From a bacterium (lineage in GTDB: Bacteria; Electryoneota; Electryoneia; Electryoneales; Electryoneaceae), in contig CAXXKJ010000002.1 in NCBI GenBank assembly GCA_963675295.2, positions 1,568,001 to 1,632,000 of the forward strand: 64,000 nucleotides of DNA. Reading direction: 5' to 3'. A model generated the notes under the pieces. That model did no database searches, was not told the DNA's origin, and was given only the letters and a program-made list of their open reading frames with translations. The position numbers and the translations under genes were made by a program. Of this stretch, positions 1-64,000 are shown one piece after another; the first letter of the stretch is position 1, and every line of letters starts with the position of its first letter.

Positions 1-242
1 TTGATCAGTGATTTCCGTGCCATCGTGCAAGCCGCGTTGAATTCGGTCCCCCATGCCATTCGCGGGTATGAAAACGCAAAAACTCCCATAATTGTCTGAA
101 ATCCGAAAGGGAAGGCTCTCGACTCGGAGCCATTTTCACGAACGAGACCGGGAACGCCTGTCAAACAAAGGATATCGGGGAGCTGAGCAAACGGAGTATC
201 AGAGTGGTATTTTGCTCACAGGGTTCCAATCCGGGGGGAATT

Positions 243-1361
243 GTGACTGGTCAAGGTCTGATTTCTAAACTCACCATCCTTCTCTTCAGCCTTCTCATGA
301 TCGCCACAACCCCGGCAGCAGCCTGCACGCTGTTCGTCATTGACGACGATTCAACAGTCATTTTCGGACGCACACTCGATTGGGATCGACCGATCCCGGG
401 CGCGGTGTTTGTCAACCCACGCGGTCTCGTGAAAACATCGTTGCCGTGGCACGGTGGATGGCCGGTCGCAGGTGAGGCGACCACCAGGCTGTGGGCGGCG
501 GCGTACGGGTCGGTGACCTTCAGCGCGTACGGGCGCGACTTCATCGCAAGCGGCATGAACGAGGCGGGGCTGGTGATTGCGGAAACGAGCTGGATCGCGG
601 AGTACGCACCGGTGGATGACCGGCCGTCAATCTCGTGCGCGCAGTGGATGCAGTACCAGTTGGACAACTACGCGACGGTCAAGGATGTCGTGTCGCATGT
701 GGACGATCTGCGTCTCGACGGCGAGGGCTGGCATTTCATGGTCGCGGATGCGTCCGGCGATGTCGCGGTGATCGAATCGACACGGGGCGGGGCGAAGGTG
801 TTTCGCCGCGATCGCTTGCTCAAGTATTCGATACTGACGAACGCGGGCTGCATGCAGTTGATCGGATATCAGGCAATGGTCGATCAGTCGAGTGGATCAC
901 TCAGTTCCAATATGGCTGCTGGTGATGATTCGTATGCGCGGTACTTGCGTGGGATGCGATATCTGCGCGAACGACGCAAGGAATCATCGCCAGTCACAGT
1001 CGAAGACGCATGGCGGATGATTGACAGCGTGCGGGTGAGCGACACACGCCGAGAGATCGTGTTCGATGCGACCAACCGGACGGTGAGCTGGGTGACCGAT
1101 ACAGATCGGACCCGTCGAACCCTGCACCTCTCAGATCTCCAGTTCGAGGCGCGGTCGCCGGTGTTGATGCTGAACGTGGATGCGGCACCAGCGGAGGATG
1201 TTGCGTTGGCCCTGGAACCGTATTCGTTGCGTTGGAACCGGGAGCTGGTGGATGCAGCGATGCGTGCGATTCACGGGGAAGTGGCAGGTGACAAGCCGCT
1301 GACCCCACAGGGATTCAGCTTCGATCAGGCAGTAGAAGTAATCGCGACTCATCCGCGATAG
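243..1361 (+). CDS. Secreted linear amide C-N hydrolase (choloylglycine hydrolase/penicillin V acylase family, Ntn-hydrolase)
   Basis: Signal peptide ends AAA and is followed by the catalytic Cys (CTLF...FGRTLDW). Motifs GMNEAGL and WMQYQLDNYATV are present. GTG start chosen after GGGGGGAA. Confidence 0.85.
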   Translation: MTGQGLISKLTILLFSLLMIATTPAAACTLFVIDDDSTVIFGRTLDWDRPIPGAVFVNPRGLVKTSLPWHGGWPVAGEATTRLWAAAYGSVTFSAYGRDFIASGMNEAGLVIAETSWIAEYAPVDDRPSISCAQWMQYQLDNYATVKDVVSHVDDLRLDGEGWHFMVADASGDVAVIESTRGGAKVFRRDRLLKYSILTNAGCMQLIGYQAMVDQSSGSLSSNMAAGDDSYARYLRGMRYLRERRKESSPVTVEDAWRMIDSVRVSDTRREIVFDATNRTVSWVTDTDRTRRTLHLSDLQFEARSPVLMLNVDAAPAEDVALALEPYSLRWNRELVDAAMRAIHGEVAGDKPLTPQGFSFDQAVEVIATHPR

Positions 1362-1386
1362 CCGCGCGTAGCCATCTCAACGTTCC

Positions 1387-2070
1387 CTACTTCTCATCCT
1401 CCCACGGTGGCGTGTTGAAATCGGGGAGGAAGGGGACGGTGATCCCGCCTCGTTCCGGGATCGGCACAGCGGCCTGTTTCGCGCCGTAGCCGTTTTCCAC
1501 CGGTGCGAGATCAACCCAGACATAGCCGCCGAGACCGGTGTCCGGAGGATCCTGCACGTAGACTCCGCTGCCCGCTCGCCATGTCGAATCGCGTTTCTCG
1601 GTAACACGATAGGTCGCGGACGATTTCGGCGGGGTGGAGGGTTCGACGCTGAGTTTGCCGCTGGCGGTGTAACGGATCATCCAGCCGGTCGCGCCCCATT
1701 CGGATCGTGGTACACCCGCGCGGAGACCAACCTCCGGCAGCATCAAGTCGACCTGTCCGGTTCCGGGTGGCAGGACCAGCCAGTAGGCGCCGCGTTTCAG
1801 GTTGCGCAGGGTACCGCGCCACTCGCCTGATGGGCCATGATACCAGGCGGCGAGGGCCGGGTTCTCGTTGGCGGTGAACAGTCGCGGGGCGGTGGAAAAG
1901 CTGTCTCCGCCTGGGATTTGCGAACCGAGCAGGGACTGGACGGTTGCGTTGTCGCCTGTGTCGCCGAACTCGAGCCAGGAGATTCCGTCACGCACGGTGA
2001 TCTCTTCCGCCGGTGCGGGATTTGCGATGCATAGAATCAGGATGATCAGGAACGGAACACTGGTTCTCAT
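1387..2070 (-). CDS. Hypothetical secreted protein
   Basis: ORF from MRTSVPFLIILILCIANPAPA (signal-peptide-like), with GGAGG upstream. Confidence 0.6.
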   Translation of the reverse strand: MRTSVPFLIILILCIANPAPAEEITVRDGISWLEFGDTGDNATVQSLLGSQIPGGDSFSTAPRLFTANENPALAAWYHGPSGEWRGTLRNLKRGAYWLVLPPGTGQVDLMLPEVGLRAGVPRSEWGATGWMIRYTASGKLSVEPSTPPKSSATYRVTEKRDSTWRAGSGVYVQDPPDTGLGGYVWVDLAPVENGYGAKQAAVPIPERGGITVPFLPDFNTPPWEDEK

Positions 2071-2254
2071 CGAAAGCGCCTCCACGGGAACTGGATAGCG
2101 GTAGTGTAGGCATGCCAGCGCTTCGGATGCTACTGATACGGTTGAGTGGATTGTCTGAACCGGCTCGGGGTGGCTGGTGATACCCCTCTCGACTTGCTTG
2201 CCCTGCGAACCCTCAACGAGTAGCTTAGACGCTCGTTCCACGGAGTCCAGCCCG

Positions 2255-2635
2255 ATGGCCGAAGCGTTACGTTTGGATCACTACCTCTTCCGAGCGCGTT
2301 TGTTCAAGAGCCGTTCGCAGGCGACGAATGCGTGCAAGGAAGGGCGTGTACAGATTAATGACGTGACCGGGAAGGCGTCGTCCGACGTTCATGCGGACGA
2401 TGTCATCAAGATCCGGATGAAAGGGCTCTATCGTCACATCCGGGTGCTGGTCCTGCCTGGCAAGAACATGCCGAAGGACAAGGCGAAAGAAACGTGGCAG
2501 GATGAGACACCGGAGGACGTGCTGAAGCAGTGGGAGATGATCAATCTCGCGCAGCGGAGCATGGCTCACAAGAATGAGGGGCCGCGTCCGACGAAAAAGG
2601 AACGGCGGGATTTGCGAAAGATTCGCGGGCACTGA
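2255..2635 (+). CDS. hslR: S4-domain RNA-binding protein, Hsp15-like
   Basis: LRLDHYLFRARLFKSRSQATNAC S4 motif and C-terminal GPRPTKKERRDL. Confidence 0.85.
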   Translation: MAEALRLDHYLFRARLFKSRSQATNACKEGRVQINDVTGKASSDVHADDVIKIRMKGLYRHIRVLVLPGKNMPKDKAKETWQDETPEDVLKQWEMINLAQRSMAHKNEGPRPTKKERRDLRKIRGH

Positions 2636-2666
2636 CGTCGCGCATGGAAGGTGGTCTGGGAGTGTG

Positions 2667-3122
2667 ATGAAGAAGAACCGTCTGCACGATAAATTGACTG
2701 ACGATAACGTGTTTCTCGATGTCGAGGCGTCGGACCGTTACGAGCTGATCCGTGAGGTAGCGAAACGGTTGGCGAAGATTGAGGATGTCAGCGACGTGAA
2801 GCAGCTCTCCGACGACGCGATTCAGCGTGAAAAGGAACTGTCTACCGGGATCGACCGTGGGATCGCGATGCCGCACGCGCGCACGAACGCGGTGTCGAAG
2901 TTGATTTGTGCATTCGTGCGTCCTGCCCAGCCGATCGACTTTGGCAGTGAGGACGGCATGCCATGCGATCTCATCTTTTTCTCAGCAGTACCTCGGAAGT
3001 GTGTGGACCAGTATCTGCATTTTACCGCAGGGATCGTGCGGCAGCTGCAACAGCCGGGTGCTCGTGAAGCATTGCGTGCCGCGCAGAACGCGAAGGACGT
3101 GTTGTCTGCTCTCGGCTTGTAG
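2667..3122 (+). CDS. PTS EIIA (Ntr/fructose-type) domain protein
   Basis: REKELSTGIDRGIAMPHAR phospho-His motif; PIDFGSEDG. Confidence 0.85.
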   Translation: MKKNRLHDKLTDDNVFLDVEASDRYELIREVAKRLAKIEDVSDVKQLSDDAIQREKELSTGIDRGIAMPHARTNAVSKLICAFVRPAQPIDFGSEDGMPCDLIFFSAVPRKCVDQYLHFTAGIVRQLQQPGAREALRAAQNAKDVLSALGL

Positions 3123-3317
3123 CACAAGTTTAGCGATATTCAGCAATTCTTGTTGGTTACCTCTCGCAAGCTCCGAATCTCCGAAACGCTCTCAAGGTTT
3201 TCGCCTCTCATTCCGATAAGAATGACAGGAATCCTCCCGTTTTTGCAAGGGGCGGCAGGATTCGTCAATCCGCAACGATGATCCGGCGGCGGTATTGCCG
3301 AAGGGAAGGGTAGCTCC

Positions 3318-3743
3318 ATGTCCAGTAGCCATCACGCAAGTGAGGACAGCGAGCTTTATTCGATTTCACAGGTAAACGCACTGACGGGTGTGGCTGCCCC
3401 CACTCTGCGGAAGTGGGAAAACGCGTTCAAAGATTACCTCAATGTGGTTCGAACGCGGGGGGGACAACGCCGGTTCAATGAAGATGCGATACGCAAAATC
3501 GAAACGCTGAAGCGGCTCATTTACGAAGAAGGGCTCTCCTTACAGGGGGCCCGTAAACGTCTCGAAGAACTTGAATCCCGTGTCAATATCGAGTCGTCCT
3601 CCTCACCGGCGGACATCGAGAAGCTGTCGGAGATGGTTACTGACCTGCTGATCGAAAAGCTGTTCCGGCGGGGAGTGGTACCTCCAAACGGCGACAACCT
3701 GTTCAACAACGGCGAAAACGGGAACGGCCCCACCACGAACTGA
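3318..3743 (+). CDS. MerR-family HTH transcriptional regulator
   Basis: YSISQVNALTGVAAPTLRKWE and RTRGGQRRF motifs. Confidence 0.85.
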   Translation: MSSSHHASEDSELYSISQVNALTGVAAPTLRKWENAFKDYLNVVRTRGGQRRFNEDAIRKIETLKRLIYEEGLSLQGARKRLEELESRVNIESSSSPADIEKLSEMVTDLLIEKLFRRGVVPPNGDNLFNNGENGNGPTTN

Positions 3744-3814
3744 TCTGACAGCCCGCAGTTGACCATTTGGACCCCGCTTGCGAAGTGCAGCCGGGGCTGC
3801 GTGTTTTATGGGGA

Positions 3815-6154
3815 TTACTCCTCGATTTCCACATCCAGTTGTGAGTTCAGCCAGATGATAACCTGCCCCTGCATTTCGGGATCGAGCGCGGCGGAGAGGT
3901 TCGGCTGCTGCAGGTCGATGTTCCCTTTCTGACGGTACAAACCGTACACCTTTTTCGCCTGCTTGTAAGCTTCCATCTGCCGGTGATGGTCAACTCGCCA
4001 GTTCAGCCGTGGTTGGATCAACAGCAGCGGTTTTGGCGCGGAGGCGGCGAGCAGGTGCGGCAGATCGTACGGTATCGGCTTCTCATTGTCCGCCAGTAAT
4101 GCCAGTTGCGGCTGGAGGAGCCGCTGTCGTGCGAACAGGTCGAGGTAGTTGTGTCCGGTGCGGACCTCGGATTTGTCCAACGGACCCGGCGGGCAGAGGG
4201 CGATGGTGCCGGCGTGACGGTGTTCGAGCGCGGCGGTGTGCAGCGCGACCCACGCGCCGAGGCCATACCCCATGATGTAGATCTGGTCCGGGTCGATCTG
4301 CGGCATCTCCGTCATCCGGTCGAATGCCGAACGCGCGTCCCAGACCATCTTGCCGAGCAACGACCAGTCGGGGAAACGGGTGTAAAACTCGGCGTCCTCG
4401 TCGATCCGGCGGCCGTACCCGATCATGTCGAAGCAGAAGACGGCGTATCCGGCTTTCGCGAGGCGGCGATAGAAGTGTTCGCCGAGACGGTAGCCGGCGA
4501 CATAGCCCTTGGGCCGGTTCGCGGCGTGCAGGAAGAGGATGCCGGGCAAGGTCTGGCCCGTCGTCGCGGCGGACGAGGAGACGTACAGGTCACCGCTGAT
4601 GTAATCCCCGAAAACAACCTCCACACGATCCACGTCACTGCCGGCGTTCTGGCGTTCAAGTAACATTCGCACATGTTTCGGATCGTGCCCGTAGTCAATT
4701 TTATCGCCCGAAGCTGCGGGCGGGTGGGTACCGAGCACGGTGCGGATGTTCTGCTGAATCTGCCAGCGCTTGCCCAGCCACGTGTCCTTGTGGTCGACGT
4801 CCTCCCCGTTGTTCAGCGTGAGCAGGTCCGGTGAGTAGTCGTCCGGCAGGTCGAGGGTGATGTCGGTTTTCTCGTTCCACGCGTCCCAGTTGGTGGGGTG
4901 GATGAACCTGTCGGTGGCGCGGGCTGGATCGCCATCGAAAGCACCGTCCAGCCAGTCGAAATAGCGCTGGATGATTTCCGGATGAGTCTCGTGGCCACCG
5001 CTCCGCCATTGAACTTGCAGGTTGTCGGCAGCATCGTACAGCTCCCACGCCGGCCGTGCGGCTTCCATCGATTGTTCGATTGCCCAGGTTTGTTCGACGC
5101 CGTCATTGATCGCGGTGCTGACGAGGCACGGTCGTGGCGCAATCAACGCGAGCTGATGCTGCATGTCGTAGGGCAGCCGGTCTTCCCGTCCCGCGAAGAA
5201 CCGCAGCCACGGGCTGAACCAGGTGGGGAAGACGCGGGTCATGCGTTCGATGCTCTCGGCGTATTCGTACTCGGAGCTGATCCGCCAGGGCATGATCCCG
5301 CCCGCTCCGGCGCTGCTGGAGATGACGGCGTCAATGCGGTCATCAAACGCTGCCGCGATCAACGATTGCTTGCCGTTTCGGGAGTGCCCGCCGATGGCGA
5401 TGCGGGAGGTGTCGGCCTTGTCGAAGGTTTCGAGGAAATCGACGACACGGCTCGCCGCCCACGCTCGTTTCGCGAGTAGTGACCAGTCGAAATTTGGATA
5501 CGCGTTGCTGAATTTCGCGGCGTCATCCTCGATGTCCGCGGCGGCGTAGACGACGCCGATGTACCCGCGTTGCAACGCGATCCGTGCCCACGACCGGTGG
5601 TTGCTCTGGGTCATGAAGACGGGGAAAGGGCCGTCGCCGTCGGGAATGAAGAGTTCGATTCGCAGCGAGGCCTGGTGGGTTGAATCCGCACCGAAATGGA
5701 GCCGATAGCGCCGGGACATGGCGTTCCACTCCATCGTGGACTCGAGGCGTTCGACGATGACCGTATCCGGCGCAGGGGGCATCAGGCCGAGCTGCCAGCG
5801 TTGCAGCGTATCCTTGATCGCGGAGCGTTGGTCCAGCCACTCGCTGATGCTGCCGACCGGGTCGCCGTCCGGATTCTCCAGCGGGATCAGCGGGTTGATC
5901 AGTCCAGGGATGGACTTGAACTCGTTGAATGCTGGTGGTTCGGCACCGGTTTGCAGCAGCCATTCGGTGAACGCTTCGCTCTCCGGCAGCACGCTGATCG
6001 CGGTACGTACCTCCCGGCTAAGTTCCGGCTTGCTGCTGGATTTCGTTGCCGCGCAGGCGGTCAATGGAATCAACAGCAGTACGATAAGCCAGGCGAAACG
6101 GCGAGCGGTACGTGACAGGTTCGGGTTCAACTGCATCCTGCGGTGAGTGGTCAT
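3815..6154 (-). CDS. Exported two-domain alpha/beta-hydrolase (CE15/glucuronoyl-esterase-like domain plus a second hydrolase domain)
   Basis: GHSRNGK nucleophile motif, ALIAPRP, second domain with PDWSLLGKMVWD, N-terminal hydrophobic signal. Start codon uncertain. Confidence 0.75.
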   Translation of the reverse strand: MTTHRRMQLNPNLSRTARRFAWLIVLLLIPLTACAATKSSSKPELSREVRTAISVLPESEAFTEWLLQTGAEPPAFNEFKSIPGLINPLIPLENPDGDPVGSISEWLDQRSAIKDTLQRWQLGLMPPAPDTVIVERLESTMEWNAMSRRYRLHFGADSTHQASLRIELFIPDGDGPFPVFMTQSNHRSWARIALQRGYIGVVYAAADIEDDAAKFSNAYPNFDWSLLAKRAWAASRVVDFLETFDKADTSRIAIGGHSRNGKQSLIAAAFDDRIDAVISSSAGAGGIMPWRISSEYEYAESIERMTRVFPTWFSPWLRFFAGREDRLPYDMQHQLALIAPRPCLVSTAINDGVEQTWAIEQSMEAARPAWELYDAADNLQVQWRSGGHETHPEIIQRYFDWLDGAFDGDPARATDRFIHPTNWDAWNEKTDITLDLPDDYSPDLLTLNNGEDVDHKDTWLGKRWQIQQNIRTVLGTHPPAASGDKIDYGHDPKHVRMLLERQNAGSDVDRVEVVFGDYISGDLYVSSSAATTGQTLPGILFLHAANRPKGYVAGYRLGEHFYRRLAKAGYAVFCFDMIGYGRRIDEDAEFYTRFPDWSLLGKMVWDARSAFDRMTEMPQIDPDQIYIMGYGLGAWVALHTAALEHRHAGTIALCPPGPLDKSEVRTGHNYLDLFARQRLLQPQLALLADNEKPIPYDLPHLLAASAPKPLLLIQPRLNWRVDHHRQMEAYKQAKKVYGLYRQKGNIDLQQPNLSAALDPEMQGQVIIWLNSQLDVEIEE

Positions 6155-6181
6155 GGCGCAGATCGTCTCTGGATTCTTGGG

Positions 6182-6197
6182 TGTGACGCCGGTCACA
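6182..6197. promoter_or_regulatory. CRP-family consensus site TGTGA-N6-TCACA
   Basis: TGTGAcgccggTCACA lies in a divergent intergenic region. Confidence 0.45.
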
Positions 6198-6433
6198 TCA
6201 ATGCGTGTCGTCTGGAACCGGCCGTTTGCTGAAGAGTATAGGCAGATACAGGCAGACAGGGACCGGGAGCCGAAGGTTCCTCCAGTGGAGACAGAGACGC
6301 AACCCGGCGGAACTCGCCCCGGTCAGAGATCGTACAACAGATAGAACAACAGCGAGCGCTTTTCGAAAGATCGTACAGTTCCCGACATCCCCTCCGCTTT
6401 CGCTTACCTCCCTGGGCGGGAGCGGTCTCCCAA

Positions 6434-6466
6434 CGGGTGGGCTTCACAGCCCACCCGGTCTTTTTT
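6434..6466 (+). terminator. Rho-independent terminator with no preceding + strand gene
   Basis: CGGGTGGGC-ttcaca-GCCCACCCG followed by gtcTTTTTT. Confidence 0.7.
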
Positions 6467-6584
6467 ACCTGCAGCCTCCATGAGATTTCAACCATGCAAT
6501 TGGGGTTACTGTTAAGGTTTTAATTGCGTACGCGACAAATTCGTCGTACCCTCTTCGCGATTGCTTGCTAACCGGGACACACGC

Positions 6585-7715
6585 ATGGCTCACATTTTGA
6601 TTCTGGGCGCTGGACGGCAGGGACGTGCCGCCGCGCTTGACCTTTTAAACGATGGCGACACGATCACCTTTGTCGACCGTTCCGAACTCCACCTGCAAAC
6701 CGCCCTTGAAATGTTGAATTTGCCACCGGAACGTGGACAGGTGGCGGATCTCAGCAATTCGGAGGAACTGGCTCCGTTCTTTGACGAGGCAGATGGTGCG
6801 GTGTTCGCGGCGGACTACGGCTTGAACGAACAGTTGACCCGCATCGCGATCGCGCACAAGTGCCACACCGTCGATTATGGCGGCAATCACGACGTCGTGA
6901 ACGCGCAGCATGCGATGGATGAGGAGGCAAAAGCGGCTGGTGTCGCGATTGTGCCGGACTGCGGCCTGACACCGGGACTGGCGGGTGTGCTCGTCGCGGG
7001 CGGCATCAAGCGGCTGGACAACGACGCTCACCGTGCGGAGATTCGTGTCGGCGGGCTGCCGCTGAATCCGGACGGTCCGTTGAAATACGCGCTGGTGTTC
7101 AGCGTACGCGGTCTGATCAACGAGTACCTCGAGCCGAGCGTGGTGATCGACAAGGGGCACGTGACCACGAAACCGTCCCTGACTGGACTGGAAAGCCTGA
7201 GCTACGAGAACCGGCAGTTCGAGGCGTTCTACACCTCCGGCGGGGTCAGCACCCTGCCGCGCAGCTTCGGAAATGTGCTCAAGGACCTGGATTGCAAGAC
7301 GATCCGTTACCCCGGACACGCCGCAAAGATCAAGTTCCTGTTCGATCTCGGCTTCGGCGATGATTCGCACACACTCAGCAACGGCTTTTCCTGCACGCCG
7401 CGTCAAATGCTCGAGAAAATGCTCGAACATACCTTGCCGCACGATCCGCCGGACGAAGTGATCATGCGGGTGACGGTGATCGGTGACGGCAACCGCCGGA
7501 TCATCTACAGCATGCGCGACGTGTATGACGATGAATCCGGCCTGACCGCGATGCAGCGCACGACGGCGTGGCCCGGGTCACGGATTCTGAAGATGCTGCT
7601 CGATGGGACAATTCCCGATCGCGGGGTGTTGTACCAGGAGACGGCGGTGGATGCGGATGAGCTCATCCGTCAGTTGGGCGAACGTGGAATCCGGATCCAT
7701 GTGACCGAGAAGTGA
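6585..7715 (+). CDS. Saccharopine dehydrogenase / lysine 6-dehydrogenase family protein
   Basis: Rossmann ILILGAGRQG, CGLTPGL, VGGLP, GLINEY, KTIRYPGH, TAMQRTT. Confidence 0.9.
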   Translation: MAHILILGAGRQGRAAALDLLNDGDTITFVDRSELHLQTALEMLNLPPERGQVADLSNSEELAPFFDEADGAVFAADYGLNEQLTRIAIAHKCHTVDYGGNHDVVNAQHAMDEEAKAAGVAIVPDCGLTPGLAGVLVAGGIKRLDNDAHRAEIRVGGLPLNPDGPLKYALVFSVRGLINEYLEPSVVIDKGHVTTKPSLTGLESLSYENRQFEAFYTSGGVSTLPRSFGNVLKDLDCKTIRYPGHAAKIKFLFDLGFGDDSHTLSNGFSCTPRQMLEKMLEHTLPHDPPDEVIMRVTVIGDGNRRIIYSMRDVYDDESGLTAMQRTTAWPGSRILKMLLDGTIPDRGVLYQETAVDADELIRQLGERGIRIHVTEK

Positions 7716-7775
7716 GTCGGAACGAAAGTCGAACGGAAGTACTGAGTAGGAAAGAAGTACAAAGATGATGAGAAC

Positions 7776-7809
7776 AACGGGGACACTTAACGGAGTAAGT
7801 GTCCCCGTT
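7776..7809. repeat. GGGGACACTT...AAGTGTCCCC palindrome (REP-like family D)
   Basis: 14-bp perfect arms AACGGGGACACTTA / TAAGTGTCCCCGTT; a related copy is at 28449-28474. Confidence 0.75.
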
Positions 7810-7825
7810 TTATTTTATCCTCAAT

Positions 7826-7900
7826 ACCTCCGACCTCCGACCTCCGACCTCCGACCTCCGACGGGATTTTCCGAGAGACGAGAGACCAGAGACGAGAGCC
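7826..7900. repeat. Heptamer tandem repeats (ACCTCCG)x5 followed by GAGACGA-like units
   Basis: Read directly from the sequence. Confidence 0.9.
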
Positions 7901-7905
7901 TGCTG

Positions 7906-8361
7906 TCAGTACACCCACGGAATCAGCTTCCGCACCCGTTTTTGATAGTCGATGTACTCCGGGTGGCGTTCCACCAGCCATTGTTCTTCCCGCTTGGTCT
8001 TGAAATCAAACAGGCCGAGCAGCAAAATCGTCAGCAGCAATCCGAGGAAGCTGAAGCGGAAAAGGCTGTACCCGAATGCACCAATCAGCACGGCAGCGTA
8101 AATCGGGTGCCGCACAATGCGGTATGGTCCGTGCTGGACGAGATGGTTGCCGTCACGCGGATGGGGAAGCGGGGTGAGGTTGCGTCCGAGGGCATAGAGT
8201 CCCCAAAGCCCCAAAATGGCACCGATGGCAAACAAAATCGCCCCGATGGGCCGGAGCACGGGCAGAGCATGCAACGGTCCCCAACTCGGGGCGAATGCAA
8301 TCGCAAAAAAGAGCAGGAACTGGATGACAACGTATCCTTCGCCTCGGCGTCCCATTCCCAT
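7906..8361 (-). CDS. Isoprenylcysteine carboxyl methyltransferase (Ste14/PEMT) family membrane protein
   Basis: LVQHGPYRIVRHPIY, REEQWL, EYIDYQKRVRKLIP. Confidence 0.9.
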   Translation of the reverse strand: MGMGRRGEGYVVIQFLLFFAIAFAPSWGPLHALPVLRPIGAILFAIGAILGLWGLYALGRNLTPLPHPRDGNHLVQHGPYRIVRHPIYAAVLIGAFGYSLFRFSFLGLLLTILLLGLFDFKTKREEQWLVERHPEYIDYQKRVRKLIPWVY

Positions 8362-8381
8362 TGGCCAGTTCCCGTGTGTGA

Positions 8382-9065
8382 TCAGAACTTGAGCGTTTGC
8401 AAATGCTTCCGGGCGATGTCCTGGTACTCGTCCCAGTGGTCTTCCGGCGACATGTAGACGATGTTCAGGTGCTTGTCGCCGTGCTGGAAGACGAACATCT
8501 CGGCCATCATCCAGCCCATGTACCGCATGTCGGTGTTGTCCGCACGGAATCGCTGGACAACATGGATCGCGTCATGGCCGATGATCTCGGTCTTCTCGAT
8601 CGTCTTGATCTCGATGTCGTTCAGGTTCGCCTGATCGCGCATTGCCTTGCGGACCTCGTCCTCGAAGTCTTTCACCGAGATGTCGTCGATTTTCTTGCCC
8701 CGGAAATCTTCGGCGATCTCTTCCTGATCCTGAATGAAGAGGGTGAAGGCCTTGGTGTCTGGACCGTACATCTCGACCATGGCGTCGCCCTCTACCGCGA
8801 CCAGCGCTTTATCAACGACCATGCCGCTCCAGCCTTCCGGGATGTCGATGGTGTAGCCATACTCTTCGCTGTGATAGGTGCCCGGATCGACGGCTTCCGG
8901 CATCATCTCGTTGAGTTGCTGCATCATCTTCTGCATTTCTTCTGCGTCAACGCCTTGTTCCTGCAACTGCTTCATCAGCTCTTCCATGTCCTGCGCGGAG
9001 GCTGGTGTGAAGGAAAGGCAGACGGTCAGCAGGGTAACGATCAACATCGCGATCAGGGTACGCAT
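8382..9065 (-). CDS. Hypothetical secreted protein
   Basis: Signal peptide MRTLIAMLIV...ASA; AGGAG RBS; YGYTIDIPEGW resembles PsbP-like folds. Confidence 0.7.
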   Translation of the reverse strand: MRTLIAMLIVTLLTVCLSFTPASAQDMEELMKQLQEQGVDAEEMQKMMQQLNEMMPEAVDPGTYHSEEYGYTIDIPEGWSGMVVDKALVAVEGDAMVEMYGPDTKAFTLFIQDQEEIAEDFRGKKIDDISVKDFEDEVRKAMRDQANLNDIEIKTIEKTEIIGHDAIHVVQRFRADNTDMRYMGWMMAEMFVFQHGDKHLNIVYMSPEDHWDEYQDIARKHLQTLKF

Positions 9066-9105
9066 GGTACTTCTCCTTCTTCGCACGTTTGCTGTGTTGC
9101 GGAGT

Positions 9106-10506
9106 TTAGCCGTGGATCGCGCGTTTGTCGACGGCGAGCGCGGTTTCCTTGATGATTTCGGCCAGGGTCGGGTGCGCATGCGAGGTGTACGCGACATCCT
9201 CCCACGACGCCTTGAACTCCACCGCCAGCGCGAGCTCGGCGATCATGTCGGACGCGCGTGCGCCGACAATCCCAGCGCCGAGGATGCGGTCGGTCTCGGC
9301 ATTGACGACGATCTTCGCCTGGCCGTCAGGCTCGTTCATGGTCAGCGCGCGGCCGTTGCCACGGTAAAGGAACTTGCCGGACTTGGTCTTGTAGCCCTGC
9401 TTCTTCGCTTCGTCCTCGGTGATGCCGACCTGTGCCAGCTCGGGCCAGGTGTAAACGATGTTCGGGATGGCGTCGTAATTGACATGTCCCGGTTCGCCGG
9501 CGATCAGTTCGGCGACCGCGATGCCTTCCTCTTCGCCCTTATGCGCCAGCATCGGGCCGCGCACGATGTCGCCGATGGCGTAGACGCCGTCCACGTTGGT
9601 GCGGAAATGGTCGTCGATCTTGACGCGTGGGCCATCCATCTCGACACCGGCGTCCTCGAGGCCGCAGTCCTCGGTGTACGGGACACGTCCGACGGAAACC
9701 AGCACCACCTCGCCCTTGAGTTCGCCGCTCTCGCCCTTTTCGTTCTCCCAGCTGAGCTTGGCCTGGGTCTTCTGCACCTCGGCGGCGGTGACCTTGGTCG
9801 AGAGCATGAAGGTCAAGCCCTGGGCTTCCAGTGACCGTTGCAGCGCCTTGGACAGCGACTTGTCGGCGAACGGCGTGATCTGCGGGAGCATCTCGACGAC
9901 GGTCACCTCCGCGCCGAGCCTGCTCCACACTGATCCCAATTCGAGCCCGACCGCGCCGGCACCGATGACGATCATCGACTTGGGTACCTTCTTGAGCTCG
10001 AGCGCTTCGGTGGAGCTGATGATGCGCTTGCCGTCGAATTTCATGAACGGCAGTTCGACCGGCTTGCTGCCCATCGCAAGGATGATGTGTTTCGACTCGA
10101 TCCCGGACTTCTTGCCGTCCTTATCCTCGAGTTCGAGCTTGCCGGGGCCCTTGAGACGGCCACGACCCTTAAGCACCGTGATCTTGTGCTTTTTCTCGAT
10201 GATCATGCGGACGCCGTCGGTGAGCTGTGTGACGACGTTCCGCTTGTTCTCGAGCATCTTCGCGATGTCGGCTTTGACGTCCTTCACGATGACGCCCTGC
10301 TCGGCGAATTTGTGCTGCACGTCGGCGTAGTGTTCGCTGGCCTCGAGCATCGCCTTGGACGGAATGCAGCCGATGTTAAGGCACGTGCCGCCAAGGGAGT
10401 CCCACTTCTCGATCAGCGTGACCTTGAAGCCGAGTTGCGCGGCGCGGATGGCGGAAACGTATCCGGCCGGTCCAGCGCCGATGACGGTGTAGTCGAAGGA
10501 TGGCAT
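9106..10506 (-). CDS. lpdA: Dihydrolipoamide dehydrogenase (E3)
   Basis: GAGPAG, GGTCLNIGCIPSK, GPMLAHK, HAHPTLAE. Confidence 0.97.
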   Translation of the reverse strand: MPSFDYTVIGAGPAGYVSAIRAAQLGFKVTLIEKWDSLGGTCLNIGCIPSKAMLEASEHYADVQHKFAEQGVIVKDVKADIAKMLENKRNVVTQLTDGVRMIIEKKHKITVLKGRGRLKGPGKLELEDKDGKKSGIESKHIILAMGSKPVELPFMKFDGKRIISSTEALELKKVPKSMIVIGAGAVGLELGSVWSRLGAEVTVVEMLPQITPFADKSLSKALQRSLEAQGLTFMLSTKVTAAEVQKTQAKLSWENEKGESGELKGEVVLVSVGRVPYTEDCGLEDAGVEMDGPRVKIDDHFRTNVDGVYAIGDIVRGPMLAHKGEEEGIAVAELIAGEPGHVNYDAIPNIVYTWPELAQVGITEDEAKKQGYKTKSGKFLYRGNGRALTMNEPDGQAKIVVNAETDRILGAGIVGARASDMIAELALAVEFKASWEDVAYTSHAHPTLAEIIKETALAVDKRAIHG

Positions 10507-11106
10507 GGTAATCGGTTCTCGGTTTTCGGTAGTCGGTACTCGGTTAACAGATACCGCAAGATCCTGCTCACGCCTGTGGCGTGTCAGGATGACTTCTTTT
10601 TCACCACGGATTCAAGATGACTTCTTTGTTGCCGCGGACTTAGGATGACTTGTTACTTACCACGGACTTAAGTCCGTGGTAAGTAAAACGTTTGGAATCC
10701 GATTCGAAGCGGGATCTTCTTCACTTCTCTTCGTTCCGTTCAGAATGACGCGCGTTGTTATCTTCTTCTCAGTCCACAGTCCACAGTCCACAGTCCACAG
10801 TCCGCAGTCCGAAGTCCGAAGTCCGCTACTCTGATCTAGCAGGTTCTACGTCTGCCCCGACGAGCTTGCTCGTCGGGATTATCCGTGCTTTCCAGCAAGC
10901 AGAACCTCGTCTCCGATGCACCCACATCAGCTTTCCGATACGGATGATCCGCGTCAGCAAGCTGACACGGCCACTTTGTTCATTCGTCGCTACAGCCCAT
11001 GGCTCATAGCCTACAGCCCTGTTTTTTCTCAGGACTCAAGACTCACGTCTCAGGACTGGTTTTGAGGTTTTACTCACCACTCAGAGCTCATGGCTCACAG
11101 CTGTTT
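10507..11106. repeat. Composite intergenic repeat region (heptamers plus several REP-like palindromes)
   Basis: 34-bp perfect palindrome at 10653-10686, (AGTCC[A/G]N)x8 at 10771-10826, TCACTTC...GTTCAGAATGAC at 10712-10750, CCCGACGAGC-TT-GCTCGTCGGG at 10850-10880, further heptamers at 10990-11102. Confidence 0.85.
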
Positions 11107-12408
11107 TCACACCCCAAACATCATCCGTTCCGGGTTCTCGATGCAGTCCATGATGCGTTTCAGGAATGTCACTGACTCGCGGCCGTCGATGACACGGTGG
11201 TCGTACGACATCGCGAGGTACATCATCTGTTTAACGACGATCTCGCCGGTTTCTTCGTCCACCATCGGGCGTTTCTTGATCCCGTGCATGCCGAGGATCG
11301 CGCTCTGCGGCGGGTTGAGGATCGGTGTCGAAAGCAGCGAGCCGAACACGCCACCGTTAGTGATGGTGAAGGTGCCGCCCTGCAGGTCGTCGAGTCCGAT
11401 CTTGCCTTCACGCGCGCGTTTCGCGTAGTCGGCGATCGCCAGCTCGACCTCGGCGAAGGACAATTTGTCGGCGTCACGGATGACCGGGACCATCAGCCCA
11501 CGGTCGGTGCTGACGGCGATGCCGATGTCGTAGTAGTGGTTTTCGACGAAGTCGTCACCGTCGATGAAACGGTTGACTTCGGGGAAGCGCTGTAAGGCAT
11601 CGACCACAGCCTTGACGAAGAAGCTCATCACGCCGAGCTTGATGCCATATTCCTTCTCGAAGCTGTCCTTGTACTGGCCACGCATCGCCATCAGCTTGCC
11701 CATGTCCACTTCGTTGAAGGTGGTGAGCATCGCGGTGGCGTTCTTCGCCTCGAGCAGACGCTGGGCGATCCGTTTGCGGATCTGCGTCATCGGCACACGG
11801 GTCTGGCGTTCCGAGGGATCACGCTTCGGCTGTTCTTTCGGCTTCGGCGCGGGCTTGGCGTCGGACTTGGCCGGGGCGTCTTTCTTCGGTTCCGGCTTGG
11901 CTTCGGCGGCGGGCTTGCTGTCCGTGCTGTTGAGGAAGTTCTGCACGTCCTCTTTCAGCACACGTCCGCCCTTTCCGGTGCCTTCGATCTTCGACGGATC
12001 GAGCTTATGCTGCTGCACCATGCGGCGCGCGGCGGGCATCAGACGGTCATCGTCCGGAGCGGATTCGGGTTCTTCTTTGGCGGCAGGTTCGGATTCCGGT
12101 TCGGCTTCTTCAGCGCCGGTATCTGCCTCGTCCTCGGCGGGGGCTTCGTCCTTGGATGGCGCAGATCCCGCGCCGTCGGGGTCGATGGTACCGACAACCT
12201 GGCCGATCTGCACGGTCTCGTCCTCGCCGACCTGAATCTTGACCAAACCGCCGGTTTCCGCCTGGACGGTCATCGTGATCTTGTCGGTCTCGAGTTCGAA
12301 CAGGGCGGCTTCCGCTTCGACGGTGTCGCCGTCCGCAACGTGCCATTCGACGATCACGCCTTCGGTGATCGATTCGCCGACTTCCGGAACCTTGATATCG
12401 ATTGCCAT
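11107..12408 (-). CDS. sucB: 2-oxoglutarate dehydrogenase E2, dihydrolipoamide succinyltransferase
   Basis: Lipoyl ETDK, GTGKGGRVLKEDV, TAMLTTFNEVDM, SYDHRVIDG. Confidence 0.97.
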   Translation of the reverse strand: MAIDIKVPEVGESITEGVIVEWHVADGDTVEAEAALFELETDKITMTVQAETGGLVKIQVGEDETVQIGQVVGTIDPDGAGSAPSKDEAPAEDEADTGAEEAEPESEPAAKEEPESAPDDDRLMPAARRMVQQHKLDPSKIEGTGKGGRVLKEDVQNFLNSTDSKPAAEAKPEPKKDAPAKSDAKPAPKPKEQPKRDPSERQTRVPMTQIRKRIAQRLLEAKNATAMLTTFNEVDMGKLMAMRGQYKDSFEKEYGIKLGVMSFFVKAVVDALQRFPEVNRFIDGDDFVENHYYDIGIAVSTDRGLMVPVIRDADKLSFAEVELAIADYAKRAREGKIGLDDLQGGTFTITNGGVFGSLLSTPILNPPQSAILGMHGIKKRPMVDEETGEIVVKQMMYLAMSYDHRVIDGRESVTFLKRIMDCIENPERMMFGV

Positions 12409-12429
12409 GACTTCGCTCTCTCTGAAATC

Positions 12430-12515
12430 GCAACGGATGCAAAAGACGCAACAGATGCAACTGACGAAACAAGTAACGTTTGATGATCCCGACCAGCAAG
12501 CTGGTCGGGGCAAAC
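12430..12515. repeat. Nonamer tandem repeat (GCAACAGAT-like) plus GATCCCGAC...GTCGGGGCAAAC palindrome
   Basis: gcaacggat gcaaaagac gcaacagat gcaactgac; palindrome at 12485-12515. Confidence 0.8.
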
Positions 12516-12581
12516 TTCAGACTTCGACCGCTGACCGGAGAACGGTCAATGAGAATCGCCCAGCGGAACTGGGCGGTAAAG

Positions 12582-15545
12582 TTAGTTTGCGCTCTTGGCT
12601 TTCGCTTTCTTCTTCGGGGCCTCGGAGGAACTCTTCTTCGGCGTCTCAGAAGAACTCTTGTCCACTCCCTTGTTGGCTCCGTTGCCCTGGCCGTTCGTGT
12701 GCAGAAGCTGGTCGAACGAATCCGGCAGCACGGTCTCGTCCTGAATCCGTTCGGACGATGTCAGTGCCATGTCAATGATCAGCTGTTGTTCCTGCCGGTG
12801 CCGGTTGAGCGAACCGGTCGCCGGGCTGGCGGCGTACGCTCGGCCGACATAGCGAATCTTCAGCTCGGGGAAGAGGTGGCGTAGCAACGGGTACATGAAG
12901 GTCCAGCCGCCACGGTTCTTCGTCTCTTCCTGCACCCAGACCAGCTCTTTCGCGTTGCTGTATCGGCCGACGATTTCCCGCAGCAGATCGTCCCGTGTCG
13001 GATAAAACTGTTCGACACGGATCAGGGCGGCGTCCTTGAGATCGTCCTCGTCCCGCTTTTCCGCGAGGTCGTGATAGATCTTCCCGCTGCACAGTATGAT
13101 GCGCCGGGCCTTCAGGGGTTGCTTCGGATCGTCGAGGATCTCGTGGAACTGGCCGTCCACGAGTTCGTCAATGGTCGATACCGCGCGCTTGTCACGCAGC
13201 ATGCTCTTCGGCGCCATGATGATCAACGGCTTGCGGAACGGCTGCCGGATCTGACGGCGCAGCGCGTGATAGTACTGTGCCGGGGTGGACAGGTTGCAGA
13301 CCTGGATATTTTCCTCGGCGCAGGCGGCGAGGTAGCGTTCGAGGTATGCGTTCGAGTGTTCCGGTCCCTGGCCCTCGTAGCCGTGCGGCAACAGCAAGAC
13401 GAGGCCGCTGTTGCGTTGCCACTTCGACTCGCTGGAGGTGATGAACTGGTCGACGATCATCTGCGCGCCGTTGGTGAAGTCGCCGAATTGCGCTTCCCAA
13501 TGGATTAACATGCGCGGCTCGGCGAGCGAGTAGCCGTACTCGAAGCCGAGGATTGACTGTTCCGCCAACGGGCTGTTGTAGGCGCAGAAATGGCCCTGCT
13601 CCTCGGCGATGCTGTTGAGCGGGAGGTAGCGTTCGGCGGTGTCGGTGTCAACCCAGCCGGAATGGCGCTGGGAGAACGTGCCGCGGATGCTGTCCTGACC
13701 TGACAAACGGACCGGCGTCCCTTCCTGCAGCAGGGTACCCCAGGCCAATGATTCGGCGAACGACCAGTCGACCGGACCGTTCTGTTCGAACGCTTCGACG
13801 CGTTTCGGCAGCTGCCGGGCGATCTTGCGGTTGATGTTGAAGCCGTCCGGGACAGTGGTCAGTGCCTTGACCACCTTACCGAGGTCTTCCCGCGTCACCC
13901 GGGTGTCGACAGGTTCACGGGTGTACTTGCCTTCCAACCCTTTCCAGTAATCATCGTAGGCCTGGACTTCGAGTTCGGTAACCTCGCTGCGGGCGTATTC
14001 GAAGTGACGCTGCAGTTGTGTCTGCAGATCATCGGTGATCTTCTCGGCGTCTTCCTTTGTCAGCACCTTTTCGTCGAGCAGATGCTTCGTATAAATCTCA
14101 CGTGTGGACGGGTGCTTCTTGATCTTCGCGTACAGTTTAGGCTGGGTGAACGCCGGTTCGTCGCCCTCGTTATGGCCGTGCTTGCGGTAGCAGAGCATAT
14201 CGACGACGACATCCTTGCCGAATTCCTGCCGGTACTTCAGCGCGAGGTCCATCGCGTAGACGACCGCTTCCGGATCGTCGCCGTTGACGTGGAAGATCGG
14301 CGCGTCAATCATCCGCGCGATGTCGGTGGAATAGGGCGAGGAACGCGAATCGGACGGATCGGTGGTGAATCCGATCTGGTTGTTGATGATGACATGCACC
14401 GTGCCGCCCGTGGAATAGCCCTTGAGCTGGGACATGTTGAGCGTTTCCGCGACCATGCCCTGCCCGGCGAATGCGGCGTCACCATGCACCAGCAGGCCGA
14501 GCACCTTCTTGCGGTTCTCGACATCACCACGCTGCCGTTGTTTCGCCCGCACCTTGCCCAACGCGACCGGGTTAACCGCTTCGAGGTGGCTCGGGTTGGC
14601 GGTAAGGCTGAGGTGGACCGACCGTCCCCAACGATTGCGGTGTTCGCTGCTGTAGCCCTTGTGGTACTTGACGTCTCCGTCGCCGCCATACGCTTCGGAG
14701 AGCATCGCCCCCTCGAACTCGGAGAAGATCATTGCGTATGACTTGTCGAGGATGTTGCTGAGGAAGTTGAGCCGGCCACGGTGGGCCATGCCGATGACGA
14801 TCTCCTCGATATCGTGTTCCGGGGCCTGTTCGACGAGATGGTGCACGCCGGGAATAACCGCTTCGGCGCCTTCGAGGCTGAACCGTTTCTGGCCGGGGTA
14901 GCGTGTCTGGATGAAGCTTTCGAAGATTTCGGCGTCAGTGAGGTGCGAGAGGATTTCGAGCTTGTCGTCCTGGTCGAGATTGGGCTGGTTCTGGTTCGGC
15001 TCCATCTGGGCCTGCAACCAGCGCCGCACCTCGATATTCTCGATGTGAGTGTATTGCACGCCGATGTGGCCGCAGTAGGTTGCTTTCAGGGCGTCGATGA
15101 TCTCACGCAACGACAGCCGGTCAGGGACATGCAGGTGCCCGGTGTCGAACTCACGGTCGAGGTCGGCCTCGCTGAAACCGAAGTTCTCGATGGAGAGGTC
15201 AACCGCGCCGGCGTCCGGCGACTGCAGCGGGTTGATGTCGGCGATCATGTGGCCGAGACTGCGGTAAGCGTAGATCAGGCTGGCAACACGTGACTGTGCT
15301 GCGGCTTCGTCGGCGGAATAGCCCTGCGCCGAACCCGGAGCGGTTGCACCGGCGGGCGCACCGTCCTGCTCAGACTGCATCCCCTGGGCGAACTTGAATC
15401 CCTTGAAGAAGAACTGCCAGGTTTCGTCCACCGATTCCGGGTCTTCCAGCCAGCGTTGATACTGCTGGTCGACGTATTCCGCGTTGTCCAGTCCGAGGCC
15501 GGACAGGTTGATCAGGTCCGTTGAGGCGTTTTTCTCATCCGCCAC
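12582..15545 (-). CDS. sucA: 2-oxoglutarate dehydrogenase E1
   Basis: KRFSLEG, GMAHRGRLN, NPSHLE, HGDAAFAGQG, GHNEGDEP, LPHGYEGQGPEHS. GTG start chosen after AGGGGG. Confidence 0.97.
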   Translation of the reverse strand: MADEKNASTDLINLSGLGLDNAEYVDQQYQRWLEDPESVDETWQFFFKGFKFAQGMQSEQDGAPAGATAPGSAQGYSADEAAAQSRVASLIYAYRSLGHMIADINPLQSPDAGAVDLSIENFGFSEADLDREFDTGHLHVPDRLSLREIIDALKATYCGHIGVQYTHIENIEVRRWLQAQMEPNQNQPNLDQDDKLEILSHLTDAEIFESFIQTRYPGQKRFSLEGAEAVIPGVHHLVEQAPEHDIEEIVIGMAHRGRLNFLSNILDKSYAMIFSEFEGAMLSEAYGGDGDVKYHKGYSSEHRNRWGRSVHLSLTANPSHLEAVNPVALGKVRAKQRQRGDVENRKKVLGLLVHGDAAFAGQGMVAETLNMSQLKGYSTGGTVHVIINNQIGFTTDPSDSRSSPYSTDIARMIDAPIFHVNGDDPEAVVYAMDLALKYRQEFGKDVVVDMLCYRKHGHNEGDEPAFTQPKLYAKIKKHPSTREIYTKHLLDEKVLTKEDAEKITDDLQTQLQRHFEYARSEVTELEVQAYDDYWKGLEGKYTREPVDTRVTREDLGKVVKALTTVPDGFNINRKIARQLPKRVEAFEQNGPVDWSFAESLAWGTLLQEGTPVRLSGQDSIRGTFSQRHSGWVDTDTAERYLPLNSIAEEQGHFCAYNSPLAEQSILGFEYGYSLAEPRMLIHWEAQFGDFTNGAQMIVDQFITSSESKWQRNSGLVLLLPHGYEGQGPEHSNAYLERYLAACAEENIQVCNLSTPAQYYHALRRQIRQPFRKPLIIMAPKSMLRDKRAVSTIDELVDGQFHEILDDPKQPLKARRIILCSGKIYHDLAEKRDEDDLKDAALIRVEQFYPTRDDLLREIVGRYSNAKELVWVQEETKNRGGWTFMYPLLRHLFPELKIRYVGRAYAASPATGSLNRHRQEQQLIIDMALTSSERIQDETVLPDSFDQLLHTNGQGNGANKGVDKSSSETPKKSSSEAPKKKAKAKSAN

Positions 15546-15772
15546 GGGAGCCCCCTGAGCGTGTGTTCGCTGCGTGCGTGACAAGTTGTATCCTGCTCAC
15601 GCAGAACTTGCAAGATAGATTCCTGCGATGCTGTGCGATTGCGGAGCACAGATCGCCCGCGGAGGTGGATCTCCTTCGCGGGCGTAAAAATTAGGAATCA
15701 CTAAGATAAGGTGCGGAGCTCAGGAAAGAGAACTCCTCAACGCGAACGGGGAGAACCCGAGCGCACCATGTC

Positions 15773-16612
15773 TCAGGTCGAGATCAGCGGACGGTAGAGG
15801 TCGACCCGGCGATCGTTGAGACGATGATTGTGCGGCGTGATCATCTTCTCATCGGCGAGGTTCAGGTCGATGGTCGCCAGTCCGACATGGTCCTGATCTT
15901 CCGGTGCGGACACGAGAATGTCGCCGCGCGGGCTCATCACCTGGCTCGCGCCGGTGAAGGTCAGGCTGCGGCCGACACGATCTTCACGTCCGATCCGGTT
16001 CGAGGTGATGGTGAAGACACCGTTCTCCACGCTGCGCGAATACATCGCCTTCTGGCAGTAGCGGAGGACGAGGTTCGACGGATGCGCGACGACTTCCGCA
16101 CCGGACAGCGCCAGCAGGCGGGTCGTTTCCGGGAACAGCCAGTCGAAGCAGATCATCAGGCCGATGCGTCCGGCTGGAGTCACGATCACCGGCGGCTGAT
16201 TGTGGGCCTTGTCGAACAGTTCCTTCTCACGGTCGAACAGGTGGATCTTACGGTAGGCATGCGCCATGCCGTCCGGGGTGATCAGGACGGCGGTGTTGAA
16301 AATGCGGTTGTGACGGGTATCTTTTTCCGGGAAACCGATCACGAGGGTGGTTTTCAGTTCACGCGCGAGGCCGGCCATTTTCTTGGCGGTGGGGCCGCTG
16401 TTGAACGGCTCAGCGTATTTTTCGACTTCATCCCGGTCCATGAACTCATAGCCGGTGGTTGCCAATTCGGGGAGCACGAGCAAGTCGGCGTCGGGCGCAG
16501 TGCGGATAAGTTCTTCCGCCATGTCAAGATTCTTCTTGACCTCACCGAATTCCGGTTTAAACTGCACATACCCAACTGTTTTCTCGCGTCTTTCCTTGGC
16601 AGGCTTGTTCAT
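15773..16612 (-). CDS. Carbon-nitrogen hydrolase (nitrilase superfamily)
   Basis: Catalytic triad motifs LPEL, YRKIHLF, ICFDW.FPE. Confidence 0.92.
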   Translation of the reverse strand: MNKPAKERREKTVGYVQFKPEFGEVKKNLDMAEELIRTAPDADLLVLPELATTGYEFMDRDEVEKYAEPFNSGPTAKKMAGLARELKTTLVIGFPEKDTRHNRIFNTAVLITPDGMAHAYRKIHLFDREKELFDKAHNQPPVIVTPAGRIGLMICFDWLFPETTRLLALSGAEVVAHPSNLVLRYCQKAMYSRSVENGVFTITSNRIGREDRVGRSLTFTGASQVMSPRGDILVSAPEDQDHVGLATIDLNLADEKMITPHNHRLNDRRVDLYRPLIST

Positions 16613-16731
16613 GGCTACTCCGTCTATCCTGAAAAATAATCTTGAAGTTACGAATCCCGAACTTTTTCCCGGAACGAATCCCACGGTGCGTAAACCACAC
16701 CAGATCGCTTAGAATGCGATAAGAATCACAA

Positions 16732-16886
16732 GGTGGGTAACCGCCTGGACCCATCGGGGTATGTGAACTGCGTGTCAGCAGAAAGCCTCGGAGTACACGT
16801 ACGTCAAACAGATACTCCCGTGTGTTTGGTCAGTTCCAGCCGGGGCTCCTGATCACGAATCCGGGAGGATACGACAAACCCGCACC
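16732..16886 (-). ncRNA. ssrS: Candidate 6S RNA
   Basis: About 155-nt intergenic long hairpin with terminal GGTG.GGGT/ACCCACC pairing, GGATTC/GGGTCC stem, central bubble, GAACTG/CAGTTC and GGAGTA/TACTCC stems. Confidence 0.55.
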
Positions 16887-16965
16887 ATTTCGCAAGTTTC
16901 GGGCATCGCGTTAGAAACTCGTTCACGCTTAACGCGGGAAATCGTACCGAGATCCGCGCCTCCAC

Positions 16966-18522
16966 TCAGTTTTCGTCCATCAGGCGCTTCGAGCCAGCCA
17001 GTTTGCGGATTTGGCTAACATCCTGAACCGATTCAAGGCAGCCGAGGTAGGTTCCGTCCTCGTCGCGCACCGCATCGTAGCGGATAAATATGAACTTCCC
17101 GCCGAAGTCATCCATCCAGAATTGAGCTGTTTCCCGGGTTCCTGCTTTCATTTCGCTGAGGATGCGGTTAACCATGTTGAGACTTTTGGGCGGGTGGCAG
17201 TTCTGCACCTTGCGTCCGATCACGGCGGGTGTGCGCGGGAAGATTTTGTCCGTGACGCCGGTAAAATAGCAGACCTCGTCGTTCTCATCCACGAAAGACA
17301 GCTCCACCGGAAGCGCGAGCAGGATGCGGTCGAGCTGCTTCCCAGTGAGATGGCCGTGGGTGATGACCACAGAATCAGCATTCGCCGCTGCGTTTTTGCG
17401 GTAGGCCGGTTCGTTGTCGGCATCCGTCTCCTCGGCAAACAACGGGTGATGCTGCTTGAAGTGGTCGGACGCGGTTTGCTGCACAGGTCCTGGCATCTTG
17501 ATTCGTGGCGACCACTCATCACCACGTTCGACCAGCGTGAAGCCGAGTTCTTCTTCCTGCTTGTAAATGTCGGCCCAGTGCTCGTGCTGCAACATCTCGA
17601 TGGAGGTGGGCAGCAGGATGGTCTCCTCCTTGGTCACCATGTCGTCGATTTTGGTCAACAGCGGCGGCAGTTGCGATGCAAGAGCGGCGGTATCCGTGTC
17701 TTCCAGCGCCTGGCCGGCGGCTTTCAATCCGGCGCGGATCTCATCATGGATCGCCCACATCACTTTGCTCGGACCTTCAAAGCCTTCGCGTTCCAGCTTC
17801 GGGAAGAGCAGGTTTTCCTTGCGCAGGTAGTGGCGTTCGACTTGCTGCAGGAGGGGGAGCTGGTCGTTCAGGGCGGCAACCAGCTTGTCCGGGTCGCCGG
17901 AGTGAGATTCGACAGCTTGCCGGATCGACTGCGTAATCTCCTTCAGAGCGAGATTTTCCGCGACGAACGTATAGACCGGATGGCCGGGAGTTTGTTCGGC
18001 AACCTGGGTTCCGGCTGCTCCTTCGCCCATGATGCTGACGTGCACATCGCACAGCTCCTGGATCATTTCAACGGGCAGTCCCTCGCTGATCAACTGCTGT
18101 TCCATCAGCGCGATGTCTTTCGCCGGGACAGACCCGAATTGATGCTGGAATCTCTCCTTCGCCGATTCCATCGTTTCGTTGCCGGCATGGAGAGAGAGGA
18201 TTAAAGCCTTGAGGTCGTCCAGCTGCTGCTGATCGTCGGCGACAGGCTTGCCAGGATCGACCTGAACCTCAACCTGCTCGTGTTCACGGATCGCCCCGGC
18301 GACGACGGCAAGCAGATCCTCCAGCTTGAGGCTGCCCATCGCGGCGGCACGGCGGAGAGTTGCGACACGGCCGATGGTGTTGCGCATCAGTGGATTCTTC
18401 AGCGCCTTGAAGTTGCTGGACAGCTCAATCAGCCGGTCCGCGAGCCACGGGTAGTCGCGGAGCAGATCGTGGATTCGTGTATCGGCTGAAATCGTTACGG
18501 GCGTGCGGTTATCGTTACTCAT
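16966..18522 (-). CDS. DUF1858/DUF438 + hemerythrin-like + PAS domain protein
   Basis: LKNPLMRNTIGRVATL, MEQQLISEG...LCDVH, GHPV..F..EN, HYLRKENLLFP, VMWAIHDEIR, IGRKVQNCHPPKS. Confidence 0.88.
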   Translation of the reverse strand: MSNDNRTPVTISADTRIHDLLRDYPWLADRLIELSSNFKALKNPLMRNTIGRVATLRRAAAMGSLKLEDLLAVVAGAIREHEQVEVQVDPGKPVADDQQQLDDLKALILSLHAGNETMESAKERFQHQFGSVPAKDIALMEQQLISEGLPVEMIQELCDVHVSIMGEGAAGTQVAEQTPGHPVYTFVAENLALKEITQSIRQAVESHSGDPDKLVAALNDQLPLLQQVERHYLRKENLLFPKLEREGFEGPSKVMWAIHDEIRAGLKAAGQALEDTDTAALASQLPPLLTKIDDMVTKEETILLPTSIEMLQHEHWADIYKQEEELGFTLVERGDEWSPRIKMPGPVQQTASDHFKQHHPLFAEETDADNEPAYRKNAAANADSVVITHGHLTGKQLDRILLALPVELSFVDENDEVCYFTGVTDKIFPRTPAVIGRKVQNCHPPKSLNMVNRILSEMKAGTRETAQFWMDDFGGKFIFIRYDAVRDEDGTYLGCLESVQDVSQIRKLAGSKRLMDEN

Positions 18523-18610
18523 GAATCGCTGTTCCTTAGCTACGGGTTGTGTTGCTGGTAGAAGGATACAGCGAATCGGTCCGAACGGAATTGACGAATG
18601 CAAAAACGGC

Positions 18611-18663
18611 AAACTCCACCCGGAGTCAGGACAAATGGCGATTCGTGACTCAGGGTGGAGTTT
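18611..18663. terminator. Long hairpin, possible terminator or processing site
   Basis: AAACTCCACCC.GAGTCA ... TGACTC.GGGTGGAGTTT. Confidence 0.5.
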
Positions 18664-18687
18664 CAGTAACGATGGGATGTAAGCGGA

Positions 18688-19086
18688 CTATTCGAGCGTA
18701 CGTTTCTCGCCGGTGAGCGGCTGGAGTTTGGTGATGTCCTCAACGTATTCGAGGCAGCCAAGGTACTGGTTGCCGAGCGCGCGGACGGCGTAATAGCGGG
18801 TGAGGATCATACGGTCCTGCGAATCCTTGTGCCAGAATTCGGCGACATCACGCTTGCCGGATTTCAGTTCCTCGAGCAGTTGATTGACGAGGTCAATGCT
18901 GCTTTCTGAATGGCATTGTCGCACGTCGGTTCCGATGATGGACAAGTCGCGTTCGAAAATGAGATTCGGCCGGTCGGTGAACCAGGTGACGATGTCATTT
19001 TCATCAATGAACGTGATTTCGCCCGGCAGGGCGGACAGGATGGCTTCGATCTGTTCGGGAGACAGTTCCCCCGTATTGAACATCAT
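18688..19086 (-). CDS. Stand-alone PAS domain protein, paralog of the neighbouring C-terminal PAS
   Basis: LPGEITFIDEND, IGTDVRQCH, GKRDVAEFW, YLGCLEYVEDI. Confidence 0.85.
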   Translation of the reverse strand: MMFNTGELSPEQIEAILSALPGEITFIDENDIVTWFTDRPNLIFERDLSIIGTDVRQCHSESSIDLVNQLLEELKSGKRDVAEFWHKDSQDRMILTRYYAVRALGNQYLGCLEYVEDITKLQPLTGEKRTLE

Positions 19087-19127
19087 CTGCAGTGTCCTCC
19101 TCAGTGATCTATGATGAAGTCGGGGGG

Positions 19128-20336
19128 TCAGGCGTTGTTGAGACGCCGCGCCGCTTCCGCGATGACGTCTGGCGGTTCCGCGGTGTAGCAGAAACGCGCC
19201 CATCCGTCATACGCCACACCGAACGGACCGCCTGGGCTGACGACCACGCCGGCATTCAACATGCGGTCGAGTCGCTGGGCATCGTTGAGGCCGTCCCAGG
19301 TGTCGCGCATGTCGACGAAAAGATAAAACGAACCGTCCGCTGCCATGTACGGTCGTCTCACATTTTCCATCGCCGCTGAGCGGCACTCGAGATACGCCGC
19401 GCGCAGACGCTCGGTGATCGTGAAGTGATGGGCAAGCGCGCGAATTCCCTGCACTTGCGATGGCCGGTTGGGCTCGTACCCGACACCGACATGGGCGGGA
19501 TGCATTGCCGCGAGAGGCCCCGGCGCGGCAGTGATCCAGCCGAGGCGGAGGCCGGCGGCGGCGTACGATTTGGATGCGCTGAACACCGAGACCGTGCGCT
19601 CATGCATCTCGGGCAGCGATCCGATGCTGACGTACGGTTGCTGCGCCCAGACGTAATCCTCGTACGCTTCGTCACTCAGGATCCAGAGGTCATGCTTCCG
19701 TGCAAACGCGGCGATCTGTTCGAGAATCGGCTGCGGCAGGAACACGCCGGACGGGTTGTTCGGGTTGTTGAAGTAGATCGCGCGGGTGTTTTCGGTCAGG
19801 AACGGGGTGAGGATCTGCTCAACGTCGGCACCAGCTGAAGGCGTTGGATGATCATCAATCTGGATGTCTTCCGCGTTCGGGGCGAAATGGTGGAAGAACG
19901 GCACCTCGACGGCGCAGACTTTCGCCGTGGATGCAACCACCTTGAAGATCGTCCAGTGCGGCGACAGGGTGAGGACTTCGTCGCCCGGTTCCAGCAGCCG
20001 TGCCATCGCGAGGAACAGGCCGCCGGTCGCGCCGAAGGTGATCTGGATGTCGCGTTCGGAGTTCAGCGGCAGCTTGTTGACCGTGGTCAGCTTGTTGAAC
20101 AGACGGCGGCGCAGCTCAGGTTCACCCTGCGTTTCGCCGTACCGGCTCATGCGATCATTCCACGGTTCGGCGTCCAACGGTTGGTTCAGCTCAGGCGGCA
20201 GGTCAGAGTAGGTGTCGCCGACATGCAGCGCGATCGGCGCTTCGCCGGAACCGGAACGAGCATCGATTTCTTCGCGGATACGGTTGAAGATGGTGGCCTT
20301 GAAGCCATGATCACGAAGGTCTGCGGGGCGGGGCAT
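19128..20336 (-). CDS. Class I/II PLP-dependent aminotransferase
   Basis: NNPNNPSG, SDEAYE, SASKSYAAAGLRLG. Confidence 0.92.
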   Translation of the reverse strand: MPRPADLRDHGFKATIFNRIREEIDARSGSGEAPIALHVGDTYSDLPPELNQPLDAEPWNDRMSRYGETQGEPELRRRLFNKLTTVNKLPLNSERDIQITFGATGGLFLAMARLLEPGDEVLTLSPHWTIFKVVASTAKVCAVEVPFFHHFAPNAEDIQIDDHPTPSAGADVEQILTPFLTENTRAIYFNNPNNPSGVFLPQPILEQIAAFARKHDLWILSDEAYEDYVWAQQPYVSIGSLPEMHERTVSVFSASKSYAAAGLRLGWITAAPGPLAAMHPAHVGVGYEPNRPSQVQGIRALAHHFTITERLRAAYLECRSAAMENVRRPYMAADGSFYLFVDMRDTWDGLNDAQRLDRMLNAGVVVSPGGPFGVAYDGWARFCYTAEPPDVIAEAARRLNNA

Positions 20337-20339
20337 GGG

Positions 20340-21926
20340 TCACTCCTGCGCGTCGCGTTGATTGTCGTCGTGGGGGATCTGCACGGTCGCCGAATACGGG
20401 CCGGGATTGAGCTGATCCGGGGTCAGGTCGAGTGGGAAGCGCAGGATCAGGGTCGTGCCTTCACCACGCTGGCTGTGGATCTCGATCTCTCCCTGATGCT
20501 GTTCCATCACGTTGTGCGCGATCGCCAGACCCAACCCCATGCCGACACCGGGGCCCTTGGTGGTGAAGCCGGGGTCGTAGATGAGGGCGAGGTGTTCCTC
20601 GGCGATGCCGGAGCCGTTGTCACTGAAACGGATCACGGCGTGGCTGTCTACCGTACTCGTTTCGATCCGGATGAAGCCGTCTCCCTTGATCGATTCGATA
20701 GCGTTGGTCAGCGTGTTAAAGAAGACCTGGTTCACCAGCACCGGGAAGCCGAGCACGGGCGGCAAGTCGCCAAATTGTTTCTCGATGGTGATGCGGTCTT
20801 CCCAGCCCGGCGACAGCATGGCGATGGAATCTTCGAGGCCCTGGTGCAGGTCAAAGGTTTGGATCTCGGGTTCGTCCAGCCGTGCGAACGACTTCAACCG
20901 GTTGACCATCGTCGCGATCCGGTCGGAACCCGTCTGCACCACCTTAATCGCGGATTGAATGCTCTTCAGGATTCGCGCGGCTTTCTTGCGGTTCGCTTCG
21001 GAGTCCGGTTGTTCGAGCAGCGTGTCCAGCGAGGCGCTGGCAACCTGAACGGTTTTGGTGCTCGATTTGACAGCGCCCAGCGGGGTGTTGAACTCGTGCG
21101 CGACTCCGGCGACAAGGTGCGCGAGCGAAGCGATCTTTTCGGATTGAACCAACCGTGCCTGGGCGTCCCGGAGGTGACGGGTGCGGTCAGCGACTTTCTG
21201 TTCGAGGCCGAGGTTAAGCGCTTCGATCCGGTCAAACTGATGGTGCACGATGGCGATCAGGAAAAAGATCGCGCCGATTGCCGCACCAACGAAGCTGAGG
21301 AACTGGCCGGTGAAATTGAAATGAACCATCAGCAGCTCGAAAATCGGCTGCGCCAGGATCAGCACCGCGAGGCCGATTGTGTTGAGCGTGAGAAAGTGAC
21401 GGTCCGCTTCCTCGTCCGCTTCCCGAATCGCACGAAACAGCATCGGCCAGACAGTGAACGGCAGCGGGAGCATCGCCACCATCAGCAACCAGCCCAATGG
21501 GCCGTAACTGATGTTTAATCCGGTACTGGTAACCGTGACATTCTCGAACATCTGGTCGGTCAGACTACCGTAGATGATCATTGCCGGGATCGCAATGCCG
21601 AGGTAGATCAAGTTGTATTTTATAGGGATACCGAGGAATTTTTCGCGCAACCGCTTGTCATGTCCCGTCAGGACGATGATGAAATAGATCGTGCCCGCCA
21701 ATGCCAGCAGCGACGTCAGGATCAGCACCGGAATCCACTTGGACGCGTCCGGGTGATCCCAGTTGTTGAGCACGAAAAAGTTGACCAGCGCATCGGTTCC
21801 GAATGCTCCCGCGAACAGGGCGAACGCGACATTCACCCGTTCCTTGGTCCGGAACAGCCAGCCGACCAGCTCAAGAGTGTAGAGCAGAACGGCGGCGATC
21901 AACGCAGGTATGGCGTACGGGTTCAT
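20340..21926 (-). CDS. Multi-pass membrane sensor histidine kinase
   Basis: About 7 TM segments, H-box AGVAHEFNTPLG, NQVFFN, DNGSG, FTTK, GMGLGL. Confidence 0.9.
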   Translation of the reverse strand: MNPYAIPALIAAVLLYTLELVGWLFRTKERVNVAFALFAGAFGTDALVNFFVLNNWDHPDASKWIPVLILTSLLALAGTIYFIIVLTGHDKRLREKFLGIPIKYNLIYLGIAIPAMIIYGSLTDQMFENVTVTSTGLNISYGPLGWLLMVAMLPLPFTVWPMLFRAIREADEEADRHFLTLNTIGLAVLILAQPIFELLMVHFNFTGQFLSFVGAAIGAIFFLIAIVHHQFDRIEALNLGLEQKVADRTRHLRDAQARLVQSEKIASLAHLVAGVAHEFNTPLGAVKSSTKTVQVASASLDTLLEQPDSEANRKKAARILKSIQSAIKVVQTGSDRIATMVNRLKSFARLDEPEIQTFDLHQGLEDSIAMLSPGWEDRITIEKQFGDLPPVLGFPVLVNQVFFNTLTNAIESIKGDGFIRIETSTVDSHAVIRFSDNGSGIAEEHLALIYDPGFTTKGPGVGMGLGLAIAHNVMEQHQGEIEIHSQRGEGTTLILRFPLDLTPDQLNPGPYSATVQIPHDDNQRDAQE

Positions 21927-21948
21927 GTTCCTCTCAACGGCTTCTCTC

Positions 21949-22322
21949 AACCACGGAATACACGGAACACACGGAAAAAGACTTTTTGAACCGCGAAAGG
22001 CGCGAAAACAGCGAAAAAAACCTGAAGTAATTGGTAACTGCGAAAGAAAAAAAACAAATCTGAATGATTGGAAAAGAAAACAACTTAAAAAATTTAAAAA
22101 TAAAAAGTATGTATCAATACAAAGAATAACAGGTATATCCAGTTACTATGATTATAAATATATAGGTAAATATTGGTAGTTATTGTTTTGCAATTAAAAG
22201 TATTTATTTTTTTTTAACATAAAGTAATTCTTTTATCTTTTCTTTCCTTTTTTCGCGCCTTTCGCGGTTCAATCTGTTGTTATCTTTCCGTTTATTCCGT
22301 TTATTCCGTGTATTCCGTGGTT
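21949..22322. mobile_element. Nested inverted-repeat element enclosing AT-rich DNA (MITE-like)
   Basis: Outer 19-bp perfect IR at 21949-21967/22304-22322 and inner 23-bp perfect IR at 21986-22008/22250-22272, around a roughly 240-bp very AT-rich core. Confidence 0.6.
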
Positions 22323-23448
22323 ACCTGTCTTTCAGGTATACCGCGCCGGGTTCGATCATCGCGCCACGCGGCTGGTACTCGAGGCAGTGCGCCATCCAGC
22401 CGGTCTGGATCGCGAGGCAGAACGGGATCGGGAACGAGCTCACCGGCAGGCCGATGGGTGCGTACACGAGGCCGGTGATGCTGTCGACGTTGGCGTAGAT
22501 ACCTTTCGGTCCGAGGGCGGATTCCACCTCACCGCGTACCGCTTCGTAGACTTTCCAGCGGCCGGCCATGCCCTTGTCGGCGAGCAGGTTCTTGGCGAAC
22601 GGTTCCAGCACCCGCACGCGTGGGTCCGGGCACTTGTAGATGCGGTGGCCATACCCGGGGAAACGGTACTTGCCGGCGGCTTTCACCTGCGCCCAGGTGC
22701 GCGCGTCTTTCGGTTTGTCAAACTGGGCCAGATCTTCGTACGCGAGCTGGTTCGCGCCACCGTGGCGAACACCGGAGAGCGCGCCCATGCCAGCCAGTAC
22801 CGCCGAGCCGAGATCGGCGCCGGTGCTGATGACGATCAGTGCGGCGAACGCGGCGGCGTGGAGGCCGTGTTCGGCCTGCACGATCAGGCTGACGTCGAAC
22901 GCTTTTTCCTCGTGTTCGTTAACCCGGCGTCCCAGCGCCTGGTAAAGGAAATTCGCGGAGAAGCCGAGATGGTCTTTCGGCGGCAGTGGTTTCTTGCCGT
23001 TCAGGTGTCGAATCGCTCCGGCAGCCAGAGCTGCCGACCAGCTGAGGATCCGGGCCGGACGCCGCCACTGGGCCTGCATGTCGGTGCGGGAGGCCTCCGG
23101 GATATGGCACGCGGCGATGGTCAGCATGGTGCGATACTGCGCCAACGGGTGCGCGTTGGACGGGATATACTTCAGCGCGTCGAACGCTTCCTGCGGCGGA
23201 GTGCGCCACTTTTTCAGCTCTTCGTCCCACATCGCGGCTTCCTGCGGAGTGGGCAGATTGCCGTGCAGGATGAGGTACGCGACCTCCTCGAACGAGCAGC
23301 AATCGGCCAGTTCGTCGAGCGGGTAACCACGGTACATCAGGCGGCTGTTTTTGCCATCAATTTGGCCGACCCGAGTGTCGGTGACGACGAGGTTTTCGAG
23401 CCCGCGGTTGTAGGTTTGAATCTGGTAGCCGGAGGTGTAGGGTCTCAC
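22321..23448 (-). CDS. Citrate synthase family protein B (catalytic His/His/Asp retained)
   Basis: GLENLVV, LMYRGYP, SGVRHGGAN, GYGHRIYK.PDPR, NVD. GTG start overlaps the upstream TGA. Confidence 0.88.
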   Translation of the reverse strand: MRPYTSGYQIQTYNRGLENLVVTDTRVGQIDGKNSRLMYRGYPLDELADCCSFEEVAYLILHGNLPTPQEAAMWDEELKKWRTPPQEAFDALKYIPSNAHPLAQYRTMLTIAACHIPEASRTDMQAQWRRPARILSWSAALAAGAIRHLNGKKPLPPKDHLGFSANFLYQALGRRVNEHEEKAFDVSLIVQAEHGLHAAAFAALIVISTGADLGSAVLAGMGALSGVRHGGANQLAYEDLAQFDKPKDARTWAQVKAAGKYRFPGYGHRIYKCPDPRVRVLEPFAKNLLADKGMAGRWKVYEAVRGEVESALGPKGIYANVDSITGLVYAPIGLPVSSFPIPFCLAIQTGWMAHCLEYQPRGAMIEPGAVYLKDR

Positions 23449-24647
23449 TTTTCCGCCCCCCGGTTGATGCGGCGGATCGGGTGGCCGACATAACGGTCGA
23501 GCGGACGGTACAAGCGCGGGTTCTCCAGTTCTTCGTGCACCCGTGCCATCAGGCCGGCCATGCGTCCCACCATGTACAGGCACGGCAGCATCGGCTTATC
23601 CGCGCCGATCAGGTGAAACAGAAGCGCGGCGTAGAAGTTGATGTTGACGTGCACGCCGCGCGGGGCCAGTTGCCGCAGGGCTTCATCCTCAACGGCGCGA
23701 GCGATGTCAAACAGTTCCGGGGTGCTTTTGCGCCGGGCCTGGGCGGCGACTTCCTTGCGCAGGATGACGACGCGCGGGTCGGGCATGTGGTACAGCCGGT
23801 GACCGAAGCCTCCGATACGTCCGCCGGAGGCGATGGTCGAGGCGACCCACAGCCGCGCTTCTTCCGGATCGTTCAGGGCGAGAATCTGCTCGAGCACTGT
23901 CTCGCCCGCCCCGCCGAGCTTGTCTCCACGCAGGGCGGACAATCCGGCGACGACATTGTAGTACGGATCGGCGAGTGTGCTGGCGACGACCATCGAGGTG
24001 AAGGTGGGCGCATCGAGGCCGTGATCGGCGAAAAGCACCCAGAGCAGGTCGAGCGAATGGACGTCTTCCGAGTCTGGGTCGCGATCCTGCAACACGCGCA
24101 GCATCTCGTGCGCGATGTCGTATTCAGAGTGGAACAGCACTGGCCCGCGTCCCACGCGATGCGCGGCGATTTGCGCGACCAGCGCCGCAACTTGTGCGAT
24201 GATGCGCAGCTCTCGCCAGTGACGGTCGCCGGATAGATCGTCTTCGACAGTCATTTCGTGGCACCCGAGCGCGGACACTCCCGCCCGCAGCATGCGTGTC
24301 GGATGGATACCGGGGTCCATCGAACGGATCAACGCGATGACATTTTCCGGTAGTTCCCGGCTGGCGCGCAGGTTGTCGCGGAAGCTGGTGAACGCGGCTT
24401 CGTCCTCAGCCGGTTCGTTGCCGGTGATCAGCAGGTGAGCGATTTCCTCGTAGCTGTGCATACCGGCCAGCCGTTCGATCGGTACGCCGCGGTATTCGAG
24501 TGTACCGCTGGACGGATCGAGCCAACTGACGCGCGTCGCGGAAGCGATCACGCCGGACAGTCCCGGACCGACCTCGCTGGTGACCGGCCAGTCGAGCTCG
24601 TCCAGCGCCCATGAGTAATTGGAACTGAGGGTGCGGAAGGCTTTCAT
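23445..24647 (-). CDS. Citrate synthase family protein A (catalytic His and Asp substituted)
   Basis: GLSGVIA, LEYRG, ADHG, GDKLGGA, GFGHRLY..PDPR, NINFY, LYRP. Confidence 0.88.
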   Translation of the reverse strand: MKAFRTLSSNYSWALDELDWPVTSEVGPGLSGVIASATRVSWLDPSSGTLEYRGVPIERLAGMHSYEEIAHLLITGNEPAEDEAAFTSFRDNLRASRELPENVIALIRSMDPGIHPTRMLRAGVSALGCHEMTVEDDLSGDRHWRELRIIAQVAALVAQIAAHRVGRGPVLFHSEYDIAHEMLRVLQDRDPDSEDVHSLDLLWVLFADHGLDAPTFTSMVVASTLADPYYNVVAGLSALRGDKLGGAGETVLEQILALNDPEEARLWVASTIASGGRIGGFGHRLYHMPDPRVVILRKEVAAQARRKSTPELFDIARAVEDEALRQLAPRGVHVNINFYAALLFHLIGADKPMLPCLYMVGRMAGLMARVHEELENPRLYRPLDRYVGHPIRRINRGAEK

Positions 24648-24763
24648 CACGATCCTTGTCAGCTCTTTGGTTGCCGAAAGGTACGGTCAGGGTGCGGGTG
24701 GGACAACGTACGCGGGTGGAAAATCAAGCCGCGTGGCGATCCGGCAGCCTGCTGGTTGATCTC

Positions 24764-25264
24764 TCATTCTTCCCGCAGCAACCGCCGGAACTGAGCGACC
24801 TGGCTGGAATGATAGATCGCATGAAACGCGGCGCCGGTGACCAAGTATTCGAGCTCATCATTTGGAACGGCGGGTTGGATTGTCTTGTCTCGCAGCTCGA
24901 CAAGTGTGTCGAGCAATCTGGTGTATTCCTCACGCAACAGCTTGCGATCCGCTTTCCACTGGGTTTCGGTCGCTTCTGCTGGTTGTTCAAGCCAGTCGCT
25001 GCCTGTACGTGGAAAGCTACCCTGTCCGGTGCCGCTGATCTTGACCCGCACCCGGTAGCACCAGTAGGCGCAATGCAGGCAGATCTGCCAGATAGTCTTG
25101 CTGCGTCCCGGGACGGCACGACGGGCGGTTTCGGCATCCACGCCCTTCAATGCGCTGTTGAGGTTCTTGCCGTGCCACGCGCCGCGCATGTAACTCATTT
25201 CAACACTGGCGATCAAGCTATCCCAACCGGGAGGAGTATCTGAGCGCCGCCAGAACTTAGCCAT
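24764..25264 (-). CDS. DinB/YfiT family protein
   Basis: AWHG, TIWQICLHCAYW, HAIYHSSQV. Confidence 0.85.
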   Translation of the reverse strand: MAKFWRRSDTPPGWDSLIASVEMSYMRGAWHGKNLNSALKGVDAETARRAVPGRSKTIWQICLHCAYWCYRVRVKISGTGQGSFPRTGSDWLEQPAEATETQWKADRKLLREEYTRLLDTLVELRDKTIQPAVPNDELEYLVTGAAFHAIYHSSQVAQFRRLLREE

Positions 25265-25464
25265 GGTGAAGTCTCCCACAATCAACTTCTATCCTGTTGT
25301 ATTTATAGATGATTGTAAGAATATGATCGGGGAGCCCACAACAAGAAAGTGTTAGTTAACGATTGAATAAGTACTTAAGCAGTACCATATTGCCCATAGC
25401 GAAACAGAAATAGTTCTACTTGCTTGCGTTACAGTATTGTCAGGAAGAGATGAGGTGCCGTCGT

Positions 25465-25980
25465 ATGCGTCGTGTTTGTTCGTGGTGCAATTCGGAAATG
25501 GATCCGATTCCATCCTCGCTGGTGGATCCGCGCGGCATTACCCACGGCATCTGCGAGGATTGTTCCAGACGGCTGATCCGTCCCGAATCGCATACCATTC
25601 AGGAATTCCTCGAGAAGTTACCGTTCCCGGTGATGGTCGTGGATGATGATGTTGTCGTACTCGCGGCGAACAAGCTCGCGTTGACACTGCTAGGCAAGTC
25701 GGAATATGAAGTTGTCGACAAGCTCGGTGGTGTGGTAGTGGAGTGTGCGTACTCCGAGCAGCCCGGCGGGTGTGGCAAGACCTCGTTTTGCCGCGGGTGC
25801 CAACTGCGTGAAAGTGTTACCCGGACCTACATCAGCGGCCGCTCATTGAAGGGGATTGAGGCGACGTTAACCACGATGATGGACGATACACTGGTGGACG
25901 TGATGCATCACATTACCACGGAGAAGATGGGGGATCTGGTGCTGGTACGTCTCGACGACCTGAAATCGAACCTGCCGTAG
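25465..25980 (+). CDS. Zinc-finger (CxxC...HxxCxxC) plus Cys-rich PAS-like protein
   Basis: VCSWC...THGICEDC; LEKLPFPVMVVDDD..VLAAN; CAYS...GCGKT..C..C.LR. Confidence 0.75.
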   Translation: MRRVCSWCNSEMDPIPSSLVDPRGITHGICEDCSRRLIRPESHTIQEFLEKLPFPVMVVDDDVVVLAANKLALTLLGKSEYEVVDKLGGVVVECAYSEQPGGCGKTSFCRGCQLRESVTRTYISGRSLKGIEATLTTMMDDTLVDVMHHITTEKMGDLVLVRLDDLKSNLP

Positions 25981-26001
25981 CTGGTGGGTTGAACGGAACG
26001 A

Positions 26002-26031
26002 CAAAGCCCCCGGTTTTGGCCGGGGGCTTTG
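26002..26031. terminator. Hairpin terminator between convergent genes
   Basis: CAAAGCCCCCGG-ttttgg-CCGGGGGCTTTG. Confidence 0.8.
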
Positions 26032-26051
26032 CTGTAGGGATACGTCAGGGA

Positions 26052-26501
26052 TCAGAGAAAAACTCGCTGGTTGACGAATTCGTCTTCGCTCTGGTACGTG
26101 ACGCGCAGGTAGAAGGTTTCAATCGGCAGCCGGTATTCACGGAAGACGAAGGTATGCCGTCCCTCGTTCAGCTGGCCATCGTGCAGCGTCAGGACTTCGC
26201 GTCCGAGACGATCGTACAGCACCATCTTGACGTTCGCGCGTTCCGGCACGTCGAGCGTCGCGGCGGTTTCACCGTTCAGCAGGTTGACCTGCATTGGGTG
26301 CAGAAAGAACGTATCGCTCAGCTCTTCGCAGCACTGGTCGAAGGTGTCCTCGATATTGATCTCACGCATCGGGACAGTTGCTTCCGCGACGGTTGCGGCG
26401 GCGGTCTTCGTGGCTGCAGTGACGGCGTTCTCGGCCGCAAAGCTTACACTGCTCAATCCTACGAGTATCATCACGGTGATGATGGTCATTTTCTTCATCA
26501 T
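26052..26501 (-). CDS. Small secreted protein made mostly of a degenerate T9SS-CTD-like domain
   Basis: Signal peptide; VKMVLYDRLGREVLTLHDGQLNEGRHTFVF. Confidence 0.7.
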   Translation of the reverse strand: MMKKMTIITVMILVGLSSVSFAAENAVTAATKTAAATVAEATVPMREINIEDTFDQCCEELSDTFFLHPMQVNLLNGETAATLDVPERANVKMVLYDRLGREVLTLHDGQLNEGRHTFVFREYRLPIETFYLRVTYQSEDEFVNQRVFL

Positions 26502-26712
26502 GGTCCTTCTCTCCTCTTCAGGGTCGGCTGCTGTCGCGCCCTGTTGTTCACCCTCCACGCCCCTGTGACGACGGGTTCGTGCGCTGGGTTACTGCGAAGG
26601 GAGCACATTGAGAGCCCCCGGGAGCCGGACAGGGCAATCGCAGGTCATGAACGGAGTTCAGCATGAGCCACGATTCCCCTGGTGCGACCTCGCGTTCCCG
26701 GATGGTGCCGGG

Positions 26713-26997
26713 TCAACGCGCGTGATTCACGTTCGTACTCGTCACCGGCTTGACCAACCGCTGGAACGGTCCGTCGTCAGTTCCCGGTTCCGGAGTCAGC
26801 GGAATCGGAATCCACGGCAGGTAAGGTTGGAAGATCGGAAGACATGCGATCTTGTCGGCCGGGACGTGAATCCGGGGATTCAAATCTTCGGCGTAGAAAG
26901 CCCTCTCATTGGGGAGGGGATTGTTGGCGAGGGACGGTGCCGCAACTGCAAGCACCAGCACCAGGCAGGCCAAAAGCATCATCGATTGTGTACGCAT
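26713..26997 (-). CDS. Small secreted Pro-rich hypothetical protein
   Basis: AGGAG RBS; signal peptide ending SLA. Confidence 0.6.
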   Translation of the reverse strand: MRTQSMMLLACLVLVLAVAAPSLANNPLPNERAFYAEDLNPRIHVPADKIACLPIFQPYLPWIPIPLTPEPGTDDGPFQRLVKPVTSTNVNHAR

Positions 26998-27163
26998 CGT
27001 CGTATCTCCTGTTCAGGATGTCAGACGTCGCGCAGCACCCACGTTCCGTACTTAGTAGACGCAAACATGGAGAGGATAGTTACAGGAGTTTTTTCGGGTG
27101 TGACTCCGTGGAGGAGACAAAGGGAAGGCAATCACCGGAAAGGCAGTCAGTTCCGGGGATGGA

Positions 27164-27913
27164 TCAGGGTTTGACCAGGCGGGCGTAATCCGGTGGGATG
27201 CCGTCGCCGCCGGGTACATACAGAACGTCGCCACCATTCAGCAGTTGGTATGTGTCCATCACGGTACGATTCCCGTTTTCCTCGATGACGAAATTGAAGG
27301 TTGAATCATTCTCCTGGACAAGCGGTCCGACGCCCCCGATGTACCACTTGCCATCGCGCTGGATGATGTCGTACCACGATGCCGACCACTCACTGAAACA
27401 GGAGCCGACACACCCCTCGGGCTGGACATGGGTCTGCCGGATCTGATCGACCTGATCCGCCTGCCTCCCCTGAATGTGAACACGCGCGGTGCGTTCGCCG
27501 GTGTCGGGGTCGGTCGTCAACGCGCCGGTGCCATAGATCTGCGGATCGGGCGGCATGTACTCCGGGTAGTGAAACACGATCGTCGGTGTGGGGTAGAGGG
27601 TGTCGCCGTCCACGGTCAGCAGCTAATACATCCGTTCGCTGTACATCTCGAACGTCTGATTGTACGGCCTGGATATGTCGGCCCATGCGTTGATGGCGAA
27701 TACGATCTCGCGAAGCTTGTCCTCGTCGTAACGTTCATAGACCTGAACGTCGATGGTGCGTTTGGGCGTGTCTTTCTCCAGACCGCTCCACTTGATCCGG
27801 TCCGAGGCGATGGAATAACCGTCGAAGAAACGGCCGGCGTGGCTTGAGACAGGTAGCGCAAGCGTAACAAAAACGATGAGGGCTACCACCAGAATCAAGT
27901 GCCAGCGTTTCAT
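27164..27913 (-). pseudogene. Secreted protein gene interrupted by an in-frame TAG at 27623-27625
   Basis: The signal-peptide ORF MKRWHLIL... continues in frame as ...ERMY*LLTVDGDTLYP... to TGA at 27164. Confidence 0.65.
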
Positions 27914-27969
27914 TGCGGACTCCGACAGATACGGCGCCGGAATCACCGGCGCCGTTCGGATGCATACGA

Positions 27970-28368
27970 TCAGGCCTGGACGGCTTTGTAGCCGTAGTAG
28001 ATGACGCTGGCCTCGTTGTCATCGTACAGCTTGCGGAACTCGAAGTTGACCGGCATGCCGATCTTGACGTCGTCGACGTCGAGGTCGGTCAGCTGGCAGG
28101 TGAGCCGGACTCCGTCTTCGGTTTCGACCACGGCGAGTGCGTACGGCGCGAGGTCGGCGTACGGTGTCGGCGCGACACGGATGATGGTGTAGGTCACCAC
28201 CTTGCCGCTGCCGCTGAGCTGCACCTCTTCGAATGTCGCGTCGAGGTTGCCCGGCGCGACGAGACGCGGCGGGAAGTAGATTTTTCCCGTTTCGGTGTCC
28301 TTGTTCGCGATCATGCGGTACCGTTGCGGCTGTTCACGCCACACCCGGCCGGTTAATGTCTGGGCCAT
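27970..28368 (-). CDS. DUF35 OB-fold protein (Zn-ribbon cysteines absent)
   Basis: YFPPR, LSGSGKVVTYT, PYALAVVE, VKIGMPV..EFRKL, IYYGYK; lies downstream of the thiolase. Confidence 0.9.
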   Translation of the reverse strand: MAQTLTGRVWREQPQRYRMIANKDTETGKIYFPPRLVAPGNLDATFEEVQLSGSGKVVTYTIIRVAPTPYADLAPYALAVVETEDGVRLTCQLTDLDVDDVKIGMPVNFEFRKLYDDNEASVIYYGYKAVQA

Positions 28369-28402
28369 CGCTTTATCTCCTTACAATTCAATGTCTTCGA
28401 CA

Positions 28403-28474
28403 AGATCCTTCACTTCGTTCAGGATGACACCCTGCTGTCGCATCCTGTGGGACACTTTGTCCTCAAAGTGTCCC
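28403..28474. repeat. REP-like family C and family D copies
   Basis: AGATCCTTCACTTCGTTCAGGATGACAC is identical to 58460-58487; GGGACACTTTG-tcct-CAAAGTGTCCC. Confidence 0.8.
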
Positions 28475-28490
28475 CGATATCGTCCCCGGA

Positions 28491-29654
28491 CTAGACAGCC
28501 TCGAGAATCGAGACGACGCTGGAACCGCCCGAACCGCCCATGTTCTGCGCAAGGGCACGGTTCGCCTTCGCCAACTGGCGGCCGTTCTCGGCGGTGCCTC
28601 GGAGCTGCTTGACCAGCTCCACGATCTGCGCCACGCCGGTCGCGCCGACGGGATGGCCCTTCGACTTCAAGCCGCCGCTCGGGTTCACCGGGAACTTGCC
28701 GTCACGCGCGGTTTCGCCGGCCATTGATGCCGGGCCCGCCTTGCCGGGTTCGTAGACGCCCATCGCTTCGAGCACGGCGATTTCCGCGATCGTGAAGCAG
28801 TCGTGCACTTCGCAGAAGTCGATGTCATTGATGGTGACACCGGCGAGGTCGAGCGCGCGTTTGGTCGCGGTGGCGACAGCGCCGAGGTGCGTGATTTCCT
28901 TGCGGGCGTGCAACGCGAGCGTGTCGGTCGCCATGCCAACGCCGAGGATCTTGATGATCGGCAGGCCCATGCTCTTGGCGAGGTCAACCGGCGCGAGGAT
29001 CGCGGCCGCCGCGCCGTCCGTGACCGGGCTGCAGTCGAGGATGTGCAGCGGGTCGGCGACCATGGTGCTGTTGAGCACGCCGTCCACGGTGATCTTCGCC
29101 GGGAACTGCGCGTTCGGGTTGAGTGAGCCGTTGTCGTGGTTCTTCACCGCGACATGCGCCAACATTTCCGAGGTGGTGCCGTACTTGTCCATGTGCGCGT
29201 GCGCGAGCATCGCGTACAGGCCGGGGAAGGTCGCGCCGTGGAAGCCTTCGTACTCGGCGTCCGCCGCGGTGGCGAGGGCGTAGGTTGCCATGCCGCCGTC
29301 CACGTCCGTCATCTTCTCCACACCGCCCGCGAGCACAATGTCGCTGAGGCCGGAGGCGACTTCGATCCACGCCGACCGGATCGCCGTACCGCCGGAGGCG
29401 CAGGCCGACTCGACGCGTGTCGCCGGGATCGGCGCGACGCCGAGGTAGTCGGCCATCAGGCTGCCGATGTGTTCCTGGCCGACGAACAGGCCGCCGGACA
29501 TGCAGCCGATGTACATGCTGTCGAGGTTGTCGACGCCGGCGTCTTTCATCGCGCCCTTGGCCGCTTCCACGAACAGATCGCGATAGCTGCGTTCCCACAG
29601 TTCGCCAAACTTTGTCATCCCGATGCCGATGACCGCCACATCCCGCATCGTCAT
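28491..29654 (-). CDS. Acetoacetyl-CoA thiolase, archaeal/SCP2-like type
   Basis: [40 protein letters not shown]. Confidence 0.93.
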
Positions 29655-29787
29655 TCCCCTTCGTTTCTGTTCTGCTGTATCTGAAGTTTTTCGTTTCGAA
29701 TCAGATAGATTCAGTCCTCAGTCAACGGGTCCGCGTCCGCAAGCGAACACGGGCACATTGTTTTCCGCCGACAGCAGCCCCGCAGCC

Positions 29788-30102
29788 CTAGCCTGTCAGC
29801 CGGTCCTGGATCGTTTTCCCGCCTATGTACACCAGCGGCAGGAACGGCAGCAGGCCGATGATGTCCAGCCGGCCAACGAAGATCCAGATTTCAATGTTCA
29901 CCCACGCGGTAAACGCCAGCCCACCAGCGAAGATGAGGACATTCAGCCACGCATTCCCCAGCGCGCTGCTGCGCCAGATCCAGACTGCCAACGCGAGGAA
30001 CGCGGCCACGTTCAGATAGCGCAGGATCTTGAGCCAGATCGGCATGCCCTGCACCATCGCGAGCACCTGTTCGCGCAGTGCTTCAACGTCGAGACTGTCC
30101 AT
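29788..30102 (-). CDS. Small membrane protein
   Basis: 104 aa with about 3 hydrophobic segments. Confidence 0.6.
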   Translation of the reverse strand: MDSLDVEALREQVLAMVQGMPIWLKILRYLNVAAFLALAVWIWRSSALGNAWLNVLIFAGGLAFTAWVNIEIWIFVGRLDIIGLLPFLPLVYIGGKTIQDRLTG

Positions 30103-30109
30103 CGGCCGG

Positions 30110-30376
30110 TTATCCCCGCAGTCGTCTCACTTCCGTGTACCAGCCGTTGAGTACAGCGCTTGCCAATCGTTCACAGGGACACTCGCCGTCCCGGATCTCG
30201 ATCTGGTAACTCTCCCGGGCTTCGGTTTCGCTGATCTGGAAGCTCAGGATCTGACGATCACCCTGTTTCATCGTGAGGATGAAGAAGCGTTCGTCGCGTC
30301 CGTCCCATCGTTTCACGATCTCCGTGCAACAGGTGATGATCGGAGGAGTTTGGTCCGTTGGACTCACCATACGCAT
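30110..30376 (-). CDS. Small hypothetical protein
   Basis: 88-aa ORF packed in tandem; AGGTG upstream. Confidence 0.5.
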   Translation of the reverse strand: MRMVSPTDQTPPIITCCTEIVKRWDGRDERFFILTMKQGDRQILSFQISETEARESYQIEIRDGECPCERLASAVLNGWYTEVRRLRG

Positions 30377-30394
30377 ACACCTGAGTTCATCGAA

Positions 30395-30544
30395 TCAGAT
30401 TTCGTCCCGGTTCCGCCGGAAAAAGATGAACGGCAGGAACAGGAACAGGCCAAATCCCCCACGTGGCCCAAGCCACAACCACAGGATGGCGTTGATGATG
30501 ACCATGGAAAGAATGGCAATCAACCACCAGCGTTTGCGACTCAT
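30395..30544 (-). CDS. 49-aa two-TM micropeptide (absent from the ORF track)
   Basis: Manual translation MSRKRWWLIAILSMVIINAILWLWLGPRGGFGLFLFLPFIFFRRNRDEI. Confidence 0.6.
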   Translation of the reverse strand: MSRKRWWLIAILSMVIINAILWLWLGPRGGFGLFLFLPFIFFRRNRDEI

Positions 30545-30561
30545 GACCGGCTACTCGTTGT

Positions 30562-30660
30562 TCACGACTTGCTGCACGTTATCGGGCAGTATTTTCCACA
30601 CACCTTCGCCAGCAGTGCAAGGACAACCGCCACGATGGCGAAAATGATCAGTTTCTTCAT
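30562..30660 (-). CDS. 32-aa single-TM/signal peptide with a Cys-rich tail (absent from the ORF track)
   Basis: GGAG RBS; MKKLIIFAIVAVVLALLAKVCGKYCPITCSKS. Confidence 0.55.
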   Translation of the reverse strand: MKKLIIFAIVAVVLALLAKVCGKYCPITCSKS

Positions 30661-30695
30661 CTGTATCTCCATTCAGGGGTGCTCAGCGGCATCCC

Positions 30696-30989
30696 TTACT
30701 CACCCCAAATCTGCTTATGCAGCCACTTCAGTGCCGTCGGGATGATGAGCGTCAACACGGCGGCGATGGTGAACAGCCAGATCATGCTCACCGGCCGCCA
30801 GCCGAATCGCTCAAGAACCTGGTAGTTGACGAAGGTGATGATCGCAAAGGTGGTCCAATAGGTCCACGGCTGCGCGCGTTCAATCTTGTGCTCGATCACC
30901 GTCAGCCACCAGAACCCGGCAAGCACGCCGATCAAGGCGACAATTCCGCCAATGCCGATCAGCCATTCGCCGGGCGTCAACGGCGTCAC
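30696..30989 (-). CDS. Small three-TM membrane protein
   Basis: GTG start overlaps the HMG-CoA synthase TGA; hydrophobic segments. Confidence 0.65.
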   Translation of the reverse strand: MTPLTPGEWLIGIGGIVALIGVLAGFWWLTVIEHKIERAQPWTYWTTFAIITFVNYQVLERFGWRPVSMIWLFTIAAVLTLIIPTALKWLHKQIWGE

Positions 30990-32041
30990 GAGTTCCGCAG
31001 AATCTTGTGGCGGAACTTGGCGTACTGGCCGTAGCTGAGGTAGCGCTTGTCCTCATCCAGCTGCGGACGTGTATGCGGCGCCTTGTCCTGCAGCGCGGTG
31101 ATTTCGTCGGTGACGGTGAAGATGAAGCCGTCCGAACCTGCGCCGGAGCCGTAGCTGACCATAAAGATCTTGTCGCCCGGCTTGGCGATGTCGAGCACCG
31201 CGCTCAGCCCGATCGGGCTCGCGCCGGAATAGGTGTTGCCGAGCCACGGGGTCAGCCAGCCGGTCTTGAACCCGTCACCCTTGACGTCGAAGCCGAGCAT
31301 TTTCGCCGCACGTTGCGGGAACTTGCCGTTCGGCTGGTGGAAGACACAGTAGTCGAAGTCTTCGGGCTTCATGCCGGACTTTTCGAGCAACGCGTTCGCG
31401 CAACCCATCGTGGTGCGGAAGAACGCTGGCTCACCGGTGAAACGTCCGGCGTGTTGCGGGTAGTGTTCGTACTCACGGCGCCAGAAGTCCGGCGTGTCGC
31501 TCATCCACGAGTGGGTGTAATCGATCGTCGCGACGACTTTGTCCTTGCCCATGATGAATGCTGCCGCGCCGGCGGACGCCGAATACTCAAGCGCGTCACC
31601 CGGGGCGCCTTGCGAGGTGTCCGCACCGATGCCGACGGCGTAGTCCATCTCACCGGCCTTGACCAGCGAATGGGCGACGTACATCGCCTGCGATCCAGCC
31701 TTGCATGCAAATTCGAAGTCGGCACAGTGGGTATCGTGTCCCGCGCCGATGGCTTCGGCGACGGTGGTCCCGGATGGTTTCACGGCGTACGGGTGGGATT
31801 CCGACCCGATGTAAAGCGCGCCGATTTTGAGCGGGTCGATGCCGGCACGCATCAGGGCGCGACGCGCGGCGGTGACAGAGAGGGTGATCACGTCTTCGTC
31901 CGGACCCGGAACGGACTTTTCATACAACAGCAGGCCCTTCTTGTAACTGGGAGCGTCCGCCCCCCAGACTTCAGCAATGGTCTCCAGCTTGATTCGGTTC
32001 CGTGGGAGTTTGCATCCCCAGCCGACAATCCCGACGCTCAT
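30986..32041 (-). CDS. Hydroxymethylglutaryl-CoA synthase, archaeal type
   Basis: EKSVPGPDED, GSESHPYAVKP, EFACKAG, DTPDFWRR, FHQPNGKFP, GNTYSG, SYGSGAGSD. Confidence 0.93.
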   Translation of the reverse strand: MSVGIVGWGCKLPRNRIKLETIAEVWGADAPSYKKGLLLYEKSVPGPDEDVITLSVTAARRALMRAGIDPLKIGALYIGSESHPYAVKPSGTTVAEAIGAGHDTHCADFEFACKAGSQAMYVAHSLVKAGEMDYAVGIGADTSQGAPGDALEYSASAGAAAFIMGKDKVVATIDYTHSWMSDTPDFWRREYEHYPQHAGRFTGEPAFFRTTMGCANALLEKSGMKPEDFDYCVFHQPNGKFPQRAAKMLGFDVKGDGFKTGWLTPWLGNTYSGASPIGLSAVLDIAKPGDKIFMVSYGSGAGSDGFIFTVTDEITALQDKAPHTRPQLDEDKRYLSYGQYAKFRHKILRNS

Positions 32042-32564
32042 GGGTTCTCCTCAAAGCTCTGGTCTATGATCTGAAGTTTGTGTTGCACACGAAGAGGTGA
32101 AAAAGAACTAGGCCGTTCGCACGATCCGTCACAATGGAATAAGAAGATAATCGCAGACTCATCGAACGCAAACGGTTAGGACGTGCGAACATGCGTCTCG
32201 CGCTGTGGGGCGCTCTCGGGGACCGGTTTTGTCCCAGTGACCCGCGCGTTCGTGTGTTCGGTTCGGAGGGGTCAACGGTTCGATGTGTCGCGGTATCGGG
32301 ATTAAGATGGGCCAGAGTGTCAATGGGCAGTCGCTGGACAAGCCGCGGTGGCAAACAGAAGCTCCCCCGGGCATCATCGTTGATCCACTTCCGGACCACC
32401 CGCGATAGCCGTCACAAACAGACGTGACGGACATTCACGGGCACCGTTCTAAAAGCCGTGGCAGGCAATCACGGACACCAACCGCATATGGCATCGGCAG
32501 TTATTAACGTGTCCGCTTCTCCCGTCGTATATTGACCATATCTCGAATTCCACCGAGGCGCCCA

Positions 32565-34136
32565 ATGACACGCCCGTTCCCGACACGGACACGCCGTTCC
32601 TTCACACCATCACACCGTTTCCTGACACTCGCCCTGATCATCCTTCCCCTGCTGATCGCGTCCGCCGCCACTGCCCAACCCCCCGACACTTTGTGGACAA
32701 AGACTTGGGATTACGGATCAGATTACGAGTACATGGAAGCTGTCCGCGCCTTACCGGATGGTGGATACATCGCCACTGGCTATACTGATTACTATGAAAC
32801 AAACATCCAGTACTGGACAGCCCGGCTCGACCAGGACGGAAACGAAATCTGGCTGCATATTGAAGGATCAGCGTCTTCGGATGGTGCTCATTACATCGAA
32901 CCGACCAGCGATGGTGGATTCATCCAATGCGGCGAGGTATGGGGAAACGGCTTTGACCCTTACATCCGCAAACTCGACGCTGATGGCAATGAAGAGTGGC
33001 GGACAGTTATTCCTGGCTGGATCATCGGCGAACTGTTTTACTGCGTTCGCGAAGTTCAAGCGGGGGGGTACATCGCAGTTGGCTATTCCGCGAATGGGAC
33101 AGCGTTCCGTTTCGACGAGGACGGGAATTTCATGTGGCAATGGACGGACGAGGATTCGCTCTACAAACCGCAGTGGATTGAACCCACTGCCGATGGCGGT
33201 TTTGTGACGTGCTCAGATCACTGGAATGAAGATCTCCAAACTCGTGTACCCATCTTCTACAAGCTTAACGCGGATGGAGATGTCGTCTGGACGAATGATG
33301 AGTTGCTTCCAGGACAACCAGTTGAAGGACAGGCGTTCTGTGTCCGTGAGGATGAGGATGGGACGCTGTATACATCTGGATCATTCAGATCTGACTCGAC
33401 CTATTATGATTTTAATGTCACGAAGCGCACATCAGAAGGTGAAGTCATCTGGTCGCTGGTTGTTCCAAATCCTGACGGACCAAGTAATGGTTTTGATTGT
33501 TGCCTTGAACATGTCATTCTCCCAGATGGGAACATAATCGCCGGTGGCTATGGGCAAGAGATGGACTACAGTTTTAACGTATGGCTGATGAAGGTGTCGT
33601 CCGAAGGCGAAATGCTTTGGCTTGATGCGATACCAAGAGGTGATATTTCCTCCCTCGATTTTGGTCAAGATGGATCGGTAATCGCGGCATGGTATGATCG
33701 GGTAAACGGCGGCTGGAATTCCGAGAATCTGGCGTTGATGAAATGGGAATCAGAAGTGAAGGTGCTGCTCGATCCGTATGTGCAGATTGTTCCACCACAA
33801 GGCCGGAGGACGCACTACCGCGCATATGTCGGAAACATCCTCCTCAATCCGACGCCGCTCGACGTCTGGGCAACAGTCACCACACCCGCCGGAAACACGT
33901 TCCCGTTGCAGCAGATCGCGGTGACGTTGCAGCCGGGTGGGACGTTTTACCGTCCAAGAGTCCCGCTCGATATCCCCGCCGCCGCGCCGCCGGGTGAGTA
34001 CACGTTCGAGCTGCATGTCGGCGTCGCGCCGCCAACCGTTCCGCCCGGCGGACCCAACGGCAGCCGTCACATGGGGCTGGGGTCGTTCACGTTTACGAAA
34101 ACCGTTAGTCGGTTGTCGGTAATCGGTTGCCGGTGA
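32565..34136 (+). CDS. Secreted beta-propeller-repeat protein with a C-terminal Ig-like module
   Basis: Signal peptide, QPPDTLWTKT, repeated DGG[YF]I...KLDADG..W units; no T9SS CTD. Confidence 0.8.
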   Translation: MTRPFPTRTRRSFTPSHRFLTLALIILPLLIASAATAQPPDTLWTKTWDYGSDYEYMEAVRALPDGGYIATGYTDYYETNIQYWTARLDQDGNEIWLHIEGSASSDGAHYIEPTSDGGFIQCGEVWGNGFDPYIRKLDADGNEEWRTVIPGWIIGELFYCVREVQAGGYIAVGYSANGTAFRFDEDGNFMWQWTDEDSLYKPQWIEPTADGGFVTCSDHWNEDLQTRVPIFYKLNADGDVVWTNDELLPGQPVEGQAFCVREDEDGTLYTSGSFRSDSTYYDFNVTKRTSEGEVIWSLVVPNPDGPSNGFDCCLEHVILPDGNIIAGGYGQEMDYSFNVWLMKVSSEGEMLWLDAIPRGDISSLDFGQDGSVIAAWYDRVNGGWNSENLALMKWESEVKVLLDPYVQIVPPQGRRTHYRAYVGNILLNPTPLDVWATVTTPAGNTFPLQQIAVTLQPGGTFYRPRVPLDIPAAAPPGEYTFELHVGVAPPTVPPGGPNGSRHMGLGSFTFTKTVSRLSVIGCR

Positions 34137-34240
34137 TCGGTAACTGATAACTGACAACTGACAACTGACAACTGACCACTGACCACTGACCACTGACCAC
34201 TGACCACAGCCCATAGCCCGCCGTCCGCAGTCCGTAGCCT
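34105..34240. repeat. Heptamer arrays: TCGGTNN units followed by (A/C)ACTGAC x9 and variants
   Basis: Read directly; the two halves are quasi-complementary. Confidence 0.9.
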
Positions 34241-34316
34241 ACTGAGCCTCATCCACTCGCGTGAGCGGATTCCGTTGGCTACCTTCCAGCGGAGACGAAC
34301 TCAACCGGACCGGACC

Positions 34317-35687
<1,371 letters not shown>

Positions 35688-36018
35688 CCGAAAAGAGAGC
35701 ACTCCCGAAAAACTGTCGCTTTGTTCAACATTTCCGCCATCCGATTCCGGATGGCGTTTTTTCTCAGGCAAGCCGAGGTAACTCTACCCGGTACCCGGAG
35801 ATACTTACCCTCGCACGAACGTGTTGCAACCAGCTGTTTATCAAGACGATCCAGTTGGCAAACACCAGTCTCGCAATCAGGAGCGACCACCGCAGGCAGG
35901 CAGCTCTCCCGCGTTTTTTGTCCCGGACCATTGCTCACCCTTCCAGTGCCGAACCATTGCACTTCGAAAGTAGTCCCGATCAAGAGAGCCAAAAATGATA
36001 CTAAGTAGAAGTTTGAGC

Positions 36019-36047
36019 TTGACATTTATAACTATAGGGAGTATACT
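36019..36047 (+). promoter_or_regulatory. Sigma-70 promoter
   Basis: TTGACA-17 bp-TATACT upstream of the porin-like gene. Confidence 0.75.
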
Positions 36048-36128
36048 ACCCCTGAATACTGATAAAAATGCTAGCGCAGAGTTATCAGTTTTCGGTTACC
36101 GGGAGGGAACACAGCAGTGGAGTCGGCC

Positions 36129-37319
36129 ATGAAGAAGCGAAACAGAGTCATGTTTGTTGCGGTTTGCCTGGTGTCGGTGTTTGCAATGGCGGGAGTGGTG
36201 TACGCAGCGGATGAAGAGGGGTCCAACCTCGCACCGCCACAGCCGCGTCCGTTGGGTGACGAAATGCATCCGGTGAGTGAACGGTTCAACGTGGCGGGAT
36301 ACGGCGAGCACTTGTTCGCTCGGGACCGTGGCGCGGTGGGCACGTTCGAGGAGCAGCACGGCATTTTGCTGGATCTGGGCTATGAGCTATCGGAACGGTT
36401 GAGCATCGGAACTCGGCTGGAAGCGGCCTTTGCGAGTGTGGAATCGGAGGGCATCGCTTCGGTGGACGAGTTGTGGTTGGAAGTGGCGATGGTGGACGAG
36501 TTGAACCTGCGCATTGGTCGTGCGCCGGTGCCGGTATCGTGGCACAACCTCGATTTCCAGCCGCTCGGGTACCTGGGTGTGTCGCAGCCGTTCGTGGAAA
36601 CGTACATCGTGCCGAACAACTGGACGGTTGATGGCGCGGGCATGTTCGGCAACCTCGGTGCGGGCTTGAGCTACCAGGCGATTGTTGGCAAGGGTCTGCA
36701 GAGTGAGTGTTTCTGCGCGTCCAACGGCTTCGGCGGGGACAATCTCGAGCAGAATGCGGACTTCAACAATCCGGCGGTGATGGGTCGTCTCGACTTCGAA
36801 TTTGACCTGTTCCCGAACGCGATCAGCAGCAGCGGTGTCGGTGTGTTCGGCTACATGGGAGAAACGCAGACGCCTGCGGAAGTGGAAGGTGTCGAAGCCA
36901 ACACCGTCATCAGCATGGTCAGCATGGAAGCTCGCACCAGTTATCGTACGCTGCAGCTGCATGGCTTCTACGCGCGGGGCTCGATTGAAGACGCGTTCCT
37001 GTTTGATGGCCTCGCCAAGCAATTTGTCGGCTATTCGTTGCAGGGTTCGGTGAACGTGTATCCAGACCGTTGGCGCAAGGGTTGGTTTGAAGACGCCGAC
37101 CTGAACCTGTTCACACGCTACGAAGTCTACGACACGCAACATGAGATGCCGGAAGGTGTCGTGCCGGACACGCGCTATGACCGTGACGCCTGGTCCACCG
37201 GCTTCAGCTTCCTGCCGATCAAGCACCTCGCGTTCAAGGCGGAATACCAGTTGATTCAGAACCAGTCGTTCGTCAGCACCGCTGATCAGGTTGTCGTTGG
37301 AATCGGCTGGGGATTCTGA
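36129..37319 (+). CDS. Outer-membrane beta-barrel (porin-like) protein
   Basis: Signal peptide, amphipathic strands, LAFKAEYQ, terminal GIGWGF. Confidence 0.8.
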   Translation: MKKRNRVMFVAVCLVSVFAMAGVVYAADEEGSNLAPPQPRPLGDEMHPVSERFNVAGYGEHLFARDRGAVGTFEEQHGILLDLGYELSERLSIGTRLEAAFASVESEGIASVDELWLEVAMVDELNLRIGRAPVPVSWHNLDFQPLGYLGVSQPFVETYIVPNNWTVDGAGMFGNLGAGLSYQAIVGKGLQSECFCASNGFGGDNLEQNADFNNPAVMGRLDFEFDLFPNAISSSGVGVFGYMGETQTPAEVEGVEANTVISMVSMEARTSYRTLQLHGFYARGSIEDAFLFDGLAKQFVGYSLQGSVNVYPDRWRKGWFEDADLNLFTRYEVYDTQHEMPEGVVPDTRYDRDAWSTGFSFLPIKHLAFKAEYQLIQNQSFVSTADQVVVGIGWGF

Positions 37320-37455
37320 TGCAGTAAGGCGTGACGGATGACGAAGTTGTCATCCTCGTGTGGTCTGCTCCACAGTTGCAATGTTATTGGATTCCGGTCT
37401 CAGTATGGGGCCGGAATCCGTTGTCTCCTGCCAGTTGTGCGCCTACCTTGCGCAC

Positions 37456-38541
37456 ATGTTCATCGACAGAGTAGAAATCGAAGTCCGGGCGGGACGTGGC
37501 GGCGACGGCATCGTCTCCTTCCGGCGTGAAAAATTCGTGCCGAAAGGTGGCCCGGACGGCGGCGACGGCGGCCGCGGCGGGTCGGTCCTGCTGAGGGTGG
37601 ATCCGCAGCTCGGTACGTTGTTGGATTTGCGGTACCGCAACGTGATCAAGGCGGAAAACGGCAAGCACGGGCAGGGCTCGAAGCGGTCCGGCAAATCGGG
37701 CAAGGATGAGGCCATCCGTGTGCCGCCGGGGACGGTTGTCTTCGACGCAAAGACCGGCGAATTGATCGGCGACCTCACCGAGGAAGGGCACGAGCTGGTT
37801 GTCGCCGGGGGCGGTCGTGGCGGCAAAGGCAACCCGCACTTCGCGACGCCAACCCTCCGTACGCCACGCAAGGCGACCGAGGGCAAGCCGGGCCAGCAGC
37901 GGATGTTGCGGCTCGAGCTGAAACTGCTCGCCGATGTCGGGCTGGTCGGACTGCCGAACGCCGGCAAGTCGACGCTACTGAGCGTGATCACCGCCGCGCG
38001 TCCCGAGATCGCGGCGTATCCGTTTACGACGCTGACCCCGCACCTGGGGATTGTCAAGGTGGGGTCGTACGAATCGTTCGTCGTCGCCGACATCCCGGGC
38101 CTGATCGAGGGCGCGGCAGATGGCAAGGGGTTGGGGCACCAGTTCCTGAGTCACGTCGAACGGACGCGTGTCCTGGCGATCCTGATTGACGCGCTGGACG
38201 AAAATCCTGACGAAACGCTCGCCGTGCTGCTCAAGGAACTGGAAGAGTTCAACCCGGACTTGCTGGATCGTCCACGGATTGTCGTGCGCACCAAGAACGA
38301 TCTCGGTGGGGAACCGTGGTCCGGCGAACAACTGCGGATCAGCGGCGCGACCGGTGAGAATGTCGATACGCTGGTGCGGGAGTTGTACGAGCTGGTGCAA
38401 AGCACGCCGCCGCCGCCGGTGCAGTGGCGTCTGCCCGACGATCAGCTGTCCGGGGACAGTGATGACGACGGCGCTGACGAAGCCGAATGGGAGTGGGCGT
38501 TCGAGGATGAGGATGACCCGGACGAGGATGACGATCGGTAG
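37456..38541 (+). CDS. obgE: GTPase ObgE/CgtA
   Basis: [42 protein letters not shown]. Confidence 0.97.
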
Positions 38542-39033
38542 GCGGTTACCGGTGATCGTTTGTCGGTGATCGGTGTTTGGTATTCGGTGATCTGTGATCG
38601 GTAGGCGGTTAGCGATGGCCGGTGATCGGCGGTGGATGCTAGAAGTTGGAGTCAGATCGCAATGCATTACCACGGACTTAAGTCCGTGGTAAGTCGCACA
38701 GCTTGGGATCAGATCTACTGGTCTATGGTCGTCAGATCCCAGGTGCGTCATTCTGAAGGTCACGAAGTGACCTGAAGAAGTTCCTGATGGTCTGAAGAAG
38801 GTCAAGATGGATTGAAGCTGGAATCAACTAAATCTTCTTCACTTTGTTCAGAATGACGTGTATTTGTCGTTTTGCTATTATTTATAAAGTGTATCATTCT
38901 GAATGTAGCGCAGCGAAGTGAAGAATCTCATCTTTTTCAGCTTTGTCTTTTGCATCTGTTGCATCTTTTGCGTCAGTTGCTTTCTTTGACTGTCTTTTAC
39001 TGTTTTTTCCTGTCTTTTCCTGTCAGTTACTTG
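38534..39033. repeat. Composite intergenic repeat region
   Basis: NNTCGGT heptamers at 38534-38635, palindrome at 38667-38692, GTCATTCTGAA-type copies at 38747-38930, nonamers at 38940-39033. Confidence 0.85.
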
Positions 39034-39042
39034 TACGAAACC

Positions 39043-40194
39043 GTGAGCGACAACAAACAAACCACAGCGAGTACAGCTGCCGAACGTGCGGCGACATTGA
39101 CCCTGCTTCGTGCGACCGAGGTCGGTGCGACCCGTGTACGCAAGCTGCTGGACATCTTCGGCAGCGCGGGGATGACGTTGTCCGCCAGCGATGGCACGCT
39201 GGAACGTGTCGGCGGACTCAGCCCGGAGACGGTCCGCAGCATGCGTGAGGCAGAGGGCGACAAGTTCGGCGAACAGCAGCTCGAACGTGCGGACAAGCTC
39301 GGCGTGCGGGTGCTGTTGCCGGTCGATGACGAATATCCCGAACTGCTGCGCAACATCCACAATCCTCCTGCGGCGTTGTTTGTGGTTGGTGAACCGTTGC
39401 CGACCGATGGCCGCGCGGTGGCGATTGTCGGCAGCCGGAACGCGACCGAGGCCGGAGTCGAAATCTCGCATCAGTTAGGTGCGGGGTTGGCGAAGGCGAA
39501 GGTGAATGTCGTCAGCGGGATGGCGCTCGGGATCGACGGCGCAGCGCACCGGGGCGCGTTGCAGGAGGGCGGCAAAACGGTTGCGGTGCTCGGCTGCGGC
39601 GTGGACAAGGTGTACCCGCGGCAGCACACCAAACTGCACGGCGAGATTTCGCGGCATGGAACGGTGGTCAGCGAACTGTTCCTCGGCGCGGGACCGGAAG
39701 CGCGCAACTTCCCGATGCGCAACCGGATCATCACCGGGATGGTCTCCGCGGTGGTCGTCGTCGAGGCCGGCGCGAAGAGCGGATCGTTGATTACCGCGCG
39801 GTACGCGTTGGAGGAGAACCGGCCGCTGTTTGCCGTTCCGGGGCACCCGTTGTCGCGTGGGCATGAGGGCGTGAACTGGCTGCTGCGGAGCGGGGCGGGG
39901 TTTGTCCGGCACGCCGGCGATTTGCTCGAAGATCTGGCCGGACCGTTACAACTGGACAAATTTCTCGCCGAACAGGAAAAGCTGTTGCTGGACGACCTGC
40001 CGGATGATCTCCCACCCGACGAACGCCGGATTGTCGAAGCGCTGGATCGTGTCGATGGCATCCACGCCGACAAGCTGGCCGACACGCTCAAGGTCGACGC
40101 CAGCCGGCTCGGCGCGATGCTGCTGATGCTGGAGCTGAAAGGGCTGGTCCAGCGTCTGCCGGGGGATCGGTATAGAAGGCGGGGGAAGATGTGA
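39043..40194 (+). CDS. dprA: DNA-processing protein DprA
   Basis: VAIVGSR, VSGMALGIDGAAH, FPMRNRII, EAGAKSGSLITA, C-terminal winged helix. Confidence 0.96.
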   Translation: MSDNKQTTASTAAERAATLTLLRATEVGATRVRKLLDIFGSAGMTLSASDGTLERVGGLSPETVRSMREAEGDKFGEQQLERADKLGVRVLLPVDDEYPELLRNIHNPPAALFVVGEPLPTDGRAVAIVGSRNATEAGVEISHQLGAGLAKAKVNVVSGMALGIDGAAHRGALQEGGKTVAVLGCGVDKVYPRQHTKLHGEISRHGTVVSELFLGAGPEARNFPMRNRIITGMVSAVVVVEAGAKSGSLITARYALEENRPLFAVPGHPLSRGHEGVNWLLRSGAGFVRHAGDLLEDLAGPLQLDKFLAEQEKLLLDDLPDDLPPDERRIVEALDRVDGIHADKLADTLKVDASRLGAMLLMLELKGLVQRLPGDRYRRRGKM

Positions 40195-40997
40195 GCATTG
40201 AATCAAACAACGGCAAGAAAGCTGTATTGTGCCACTACACATCTGTCAGTGCTTTTGCTTCCATTCTAGAATCTAGAAAATTAAGGTTTGGAAGACTTGA
40301 TTGTATGAATGATCCTGACGAAGCAATGACCGACGATAACATAAATTTGAAAAAGCTTATATATGCATCATGTTGGTCTTATCACGAAAATGAAGACCAT
40401 GAGTCTTATCCATTATGGATAAATTACACTAATCGTAAAGGAATAAGATTACAGATTAGTTTTGAGGATTATCCTTTTACAAAAAATAAATTAAAACATA
40501 ATAAAAAGCCTTTATATTATAATATAGCAGGTCCAAATAAAATAATATATAGAAATAAAAATAAAGTTAACGCTTTATCAACTAAAGAGTACGAAAGTAA
40601 TGGTCTAGTATCAGAAGAAATAAAACTACTTGATAAAGAGATTGGATTAGTTAAAAATGAATTTTGGAAAGGTGAAAATGAGTACAGATATAGGATTATT
40701 AATATACCAAATAGGCTAATCCATATTGCTGTTAAAGTCGAAGCGGAACCATCGGTAAGCGAAATAGTAAAATATGGTGATTTAACAAATTTAACTAATA
40801 GGAGAGAGATTTTTATTGAATTGAAAAAACAATTCTTCGAAAAAATGAAAGTTAAACTAGGTCCAGATTGTGAATATGGAGATATTGTAATTGTTAAAGC
40901 GCTTATGGAAAAATATTTGGGTCGATCAGAGCTTTCATGGAGCAAATATGCAAAAAATAAAAAGAAACCAATAGTTATCAATCCTGATGTTGATTAA
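40191..40997 (+). CDS. AT-rich DUF2971-like hypothetical protein
   Basis: LCHYTS, MNDPDE, ASCWS...ESYPLWINY, K...W..ENEYRY; abrupt drop in GC. Confidence 0.7.
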   Translation: MSIESNNGKKAVLCHYTSVSAFASILESRKLRFGRLDCMNDPDEAMTDDNINLKKLIYASCWSYHENEDHESYPLWINYTNRKGIRLQISFEDYPFTKNKLKHNKKPLYYNIAGPNKIIYRNKNKVNALSTKEYESNGLVSEEIKLLDKEIGLVKNEFWKGENEYRYRIINIPNRLIHIAVKVEAEPSVSEIVKYGDLTNLTNRREIFIELKKQFFEKMKVKLGPDCEYGDIVIVKALMEKYLGRSELSWSKYAKNKKKPIVINPDVD

Positions 40998-41050
40998 CCG
41001 ATAAAGTAGCTTAGCTAACTTCCGCTTTCCTTTAAATCGAGGTACAGCTT

Positions 41051-42301
41051 ATGCCCCTCGGCGTCTACAGCGAAGTCGGACGACTCGAAAAGGTGCTGGT
41101 GCATCAGCCCGGCTGGGAGCATCGGCGGATGATCCCGTGGAACCGGGAAGCGATGCTCTGCGACGACATCCTCGACATCGAGACCGCGCGCCCTGAGCAC
41201 AAGGGTTTTGTCCAGAAGATGCGTGCGCTCGGGATCGAGGTGCTGTATTTCCTCGATCTGCTGAAGGACGTTTGCGCCGATCCGGTGCAGCACGCGGAGA
41301 TTGTCGAGGCGGTGACGCCGAACGGGTTGCCGCCGGGGATGAACCCGCTCAGCATTCAGCCGACGAATCTCGTGATCGGGTATCCGGCGCATTACCGGTT
41401 CGGCGAGACGGTGTTGCTGGAGCCGACGGTCAATCTGTACTTCATGCGCGACCCGTCGTTTTTCATTACGGACAAGCTGATCATCAGCTCGCCGAAGATG
41501 CCGATCCGTCAGCGGGAAGCGTACCTGATGCGTGAGCTGGTGCGCCGTCACCCGATCTTCGCGGGTGTCGATGTGTATGACGGCATCCTTAACGACCCGG
41601 AGGCGACGATCGAGGGCGGGGACGTTCTCATCCCGGACGAACGCACCGTGATGGTCGGCATTTCAGAACGCACGAATGATCGTGGCGCGACGATGCTGGC
41701 GGAGTATTTGTTCGAAAATACGAGCATCGAGCGGTTGCTTAAGGTGCACATTCCGAAGCGGCACGAATACATGCACCTGGACACGTTGCTGACGTTCGTT
41801 GACCGGCAGCAGATTGTGACGTTGCCATACATCTGGGAGCAGCGCGAACTGTACCAGCGTGTGGTCGGTGAGGTGCGGGAGCAGGTGCGCCGGCTGGGCG
41901 CGACATACGCCGGTCCGCCTGAGGAGATTTACACCGACTGCCCGTGGCTCGAGGTGATGTTCCAGGACGGGTCGACAAAACGATACGACAACGCGATCGA
42001 AGGCATGGCGGAGTTGGGCGTGGTGGTGCCTGAGATCACGGTGACGGTCGGCGGTGATCGTGACCAGTACGACAGCGTCGAGGAGCACATTCTCGAGGCG
42101 TTGCGTGAGCAGTGGAATGATGGGGCGAACACGTTCGCGTTGAAGCCGGGCCATGTGATCACGTACGACCGAAACGACCGCACGATCCGTGGGCTGGAGG
42201 ATGTGATGGTCGAGGTAACGAAGTTCCGGGGCGGGGAGTTGGTGCGCGGACGTGGCGGCGCACGCTGCATGACGATGCCGCTGAAGCGTGGACGGATCTG
42301 A
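41051..42301 (+). CDS. arcA: Arginine deiminase
   Basis: GVYSEVGRL, NLYFMRD, IEGGD, GISERT, MHLDT, EQWNDGAN, RGRGGARCMTMP. Confidence 0.93.
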   Translation: MPLGVYSEVGRLEKVLVHQPGWEHRRMIPWNREAMLCDDILDIETARPEHKGFVQKMRALGIEVLYFLDLLKDVCADPVQHAEIVEAVTPNGLPPGMNPLSIQPTNLVIGYPAHYRFGETVLLEPTVNLYFMRDPSFFITDKLIISSPKMPIRQREAYLMRELVRRHPIFAGVDVYDGILNDPEATIEGGDVLIPDERTVMVGISERTNDRGATMLAEYLFENTSIERLLKVHIPKRHEYMHLDTLLTFVDRQQIVTLPYIWEQRELYQRVVGEVREQVRRLGATYAGPPEEIYTDCPWLEVMFQDGSTKRYDNAIEGMAELGVVVPEITVTVGGDRDQYDSVEEHILEALREQWNDGANTFALKPGHVITYDRNDRTIRGLEDVMVEVTKFRGGELVRGRGGARCMTMPLKRGRI

Positions 42302-42347
42302 TGTTGCCGGTTGATGGTACGCGTAGCGCAGGCATGGAGTGACGTGA

Positions 42348-43196
42348 ATGAAACGCCCCCCCAAGTTCAGCACACTAATATCCTTCGTCGTACTGATCCT
42401 GCTGCTGGCGGGTTGCAGGCAGACGTTCAACAGTGCGAAACAGCAGGCGGCGATTGAGATTGACGGTGACATCCGCGATTGGGATGCGTACCCGCGTCAC
42501 ACCTTCGACGAATACAAGACCTCGGTCAGCCTGGTGAATAATGACACGATGCTCTATGTGCTGGTCCTGCGTAAAAACCTGGATATGTACGTCGCGCAGG
42601 GAGTGAATTTCTGGATTCAGACCGGCGATGATCGGGATGATCTGCTGAATATCCGTTACTACGGCAAGGCCCCGAATTCAGTGGTGATTAATCCCCGGGA
42701 TGTCATCCACGTGTCCACGTACGAACGAGCGTACGATCTCGAAGACAACGAGTCCCGTGTCGAACTCGGCGGAATCTGGGACATGATCCTCTACCAGTCG
42801 CTCAAGGAAAACCGGCCGGCGTTGGTTTCGTCATCTGGCAGTGATGGTCCGCGCGCGGTGCAGCGTATGCTGCCGGGCAATGTCCGGGCGTACGAGTTCG
42901 CGTTTCCCCTGAAAAATCACCGCAAGAAGGCCTACGCCCTGCCGCTGCTGCCGGGTGAATCGTTCAAATTCGGCTTCGAGTTTATCTCGCGGTATGCCAT
43001 GGTCTGGGGCACGACCATGTGGCAGCACCGGGGTACGGAACTGGTCCGCACGTATTACATGACGAACACGCCGACAACGGCGGATGTCTACGTCCAGCAC
43101 GATCCACTCTGGGTAACGGTAACGCTTCACCAGGACGCGATTTCATACCGGGAAAGCCTAACTGGACAGCTGGCCCATCTCAGCACGAGCAACTGA
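42348..43196 (+). CDS. Hypothetical lipoprotein
   Basis: Lipobox LAGC; IEIDGDIRDW resembles CBM9/DOMON-type starts. Confidence 0.7.
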   Translation: MKRPPKFSTLISFVVLILLLAGCRQTFNSAKQQAAIEIDGDIRDWDAYPRHTFDEYKTSVSLVNNDTMLYVLVLRKNLDMYVAQGVNFWIQTGDDRDDLLNIRYYGKAPNSVVINPRDVIHVSTYERAYDLEDNESRVELGGIWDMILYQSLKENRPALVSSSGSDGPRAVQRMLPGNVRAYEFAFPLKNHRKKAYALPLLPGESFKFGFEFISRYAMVWGTTMWQHRGTELVRTYYMTNTPTTADVYVQHDPLWVTVTLHQDAISYRESLTGQLAHLSTSN

Positions 43197-43341
43197 CCGG
43201 ACAACCCGTTGAGGCACGAACAAACGCACGCGGTAACCTCTGTCCCATCGACCCGTCTTATGATTGGCACGTGCGGCGTGTGACGGTAAAAGCTTCCCCG
43301 GATCAACAGCTGTAAGTAACAGGTACTGGCAGGAACAGCCT

Positions 43342-43824
43342 ATGCCCGGCACCATTTCCCCGACAATCGCTATCATCTGGCTGCTGGTGACGTTTGCGAT
43401 CCAGACAGCGCTGGACGCGTATTTCACTCGCGGTCTGTTGCCGCCGATGGCGCTGGCGGAGCGGGTGAAGGCGTGGGCGGCGGTGAACGCCGGGGTGTTG
43501 GTGGTGCTGGTGCTGATTGTGCGGTTAAGCATGGTCCCACAGGACGCGTTCCTGATGTGGACGCGTGACCAGGGTGTGATGTCGCTGGGCGTGCTCGGGG
43601 TGATCGTGATGTACTTCCTCTGGTCGCTGCCATTCGTGCTCGGACGTGGCTACCTGATGCTGCGTTGGCGCGGGGAGGAGATGAGTGAGGAAAAGCGTCA
43701 CGATTACTGGGGGTATGTCTGGATCGGGTCGGTGGTGACGGTGTTCTTCAACGGGTTCCTATATGTCGCGTACATGATCGTGGTGCCGTTGATGACCGGT
43801 GTGGACGACACGTTCGCGGGGTGA
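43342..43824 (+). CDS. Hypothetical four-TM membrane protein
   Basis: Hydrophobic segments; AGGAA upstream. Confidence 0.65.
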   Translation: MPGTISPTIAIIWLLVTFAIQTALDAYFTRGLLPPMALAERVKAWAAVNAGVLVVLVLIVRLSMVPQDAFLMWTRDQGVMSLGVLGVIVMYFLWSLPFVLGRGYLMLRWRGEEMSEEKRHDYWGYVWIGSVVTVFFNGFLYVAYMIVVPLMTGVDDTFAG

Positions 43825-43969
43825 ACGGCGAGAAAGTCTACAACAATGATACTCGACATAGCGATGGATCCGTATCGGGCAATAATAGTTCACTAGTTAA
43901 TGATATTGGCTGTTTTTCTTATAATTTAAATATATATAATGACTAAAATTCAACTATATGATATAAATA

Positions 43970-44410
43970 CTAAACATCCTCAACATCAGGTAAAGATCCA
44001 TGCGGCTTGTAAAAATAATCCTTGCACAATTCTCTATCTATAAATACAATATTGCAATCTTTAAGAGATATTCTTTTATAATCCTCTTTCTTTTCAACTA
44101 CTAACATTTTTTCATCAGTACTACAAGCTACTGATTTATATAAATGCAAGCCTTTTGTTTTAGAACGGCCAATATTGAACGAGAGACATTTTTTGCTTTC
44201 TAGTACTTGTAAACTCCTGAGCCATTGCAATAGTCCACCAGCATCATCATCATTAAGCAGTAATTTATACCTATCCAATATTAAATGATGACTATCAATA
44301 CATAAATAATACTCCTCATCAGCAAGAAATAACCCGAGAACACCGTATAATAGATAATTATCAACCTGTGCCCTCTTGACAAGGTTTTCACACACGGTAA
44401 ACTTGGGCAT
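43970..44410 (-). CDS. AT-rich hypothetical protein, partner of the ATPase
   Basis: 146-aa ORF starting 1 nt after the ATPase stop, with a GAGGA RBS. Confidence 0.75.
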   Translation of the reverse strand: MPKFTVCENLVKRAQVDNYLLYGVLGLFLADEEYYLCIDSHHLILDRYKLLLNDDDAGGLLQWLRSLQVLESKKCLSFNIGRSKTKGLHLYKSVACSTDEKMLVVEKKEDYKRISLKDCNIVFIDRELCKDYFYKPHGSLPDVEDV

Positions 44411-44411
44411 T

Positions 44412-46067
44412 TCAGTCCTCTTTATGTGTTAATGCTGCTCTTAACTTGCTTATTTTTAGTGTATCTCTTACGGTGTCTTCCAAAAGATTTTTAGGCCAAT
44501 TAAAATCAGCGTAATTGCTAATTTTTTGCCGCTCAACTCTAGTTCCTTTATCAGTATCATAAAACAAATATACTGCGACATTATCAATATCAATAATACC
44601 CTCTAACATTCTCAATTGTAACCTTCGCAAAAAATACTCACTATGTGTTTCGATAACAAATTGCTTCAAGACTGTTCCTTTGTGACTGTCACGCATCATA
44701 TCAAGAAAAATATCTACGCTCATTGCTTGGAAATCAGGATGCAGGTGCAATTCGGGTTGTTCAACTATATGTATGGTGTTAGTCTCAGAGGCATATCCCG
44801 AGATCATTATTGGCAGGAATTGACTTACACCAATACCAATATCTGTTAAATCTAACTTAACATACTTATTATTATGCCTGTTAGCTTCAATTCTATCGAT
44901 TCCTTCATCTAAACTACTCACTTCAATGTTTGTTCCTAATCTAGATAACCAACCATTTATTTTATTTGACACATCTTTATCATTTTTTAAAATATCTATC
45001 TGATTGGAAAGAAAATAACTAATGCGTGGGTCGTTATTGTCTGAAAAGAAATATCTACGCGGTATCTCTCGTAATGGACCTATATACGATATCTGATTAG
45101 GGTCTAAATTTTTTCTGCATTTATCTACTATTCTTGATATTACATTAAGAATAATATCAGAAATCATTGTATCGTTTTCGCTGGACCATGGGCTTGTCTT
45201 TACACAGTTAAAGATATTAGCGGATTGATCTAGACTATTTGCTGTGTGTTTTATAAGATTCTTCGATAGAATATTAGAATCCCATATATCACTCTCAATC
45301 TTTAAAGATATAGCTTTACTGTCATTAATTTCTACTTTTAGAAATTTAGTTTTACCGTTGTACATAGTAATTGCAGATATATGCAATGATTCATCGCTTA
45401 AGAGCTGTAATCTGTATTCTATTGTAAATATAGAGGATTTTAAGCTTGATAGAGCACGTAAAAAAGAATAAGAGCACTCATAGTCCTCTTTAGATTTTAA
45501 ATTTTGCAATCGTCTGTATGTATGAATGGCTTTAGATGAATCAGCAGACTCCTTAGTCGATATAGCATTAAGCTCATTTCTTAAAAGATCTATAATGCTC
45601 ATTAACTCCTTTGCATTTAGTTCTCTAGAACTTTCAATAGTATTTAAACGTTTAACAATAGATTCAATATCTGTGCTCTCCTTGTAATTGTATATTCTGG
45701 ATATATTAATAGTTATATGGTCGTAAATTTCGGAAATGAAATTATCCATAAACCTGCTTTTTAGTTCACGTAATAATCTATTATCAGTAAAACGAACACA
45801 AAATGAAACAGAATTATCTTTTGATTGCTTTATTAAGTGCTTTCTACGTCCTGCAGAAATAAAAATCCCATTCAAATCGATTGTTTTGCTATATGTACTA
45901 CCGGTTGAGGTATTAAGAGCTGCAATCGTCTGACTAAGAATTAGTGGGAGATGAAGAGCACTACTTTTACCTGCGTTATTTGGCCCTAGAAATATTGTCA
46001 GAGGCTTGAGTTCAATGATACCATCGTCAAAACCTTTATAGTTCTTAAAACCGTATGCAGTAATCAT
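44412..46067 (-). CDS. ABC-like AAA ATPase (AAA_15/AAA_21 type) with a DUF3696-like C-terminus
   Basis: Walker A GPNNAGKS, IGPLR, IGIGVSQFLP, Walker B IVEQPELHLHP, IETHSE, NWP. Confidence 0.9.
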   Translation of the reverse strand: MITAYGFKNYKGFDDGIIELKPLTIFLGPNNAGKSSALHLPLILSQTIAALNTSTGSTYSKTIDLNGIFISAGRRKHLIKQSKDNSVSFCVRFTDNRLLRELKSRFMDNFISEIYDHITINISRIYNYKESTDIESIVKRLNTIESSRELNAKELMSIIDLLRNELNAISTKESADSSKAIHTYRRLQNLKSKEDYECSYSFLRALSSLKSSIFTIEYRLQLLSDESLHISAITMYNGKTKFLKVEINDSKAISLKIESDIWDSNILSKNLIKHTANSLDQSANIFNCVKTSPWSSENDTMISDIILNVISRIVDKCRKNLDPNQISYIGPLREIPRRYFFSDNNDPRISYFLSNQIDILKNDKDVSNKINGWLSRLGTNIEVSSLDEGIDRIEANRHNNKYVKLDLTDIGIGVSQFLPIMISGYASETNTIHIVEQPELHLHPDFQAMSVDIFLDMMRDSHKGTVLKQFVIETHSEYFLRRLQLRMLEGIIDIDNVAVYLFYDTDKGTRVERQKISNYADFNWPKNLLEDTVRDTLKISKLRAALTHKED

Positions 46068-46077
46068 AATGGTATCC

Positions 46078-46452
46078 TTAAAGTTTAGGTTTTGGTAAAA
46101 TGTCTTTCAATGATGGAATAATACCAATAATAGAATTATGTAGGGAACAGTAGTGTTTAGGTGCAATGTAACCGAATAACAAAAGCATCAAAAAAGAAAA
46201 GAGCAAAAACAGAATTATTGAAAAAATAAAACAATAAGCAGCCCCTAGTGCTAATAAATTATAAAATATATAGAATGGAGCGCCGAAAAAACTAAATATC
46301 GCAAAGCATAATAAAGCAAAAGGCAGTAATAGATTATATTTATTATCATAATTAAAGTCGCGTGACGTACTAGAGCGAGAATCTCGAATTCGTTTCTTCC
46401 TTTCGAGAAGTTCAGCCTTTCTCCTTCTAGGAATATCATGTTGATCAGACAT
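46078..46452 (-). CDS. AT-rich small two-TM protein
   Basis: Basic N-terminus followed by long hydrophobic stretches. Confidence 0.6.
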   Translation of the reverse strand: MSDQHDIPRRRKAELLERKKRIRDSRSSTSRDFNYDNKYNLLLPFALLCFAIFSFFGAPFYIFYNLLALGAAYCFIFSIILFLLFSFLMLLLFGYIAPKHYCSLHNSIIGIIPSLKDILPKPKL

Positions 46453-46458
46453 TTTACA

Positions 46459-46487
46459 AGTATAGCAATACAAAACTATTTTATCAA
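46459..46487 (-). promoter_or_regulatory. Sigma-70 promoter, probably giving a leaderless transcript
   Basis: TTGATA-17 bp-TATACT with TGn extension; ATG lies 6 nt after the -10 box. Confidence 0.6.
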
Positions 46488-46527
46488 GAAAGTAAAGAGA
46501 CTTTTCTGTCAGGTTGCTATCAAACAC

Positions 46528-46893
46528 TTAATTTTCTTGATCCTTAGATTTAGGCACCATTTCCTTCCATTGCCGGTCGCGTTCGTGTTTGCGGAACGGC
46601 GCCACCCACGGCACGAAAAAGGCGAGGAACAGGCAGATCAACCCGACAGAATCCAAGCTGTTTATGAGCCAGCCTGGATTCGCGGGATCGAAGAAGAAGA
46701 AGTTGATAATGCGTGCAACACCCGCCGCGACAAACACTCCGCCCGCTCCTCGAAGGAAGCTCGGGTCGGGGTCGGGTGCGTTTCGCCAGATGTAGCCCGC
46801 CCACGAATGCCACGCGAAATCCCAGACCCATTTCGGAACGAGGTTTAGTAGTAGTGGTATCCCGATCAACAGATCGAAAATCGCGTTGAGCAT
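46528..46893 (-). CDS. Hypothetical membrane protein
   Basis: AAGGA RBS; hydrophobic segments. Confidence 0.6.
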   Translation of the reverse strand: MLNAIFDLLIGIPLLLNLVPKWVWDFAWHSWAGYIWRNAPDPDPSFLRGAGGVFVAAGVARIINFFFFDPANPGWLINSLDSVGLICLFLAFFVPWVAPFRKHERDRQWKEMVPKSKDQEN

Positions 46894-46909
46894 CGAGTCC
46901 TTCCGTGGA

Positions 46910-48751
46910 TCAGCGCACGAGCATCACTTTCTGCATCTGTTCGAACTGACCGGGCACAGTTGCGCGGACAAAATACAGCCCACTGGCGAGGTTGTTCGCA
47001 TTAAATGACAGCTCATGCGAGCCCGCGTTGAACTGACTGTTTGCGAGGGTCGCGACCTGCTGGCCGTTGGTGTTGTAGACGGTCACGGTCAGCGGGGCCG
47101 TTTCCGGCAGGCTGACGTTCAGCGTGGTCATCGCGTTGAACGGGTTCGGGTACGCCGCGCTCAGCATGAACTCGCCTGGCAGGGTGCTGCCGGTATCAAC
47201 GGTGGTTTCATCATCGATGGCGGCGAGAATCTTGTCTTCGCCGTCGCTGGCCCACTGGTTCGTCGCACTGTTCGCGGCTTGCGCGGCGACGATGGTGAAC
47301 GGAAAGGAATCCGTACCCAGCGCCATGTTCTGGTTCGGGCCGGCGTTCAGCACCCAGTCGTATTCTCCCGGCGGGGCCATCGCAGGTATCTGCTGCATGA
47401 TGTTGGTAACCGTGATCTGCATGTCCGGCGTGAAGAAGAAATTGACGTAGAACATCGGGCCATAGGTATTGCCATTGGGCAGGATGACCTCGGTCCAGAT
47501 GGTGCCAAAGGTCGGCAGCACGATGTTGTAGTCAATCATCAGGTCGTAGAAGAAGATCCCGCCCTGCGAGACGATGGTCGGATCGAGTTGCGGGGTGATG
47601 TCAACGACAATCGGCGGTTCCGGACGGCTGATCCAGGCCTTGACCATGTCCGAGTTCCGGGCCGCGCCGACGATATCGATGTTGCCGTCGTTGTCGAAAT
47701 CGGCGGCATGTACCGCGCGCGCGTCCGAGAAGGATGCGTCGATGTTCCATTCGATCCACAGCGACCCATCGCCGAGCTCGTTTTCCCACCACGTGACGTC
47801 GTCGCCGTAGCGTGCCGCGCCGATGATGTCGAGGTCGTTGTCGCCGTCCACGTCGGTCGCAAACACGCTGATCGCTTCGTCGAAGAAATCGTTGATCGTG
47901 CGCTGTGTCCAGCTAGTACCGGCGCCGTCGTTGTTCTCCCACCAGGTGATATCGTCGGCGATATAGTCGGCGGCGCTGGCGATGTCGATGTCGCCGTCAC
48001 CGTCCATATCGCCGGGGGAGAGACTGGACGCGTAGTCGAAGTCGAGGTTGACGTTGTGCGTGGTCCAGTTGAGGCCGTCGCCGTCGACGTTTTCCAGCCA
48101 GATGATGCCTCCCGCAGAGGCGACGATGTCGATATCGCCGTCATTGTCCATGTCGAATGCTTCCGCGACACGGGCGCCGTTGATGCTGAGCACCGGGGTT
48201 TCGGTGAACAGAGAACCGTCCCCGTTGACATTTTCCCACCACGTGATCTGGTCGGCGCTGGATGCGACGCCGAGGATATCCATGTCGCCGTCCCCGTCCA
48301 TGTCGGCCGCGCGAACACAGTTGGCGCCGTCAAAGGTGTCGGTCAGGGTGTTCAGCGTCCAGGTGAGGCCGTCCCCGTTGACATTTTCCCACCACGTGAT
48401 GTTGTCGTAGGAATAGGATGACGCGAGGGCGTCCATATCGCCGTCGCCGTCGAGGTCGGCGGCGAACACACACTGGCCACTGGGGAAGGTGCCGTCAATG
48501 GTTTGCAGCGCCCAGGTGGCGCCGTCACCGTTCACGTTTTCGAACCAGCCGACCACGCCGGAGAAGGAGGCGACGCTGAGCACATCGTTGTCGCCGTCAC
48601 CGTCAAAGTCAGCCGCGTAGACGTCCTGCGCGCCGTCGAAGGTGTTGCTGATTCCACGCTGGATCCAGTTGATGTCGGCATACGCGGCTTGCGTACCGAT
48701 GGCCAGGATTGCGATCAGACTCAGCCAGACAAAGGTTTTGGAACTGCGCAT
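46910..48751 (-). CDS. FG-GAP/VCBS repeat protein with Ig-like module and T9SS CTD
   Basis: Seven DxDGDGDxD repeats; AYPNPFN...LASGLYFVR...QKVMLVR. Confidence 0.9.
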   Translation of the reverse strand: MRSSKTFVWLSLIAILAIGTQAAYADINWIQRGISNTFDGAQDVYAADFDGDGDNDVLSVASFSGVVGWFENVNGDGATWALQTIDGTFPSGQCVFAADLDGDGDMDALASSYSYDNITWWENVNGDGLTWTLNTLTDTFDGANCVRAADMDGDGDMDILGVASSADQITWWENVNGDGSLFTETPVLSINGARVAEAFDMDNDGDIDIVASAGGIIWLENVDGDGLNWTTHNVNLDFDYASSLSPGDMDGDGDIDIASAADYIADDITWWENNDGAGTSWTQRTINDFFDEAISVFATDVDGDNDLDIIGAARYGDDVTWWENELGDGSLWIEWNIDASFSDARAVHAADFDNDGNIDIVGAARNSDMVKAWISRPEPPIVVDITPQLDPTIVSQGGIFFYDLMIDYNIVLPTFGTIWTEVILPNGNTYGPMFYVNFFFTPDMQITVTNIMQQIPAMAPPGEYDWVLNAGPNQNMALGTDSFPFTIVAAQAANSATNQWASDGEDKILAAIDDETTVDTGSTLPGEFMLSAAYPNPFNAMTTLNVSLPETAPLTVTVYNTNGQQVATLANSQFNAGSHELSFNANNLASGLYFVRATVPGQFEQMQKVMLVR

Positions 48752-48955
48752 AAAGCCCCCAACGGGTTGCTGTTTGTACCGTCTATCCCCACACACCAAA
48801 CCCGGTCCGGCGCGGTAGCGTCGGGATAGCCGGGTTGCATTTTCAGGGTTTTGTCAGAATGATGGGTTGAAGTAAAAGGGAGAAAATCCAAAAAAACTCT
48901 GACAACCGAAAAAATGGGAGAGATAGGAGGCCTTAACAGAGCCGGTGTAAATCGC

Positions 48956-50374
48956 TTAACTGGCCGCACTCACCGTCAGATCCGGCGGGAAGAGCTTGTA
49001 CGGGTTGAACAGTCCGTCCGGGTCGAACGCCTGCTTGAGGCGGAGGAACAGTTCGAGCTCGGCGGCGTCATATTGGATGCGCATGTAGCGGTTTTTCGCG
49101 GCGCCGATGCCGTGCTCGCCGGAGATGGTGCCGCCCAGTTCGACAACGGCCTTGAAGCATTCGACGATGGCGTCATGCGCGATGCGTTCCTGCTTCATGT
49201 CATCCTTGTCGTACATCGAATTGAGGTGCAGGTTGCCGTCGCCGGCGTGACCGTACACCGGGATCACGATGCCGGTACGTTCGCTGATCTCACGCACACG
49301 TCGTAACAGTTCACCCTGACTGCCGAGGGGGACGACGACGTCCTCGTTCATCTTCCCGCTGGCGATTCGGCTCAGGCTCGGGCTGATCAGGCGGCGCAGT
49401 TGCCACAGGCGCTCGCGTTCGGCAGCGTTGGCGGCGGTGTGCATCTCCAGCGCGCCGTACTGATCGAGGATCTCGAGCACGCGTTCCATCTCGGCGTCGG
49501 CGTTGTCGGTCGGGCCGTCGGTTTCGACGATCAGCGACGCCATCGTGCCCTCTGGGAACGGGTACGGATCGTGCTGGCGGATGGCGTCGATCACGGCGTC
49601 ATCCATGAACTCAACGACGGACGGCAGCAGCTCGGGCAGGATCGATTGAATCGCGGCGATCGCCTGTTGCGGATCGGGGTAGTGGGCGATGACAGTGCGA
49701 GTCGCCTTGGGTTCGGGGACAACCGCCAGCCGTGCCTCAACGATGATCCCAAACAGTCCTTCCGATCCGACGAGCAGCGGTGTCAGGTCGAGAGGGTTGC
49801 TTTCCTCGCCGGCCAGCGCGCCGGTGCTGATCAGTTCGCCGAACGCGTTGACGTAGCGCAGGCCGAGCACGTACTCCTTGGTCGTGCCGTACTTGACGCA
49901 ACGCAGCCCACCGGCGTTTTCCGCGATGTTTCCGCCGATGCTGCTGATCTTGAAGCTGGAAGGATCGGGCGGATAGAGGAAGCGGTGCCGCGCGACAGCG
50001 TCCTTGACCTCCGCCGTGGTCAGGCCCATCTCGCACTGGATCCACCGGCCGGTGGTGTTGACCTCACGGACGAGCTTCATCTTTTCGGTGCAGATGACCA
50101 TTCCGCCGCCAATCGGCACCGATCCCGCGCTCATGCCGGTCCCCGCGCCACGGGGGACGATCTTCATCCCGGACGCTCGTGCGAAGCGTACGGCTTCCTG
50201 CACATCCTCCGGCGTTTCCGCCATGATCACCACGTTCGGATCGTGGTTGCCGGGCGGAGCGGTATAGGACGCGTCCACGGCGTACGTGACCAGATCGTCC
50301 TGCTGGTCGAGGACTTTGTGTTGGCCGATACGCTTCTTGAGTTTGCGGTATGGGTCGCGTGATCCAAAAAACAT
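48956..50374 (-). CDS. FAD-linked oxidase, GlcD/D-lactate dehydrogenase family
   Basis: PRGAGTG, PPDPSS, GGNIAENAGG, GSEG, GHAGDGNLH, SGEHGIG, FDP.G.FNP. Confidence 0.93.
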   Translation of the reverse strand: MFFGSRDPYRKLKKRIGQHKVLDQQDDLVTYAVDASYTAPPGNHDPNVVIMAETPEDVQEAVRFARASGMKIVPRGAGTGMSAGSVPIGGGMVICTEKMKLVREVNTTGRWIQCEMGLTTAEVKDAVARHRFLYPPDPSSFKISSIGGNIAENAGGLRCVKYGTTKEYVLGLRYVNAFGELISTGALAGEESNPLDLTPLLVGSEGLFGIIVEARLAVVPEPKATRTVIAHYPDPQQAIAAIQSILPELLPSVVEFMDDAVIDAIRQHDPYPFPEGTMASLIVETDGPTDNADAEMERVLEILDQYGALEMHTAANAAERERLWQLRRLISPSLSRIASGKMNEDVVVPLGSQGELLRRVREISERTGIVIPVYGHAGDGNLHLNSMYDKDDMKQERIAHDAIVECFKAVVELGGTISGEHGIGAAKNRYMRIQYDAAELELFLRLKQAFDPDGLFNPYKLFPPDLTVSAAS

Positions 50375-50919
50375 GAGCCGTCGCGTTGTTACATGGTCGA
50401 TGCACGAATATACAGGCTGACGTGATCAAATGTGACCCGTGATCCTGTGGGCTTCCTCGACTCAGCAGCCTGGGCTGGGGTAGGATTGTCACCGCATCGA
50501 CAGAATAGTACAAGTTGTATAGAATCAATCAAATTTTAATATTTTTATATCCGGGAACGGCATTACTAAAGAACGTTGACGCTCAATAGTAGTGAATTTC
50601 GTAAATACTGCTAGCGCTACTCAGTTTCTGCATCTATATTGTAGGTGATTTCGTAGCGCCTTGGCAATGTATGTTGTGTATATGTCGGTCTCAGCTGCTG
50701 TGCAGTTCCTCGAGTGGACGCCATTGTGCCACTGATTCGGGTCCATCCTTCAACCGACCACGGTCACATCTAAGATGTAGCTACGCGTTTAGCAGCAGGT
50801 TTTACAAGTATTGGATACATGTCTGATTCGGACAAAAGTCACCAGACTGGAGATCAACGGAGCAATAAGAATGAATTGGCTGTCAAGGTTGGTATTGCCT
50901 GCCATGAGAGGTGTGTGAG

Positions 50920-53900
50920 ATGAGTGCAAATGGAGTGTCGAACGAAGAGAAAAAAAGCAGCTACCTGATCCTTTTTGTTGCGATCAGTATTGTTGTCCTT
51001 GTTGCTGGCTATTTCACCTACGATCATCAGCTCAATCAACTGTACGATGAGCGCTATGGCGACCTCAAGGTCATCGGCGAACTGAAAGTCGATCAGATCA
51101 AGAAATGGAGATCTGAACGTCTGGGCGACGCTCGCTTGACTGCTGAAAGCCCGTTGTTCCGCGAGGCCGTTATCGAATGGATACAGAATCCAGAGGACTT
51201 TGATAAACGCAGCGAGTTGCGGCAACGGTTGACGTTGGTGAAGGATTCCTACCAATACGATGATGCCTTGATTCTGACCCCGGATGGACGTGTTTTGTTG
51301 TCGGCGTTGCAGGATCCAGATCCTGTTGACGATGAGACAAACAAAAGCATTGCCTTGGCCATTGAAACTGGCAGCCCTGTTATCTCCCAACTCTACATCT
51401 GTCCGCACAACGCTGTTCACGCTGATGTCCTTGCTCCAATCGTGAATGATGATAACCAGACGGTCGCCGTCATCTCACTCCATAGCAACGCCGAAGAATT
51501 TCTCTACCCCTTGATTCAGAACTGGCCAACCTCCAGCAAGACTGCGGAGACCCTGTTGATCCGGCGTGATGGTGACGAAGTCCTGTTCCTCAATGGATTG
51601 CGTCATCAACCCGAGGCGGGGTTGATGCTGCGGATTCCGATAACGCAGACGAGTCTTCCTGCTGTTGCCGCTGTAGAGGGTCACGAGGGGATGTTTATTG
51701 GCGAAGACTATCGAGACGAGGAAGTAGTAGCGGATTTGCGGGCAATTCCTGGATCTGACTGGTTCATTGTCTCGAAATGGGATACAGCGGAAATCCGCGC
51801 GGAGGTGGCTGACCGCGTGCTGCTGCAAGTTCTTGTCATGATTTTGCTGATTTCGATTTCAGGAGCAGGGTTCCTCGTGATCTACCGTCAGCAACAAGCG
51901 TCTGTCTACCAGCAACTCCTGCTTGCTGAACGCTCAAATGCAGAAGCGTTGAGCAAGTTTGAAGCGACCTTGACCAGCATCGGTGATGGTGTAATTGTAA
52001 CAGATGCCCATGGAGCGGTGACCTTCCTCAATCCCGTGGCGGAACAACTGACTGGCTTCGAGTTGTCCGAGGCTACCGGGCGCAGCATAGGAGAGGTGCT
52101 TCAAATAATCAACGAGTTTACTCGTGATCCTGTTGAGAGCCCGGCTGAGATTGTTATCAGAGAAGGCAGGGTTGTTGGTTTAGCCAACCACTCGCTGCTG
52201 GTCTCGAAAGACGGCAGAGAACTCCCAATCGCGGATAGCGGAGCACCGATACTTGATTCAAAAGGTGACGTTGTCGGTGTTGTGATGGTATTCCGCGACC
52301 AATCTGAATCTCGTGCAGCAGAGCAGGCCTTGAAGGAGAGTGAACGACAGTTACGCACTCTGTTCGAAACCGCTCCGGTCGGCATCTTTGAAACGGATTC
52401 AGAAGGTCGAGTCCGGAGCGTTAACCGCGAAATGGCCTCGATCCTGGGGTTTACATCCATCGAGGACGTTTACGATTACTACAGCGACCTTGGTAAACAG
52501 CTTTACGTCTCCGAGGAGCGACGTACCCAGTTTATAGACATTCTGAAACAATATGGAAGTGTAGTCGATTTCGAGTATGAGGCAGTCAAGCATGATGGTA
52601 CTCGAACCTGGCTCAGCATGAACGCCCGCATCTCGAAAAAGAATGAGGATGGCACGTTCCTGATCCAGGGGTTTACGACCGACATCACTTCCCGGATCAA
52701 GATGCGCGACGCCCTGTTTGAATCGGAAGCGCTGCTGCGCAACGTGCTGAACACCATCCCCGACCTGGTCTGGTTGAAGGATGTGGACGGGGTCTATCTC
52801 GCCTGCAACCCCACCTTTGAACGTTTCTTCGGTGCGACGGAATCGGAGATCCGGGGGAAAACGGACTACGACTTCGTCGAGAAGGAACTTGCTGATTTCT
52901 TCCGGGAAAACGACAATAACGCCATCGCGGCTGGTGAGCCGACCTTGAACGAAGAGACGCTGACCTTCACGGACACGGGCGAGTCCTATCTCTTTGAGAC
53001 CGTGAAAACACCGATGACAAACCGCAATGGTGATGTGCTTGGTGTGCTCGGGATCGCGCGAAATGTCAGCGAACGGCAAGAGGCGATTGAGGCGTTGCGA
53101 GCGAGCGAAAATCGTCTCCACCGGGCGTTTGAGAACATCCCGGACGTGCTGGTGATTTACGGGCCGGACCTCCGGATCCGATATATCAACGAATCGATTG
53201 TGCGCTTGACCGGCAGAGCGCAGGAAGAGTTCATCGGAAAACGTGAAGAAGAAGTCTGGCCGCCGGGGGTGTATCAGCACTACCTCCCGACCATGGAAAA
53301 GGCTGTTGAAACCTGCGCACAGCAGACTGTTGAATCAACTGTGGACATTCCGGGGAGGGGAACTAGCCAGTTTTCCTCGACCTATATACCGATACTGAAT
53401 GATACTGGCGAAATTCAAGAAGTGCTTGGCATCACCCAGGACCTGACTGAATCGCGCAGGGCTGAGCAGGCATTGCGTGAAAGCGAAGAGTTGTACCGCA
53501 ACTTGATGGAAGCTGCACCCATTGGCGTCGCGGTTCATTCGGAAGGCAAGGTTGTGTTCGTCAACAAGGCCGGCCTGAAGATCATGCGGGCGGAGTCTGA
53601 AGACGAAATCATAGGCAAGTCGATCACCGAGATCGTGTATCCGACCCATCTCGATGAAGCACTCGACCGAGTAAGGCGGATGATGGAAGGGGAAGAGGGA
53701 TTGTATCCGGTACAGGATATGTACCGGCGGATGGATGGATCTCCGGTCCCGGTCGAGGTGATGGCGTCACGTCTGAACTACAAGGGCAAGCCGGCGATTC
53801 AGGTGCTTGCCTCGGACATCACCGACCGCAAGGCGGCTGAGGCGGAACGTGAACTGCTGGTAACTGCGATTAATCAGTCGGCCGAATCCATCGTCATCAC

Positions 53901-55350
53901 GGACGTGAAGGCGAAAATCCAGTATGTCAACCCGACGTTCGAGCAACACACGGGGTATGCGCGTGCCGAGGTGATGGGCAAGAATCCCAGAATCCTGAAG
54001 AGTGGGAAGCAGGATCTGGCATTTTATCAGGAGATGTGGGCAACGATCCGTAGCGGGAAGACGTGGACCGGGCAGATGGTCAACAAGCGGAAGAACGGTG
54101 AGTTGTACACCGAAGAAGCGACCATATCGCCGGTGTTTGACCATGATGGAAACATCACCAACTTTGTCGCAGCAAAGCGGGACATTACCAAGGAACTCAC
54201 CCTGCAACAGCAATTCCGGCAAGCGCAGAAGATGGAATCGGTCGGTCGGCTGGCCGGTGGTGTGGCTCACGACTTCAATAACATGTTGTCGGTGATCCTC
54301 GGAACGGTTGAACTGGCTCAGCTAGACCTGGATCCAGAGCATTCCGTGTACAACGATCTCGTGGAGATTGAAGAGGCGGCGCGTCGTTCCTCCGACCTGA
54401 CGCGCCAGTTGTTGGCATTCGCTCGGAAGCAGACCGTCGACCCGAAGGTTCTGGACCTGAACAAGTCGGTGGAAGCGATGCTGAAGATGTTGCAGCGTTT
54501 GATGGGTGAGGACATCAGCCTTGCCTGGAAGCCAGCAGATAAGCTGAGCCCGGTGTTTCTGGATCCTGCACAGCTGGACCAGATTCTGGCGAACATGTGC
54601 GTCAACGCGCGTGATGCGATCACCGGTGTCGGGACTGTTGAAATCCAGACCGAAGATGTGATTCTTGACGAGGAGTATTGCGCACAAAAAGCCGGTTTCA
54701 AGCCTGGTAATTATGTGCTGCTGGCGGTGAGTGATAACGGGTCCGGTATGGAGAAGGAAGTCGCCGACCACATTTTCGAGCCGTTCTTCACCACCAAGGC
54801 GAAGGGGAAGGGCACCGGGCTTGGCCTCTCGACCGTGTACGGTATCATCAAGCAGAACAATGGCATGATCGACGTCTACAGCGAGCTGGATGTCGGGACT
54901 ACATTCAAGATGTACTTCCCGGCCTTCCAGGGTGAAACGGAATCGGTCAATGAAGAACAGCTGGAATCCGCTCCGCACGGCAACGGAGAGACAGTGATGG
55001 TGGTCGAGGACGAAAAGTCTCTGTTGGCCATCACCGAACGGATGCTGACTGGCTTGGATTATGTCGTGATCACCGAATCTTCCTCGACACGCGCGCTTGA
55101 AACGCTCCGCTCCTCGGGTGAGATGCTCGATCTGCTGGTGACCGATGTTGTGATGCCGGAAATGAACGGGCGCGAGCTGGAAGAACAGATCCGCAAAGAG
55201 TTTCCGCAAGCAAAAACCCTGTTCATGTCAGGGTATACTGCGGATGTGATTGCGAAGCAGGGCGTGTTGCAGAAAGGGGTGAACTTTATCACGAAACCGT
55301 TCACGTTGCACAATCTCGCCAGGGCGGTTCGCAAGGCGTTGGAGTCATAA
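50920..55350 (+). CDS. Hybrid multi-PAS sensor histidine kinase with receiver domain
   Basis: Two TMs around a periplasmic domain, about 6 PAS domains, AHDFNN H-box, FFTTK, GTGLGL, C-terminal REC. Confidence 0.95.
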   Translation: MSANGVSNEEKKSSYLILFVAISIVVLVAGYFTYDHQLNQLYDERYGDLKVIGELKVDQIKKWRSERLGDARLTAESPLFREAVIEWIQNPEDFDKRSELRQRLTLVKDSYQYDDALILTPDGRVLLSALQDPDPVDDETNKSIALAIETGSPVISQLYICPHNAVHADVLAPIVNDDNQTVAVISLHSNAEEFLYPLIQNWPTSSKTAETLLIRRDGDEVLFLNGLRHQPEAGLMLRIPITQTSLPAVAAVEGHEGMFIGEDYRDEEVVADLRAIPGSDWFIVSKWDTAEIRAEVADRVLLQVLVMILLISISGAGFLVIYRQQQASVYQQLLLAERSNAEALSKFEATLTSIGDGVIVTDAHGAVTFLNPVAEQLTGFELSEATGRSIGEVLQIINEFTRDPVESPAEIVIREGRVVGLANHSLLVSKDGRELPIADSGAPILDSKGDVVGVVMVFRDQSESRAAEQALKESERQLRTLFETAPVGIFETDSEGRVRSVNREMASILGFTSIEDVYDYYSDLGKQLYVSEERRTQFIDILKQYGSVVDFEYEAVKHDGTRTWLSMNARISKKNEDGTFLIQGFTTDITSRIKMRDALFESEALLRNVLNTIPDLVWLKDVDGVYLACNPTFERFFGATESEIRGKTDYDFVEKELADFFRENDNNAIAAGEPTLNEETLTFTDTGESYLFETVKTPMTNRNGDVLGVLGIARNVSERQEAIEALRASENRLHRAFENIPDVLVIYGPDLRIRYINESIVRLTGRAQEEFIGKREEEVWPPGVYQHYLPTMEKAVETCAQQTVESTVDIPGRGTSQFSSTYIPILNDTGEIQEVLGITQDLTESRRAEQALRESEELYRNLMEAAPIGVAVHSEGKVVFVNKAGLKIMRAESEDEIIGKSITEIVYPTHLDEALDRVRRMMEGEEGLYPVQDMYRRMDGSPVPVEVMASRLNYKGKPAIQVLASDITDRKAAEAERELLVTAINQSAESIVITDVKAKIQYVNPTFEQHTGYARAEVMGKNPRILKSGKQDLAFYQEMWATIRSGKTWTGQMVNKRKNGELYTEEATISPVFDHDGNITNFVAAKRDITKELTLQQQFRQAQKMESVGRLAGGVAHDFNNMLSVILGTVELAQLDLDPEHSVYNDLVEIEEAARRSSDLTRQLLAFARKQTVDPKVLDLNKSVEAMLKMLQRLMGEDISLAWKPADKLSPVFLDPAQLDQILANMCVNARDAITGVGTVEIQTEDVILDEEYCAQKAGFKPGNYVLLAVSDNGSGMEKEVADHIFEPFFTTKAKGKGTGLGLSTVYGIIKQNNGMIDVYSELDVGTTFKMYFPAFQGETESVNEEQLESAPHGNGETVMVVEDEKSLLAITERMLTGLDYVVITESSSTRALETLRSSGEMLDLLVTDVVMPEMNGRELEEQIRKEFPQAKTLFMSGYTADVIAKQGVLQKGVNFITKPFTLHNLARAVRKALES

Positions 55351-55583
55351 GACCGCTCCGCAGATAAAGGTTCTGGTCAAATCCCTGCAACCCACTGTGG
55401 TTGCGGGGATTATGCATGTTATCAGCCACCCTTTAACTATTGAAGTTCAGGTTGTCTGGAGGCCGATATCCCTGTGATTGAGTCCGGGGACTCGCATTCG
55501 CCCCTGAAACCGTTTAGGTTAAAAGTGGGGCGGTTGTACACAGGTGCACAAATTCAGCGCACGGATGAACGTTGGAGGCGTTT

Positions 55584-58151
55584 ATGTCTGCACGGTTCAT
55601 GTGGCTGTTGTGCGCTTGTTTGTTTCTTGCCCATCTGCCTGCCGCAAATGCCCAACCTGTTCCCGTGGAAGATGATTTCGATGCGACGGTGCGTTCATTC
55701 GACGCGTACTGGTCGTCGCACGAGATGCACAAGGGGAACGGGTACAAGCCATTCAAACGCATCCAGTCGTTCACCGAGATTCGTGAGGACCAGTACGGCG
55801 AGTACAACCCCTGGGCGATCCGGGAGGCGTGGCTGGAACGTGCCGCGATGAACACCCCGCACGAGCTGGACAACGACTCCGACTGGACCCCGATGGGACC
55901 GTTCCAGCCGTTCATGGGCAGCTATGTCGGTGGGGTCGGACGTGTCAACGCAATCGCCTTCCATCCCACCAATCCGGATGTTTACTACGTCGGCGCGGCC
56001 ACCGGCGGGCTGTGGAAAACGGTTGACGGCGGCGACAGCTGGTTCCCGTTGACCGACAACATCCCGGTGATGGGAATCTCGGATGTTGTCGTGCATCCAG
56101 AGCATCCGGACACATTGTTTATCGCGACCGGTGACCGTGACGGTGCCCGGCGCAGGATTCCCACCTACACCGTTGGCGTGCTGATGTCGCCGGACGGCGG
56201 CGAAACATGGATCGAGACCGGCCTGAACTACGAACTGTCCGAGCAGAATGTCGTTACCGGGCTCGCGTCGCACCCGGACTATCCGGAGATGCTGCTGGCG
56301 ATCACGCTGGAGGGGATCTGGCGATCTGTGGACGCTGGCGACACCTGGACGCAGACCAAAGATTCCGGTCTGTTTTACGATATCGAAGTCAATCCGGACA
56401 ACCCGTTGGTCGTCTACGCTGCCGCTGCGGAAGAGGGGATTTACCGTTCGACGGACGGCGGGCAAACGTGGCTGTGGATGACCAACGGTGTTCCGTTGAC
56501 CGGGTTCAGCCGGATCGAGCTGGCGATTGCGCCGTCCAACCCGGACGTTGTCTACGCCCTGTTCGCGGACACGATTGCACCCTTCTACACCGGCTTCCTC
56601 GGGATCTGGCGGACGACGGATGGTGGCGATTCGTGGACCCTGCAGGCTGATTCGCCAAACATCCTCGGCTGGGATATCAACGACAACGGGACTGGTGGAC
56701 AGGGCTGGTTCGCGTTGGCGATGGCCGTTGATCCGACCGATGCGGACGTCATCTGGACGGGATCGGTCAACATCTGGCGTTCCACCAACGGCGGTGTTGA
56801 CTGGGAAACGGTGACCTACTGGATCCCGGGCGAGGGCCTGCCGTACATCCACGCTGACATCCACATCCTCAAGTATCGCGGGACGACGTTATACAGCGGC
56901 AACGACGGCGGAATTTACGAGTATAACGCCGGCCAGAACGAGTGGTTCGACCAGAGCAACATGCTGGCGATCACGCAGGTCTACCGGCTCGGCTGCGATC
57001 ACCGTGCTGCGGAATTGGACCTGATGATCACCGGCACGCAGGATAACGGTTCGAAGCAGTATGACGCGGGAACGTGGACACCGGTGCTCGGTGGAGACGG
57101 TTTCGACGGCGGAATCGATCCGGCGAACAACCAGATTCGGTACGGATCGATTTACTACGGCGATTTCCGCCGCACGACGGACGGCGGCGAGAGCTGGTTC
57201 GAGATGAACTTCGGAATCCAGGACCAGGGCGCGTGGATTACGCCGTTCGTGATTGACTCCACCGTCACCGGGCGGTTGTTCCGTGGCCACAAACGTGTCT
57301 ACCGCAGCTACAACTGGGGCGAGTTGTGGCACGGCACGGCGAACATGATGACCAACGACTTCATTCGCGGGCTGGCGGTGGCACCGTCCGATACAGGGCG
57401 CGTCTACGCCTGCGACTGGCAGTACAACTTCTGGCGCTCGGAGGACGGCGGTCAGAGCTTCACGACGAGCTTTTTCCCGGGGATGAAACCGACGTATATC
57501 GCGGTCTCGCCGTTGGATCCGGACCGGGTGTATGTCAGCAACGGTCTCTTCCTCGATGGGGAGAAGGTGTATCTCAGTGAGGACGGTGGGGATTCGTGGA
57601 CGAACATCTCGCATGACCTGCCGAACATCCCGTTCAACTGCATCGTGGTGGATACCGACCGCCCGTCACACCTCTACGCCGGGTCGGACCTCGGTGTGTA
57701 CTTCAGCCCGGATGATGGCGCGACGTGGGAACTGTTCAACAACGGTCTTCCGAACGTGATCATCAACGAGATGGAGATCCACCGTAATTCGGGGACATTG
57801 GTCGCGGGGACATTTGGCCGTGGCAGCTGGCGGACACCGGTCGAGGGGGCTGGGTCCGCAGTGGCGGAGGTGACGGTGCAGCCGTCCGGGTGGAACGTGT
57901 CGGCGTTGTACCCGAACCCGTTCAACATGTCCGCCGTGGCGCAGGTGAATGTTCTACGAACGAGCCGGCTGACGGCCGGTCTGTACAACATGCTCGGGCA
58001 ACAGGTCCGTACGCTGCACGATGGGCAGGTGCCGCCGGGCGTGTTCACCGTGCATGTGGTGGCGGACGGTCTGGCCAGCGGAGTGTATGTCCTTCAGACA
58101 ACCATACCGGGGCAGCTGGACAATCAGCAACGAGTGATACTACTGCGATAG
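55584..58151 (+). CDS. VPS10/BNR (Asp-box) repeat protein with T9SS CTD
   Basis: Repeated S/TxDGGxTW, GTQDNG, GTFGRG, YPNPFN...LASGVY. Confidence 0.9.
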   Translation: MSARFMWLLCACLFLAHLPAANAQPVPVEDDFDATVRSFDAYWSSHEMHKGNGYKPFKRIQSFTEIREDQYGEYNPWAIREAWLERAAMNTPHELDNDSDWTPMGPFQPFMGSYVGGVGRVNAIAFHPTNPDVYYVGAATGGLWKTVDGGDSWFPLTDNIPVMGISDVVVHPEHPDTLFIATGDRDGARRRIPTYTVGVLMSPDGGETWIETGLNYELSEQNVVTGLASHPDYPEMLLAITLEGIWRSVDAGDTWTQTKDSGLFYDIEVNPDNPLVVYAAAAEEGIYRSTDGGQTWLWMTNGVPLTGFSRIELAIAPSNPDVVYALFADTIAPFYTGFLGIWRTTDGGDSWTLQADSPNILGWDINDNGTGGQGWFALAMAVDPTDADVIWTGSVNIWRSTNGGVDWETVTYWIPGEGLPYIHADIHILKYRGTTLYSGNDGGIYEYNAGQNEWFDQSNMLAITQVYRLGCDHRAAELDLMITGTQDNGSKQYDAGTWTPVLGGDGFDGGIDPANNQIRYGSIYYGDFRRTTDGGESWFEMNFGIQDQGAWITPFVIDSTVTGRLFRGHKRVYRSYNWGELWHGTANMMTNDFIRGLAVAPSDTGRVYACDWQYNFWRSEDGGQSFTTSFFPGMKPTYIAVSPLDPDRVYVSNGLFLDGEKVYLSEDGGDSWTNISHDLPNIPFNCIVVDTDRPSHLYAGSDLGVYFSPDDGATWELFNNGLPNVIINEMEIHRNSGTLVAGTFGRGSWRTPVEGAGSAVAEVTVQPSGWNVSALYPNPFNMSAVAQVNVLRTSRLTAGLYNMLGQQVRTLHDGQVPPGVFTVHVVADGLASGVYVLQTTIPGQLDNQQRVILLR

Positions 58152-58230
58152 AAGCGCGGTAGGGTGCATGTGGGATGGTTGTTGGGGTGACCCGGTCTGT
58201 GGTGGCAGCAGGCCGGGTTTCAATGTTGTT

Positions 58231-58570
58231 GCGGTCTGTGGACTGCGGGCGACGGGCTACGAGTTGCGGGCGGTAGGTGATCCCGACCAACACGTTGGCC
58301 GGGGCAAACGAACGCAACCCGTCGCGGACTGTGGACGAATCGCGGATTGTGGACGAAAGCCTATCGCAACCTCATCGCATGTGGTTGTTTGTGTGTCATG
58401 CTGAACGGAACGAAGAGAAGTGAAGCATCTCCAGATTCGTAAACGTTAGTGTAAGCCGGAGATCCTTCACTTCGTTCAGGATGACACACTTGTGTCTTCT
58501 ATTCCTGTCAGACTATATCTTTTACTTCTTTACTGTCTTTGCCTGTTTTTATCTGTCTTTTACTTCCTTC
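58231..58570. repeat. Composite intergenic repeat region between convergent genes
   Basis: Heptamers, palindrome at 58279-58309, inverted pair 58394-58431/58460-58487, nonamers at 58493-58570. Confidence 0.85.
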
Positions 58571-58573
58571 GAG

Positions 58574-59872
58574 TCACTTCATCAGCATCATCTTCTGCAT
58601 GTCGGACGCGACGCCGGGCACATCCAGCCGCACAAAGTACACGCCGCTGGACAGCGCGGACCCATCGAACGTGAACGTGTGGTGTCCGGCGTACTGATGT
58701 CCCTGCGCGAGGGTCGCGACCTGCTGGCCGAGGGTGTTGAGCACGGTAAGGTTCAGTTCGGCGGCCTCCGGCAGTGTGACGCCAACCGTGGTCACCGGGT
58801 TGAACGGGTTCGGGTAGACAGCTTCGATGCGATACTCGGACGGTACGGTTGCGAGAGTTTCCCCGTCAGTGTCAGCCGTCCAGTTCCAGCCGTTGCTGCT
58901 CCAGTTGTCCACGGTTGCACTGCCGGTGGGCGCGGCTAGCTTCTCGAAGGTGAATTCGTCCGAGTCGATCACGGTGTCCGGCCAGGTGCCGACGCACGCC
59001 CGGAAGGTGTAGGTCCCGGCGAAGATCATCCACGGAACGTTTTGCGCCAGGTTCAACGACACCGAGTGTCCGGCGGGGAAGACGCGGTTGGGGTACATGT
59101 CGACCGGGCCGTAGGTGTTGCCGTTCGGGCCGACCGCTTCGGTCCACGCGTCAAACGTGACCGGGTCGGCGCTGGTGTTTTCGACGACGGCGTTGTACGC
59201 GAATGAACCGCCGCTGGCCGGGATCTGGATCGGGGTGTTGTACGGGCTCAACGTGATGGTCGGAGCCTGCACGCCCTCGAGCACATCCACCCGGAACGCG
59301 CTGGCGGTTTCAGCGCTTGGAACCAGCCAGTCTTCCGCTTCACGGCGCATGGTGTGGAGGCAAGGCAGGCCTGGATCAATGTTCATGCACCAGCCTGTCC
59401 ACGTAGTGTCGGATGCAACCGCCCACAGCCAATAATGGTCGCCGGCGTTCAGCACAGTGTTGCCGTTGCCTTCCAGGTGAATCGGCGGATTCCACTGCGA
59501 CCACGACTCGAAGTCGGTGAGTATCCATTCCTCCAGGACATCATCCTCAACCGGCGGAATCAGGTTTGGATTGCGGGCGATCTTAAATGTGACCGTGTCC
59601 GGATAAGCTGAGATCGGAACATACCAGAACGCTACCCAGATGTCAGACAGTGTTCCGGAAACGTCGCACTGGAACGACATCGCCTGTTCCACGCCGTACT
59701 GCTGGATGACATCTTCGCCGGCGACGGTCCAGCCGAGGCCCCAGTTGTAGTCCCAGCCGTCATGGTCCGGGCCGAAGTTGTTGTAGACCGTGGTCTGGCC
59801 GAACGCAAGCCCGGCGACCAGGATGACAGACAGTGCGGTCAGAATGAGTGTGCGGAGCGTTGCCTTCAACAC
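58574..59872 (-). CDS. Secreted protein with Ig-like module and T9SS CTD
   Basis: GTG start after AGGGGG, signal peptide, VYPNPFN...LSSGVYFVR...QKMMLMK. Confidence 0.85.
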   Translation of the reverse strand: MLKATLRTLILTALSVILVAGLAFGQTTVYNNFGPDHDGWDYNWGLGWTVAGEDVIQQYGVEQAMSFQCDVSGTLSDIWVAFWYVPISAYPDTVTFKIARNPNLIPPVEDDVLEEWILTDFESWSQWNPPIHLEGNGNTVLNAGDHYWLWAVASDTTWTGWCMNIDPGLPCLHTMRREAEDWLVPSAETASAFRVDVLEGVQAPTITLSPYNTPIQIPASGGSFAYNAVVENTSADPVTFDAWTEAVGPNGNTYGPVDMYPNRVFPAGHSVSLNLAQNVPWMIFAGTYTFRACVGTWPDTVIDSDEFTFEKLAAPTGSATVDNWSSNGWNWTADTDGETLATVPSEYRIEAVYPNPFNPVTTVGVTLPEAAELNLTVLNTLGQQVATLAQGHQYAGHHTFTFDGSALSSGVYFVRLDVPGVASDMQKMMLMK

Positions 59873-60092
59873 GATACATCCCCCCTGATGTTTTGTCGCG
59901 TGGTGGTTGGCAGTGTACGGAAGATAGGGACAGGGAATAGGATGTTCCTGCTTGTGCACGGTTTGATGCCAGATTCACACCGTCCTCACGGAGCAGCATG
60001 TCCCAGCGCTGGCTCAGCCTGCGGGTCACGCCCGGCGGCGTGTCCTACCTGATTGAAAACGCGCTGGTATTCCCCGTGCTGGACCGCGTGCA

Positions 60093-60788
60093 TCATGCCT
60101 TCATTTCCACTTTCAGTGCCGAGTTTGCTTCACGGGTCCAGCTGGCGATTGCATCCCAATCCCGGTAATCGCCTTCGCTTACACGGACAACCGCGAAGAA
60201 GGAGTGCGCCAGCAGGCTGCCAAACATCGACATCTTGCTGTAGTCCAACGCACCGGCGAAACGGCCGATCTGGTTCGCGCTGACGTGTGGAAACAGTTCG
60301 GCGATCTTGTCGGCGTACCCGGCGGCGGTGTTCCGGCCACGGTCATCATTCTTCGCCAGCGTCAAGCATGTGAAGAAACAGGCAACTGGTTTGGTCGTCA
60401 AGACATCGAGGTTCTCTTCCACGAAGTCCCGCGCGTCGCCTGTCCAATTGTCGTAGTGGATCGGCGCTCCGAGTACGTATCCGTCATAGTCCTCCAGCGA
60501 TTTCACGTTGTCCATGTTCTGCAGGTCCAGGAGATGCCCGCGTTCGGCGAGCGACTTTGCCATGAATTCGGCGACACCGGCGGTCGAACCATGGCTGCTT
60601 GCATAGGTGACCAGAATCCGGCGGCCGGTGGGCACGTCCGGCTCGAAGGTTCCCTCGGGGAATTGAATCGACTTCGCTTGCGCGGTCGCGGGACTCAGGA
60701 TCATTTGTGCGGGAGTCGCCAACGCCGCAGCAGCCGCTGTGGCTTTCACACTGGTTGACAGGAACTTCCTTCGAGTCTGTGCTTGCAT
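60093..60788 (-). CDS. Flavodoxin-domain (HemG-like) protein with a twin-arginine signal
   Basis: TRRKFL Tat motif; ILVTYASSHGST, YVLGAPIH, FAGALDY, GDYRDWDAI. Confidence 0.85.
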   Translation of the reverse strand: MQAQTRRKFLSTSVKATAAAAALATPAQMILSPATAQAKSIQFPEGTFEPDVPTGRRILVTYASSHGSTAGVAEFMAKSLAERGHLLDLQNMDNVKSLEDYDGYVLGAPIHYDNWTGDARDFVEENLDVLTTKPVACFFTCLTLAKNDDRGRNTAAGYADKIAELFPHVSANQIGRFAGALDYSKMSMFGSLLAHSFFAVVRVSEGDYRDWDAIASWTREANSALKVEMKA

Positions 60789-60831
60789 GATGATATCCTC
60801 ATTCTGCTCTTAGTCGAATCGGGATGTCGAC

Positions 60832-60888
60832 TTGACACCGTGTCAATTGACATGGCGTCAAGATAGCAGTAGCTTTACACCATGTCAA
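60832..60888. promoter_or_regulatory. Three TetR-type operators TTGACA-N3-TGTCAA
   Basis: TTGACACCGTGTCAA at 60832-60846, TTGACATGGCGTCAA at 60847-60861, TTTACACCATGTCAA at 60874-60888. Confidence 0.8.
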
Positions 60889-61481
60889 GTGAACCATCGA
60901 ACACACACGAGCGCATCCTCACCGCCACCTGGCATCTGATGGAAGAACGGACGGGGAACGGCGTTCATATGGCGGATATCGCGAAACGTGCCGGGATATC
61001 CCGTCAGGCTCTCTACCTGCATTTCGAGTCCCGGGTGGACCTGCTGGTGGAGACGGTGATCTACGTCGACGTGCAGAATGGCCTCGACGATCGGATGATG
61101 CGAGTGGAGGAGGCCGAGTCTGCGGTCGCGAAGCTCGAGGCCCTGGTGGATGTGTGGGGCAACTACATCCCGGAGATCTACGGCCTGGCTCGTGCGTTGC
61201 TGAACGCGGACCCCGCGGATGAAGCCTCACGGACGGCGTACAACGACCGCATGGCGTGTCTCTGGCAGGCGTGCGAGGATCTGATGATGGTGCTGGCCGC
61301 GGAAGATCAGCTCGCGGACGGGTGGACGGTTCAGTCCGCGGCGGAACTGATGCGTGTGCTGCTGGCGATCCAGACGTGGGAACAACTGACGGTCGATCAA
61401 GGCTGGACAACCGCGCAGTATGTGGAACATGTCACCACGCTGATGCTGCGGACGTTTGTGAAGGACACGCAGGAGGTGTGA
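60882..61481 (+). CDS. TetR/AcrR family regulator
   Basis: MADIAKRAGISRQALYLHFESR HTH. Confidence 0.92.
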   Translation: MSSEPSNTHERILTATWHLMEERTGNGVHMADIAKRAGISRQALYLHFESRVDLLVETVIYVDVQNGLDDRMMRVEEAESAVAKLEALVDVWGNYIPEIYGLARALLNADPADEASRTAYNDRMACLWQACEDLMMVLAAEDQLADGWTVQSAAELMRVLLAIQTWEQLTVDQGWTTAQYVEHVTTLMLRTFVKDTQEV

Positions 61482-61642
61482 CGACGCCGGATGATTTTGC
61501 GCAACTGGCTCAGCCTGCCGATCACCGCCGACGGCCTGTCCTGCCTGTCGACCATGCGCTGGTGTTTAACGCGCCGGATGTCCATGAGCCCTTGGCACTG
61601 TGGTTCGTGGTAAAGGGCGTGGATGTAGTTTCTATGGAATGA
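61478..61642 (+). pseudogene. Possible gene remnant coupled to tetR
   Basis: GGAGG-GTGA overlap; 54 codons ending LALWFVVKGV. Confidence 0.3.
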
Positions 61643-61749
61643 CAAAAATGAAATTCGGTATTTCACAATGTTGGGTCAGGTACAACCATGGACAGACGTC
61701 CTAAGCATCCGTGGCGCTGACAACAGGTGTATCGGCAGCGCTAACGATA

Positions 61750-62220
61750 CTAGACTTCTACAATGTACTTCATATGTAGAAATTTTAGATTTGATAATGT
61801 AACAAAATTTACGGTTAAAGAATCATCATCGGTAAATATTTTTAATCCTAAGGGGCGGAGGTCTATATGATCAATAACCAATCTATCTTTACTCGATTGA
61901 CGTACATCTAACACTAGGACACCCTCGTCAGAACTTTTAGCATGGATTCTAACTCTTCTCTTAAAAATATCTTTTTGTATCTCTAATTTGTATCCTGATA
62001 TGCTTTCGTAGTTAATATTGCTAGAAGATATTATATCCTCCCAGCCAGAAATCTGTGTTCTAATCCATACTTGAGGAACGGAGCCCTTTCCGATAATTAA
62101 AGGGAGTTTCTTCTCAACTGAAAACAAAAACAACACGTGATCAGTTTCTATGCTCGCAACATTAATATATTCATAAGGCTTGTAGCCTACTGGAATCTCT
62201 TTTTTCTTTAGTTTAATCAT
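61750..62220 (-). CDS. AT-rich hypothetical protein
   Basis: About 156-aa ORF overlapping the upstream stop. Confidence 0.65.
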   Translation of the reverse strand: MIKLKKKEIPVGYKPYEYINVASIETDHVLFLFSVEKKLPLIIGKGSVPQVWIRTQISGWEDIISSSNINYESISGYKLEIQKDIFKRRVRIHAKSSDEGVLVLDVRQSSKDRLVIDHIDLRPLGLKIFTDDDSLTVNFVTLSNLKFLHMKYIVEV

Positions 62221-62641
62221 TATCATCACCATCAATAATCATGGAAATCGTTTTTTGTTCTTTAAAATAGTAATCAATTAACTTAATTACTTTTCTTCTT
62301 TTTGTAGGAATAAATTTTAAAGTGAATGTCAATATAACAAATGCAAAATGGAATAATATTGCCCAAAAATCATTAATATAAATTGTATTCGCCTGATTTA
62401 ATGTAAATGTGCCTGTTTTCAAAAATATAGTAAAAACGTTTGATAAATTCGCAATTGAAACGACTACGAAGCTTATTAGCATGGGCCAAAATACGTCAAT
62501 ATCAAGAATGTTTGTATGTGATAGATGATAGAATTTCATTTCATCAAGAAGATAGGGCCTGTTTCCTAAGTAAATTCCTGACCTCTCAATTTTGAGAGGC
62601 TTGTCTAGTGTTTTATCCTGTATAATCCGAATGTTACTCAT
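62213..62641 (-). CDS. AT-rich two-TM hypothetical protein
   Basis: GGAAGG RBS; two hydrophobic segments followed by KRRK. Confidence 0.7.
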   Translation of the reverse strand: MSNIRIIQDKTLDKPLKIERSGIYLGNRPYLLDEMKFYHLSHTNILDIDVFWPMLISFVVVSIANLSNVFTIFLKTGTFTLNQANTIYINDFWAILFHFAFVILTFTLKFIPTKRRKVIKLIDYYFKEQKTISMIIDGDDND

Positions 62642-62933
62642 ATGTCAGCATCGCCTTCCTTCAGGAGACCAAAACAAGTCAAAGAAAAAGCACGTCCGAT
62701 CCAACTATGGATTAAGATTTATTATACTATCTACATTGAACTCATGCGATCAAGCTAATATCTAATAATTTCAGAATGTAATTTCAAGAATTACCAAATG
62801 AATAATAACAACTTTTGGCAGATATTTCAACTCTGATAACGTTTGCTCCTCGCGTGAATTCGACAGCAAGGTCAGCGCTTCGCAGGTTGACCAGTAATCC
62901 GAACGGATCGTGAATGATAGTAGAATATACCAC

Positions 62934-63356
62934 TCACACCCTCGCATGTGGGGAGCGTTTGTGTTCGGAACGGTTGCTGGTTGTGCGTGATGTCTCCGGC
63001 GGTTCGATCAGGAGGTCGGCGGGGATGCCGAGGTCGTGGTGCAGGCGTTGGATCATGCTTTTGCTCAGCGGACGTGCGCCGGACAGAACCTCGCTGACTT
63101 TGGACGCCGACCCGAGATACGGGATCATGTCCTTCTGCTTCAGCCCCCGTTCTTCCATGATGAACTCGATAATTTCGAGCGGCGTGACAGGGTCGGTGAA
63201 GTAGACCCGGGATTCGTAGTCGTCGACGAGATATCCCAGCAACTCCAGCCGGTTTGCTTCGGGAGTTCCATCTGCTGGATCGAGGTCAAACAGCTTCCTC
63301 AGCTCCTTCATCGCCTCCGCGTGTTCCTCGGCAGTTTTTATCACTTTCGGGGTCAT
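62934..63356 (-). CDS. higA: HigA-family antitoxin
   Basis: KVIKTAEEH..A, LVDDYE, MEERGLKQKD, SKVSEVLSGARPLS..MI..LH..LGIPA. Confidence 0.9.
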   Translation of the reverse strand: MTPKVIKTAEEHAEAMKELRKLFDLDPADGTPEANRLELLGYLVDDYESRVYFTDPVTPLEIIEFIMEERGLKQKDMIPYLGSASKVSEVLSGARPLSKSMIQRLHHDLGIPADLLIEPPETSRTTSNRSEHKRSPHARV

Positions 63357-63366
63357 ACCGCACCTC

Positions 63367-63651
63367 CTACAACTGGCGTTTGCTGTATTCCGCATGAGTC
63401 CCGATCCATTCGATCAGACACATACCGTTTCTGAATCGTACCTCAACAACGAGCCTGTACTTGTTTCCGCCGAGGTTGAAGATGGCACGCTGGTCGCCAA
63501 TAAAATCAGTGGACCCGAACGTTTGCTTGATGTCATGAGGTGACTTCCAATCAACTCTTTGCACAATTCGTACCCATCGCAAGACGGGTCCACGGGCCTG
63601 AGCGTGTTTCTTCACGAATTTGTCAAGAATGTCACGTCCAAACACCTTCAT
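63367..63651 (-). CDS. higB: HigB-family toxin
   Basis: WKSPHDIK, IFNLGGNKYRLV, WIGTHAEY. Confidence 0.92.
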   Translation of the reverse strand: MKVFGRDILDKFVKKHAQARGPVLRWVRIVQRVDWKSPHDIKQTFGSTDFIGDQRAIFNLGGNKYRLVVEVRFRNGMCLIEWIGTHAEYSKRQL

Positions 63652-63689
63652 GGATGTCCCCACTCAAGACTTCAGAATATATAGCACGG

Positions 63690-63728
63690 TTCCCAAAATG
63701 GGAAGAATAAATATTCCCAAAACGGGAA
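63690..63728. promoter_or_regulatory. Tandem palindromic operators upstream of higBA
   Basis: TTCCCAAAATGGGAA at 63690-63704 and TTCCCAAAACGGGAA at 63714-63728. Confidence 0.75.
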
Positions 63729-63815
63729 CTCCTGGAGCCGCTACGAAACCCGGGTCACGAGATGACCCGGGCCACCCAGGCCATCGCCTAGGGCCCAGAG
63801 CCCACAGCCCATAGC

Positions 63816-64000
63816 CTATAGCCCGCTGAACAGATCCGCCTCGCCCATGATCTGTTTCAGTGGCAGGTCGACGGGCAGCTTGGCGAGTTCGCCGTGGCGT
63901 TCGAGGACTGCGTAGCCGTGTTCGCAGATGTAGTCGAACAGTTTCCAGGTGACTTCGACGTCCATCTTGCAGTATTCGATGATCTCCTTGACCTTGCCTT
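63816..64000 (-). CDS. 3' end of an RNase H-like (YprB/RNase_H_2) domain protein, truncated by the window edge
   Basis: Manual translation GKVKEIIEYCKMDVEVTWKLFDYICEHG...FSGL*. Confidence 0.7.
   Translation of the reverse strand, partial: GKVKEIIEYCKMDVEVTWKLFDYICEHGYAVLERHGELAKLPVDLPLKQIMGEADLFSGL

What the first reader, a model, noticed from the sequence alone, without database searches (positions are those of the whole stretch)
22321..24647. Split-function citrate-synthase-like pair: candidate obligate heterodimer with one active site
Seen, by eye alignment to pig CS numbering: gene A (23445-24647) lacks catalytic His274 (GDKLGGA) and Asp375 (NINF) but keeps His320, Arg329, Arg401 (GRMAG) and the C-terminal Arg421 (LYRP). 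Gene B (22321-23448) keeps His274 (RHGGAN), His320, Arg329 and Asp375 (NVD) but lacks Arg401 (LAIQTGW) and has Glu at Arg421 (MIEP). The genes overlap by GTGA. Known: CS is a dimer in which Arg421 is donated to the partner's site. Inference: A supplies the trans Arg to B's site, B's loss of Arg401 points to a 2-oxo-acid other than oxaloacetate, and A's dead site may be regulatory. This would be an asymmetric Claisen-condensing enzyme that I do not recognise as described.
Basis: partly seen in the sequence, partly recalled or inferred. Interest (0 to 1): 0.82.

Follow-up and report, generated by a model that had tools for sequence, protein, structure and literature searches.

The report
Heterodimeric citrate-synthase-like enzyme pair
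Two overlapping genes encode related citrate-synthase-like proteins that each lack a different essential part of the active site, so they most likely work only as a mixed pair with one working site, an arrangement not described for this textbook enzyme.

Summary
Gene A (23445-24647, minus strand) and gene B (22321-23448, minus strand) overlap by GTGA, and both match the citrate synthase (CS) family. A lacks His274 and Asp375 but keeps His320, Arg329, Arg401 and Arg421. B keeps the His/His/Asp triad but has Ile at Arg401 and Glu at Arg421. The split holds in 121 of 121 sampled members of each family.

A is followed directly by B in 28 of 28 genome loci and in 52 of 52 metagenome loci with room. 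The start and stop codons overlap by 4 nt in 81 of 83 junctions. Both genes are under strong purifying selection. Their trees mirror each other.

The strongest covarying column pair between the proteins, of 44,590, links B's C-terminal arm to A's pocket. A complex model scores 0.93 against 0.00 for the best control.

My reading is an obligate A:B heterodimer with one composite catalytic site, made of B's triad and A's trans arginine. The acceptor pocket of B is rebuilt, so the substrate is open. The genome also holds a complete conventional CS.

This scan had no earlier record of this family, only of analogous half-size pairs. Four literature searches found no described heteromeric CS. Nothing here is biochemically tested.

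The parts
23445..24647 (-). Gene A: the non-catalytic citrate-synthase-fold subunit (400 aa from the ATG; a GTG lies at 24650). It carries Leu at His274, Asn at Asp375, Asp at Asn242 and Tyr at Phe397. It keeps His238, His320, Arg329, Arg401 and the C-terminal Arg421 (R382).
22321..23448 (-). Gene B: the catalytic citrate-synthase-fold subunit (375 aa). It keeps His274 (H229), His320 (H268), Arg329 (R277), Asp375 (D322) and Phe397 (F343). It carries Ile at Arg401 (I347), Glu at Arg421 (E366), His at Asn242 (H197) and Ala at Ser244.
23445..23448 (-). GTGA start/stop overlap between A's stop and B's start, which implies translational coupling.
   Evidence: The same NTGA overlap lies in B's frame in 81 of 83 junctions examined.
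19128..20336 (-). Class I/II aminotransferase. It lies downstream of the pair in this lineage (loci L017, L018, L020, L026-L028 and L073).
15773..16684 (-). Carbon-nitrogen hydrolase (nitrilase/amidase superfamily). It lies downstream of the pair in this lineage.
9106..15584 (-). 2-oxoglutarate dehydrogenase genes: E1 (12582-15584), E2 (11107-12513) and E3 (9106-10506). They lie on the same strand downstream of the pair. E1 follows the pair in related loci of this lineage.
   Evidence: E1 scores 1257 bits against a cut-off of 764..
20340..21950 (-). Membrane histidine kinase between the pair and the aminotransferase. Its sensor half is found beside the pair only in L026, L027 and L073.

Best explanation
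A and B are the two subunits of an obligate heterodimeric enzyme of the type-I (dimeric) citrate synthase fold. They arose from a tandem duplication followed by complementary loss.

B supplies the machinery that enolises the acyl-CoA and attacks the acceptor: His274, His320, Asp375, Phe397 and Arg329. A supplies, on its C-terminal arm, the arginine (pig Arg421) that canonical citrate synthases donate across the dimer interface into the partner's site. The dimer therefore has one composite catalytic site.

The reciprocal pocket, in A, has lost His274, Asp375 and Phe397. It is contacted by B's C-terminal arm, whose former arginine is now usually a glutamate paired with A's Arg285.

B's acceptor pocket is rebuilt (Arg401 to Ile, Asn242 to His, Ser244 to Ala). 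It keeps the contacts for the carbonyl and for the -CH2-COO- arm (His320, Arg329, His238, trans Arg). It has lost the salt bridge to the carboxylate next to the carbonyl. The enzyme is therefore probably not an ordinary citrate synthase. Either it takes an acceptor that lacks that carboxylate, or it holds oxaloacetate in an altered, probably weaker, way.

What is shown: the sequence pattern, its conservation, the gene linkage, the covariation and the model. What is inferred: physical heterodimerisation, the single active site and any statement about the substrate.
For: (1) Complementary, fixed split (121 sequences per family).
- A: position 274 is T65/L33/Q19/S4 and never His. Asn375, Arg329, Arg401 and Arg421 are each 121 of 121. 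His320 is 120 of 121.
- B: His274, His320, Arg329 and Asp375 are each 121 of 121. Position 401 is Ile 119 and Val 2. Position 421 is E76/S13/A13/D10 and never Arg among those listed.
- The residues that would form B's site (B in cis, A in trans) are invariant. Several of those that would form A's site (A274, A397, B421) drift.

(2) Linkage.
- A is followed directly by B on the same strand in 28 of 28 genome loci (L014 and L027 are the same contig).
- The same holds in 52 of 52 A-type metagenome loci with at least 400 nt downstream (74 of the 80 loci were A-type, and 22 of those had no room).
- An NTGA start/stop overlap in B's frame is present in 81 of 83 junctions.

(3) Co-inheritance. A and B are each monophyletic (support 1.0) and have mirrored topologies.

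(4) Selection. dN/dS is 0.05-0.12 for A and 0.04-0.11 for B in pairs where dS was not saturated.

(5) Covariation on 59 distinct A/B pairs.
- The top MI-APC score of 44,590 inter-protein column pairs is A285 (next to the His320 position) against B366 (the Arg421 position).
- When A285 is Arg, B366 is acidic in 46 of 47 pairs. When A285 is not Arg, B366 is non-acidic in 13 of 13.
- The non-Arg state appears at 5 or more separate places in the tree.
- The best partners of B364 and B366 are residues that line A's pocket (A214, 245, 285, 335, 337, 359, 367).
- 8 of the top 25 pairs involve a C-terminal arm column, against 2.1 expected.

(6) Complex model.
- The score is 0.93, against 0.00 for the best of 3 controls. 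By the tool's calibration, 58 of 80 solved complexes and 2 of 110 mismatched pairs reached the mark.
- The runs agree in at least 96% of their contacts, and the partner's pLDDT is at least 90.
- The interface includes A378-395 against B195-199, 218-231 and 269.
- It also includes B362-374 against A211-214, 238-245 and 285-286.
- These are the arm-into-pocket contacts that the covariation predicts.

(7) In monomer models the terminal arms are the low-confidence parts.

(8) Acceptor pocket. Of 52 columns that are at least 85% conserved in 102 canonical relatives, B has lost Arg401, Arg421, Asn242 and Ser244. The Metallosphaera structures assign the Arg401 equivalent to the carboxylate next to the carbonyl (PMC6386500, passages).
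Against: - There are no biochemical or expression data of any kind.
- Citrate synthase homodimers are solved, so the complex model may pass by likeness. AA and BB dimers could not be modelled because the cap is one job. The model therefore does not separate hetero- from homodimers.
- The covariation has no phylogenetic correction beyond APC, and 59 pairs are few.
- In the Metallosphaera oxaloacetate complex the trans arginine turns away from the substrate. A B2 homodimer might therefore keep some activity.
- One divergent sub-clade has B copies that have also lost Asp375, to Tyr in L016 and L024 and to Gly in L025. L024 has also lost His274. In L022 the A copy lacks Arg421. Catalysis by the canonical mechanism is thus not universal in the wider family.
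- The A-B sister relation has weak support (0.63).
- In this lineage the pair heads an operon with 2-oxoglutarate dehydrogenase. That context fits a plain TCA-cycle citrate synthase at least as well as a new chemistry.
Confidence: 0.72

Rival explanations
1. The architecture is the same (A:B heterodimer, one site) but the chemistry is ordinary. It is a second citrate synthase isozyme that condenses acetyl-CoA with oxaloacetate. It would be co-expressed with 2-oxoglutarate dehydrogenase as an oxidative TCA module. The conventional CS of the genome resembles the reversible enzymes of Thermosulfidibacter and Desulfurella. This rival differs from the best explanation only on the substrate.
For: - In the window's lineage the pair heads A-B-(kinase)-aminotransferase-(sensor proteins)-CN hydrolase-SucA-SucB-Lpd. 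SucA or its neighbours follow the pair in L015, L017, L018, L020, L026-L028, L042, L043, L073 and L106.
- All 14 genomes of the phylum with the main-type pair hold 2-oxoglutarate dehydrogenase.
- B keeps the triad, Phe397, Arg329 and His238, and receives Arg421 from A.
- One genome (G043) shows no CS-family gene other than the pair; its completeness is unknown.
- The third CS of the genome is closest to PDB 8xxd, at E 5.6e-135.
Against: - Arg401 is Ile or Val in 121 of 121 B sequences. Asn242 and Ser244, which are 99-100% conserved in canonical relatives, are also replaced.
- Both proteins score far below every NCBIfam citrate or methylcitrate synthase cut-off. The best scores are 277 and 287 bits against a cut-off of 421.
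- 9 of 10 unrelated genomes with the pair, and all 16 relatives with it, also carry a separate full CS.
- 27 genomes of the phylum have 2-oxoglutarate dehydrogenase without the pair.
- Outside this lineage the pair stands alone among unrelated genes.
Confidence: 0.35
2. The pair is no longer an enzyme. It is a ligand-binding or regulatory complex built on the citrate synthase fold, for example a metabolite sensor or a moonlighting protein.
For: - A is catalytically dead by sequence.
- A sub-clade of B copies has also lost Asp375, and in L024 His274 as well, yet the genes stay intact and paired.
- Sensor genes (a histidine kinase and DUF438/hemerythrin/PAS_10 proteins) lie in the operon of the window's lineage.
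- Citrate synthase acting independently of its catalysis is reported for Caulobacter (PMC7083601; listing and abstract only).
Against: - In the main clade, His274, His320, Asp375 and Phe397 of B and Arg421 of A are invariant in 121 of 121 sequences. This is hard to explain without catalysis.
- The kinase's sensor half is beside the pair in only 3 loci.
Confidence: 0.1
3. A and B are two independent homodimeric isozymes that merely sit side by side.
For: Canonical type-I citrate synthases are homodimers. AA and BB dimers were not modelled here.
Against: - An A2 dimer would have no catalytic His274 or Asp375. A B2 dimer would lack both Arg401 and the trans Arg421.
- Adjacency without exception and the 4-nt overlap in 81 of 83 junctions point to joint production.
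- Inter-protein covariation peaks at the arm-to-pocket contact.
- A is under strong purifying selection although it is catalytically dead.
Confidence: 0.05

Closest known systems
Type-I (dimeric) citrate synthases of Gram-positive bacteria, archaea and Thermus (for example T. thermophilus CS, PDB 1iom/1ixe; Metallosphaera sedula CS, 6abx/6aby)
   Same: - The fold and length are the same. The B model superposes on 1ixe with TM 0.82 at 36% identity.
- The predicted dimer topology is the same, with each C-terminal arm wrapping the partner and reaching its site.
- B keeps the His/His/Asp triad, Arg329 and Phe397.
   Different: - The known enzymes are homodimers with two identical sites, each holding three arginines (329, 401, 421').
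- Here two paralogous chains each keep only part of that set, which leaves one composite site.
- That site lacks Arg401, Asn242 and Ser244.
2-methylcitrate synthase (PrpC; NCBIfam TIGR01800 subfamily)
   Same: It is the best-scoring NCBIfam model for both proteins. Public records label relatives 'citrate/2-methylcitrate synthase'.
   Different: - The scores (277.5 and 286.9 bits) are far below the cut-off of 421.3.
- No methylisocitrate lyase reaches its cut-off in the genome (21 bits against 354).
- No prp genes lie beside the pair.
- PrpC keeps Arg401 and Arg421 and is a homo-oligomer; this last point is recalled, not tested here.
Enzyme-plus-dead-paralogue heterodimers ('prozyme' type, for example Trypanosoma brucei AdoMetDC/prozyme, PMC5201418)
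   Same: A catalytically dead paralogue is kept under selection because the active paralogue needs it as a partner.
   Different: - The fold and chemistry are unrelated.
- In the present pair the dead subunit is predicted to contribute an active-site residue in trans, not only to relieve autoinhibition.
- For this paper I saw only the search listing and the start of the abstract.
Half-size citryl-CoA-lyase-like paralogue pairs noted earlier in this scan (findings e1-3935409, e1-2308912, e1-2088515, e1-2114577, e1-711792)
   Same: They are overlapping tandem paralogues of the citrate synthase superfamily whose catalytic residues are split or lost between the two chains.
   Different: - Those proteins are about 270 aa long and lack the large-domain N-terminal part.
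- They have lost the triad altogether.
- They sit in phosphonate or thiamine-enzyme clusters.
- A look-up by sequence found no earlier record like A.

Membership tests
Citrate synthase family (Pfam PF00285) | Full-length match to the family profile, and the citrate synthase fold | tested here: met
   A matches at E 2.6e-87 over profile positions 1-356 of 357. B matches at E 1.3e-88 over positions 1-355. The B model has TM 0.82 to PDB 1ixe. Mean pLDDT is 82.8 for the A model and 76.4 for the B model.
Citrate (Si)-synthase, EC 2.3.3.1 (functional family) | Catalytic His274, His320 and Asp375 in each chain | tested here: not met
   A has Leu at position 274 and Asn at position 375. No His is found at 274 and no Asp at 375 in 121 of 121 A-family sequences. 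B has all three residues in 121 of 121.
Citrate (Si)-synthase, EC 2.3.3.1 (functional family) | Three oxaloacetate/citrate-binding arginines per site: Arg329 and Arg401 in cis, Arg421 in trans | tested here: not met
   B's site would have Arg329 and A's Arg421, but Ile or Val at position 401 in 121 of 121 sequences. A's site would have Arg329 and Arg401, but Glu/Ser/Ala/Asp from B at position 421.
Citrate (Si)-synthase, EC 2.3.3.1 (functional family) | Score above the curated cut-off of any NCBIfam citrate synthase model | tested here: not met
   Each protein matches 22 models, all below cut-off. The best are TIGR01800 at 277.5 bits (A) and 286.9 bits (B) against 421.3. The genome's third CS passes NF007128 with 501.5 bits against 344.
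Citrate (Si)-synthase, EC 2.3.3.1 (functional family) | Acetyl-CoA plus oxaloacetate gives citrate plus CoA | not testable with these tools
   This needs an enzyme assay of A, B and A plus B.
2-methylcitrate synthase (PrpC) | Score above the TIGR01800 or PRK12351 cut-offs, and a methylcitrate-cycle context (PrpB, PrpD) | tested here: not met
   Both proteins score below cut-off. A PrpD-family gene lies about 300 kb away. No PrpB reaches its cut-off. No prp genes are near the pair.
Citryl-CoA lyase (CCL) | Protein of about 260-280 aa that scores above the PRK06224 cut-offs | tested here: not met
   A and B are full length (401 and 375 aa). Their best CCL scores are 71 and 94 bits against a cut-off of 261.
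Obligate enzyme/pseudoenzyme paralogue heterodimer | The two paralogues always co-occur and are co-translated | tested here: met
   28 of 28 genome loci and 52 of 52 metagenome loci with room have A followed by B. The 4-nt overlap is present in 81 of 83 junctions. The two trees mirror each other.
Obligate enzyme/pseudoenzyme paralogue heterodimer | The dead paralogue is under purifying selection | tested here: met
   dN/dS of A is 0.049-0.122 in the six pairs with unsaturated dS.
Obligate enzyme/pseudoenzyme paralogue heterodimer | The two chains bind physically, and activity needs both | tested here: inconclusive
   The complex model scores 0.93 against 0.00 for the best control, but it may pass by likeness to solved homodimers. 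Covariation of A285 with B366 ranks 1 of 44,590. There are no binding or activity data.

The most novel reading that the evidence does not exclude
The A/B heterodimer is a new Claisen-type enzyme on the citrate synthase fold. Its single composite site takes an acceptor that keeps the -CH2-COO- arm but lacks the carboxylate next to the carbonyl. Candidates are a 3-oxo acid or an aldehyde acid such as acetoacetate or malonate semialdehyde. Alternatively it cleaves the corresponding hydroxyacyl-CoA. The remodelled A pocket would then serve as a latch or an effector site. This would be the first citrate-synthase-fold enzyme that is both obligately heteromeric and not dependent on oxaloacetate.
Probability: 0.3. 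Interest if true: 0.85.

Novelty: new variant of a known kind. Interest (0 to 1): 0.7.

Why it matters
Citrate synthase is a textbook homodimer. Its shared active site, with an arginine donated across the interface, is the classic case of a site built from two identical chains. This pair would show what happens when that symmetry is broken by duplication: one chain keeps the chemistry, and the other keeps only the donated residue and the scaffold.

The family is not a curiosity of one genome. The search returned 120 homologues at 59% identity or more for each protein. They come from MAGs labelled Acidobacteriota (Thermoanaerobaculia, Holophagae), Methylomirabilota, Thermodesulfobacteriota and others. 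Public records label them only 'citrate/2-methylcitrate synthase'. Metabolic reconstructions of these uncultivated groups therefore probably count two extra citrate synthases where there is one enzyme of unknown specificity.

The prediction is directly testable with two expressed proteins and a DTNB assay.

Tried and rejected
- **Methylcitrate synthase role.** The genome has a PrpD-family gene far away but no PrpB above cut-off. No prp genes lie near the pair.
- **HMG-CoA-lyase-like role** (acetoacetate as acceptor). An archaeal-type HMG-CoA synthase/thiolase/OB-fold cluster lies upstream, and no canonical HMG-CoA lyase is found (23.8 bits against 246). However, HMG-CoA reductase is present, so the mevalonate pathway explains that cluster. 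There is no support.
- **Conserved partner genes outside the window's lineage.** Neighbours in the Acidobacteriota-type loci are an M28 peptidase, PKD proteins, a PLD-type enzyme, an ABC transporter and a convergent 361-aa ORF without a Pfam match. None gives a metabolic hint.
- **Histidine kinase as a fixed partner.** Its sensor half is beside the pair in only 3 loci.
- **Fused A-B protein as a Rosetta stone.** None is among the best 150 of 1.84 billion representatives. The long hits are CS fused to PTAC, AMP-binding, sigma-70 or receiver domains.
- **A second, independent split-pair family among the 135 full-length representatives.** The odd residue patterns are scattered singletons, several of them partial.
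- **Promoter and terminator scan of 21800-25500.** It found nothing above shuffles.
- **Expression.** No RNA holder was listed.
- **Covariation of A245 with B366.** It ranks only 195 of 44,590, and its association is confounded by clades.
- **Literature.** Searches for a heteromeric, heterodimeric or inactive citrate synthase found no such bacterial enzyme. A preprint on reversible CS gave no clear map of the arginine contacts.
- **Earlier findings of this scan.** There is no look-alike by sequence.
- **AA and BB homodimer models.** They were not possible because the cap is one complex job.
Full report
**What is there.** Two ORFs lie on the minus strand. Gene A is 23445-24650 (401 aa from a GTG); the ATG at 24647, preceded by AAGGA, gives 400 aa. 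Gene B is 22321-23448 (375 aa from a GTG). A's TGA stop and B's GTG start share the four bases GTGA. Both proteins match the citrate synthase profile PF00285 over its whole length, at E 2.6e-87 and 1.3e-88. They are 29% identical to each other. Both fall far below the curated cut-off of every NCBIfam citrate synthase, methylcitrate synthase and citryl-CoA lyase model. The best scores are 277.5 and 286.9 bits against 421.3.

**The residues.** I used alignments to solved citrate synthases, a motif look-up and pig numbering. The numbering was transferred through the Thermosulfidibacter enzyme, whose numbering coincides with pig at His274.
- A has Leu245 at His274, Asn338 at Asp375 and Tyr359 at Phe397.
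- A keeps His210 (238), His284 (320), Arg293 (329), Arg363 (401) and Arg382 (421).
- B keeps His194 (238), His229 (274), His268 (320), Arg277 (329), Asp322 (375) and Phe343 (397).
- B has Ile347 at Arg401 and Glu366 at Arg421.

**The split is a family trait.** Each protein retrieved 120 homologues at 59-100% identity. I tabulated 121 sequences per family.
- A family: position 274 is T65/L33/Q19/S4. Asn375, Arg329, Arg401 and Arg421 are each 121 of 121. His320 is 120 of 121.
- B family: His274, His320, Arg329 and Asp375 are each 121 of 121. Position 401 is Ile 119 and Val 2. Position 421 is E76/S13/A13/D10.

I then made a systematic comparison with 102 canonical relatives, chosen because they carry the canonical residue pattern. 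Of 52 columns conserved at 85% or more, A keeps 38 and B keeps 37.
- Lost in both: Asn242 (to Asp in A, to His in B), Ser244 (to Pro in A, to Ala in B) and Leu273.
- Lost in A only: His274, Asp375, Phe397 and the Trp after Arg401.
- Lost in B only: Arg401 and Arg421.

**The genes travel as a unit.**
- In 41 related genomes, 16 have an A-type gene. In each of them a B-type match lies directly downstream.
- In 79 genomes of the phylum, 18 have a B-type gene.
- Across 28 genome loci A is followed by B in 28 of 28 (L014 and L027 are one contig).
- Of 80 metagenome loci, 74 are A-type. Of these, 52 have at least 400 nt after A, and B follows in 52 of 52.
- Where both gene ends are on the locus, B's start codon overlaps A's TGA as NTGA in 81 of 83 junctions. 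The exceptions are L042 and L077.
- A and B each form a clade with support 1.0 and long stems. They are weakly supported sisters (0.63), and their internal topologies mirror each other.
- The B family collapses to one full-length representative at 50% identity. The next relatives drop from 543 to 258 bits.

**Evidence that the two chains touch as in a citrate synthase dimer.**

First, the logic of the pattern. The residues that would make up B's site (B in cis, A's Arg421 in trans) are invariant. Several residues of the reciprocal site (A274, A397, B421) drift.

Second, covariation on 59 distinct A/B pairs. The highest MI-APC value of 44,590 inter-protein column pairs joins A285, the residue after the His320 position, to B366, the Arg421 position. 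When A285 is Arg, B366 is acidic in 46 of 47 pairs (Glu 45, Asp 1). When A285 is not Arg (His 6, Pro 5, Gly 2), B366 is non-acidic in 13 of 13. The non-Arg state occurs in at least five separate places on the tree. The best A partners of B364 and B366 are A214, 245, 285, 335, 337, 359 and 367, all flanking the former active-site positions of A. Reciprocally, A378 pairs best with B261 and B256, and A381 with B272, beside B's His320 loop. Arm columns are over-represented among the top pairs: 8 of the top 25 against 2.1 expected. Kinship inflates such numbers.

Third, a complex model. It scores 0.93, against 0.00 for the best of three controls. By the tool's calibration 58 of 80 solved complexes and 2 of 110 mismatched pairs reached the mark. 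The runs agree in at least 96% of contacts, and the partner's pLDDT is at least 90. Its interface lists A378-395 against B195-199, 218-231 and 269. It also lists B362-374 against A211-214, 238-245 and 285-286. These are the contacts the covariation predicts. Homodimeric citrate synthases are solved, so this pass may come from likeness. It cannot tell AB from AA or BB.

**What the enzyme may do.** In the Metallosphaera sedula structures, Arg332 salt-bridges the carboxylate next to the carbonyl or hydroxyl carbon. Arg262 and His253 hold the carbonyl. Arg351 of the other subunit binds the arm carboxylate of citrate, but it turns away in the oxaloacetate complex (PMC6386500, passages). The spacing from Asp to Arg to Arg is 25 and 19 residues in that enzyme, in A and in B (my arithmetic). 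Arg332 and Arg351 are therefore the Arg401 and Arg421 positions. B's site thus keeps everything needed to enolise acetyl-CoA and to hold a carbonyl with a -CH2-COO- arm. It has replaced the salt bridge to the neighbouring carboxylate by Ile, and it has also changed Asn242 and Ser244. I read this as a changed acceptor, or at least a changed way of holding oxaloacetate. Given a heterodimer, I put the odds at roughly even.

**Context.** The genome has a third, complete citrate synthase (444 aa). It passes NF007128 with 501.5 bits against 344, and it is closest to the Thermosulfidibacter and Desulfurella enzymes. All 16 relatives with the pair carry another CS-family match of about 430-460 aa. Of 10 unrelated genomes with the pair, 9 also hold a separate full CS. 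One (G043, completeness unknown) shows only the pair.

In the window's lineage the pair heads a same-strand row:
- histidine kinase;
- class I/II aminotransferase;
- PAS_10 and DUF438/hemerythrin proteins;
- carbon-nitrogen hydrolase;
- 2-oxoglutarate dehydrogenase E1, E2 and E3.

Parts of this row follow the pair in L015, L017, L018, L020, L026-L028, L042, L043, L073 and L106. All 14 genomes of the phylum with the main-type pair have the dehydrogenase, but 27 genomes have it without the pair. In the Acidobacteriota-type loci the pair is a free-standing two-gene unit among unrelated genes. The context therefore links the pair to the TCA cycle in one lineage only, and it does not settle the substrate.

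**A divergent sub-clade.** The sub-clade comprises L016, L022, L024 and L025 and, by their 46% identity to A, probably the metagenome loci L099, L102 and L107. Here B has also lost Asp375, to Tyr in L016 and L024 and to Gly in L025. L024 has also lost His274. In L022 the A copy has His at position 375 and Tyr at position 421. One genome (G022) holds both a main-type and a divergent pair. These copies cannot use the canonical mechanism. They show that the two-chain scaffold itself is kept.

**Known or new.** Public records call these proteins 'citrate/2-methylcitrate synthase'. Four full-text searches found no bacterial heteromeric citrate synthase. Their terms covered heterodimeric and heteromeric citrate synthase, pseudoenzyme, inactive or citrate-synthase-like proteins, and Acidobacteria. 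The library lacks most subscription journals, so this is not proof of absence. This scan has noted half-size citryl-CoA-lyase-like pairs with split residues on other DNA. It had nothing resembling A by sequence. I class the finding as a new variant of a known kind.

**Limits.** All the evidence is computational. There are no expression data. AA and BB dimers were not modelled. The covariation rests on 59 related pairs. The substrate is unknown.

Noticed in passing
window 21949-22322: An AT-rich element of about 370 bp lies between the stop of gene B and the start of the histidine kinase gene. It is bounded by 31-nt inverted repeats that are 90% complementary. A 17-mer from the repeat occurs 26 times in the genome (13 forward, 13 reverse; the reversed control gives 0 and 0). 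The copies often form inward-facing pairs 200-380 bp apart. This looks like a MITE-like repeat family. In the 80%-identical relative, B and the kinase abut without it.
   Followed up: partly
L003 (own genome, C2:3679141-3680475): The genome's conventional citrate synthase is of the eukaryote-like type. It is closest to the reversible enzymes of Thermosulfidibacter (8xxd, E 5.6e-135) and Desulfurella (7wbr). A reverse oxidative TCA cycle in this organism was not examined.
   Followed up: no
window 27970-32041: An archaeal-type trio lies 3-7 kb upstream of the pair on the same strand: HMG-CoA synthase-like (30986-32041), thiolase (28491-29654) and an OB-fold DUF35-type protein (27970-28368). It is conserved there in L014, L018, L026 and L027. 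HMG-CoA reductase lies elsewhere in the genome.
   Followed up: partly
window 16966-19203: Two sensor-type genes lie inside the 2-oxoglutarate dehydrogenase row: a DUF1858/DUF438/hemerythrin/PAS_10 protein and a small PAS_10 protein. They suggest oxygen or redox control of the operon.
   Followed up: no
window 44001-46000: GC content drops to 0.32 against about 0.58 elsewhere in the window. This may be foreign DNA.
   Followed up: no
L016, L022, L024, L025 (genomes G005, G019, G022, G038): A divergent sub-clade of the pair. The B copies have also lost Asp375 (to Tyr or Gly), and L024 has lost His274 as well. In L022 the A copy lacks Arg421. The four phylum genomes that appear to carry only this type (G019, G038, G052, G056) lack 2-oxoglutarate dehydrogenase.
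   Followed up: partly
G012:C26:264660-266923 and G013:C341:2339-3604: There is a second, fragmented A/B-like copy in G012, and a B gene in G013 that is interrupted by a stop. These may be pseudogenes or assembly errors.
   Followed up: no
proteins P0260, P0273, P0367, P0276, P0285, P0315: Some distant representatives are canonical citrate synthase domains fused to other domains: phosphate propanoyltransferase (PTAC), an AMP-binding adenylation domain with or without a carrier domain, a sigma-70 factor, or a response-regulator receiver.
   Followed up: no
L034:11392-12477 (minus strand) and its counterparts in 26 loci: A 361-aa ORF without any Pfam match lies convergently just downstream of B in the Acidobacteriota-type loci.
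   Followed up: no
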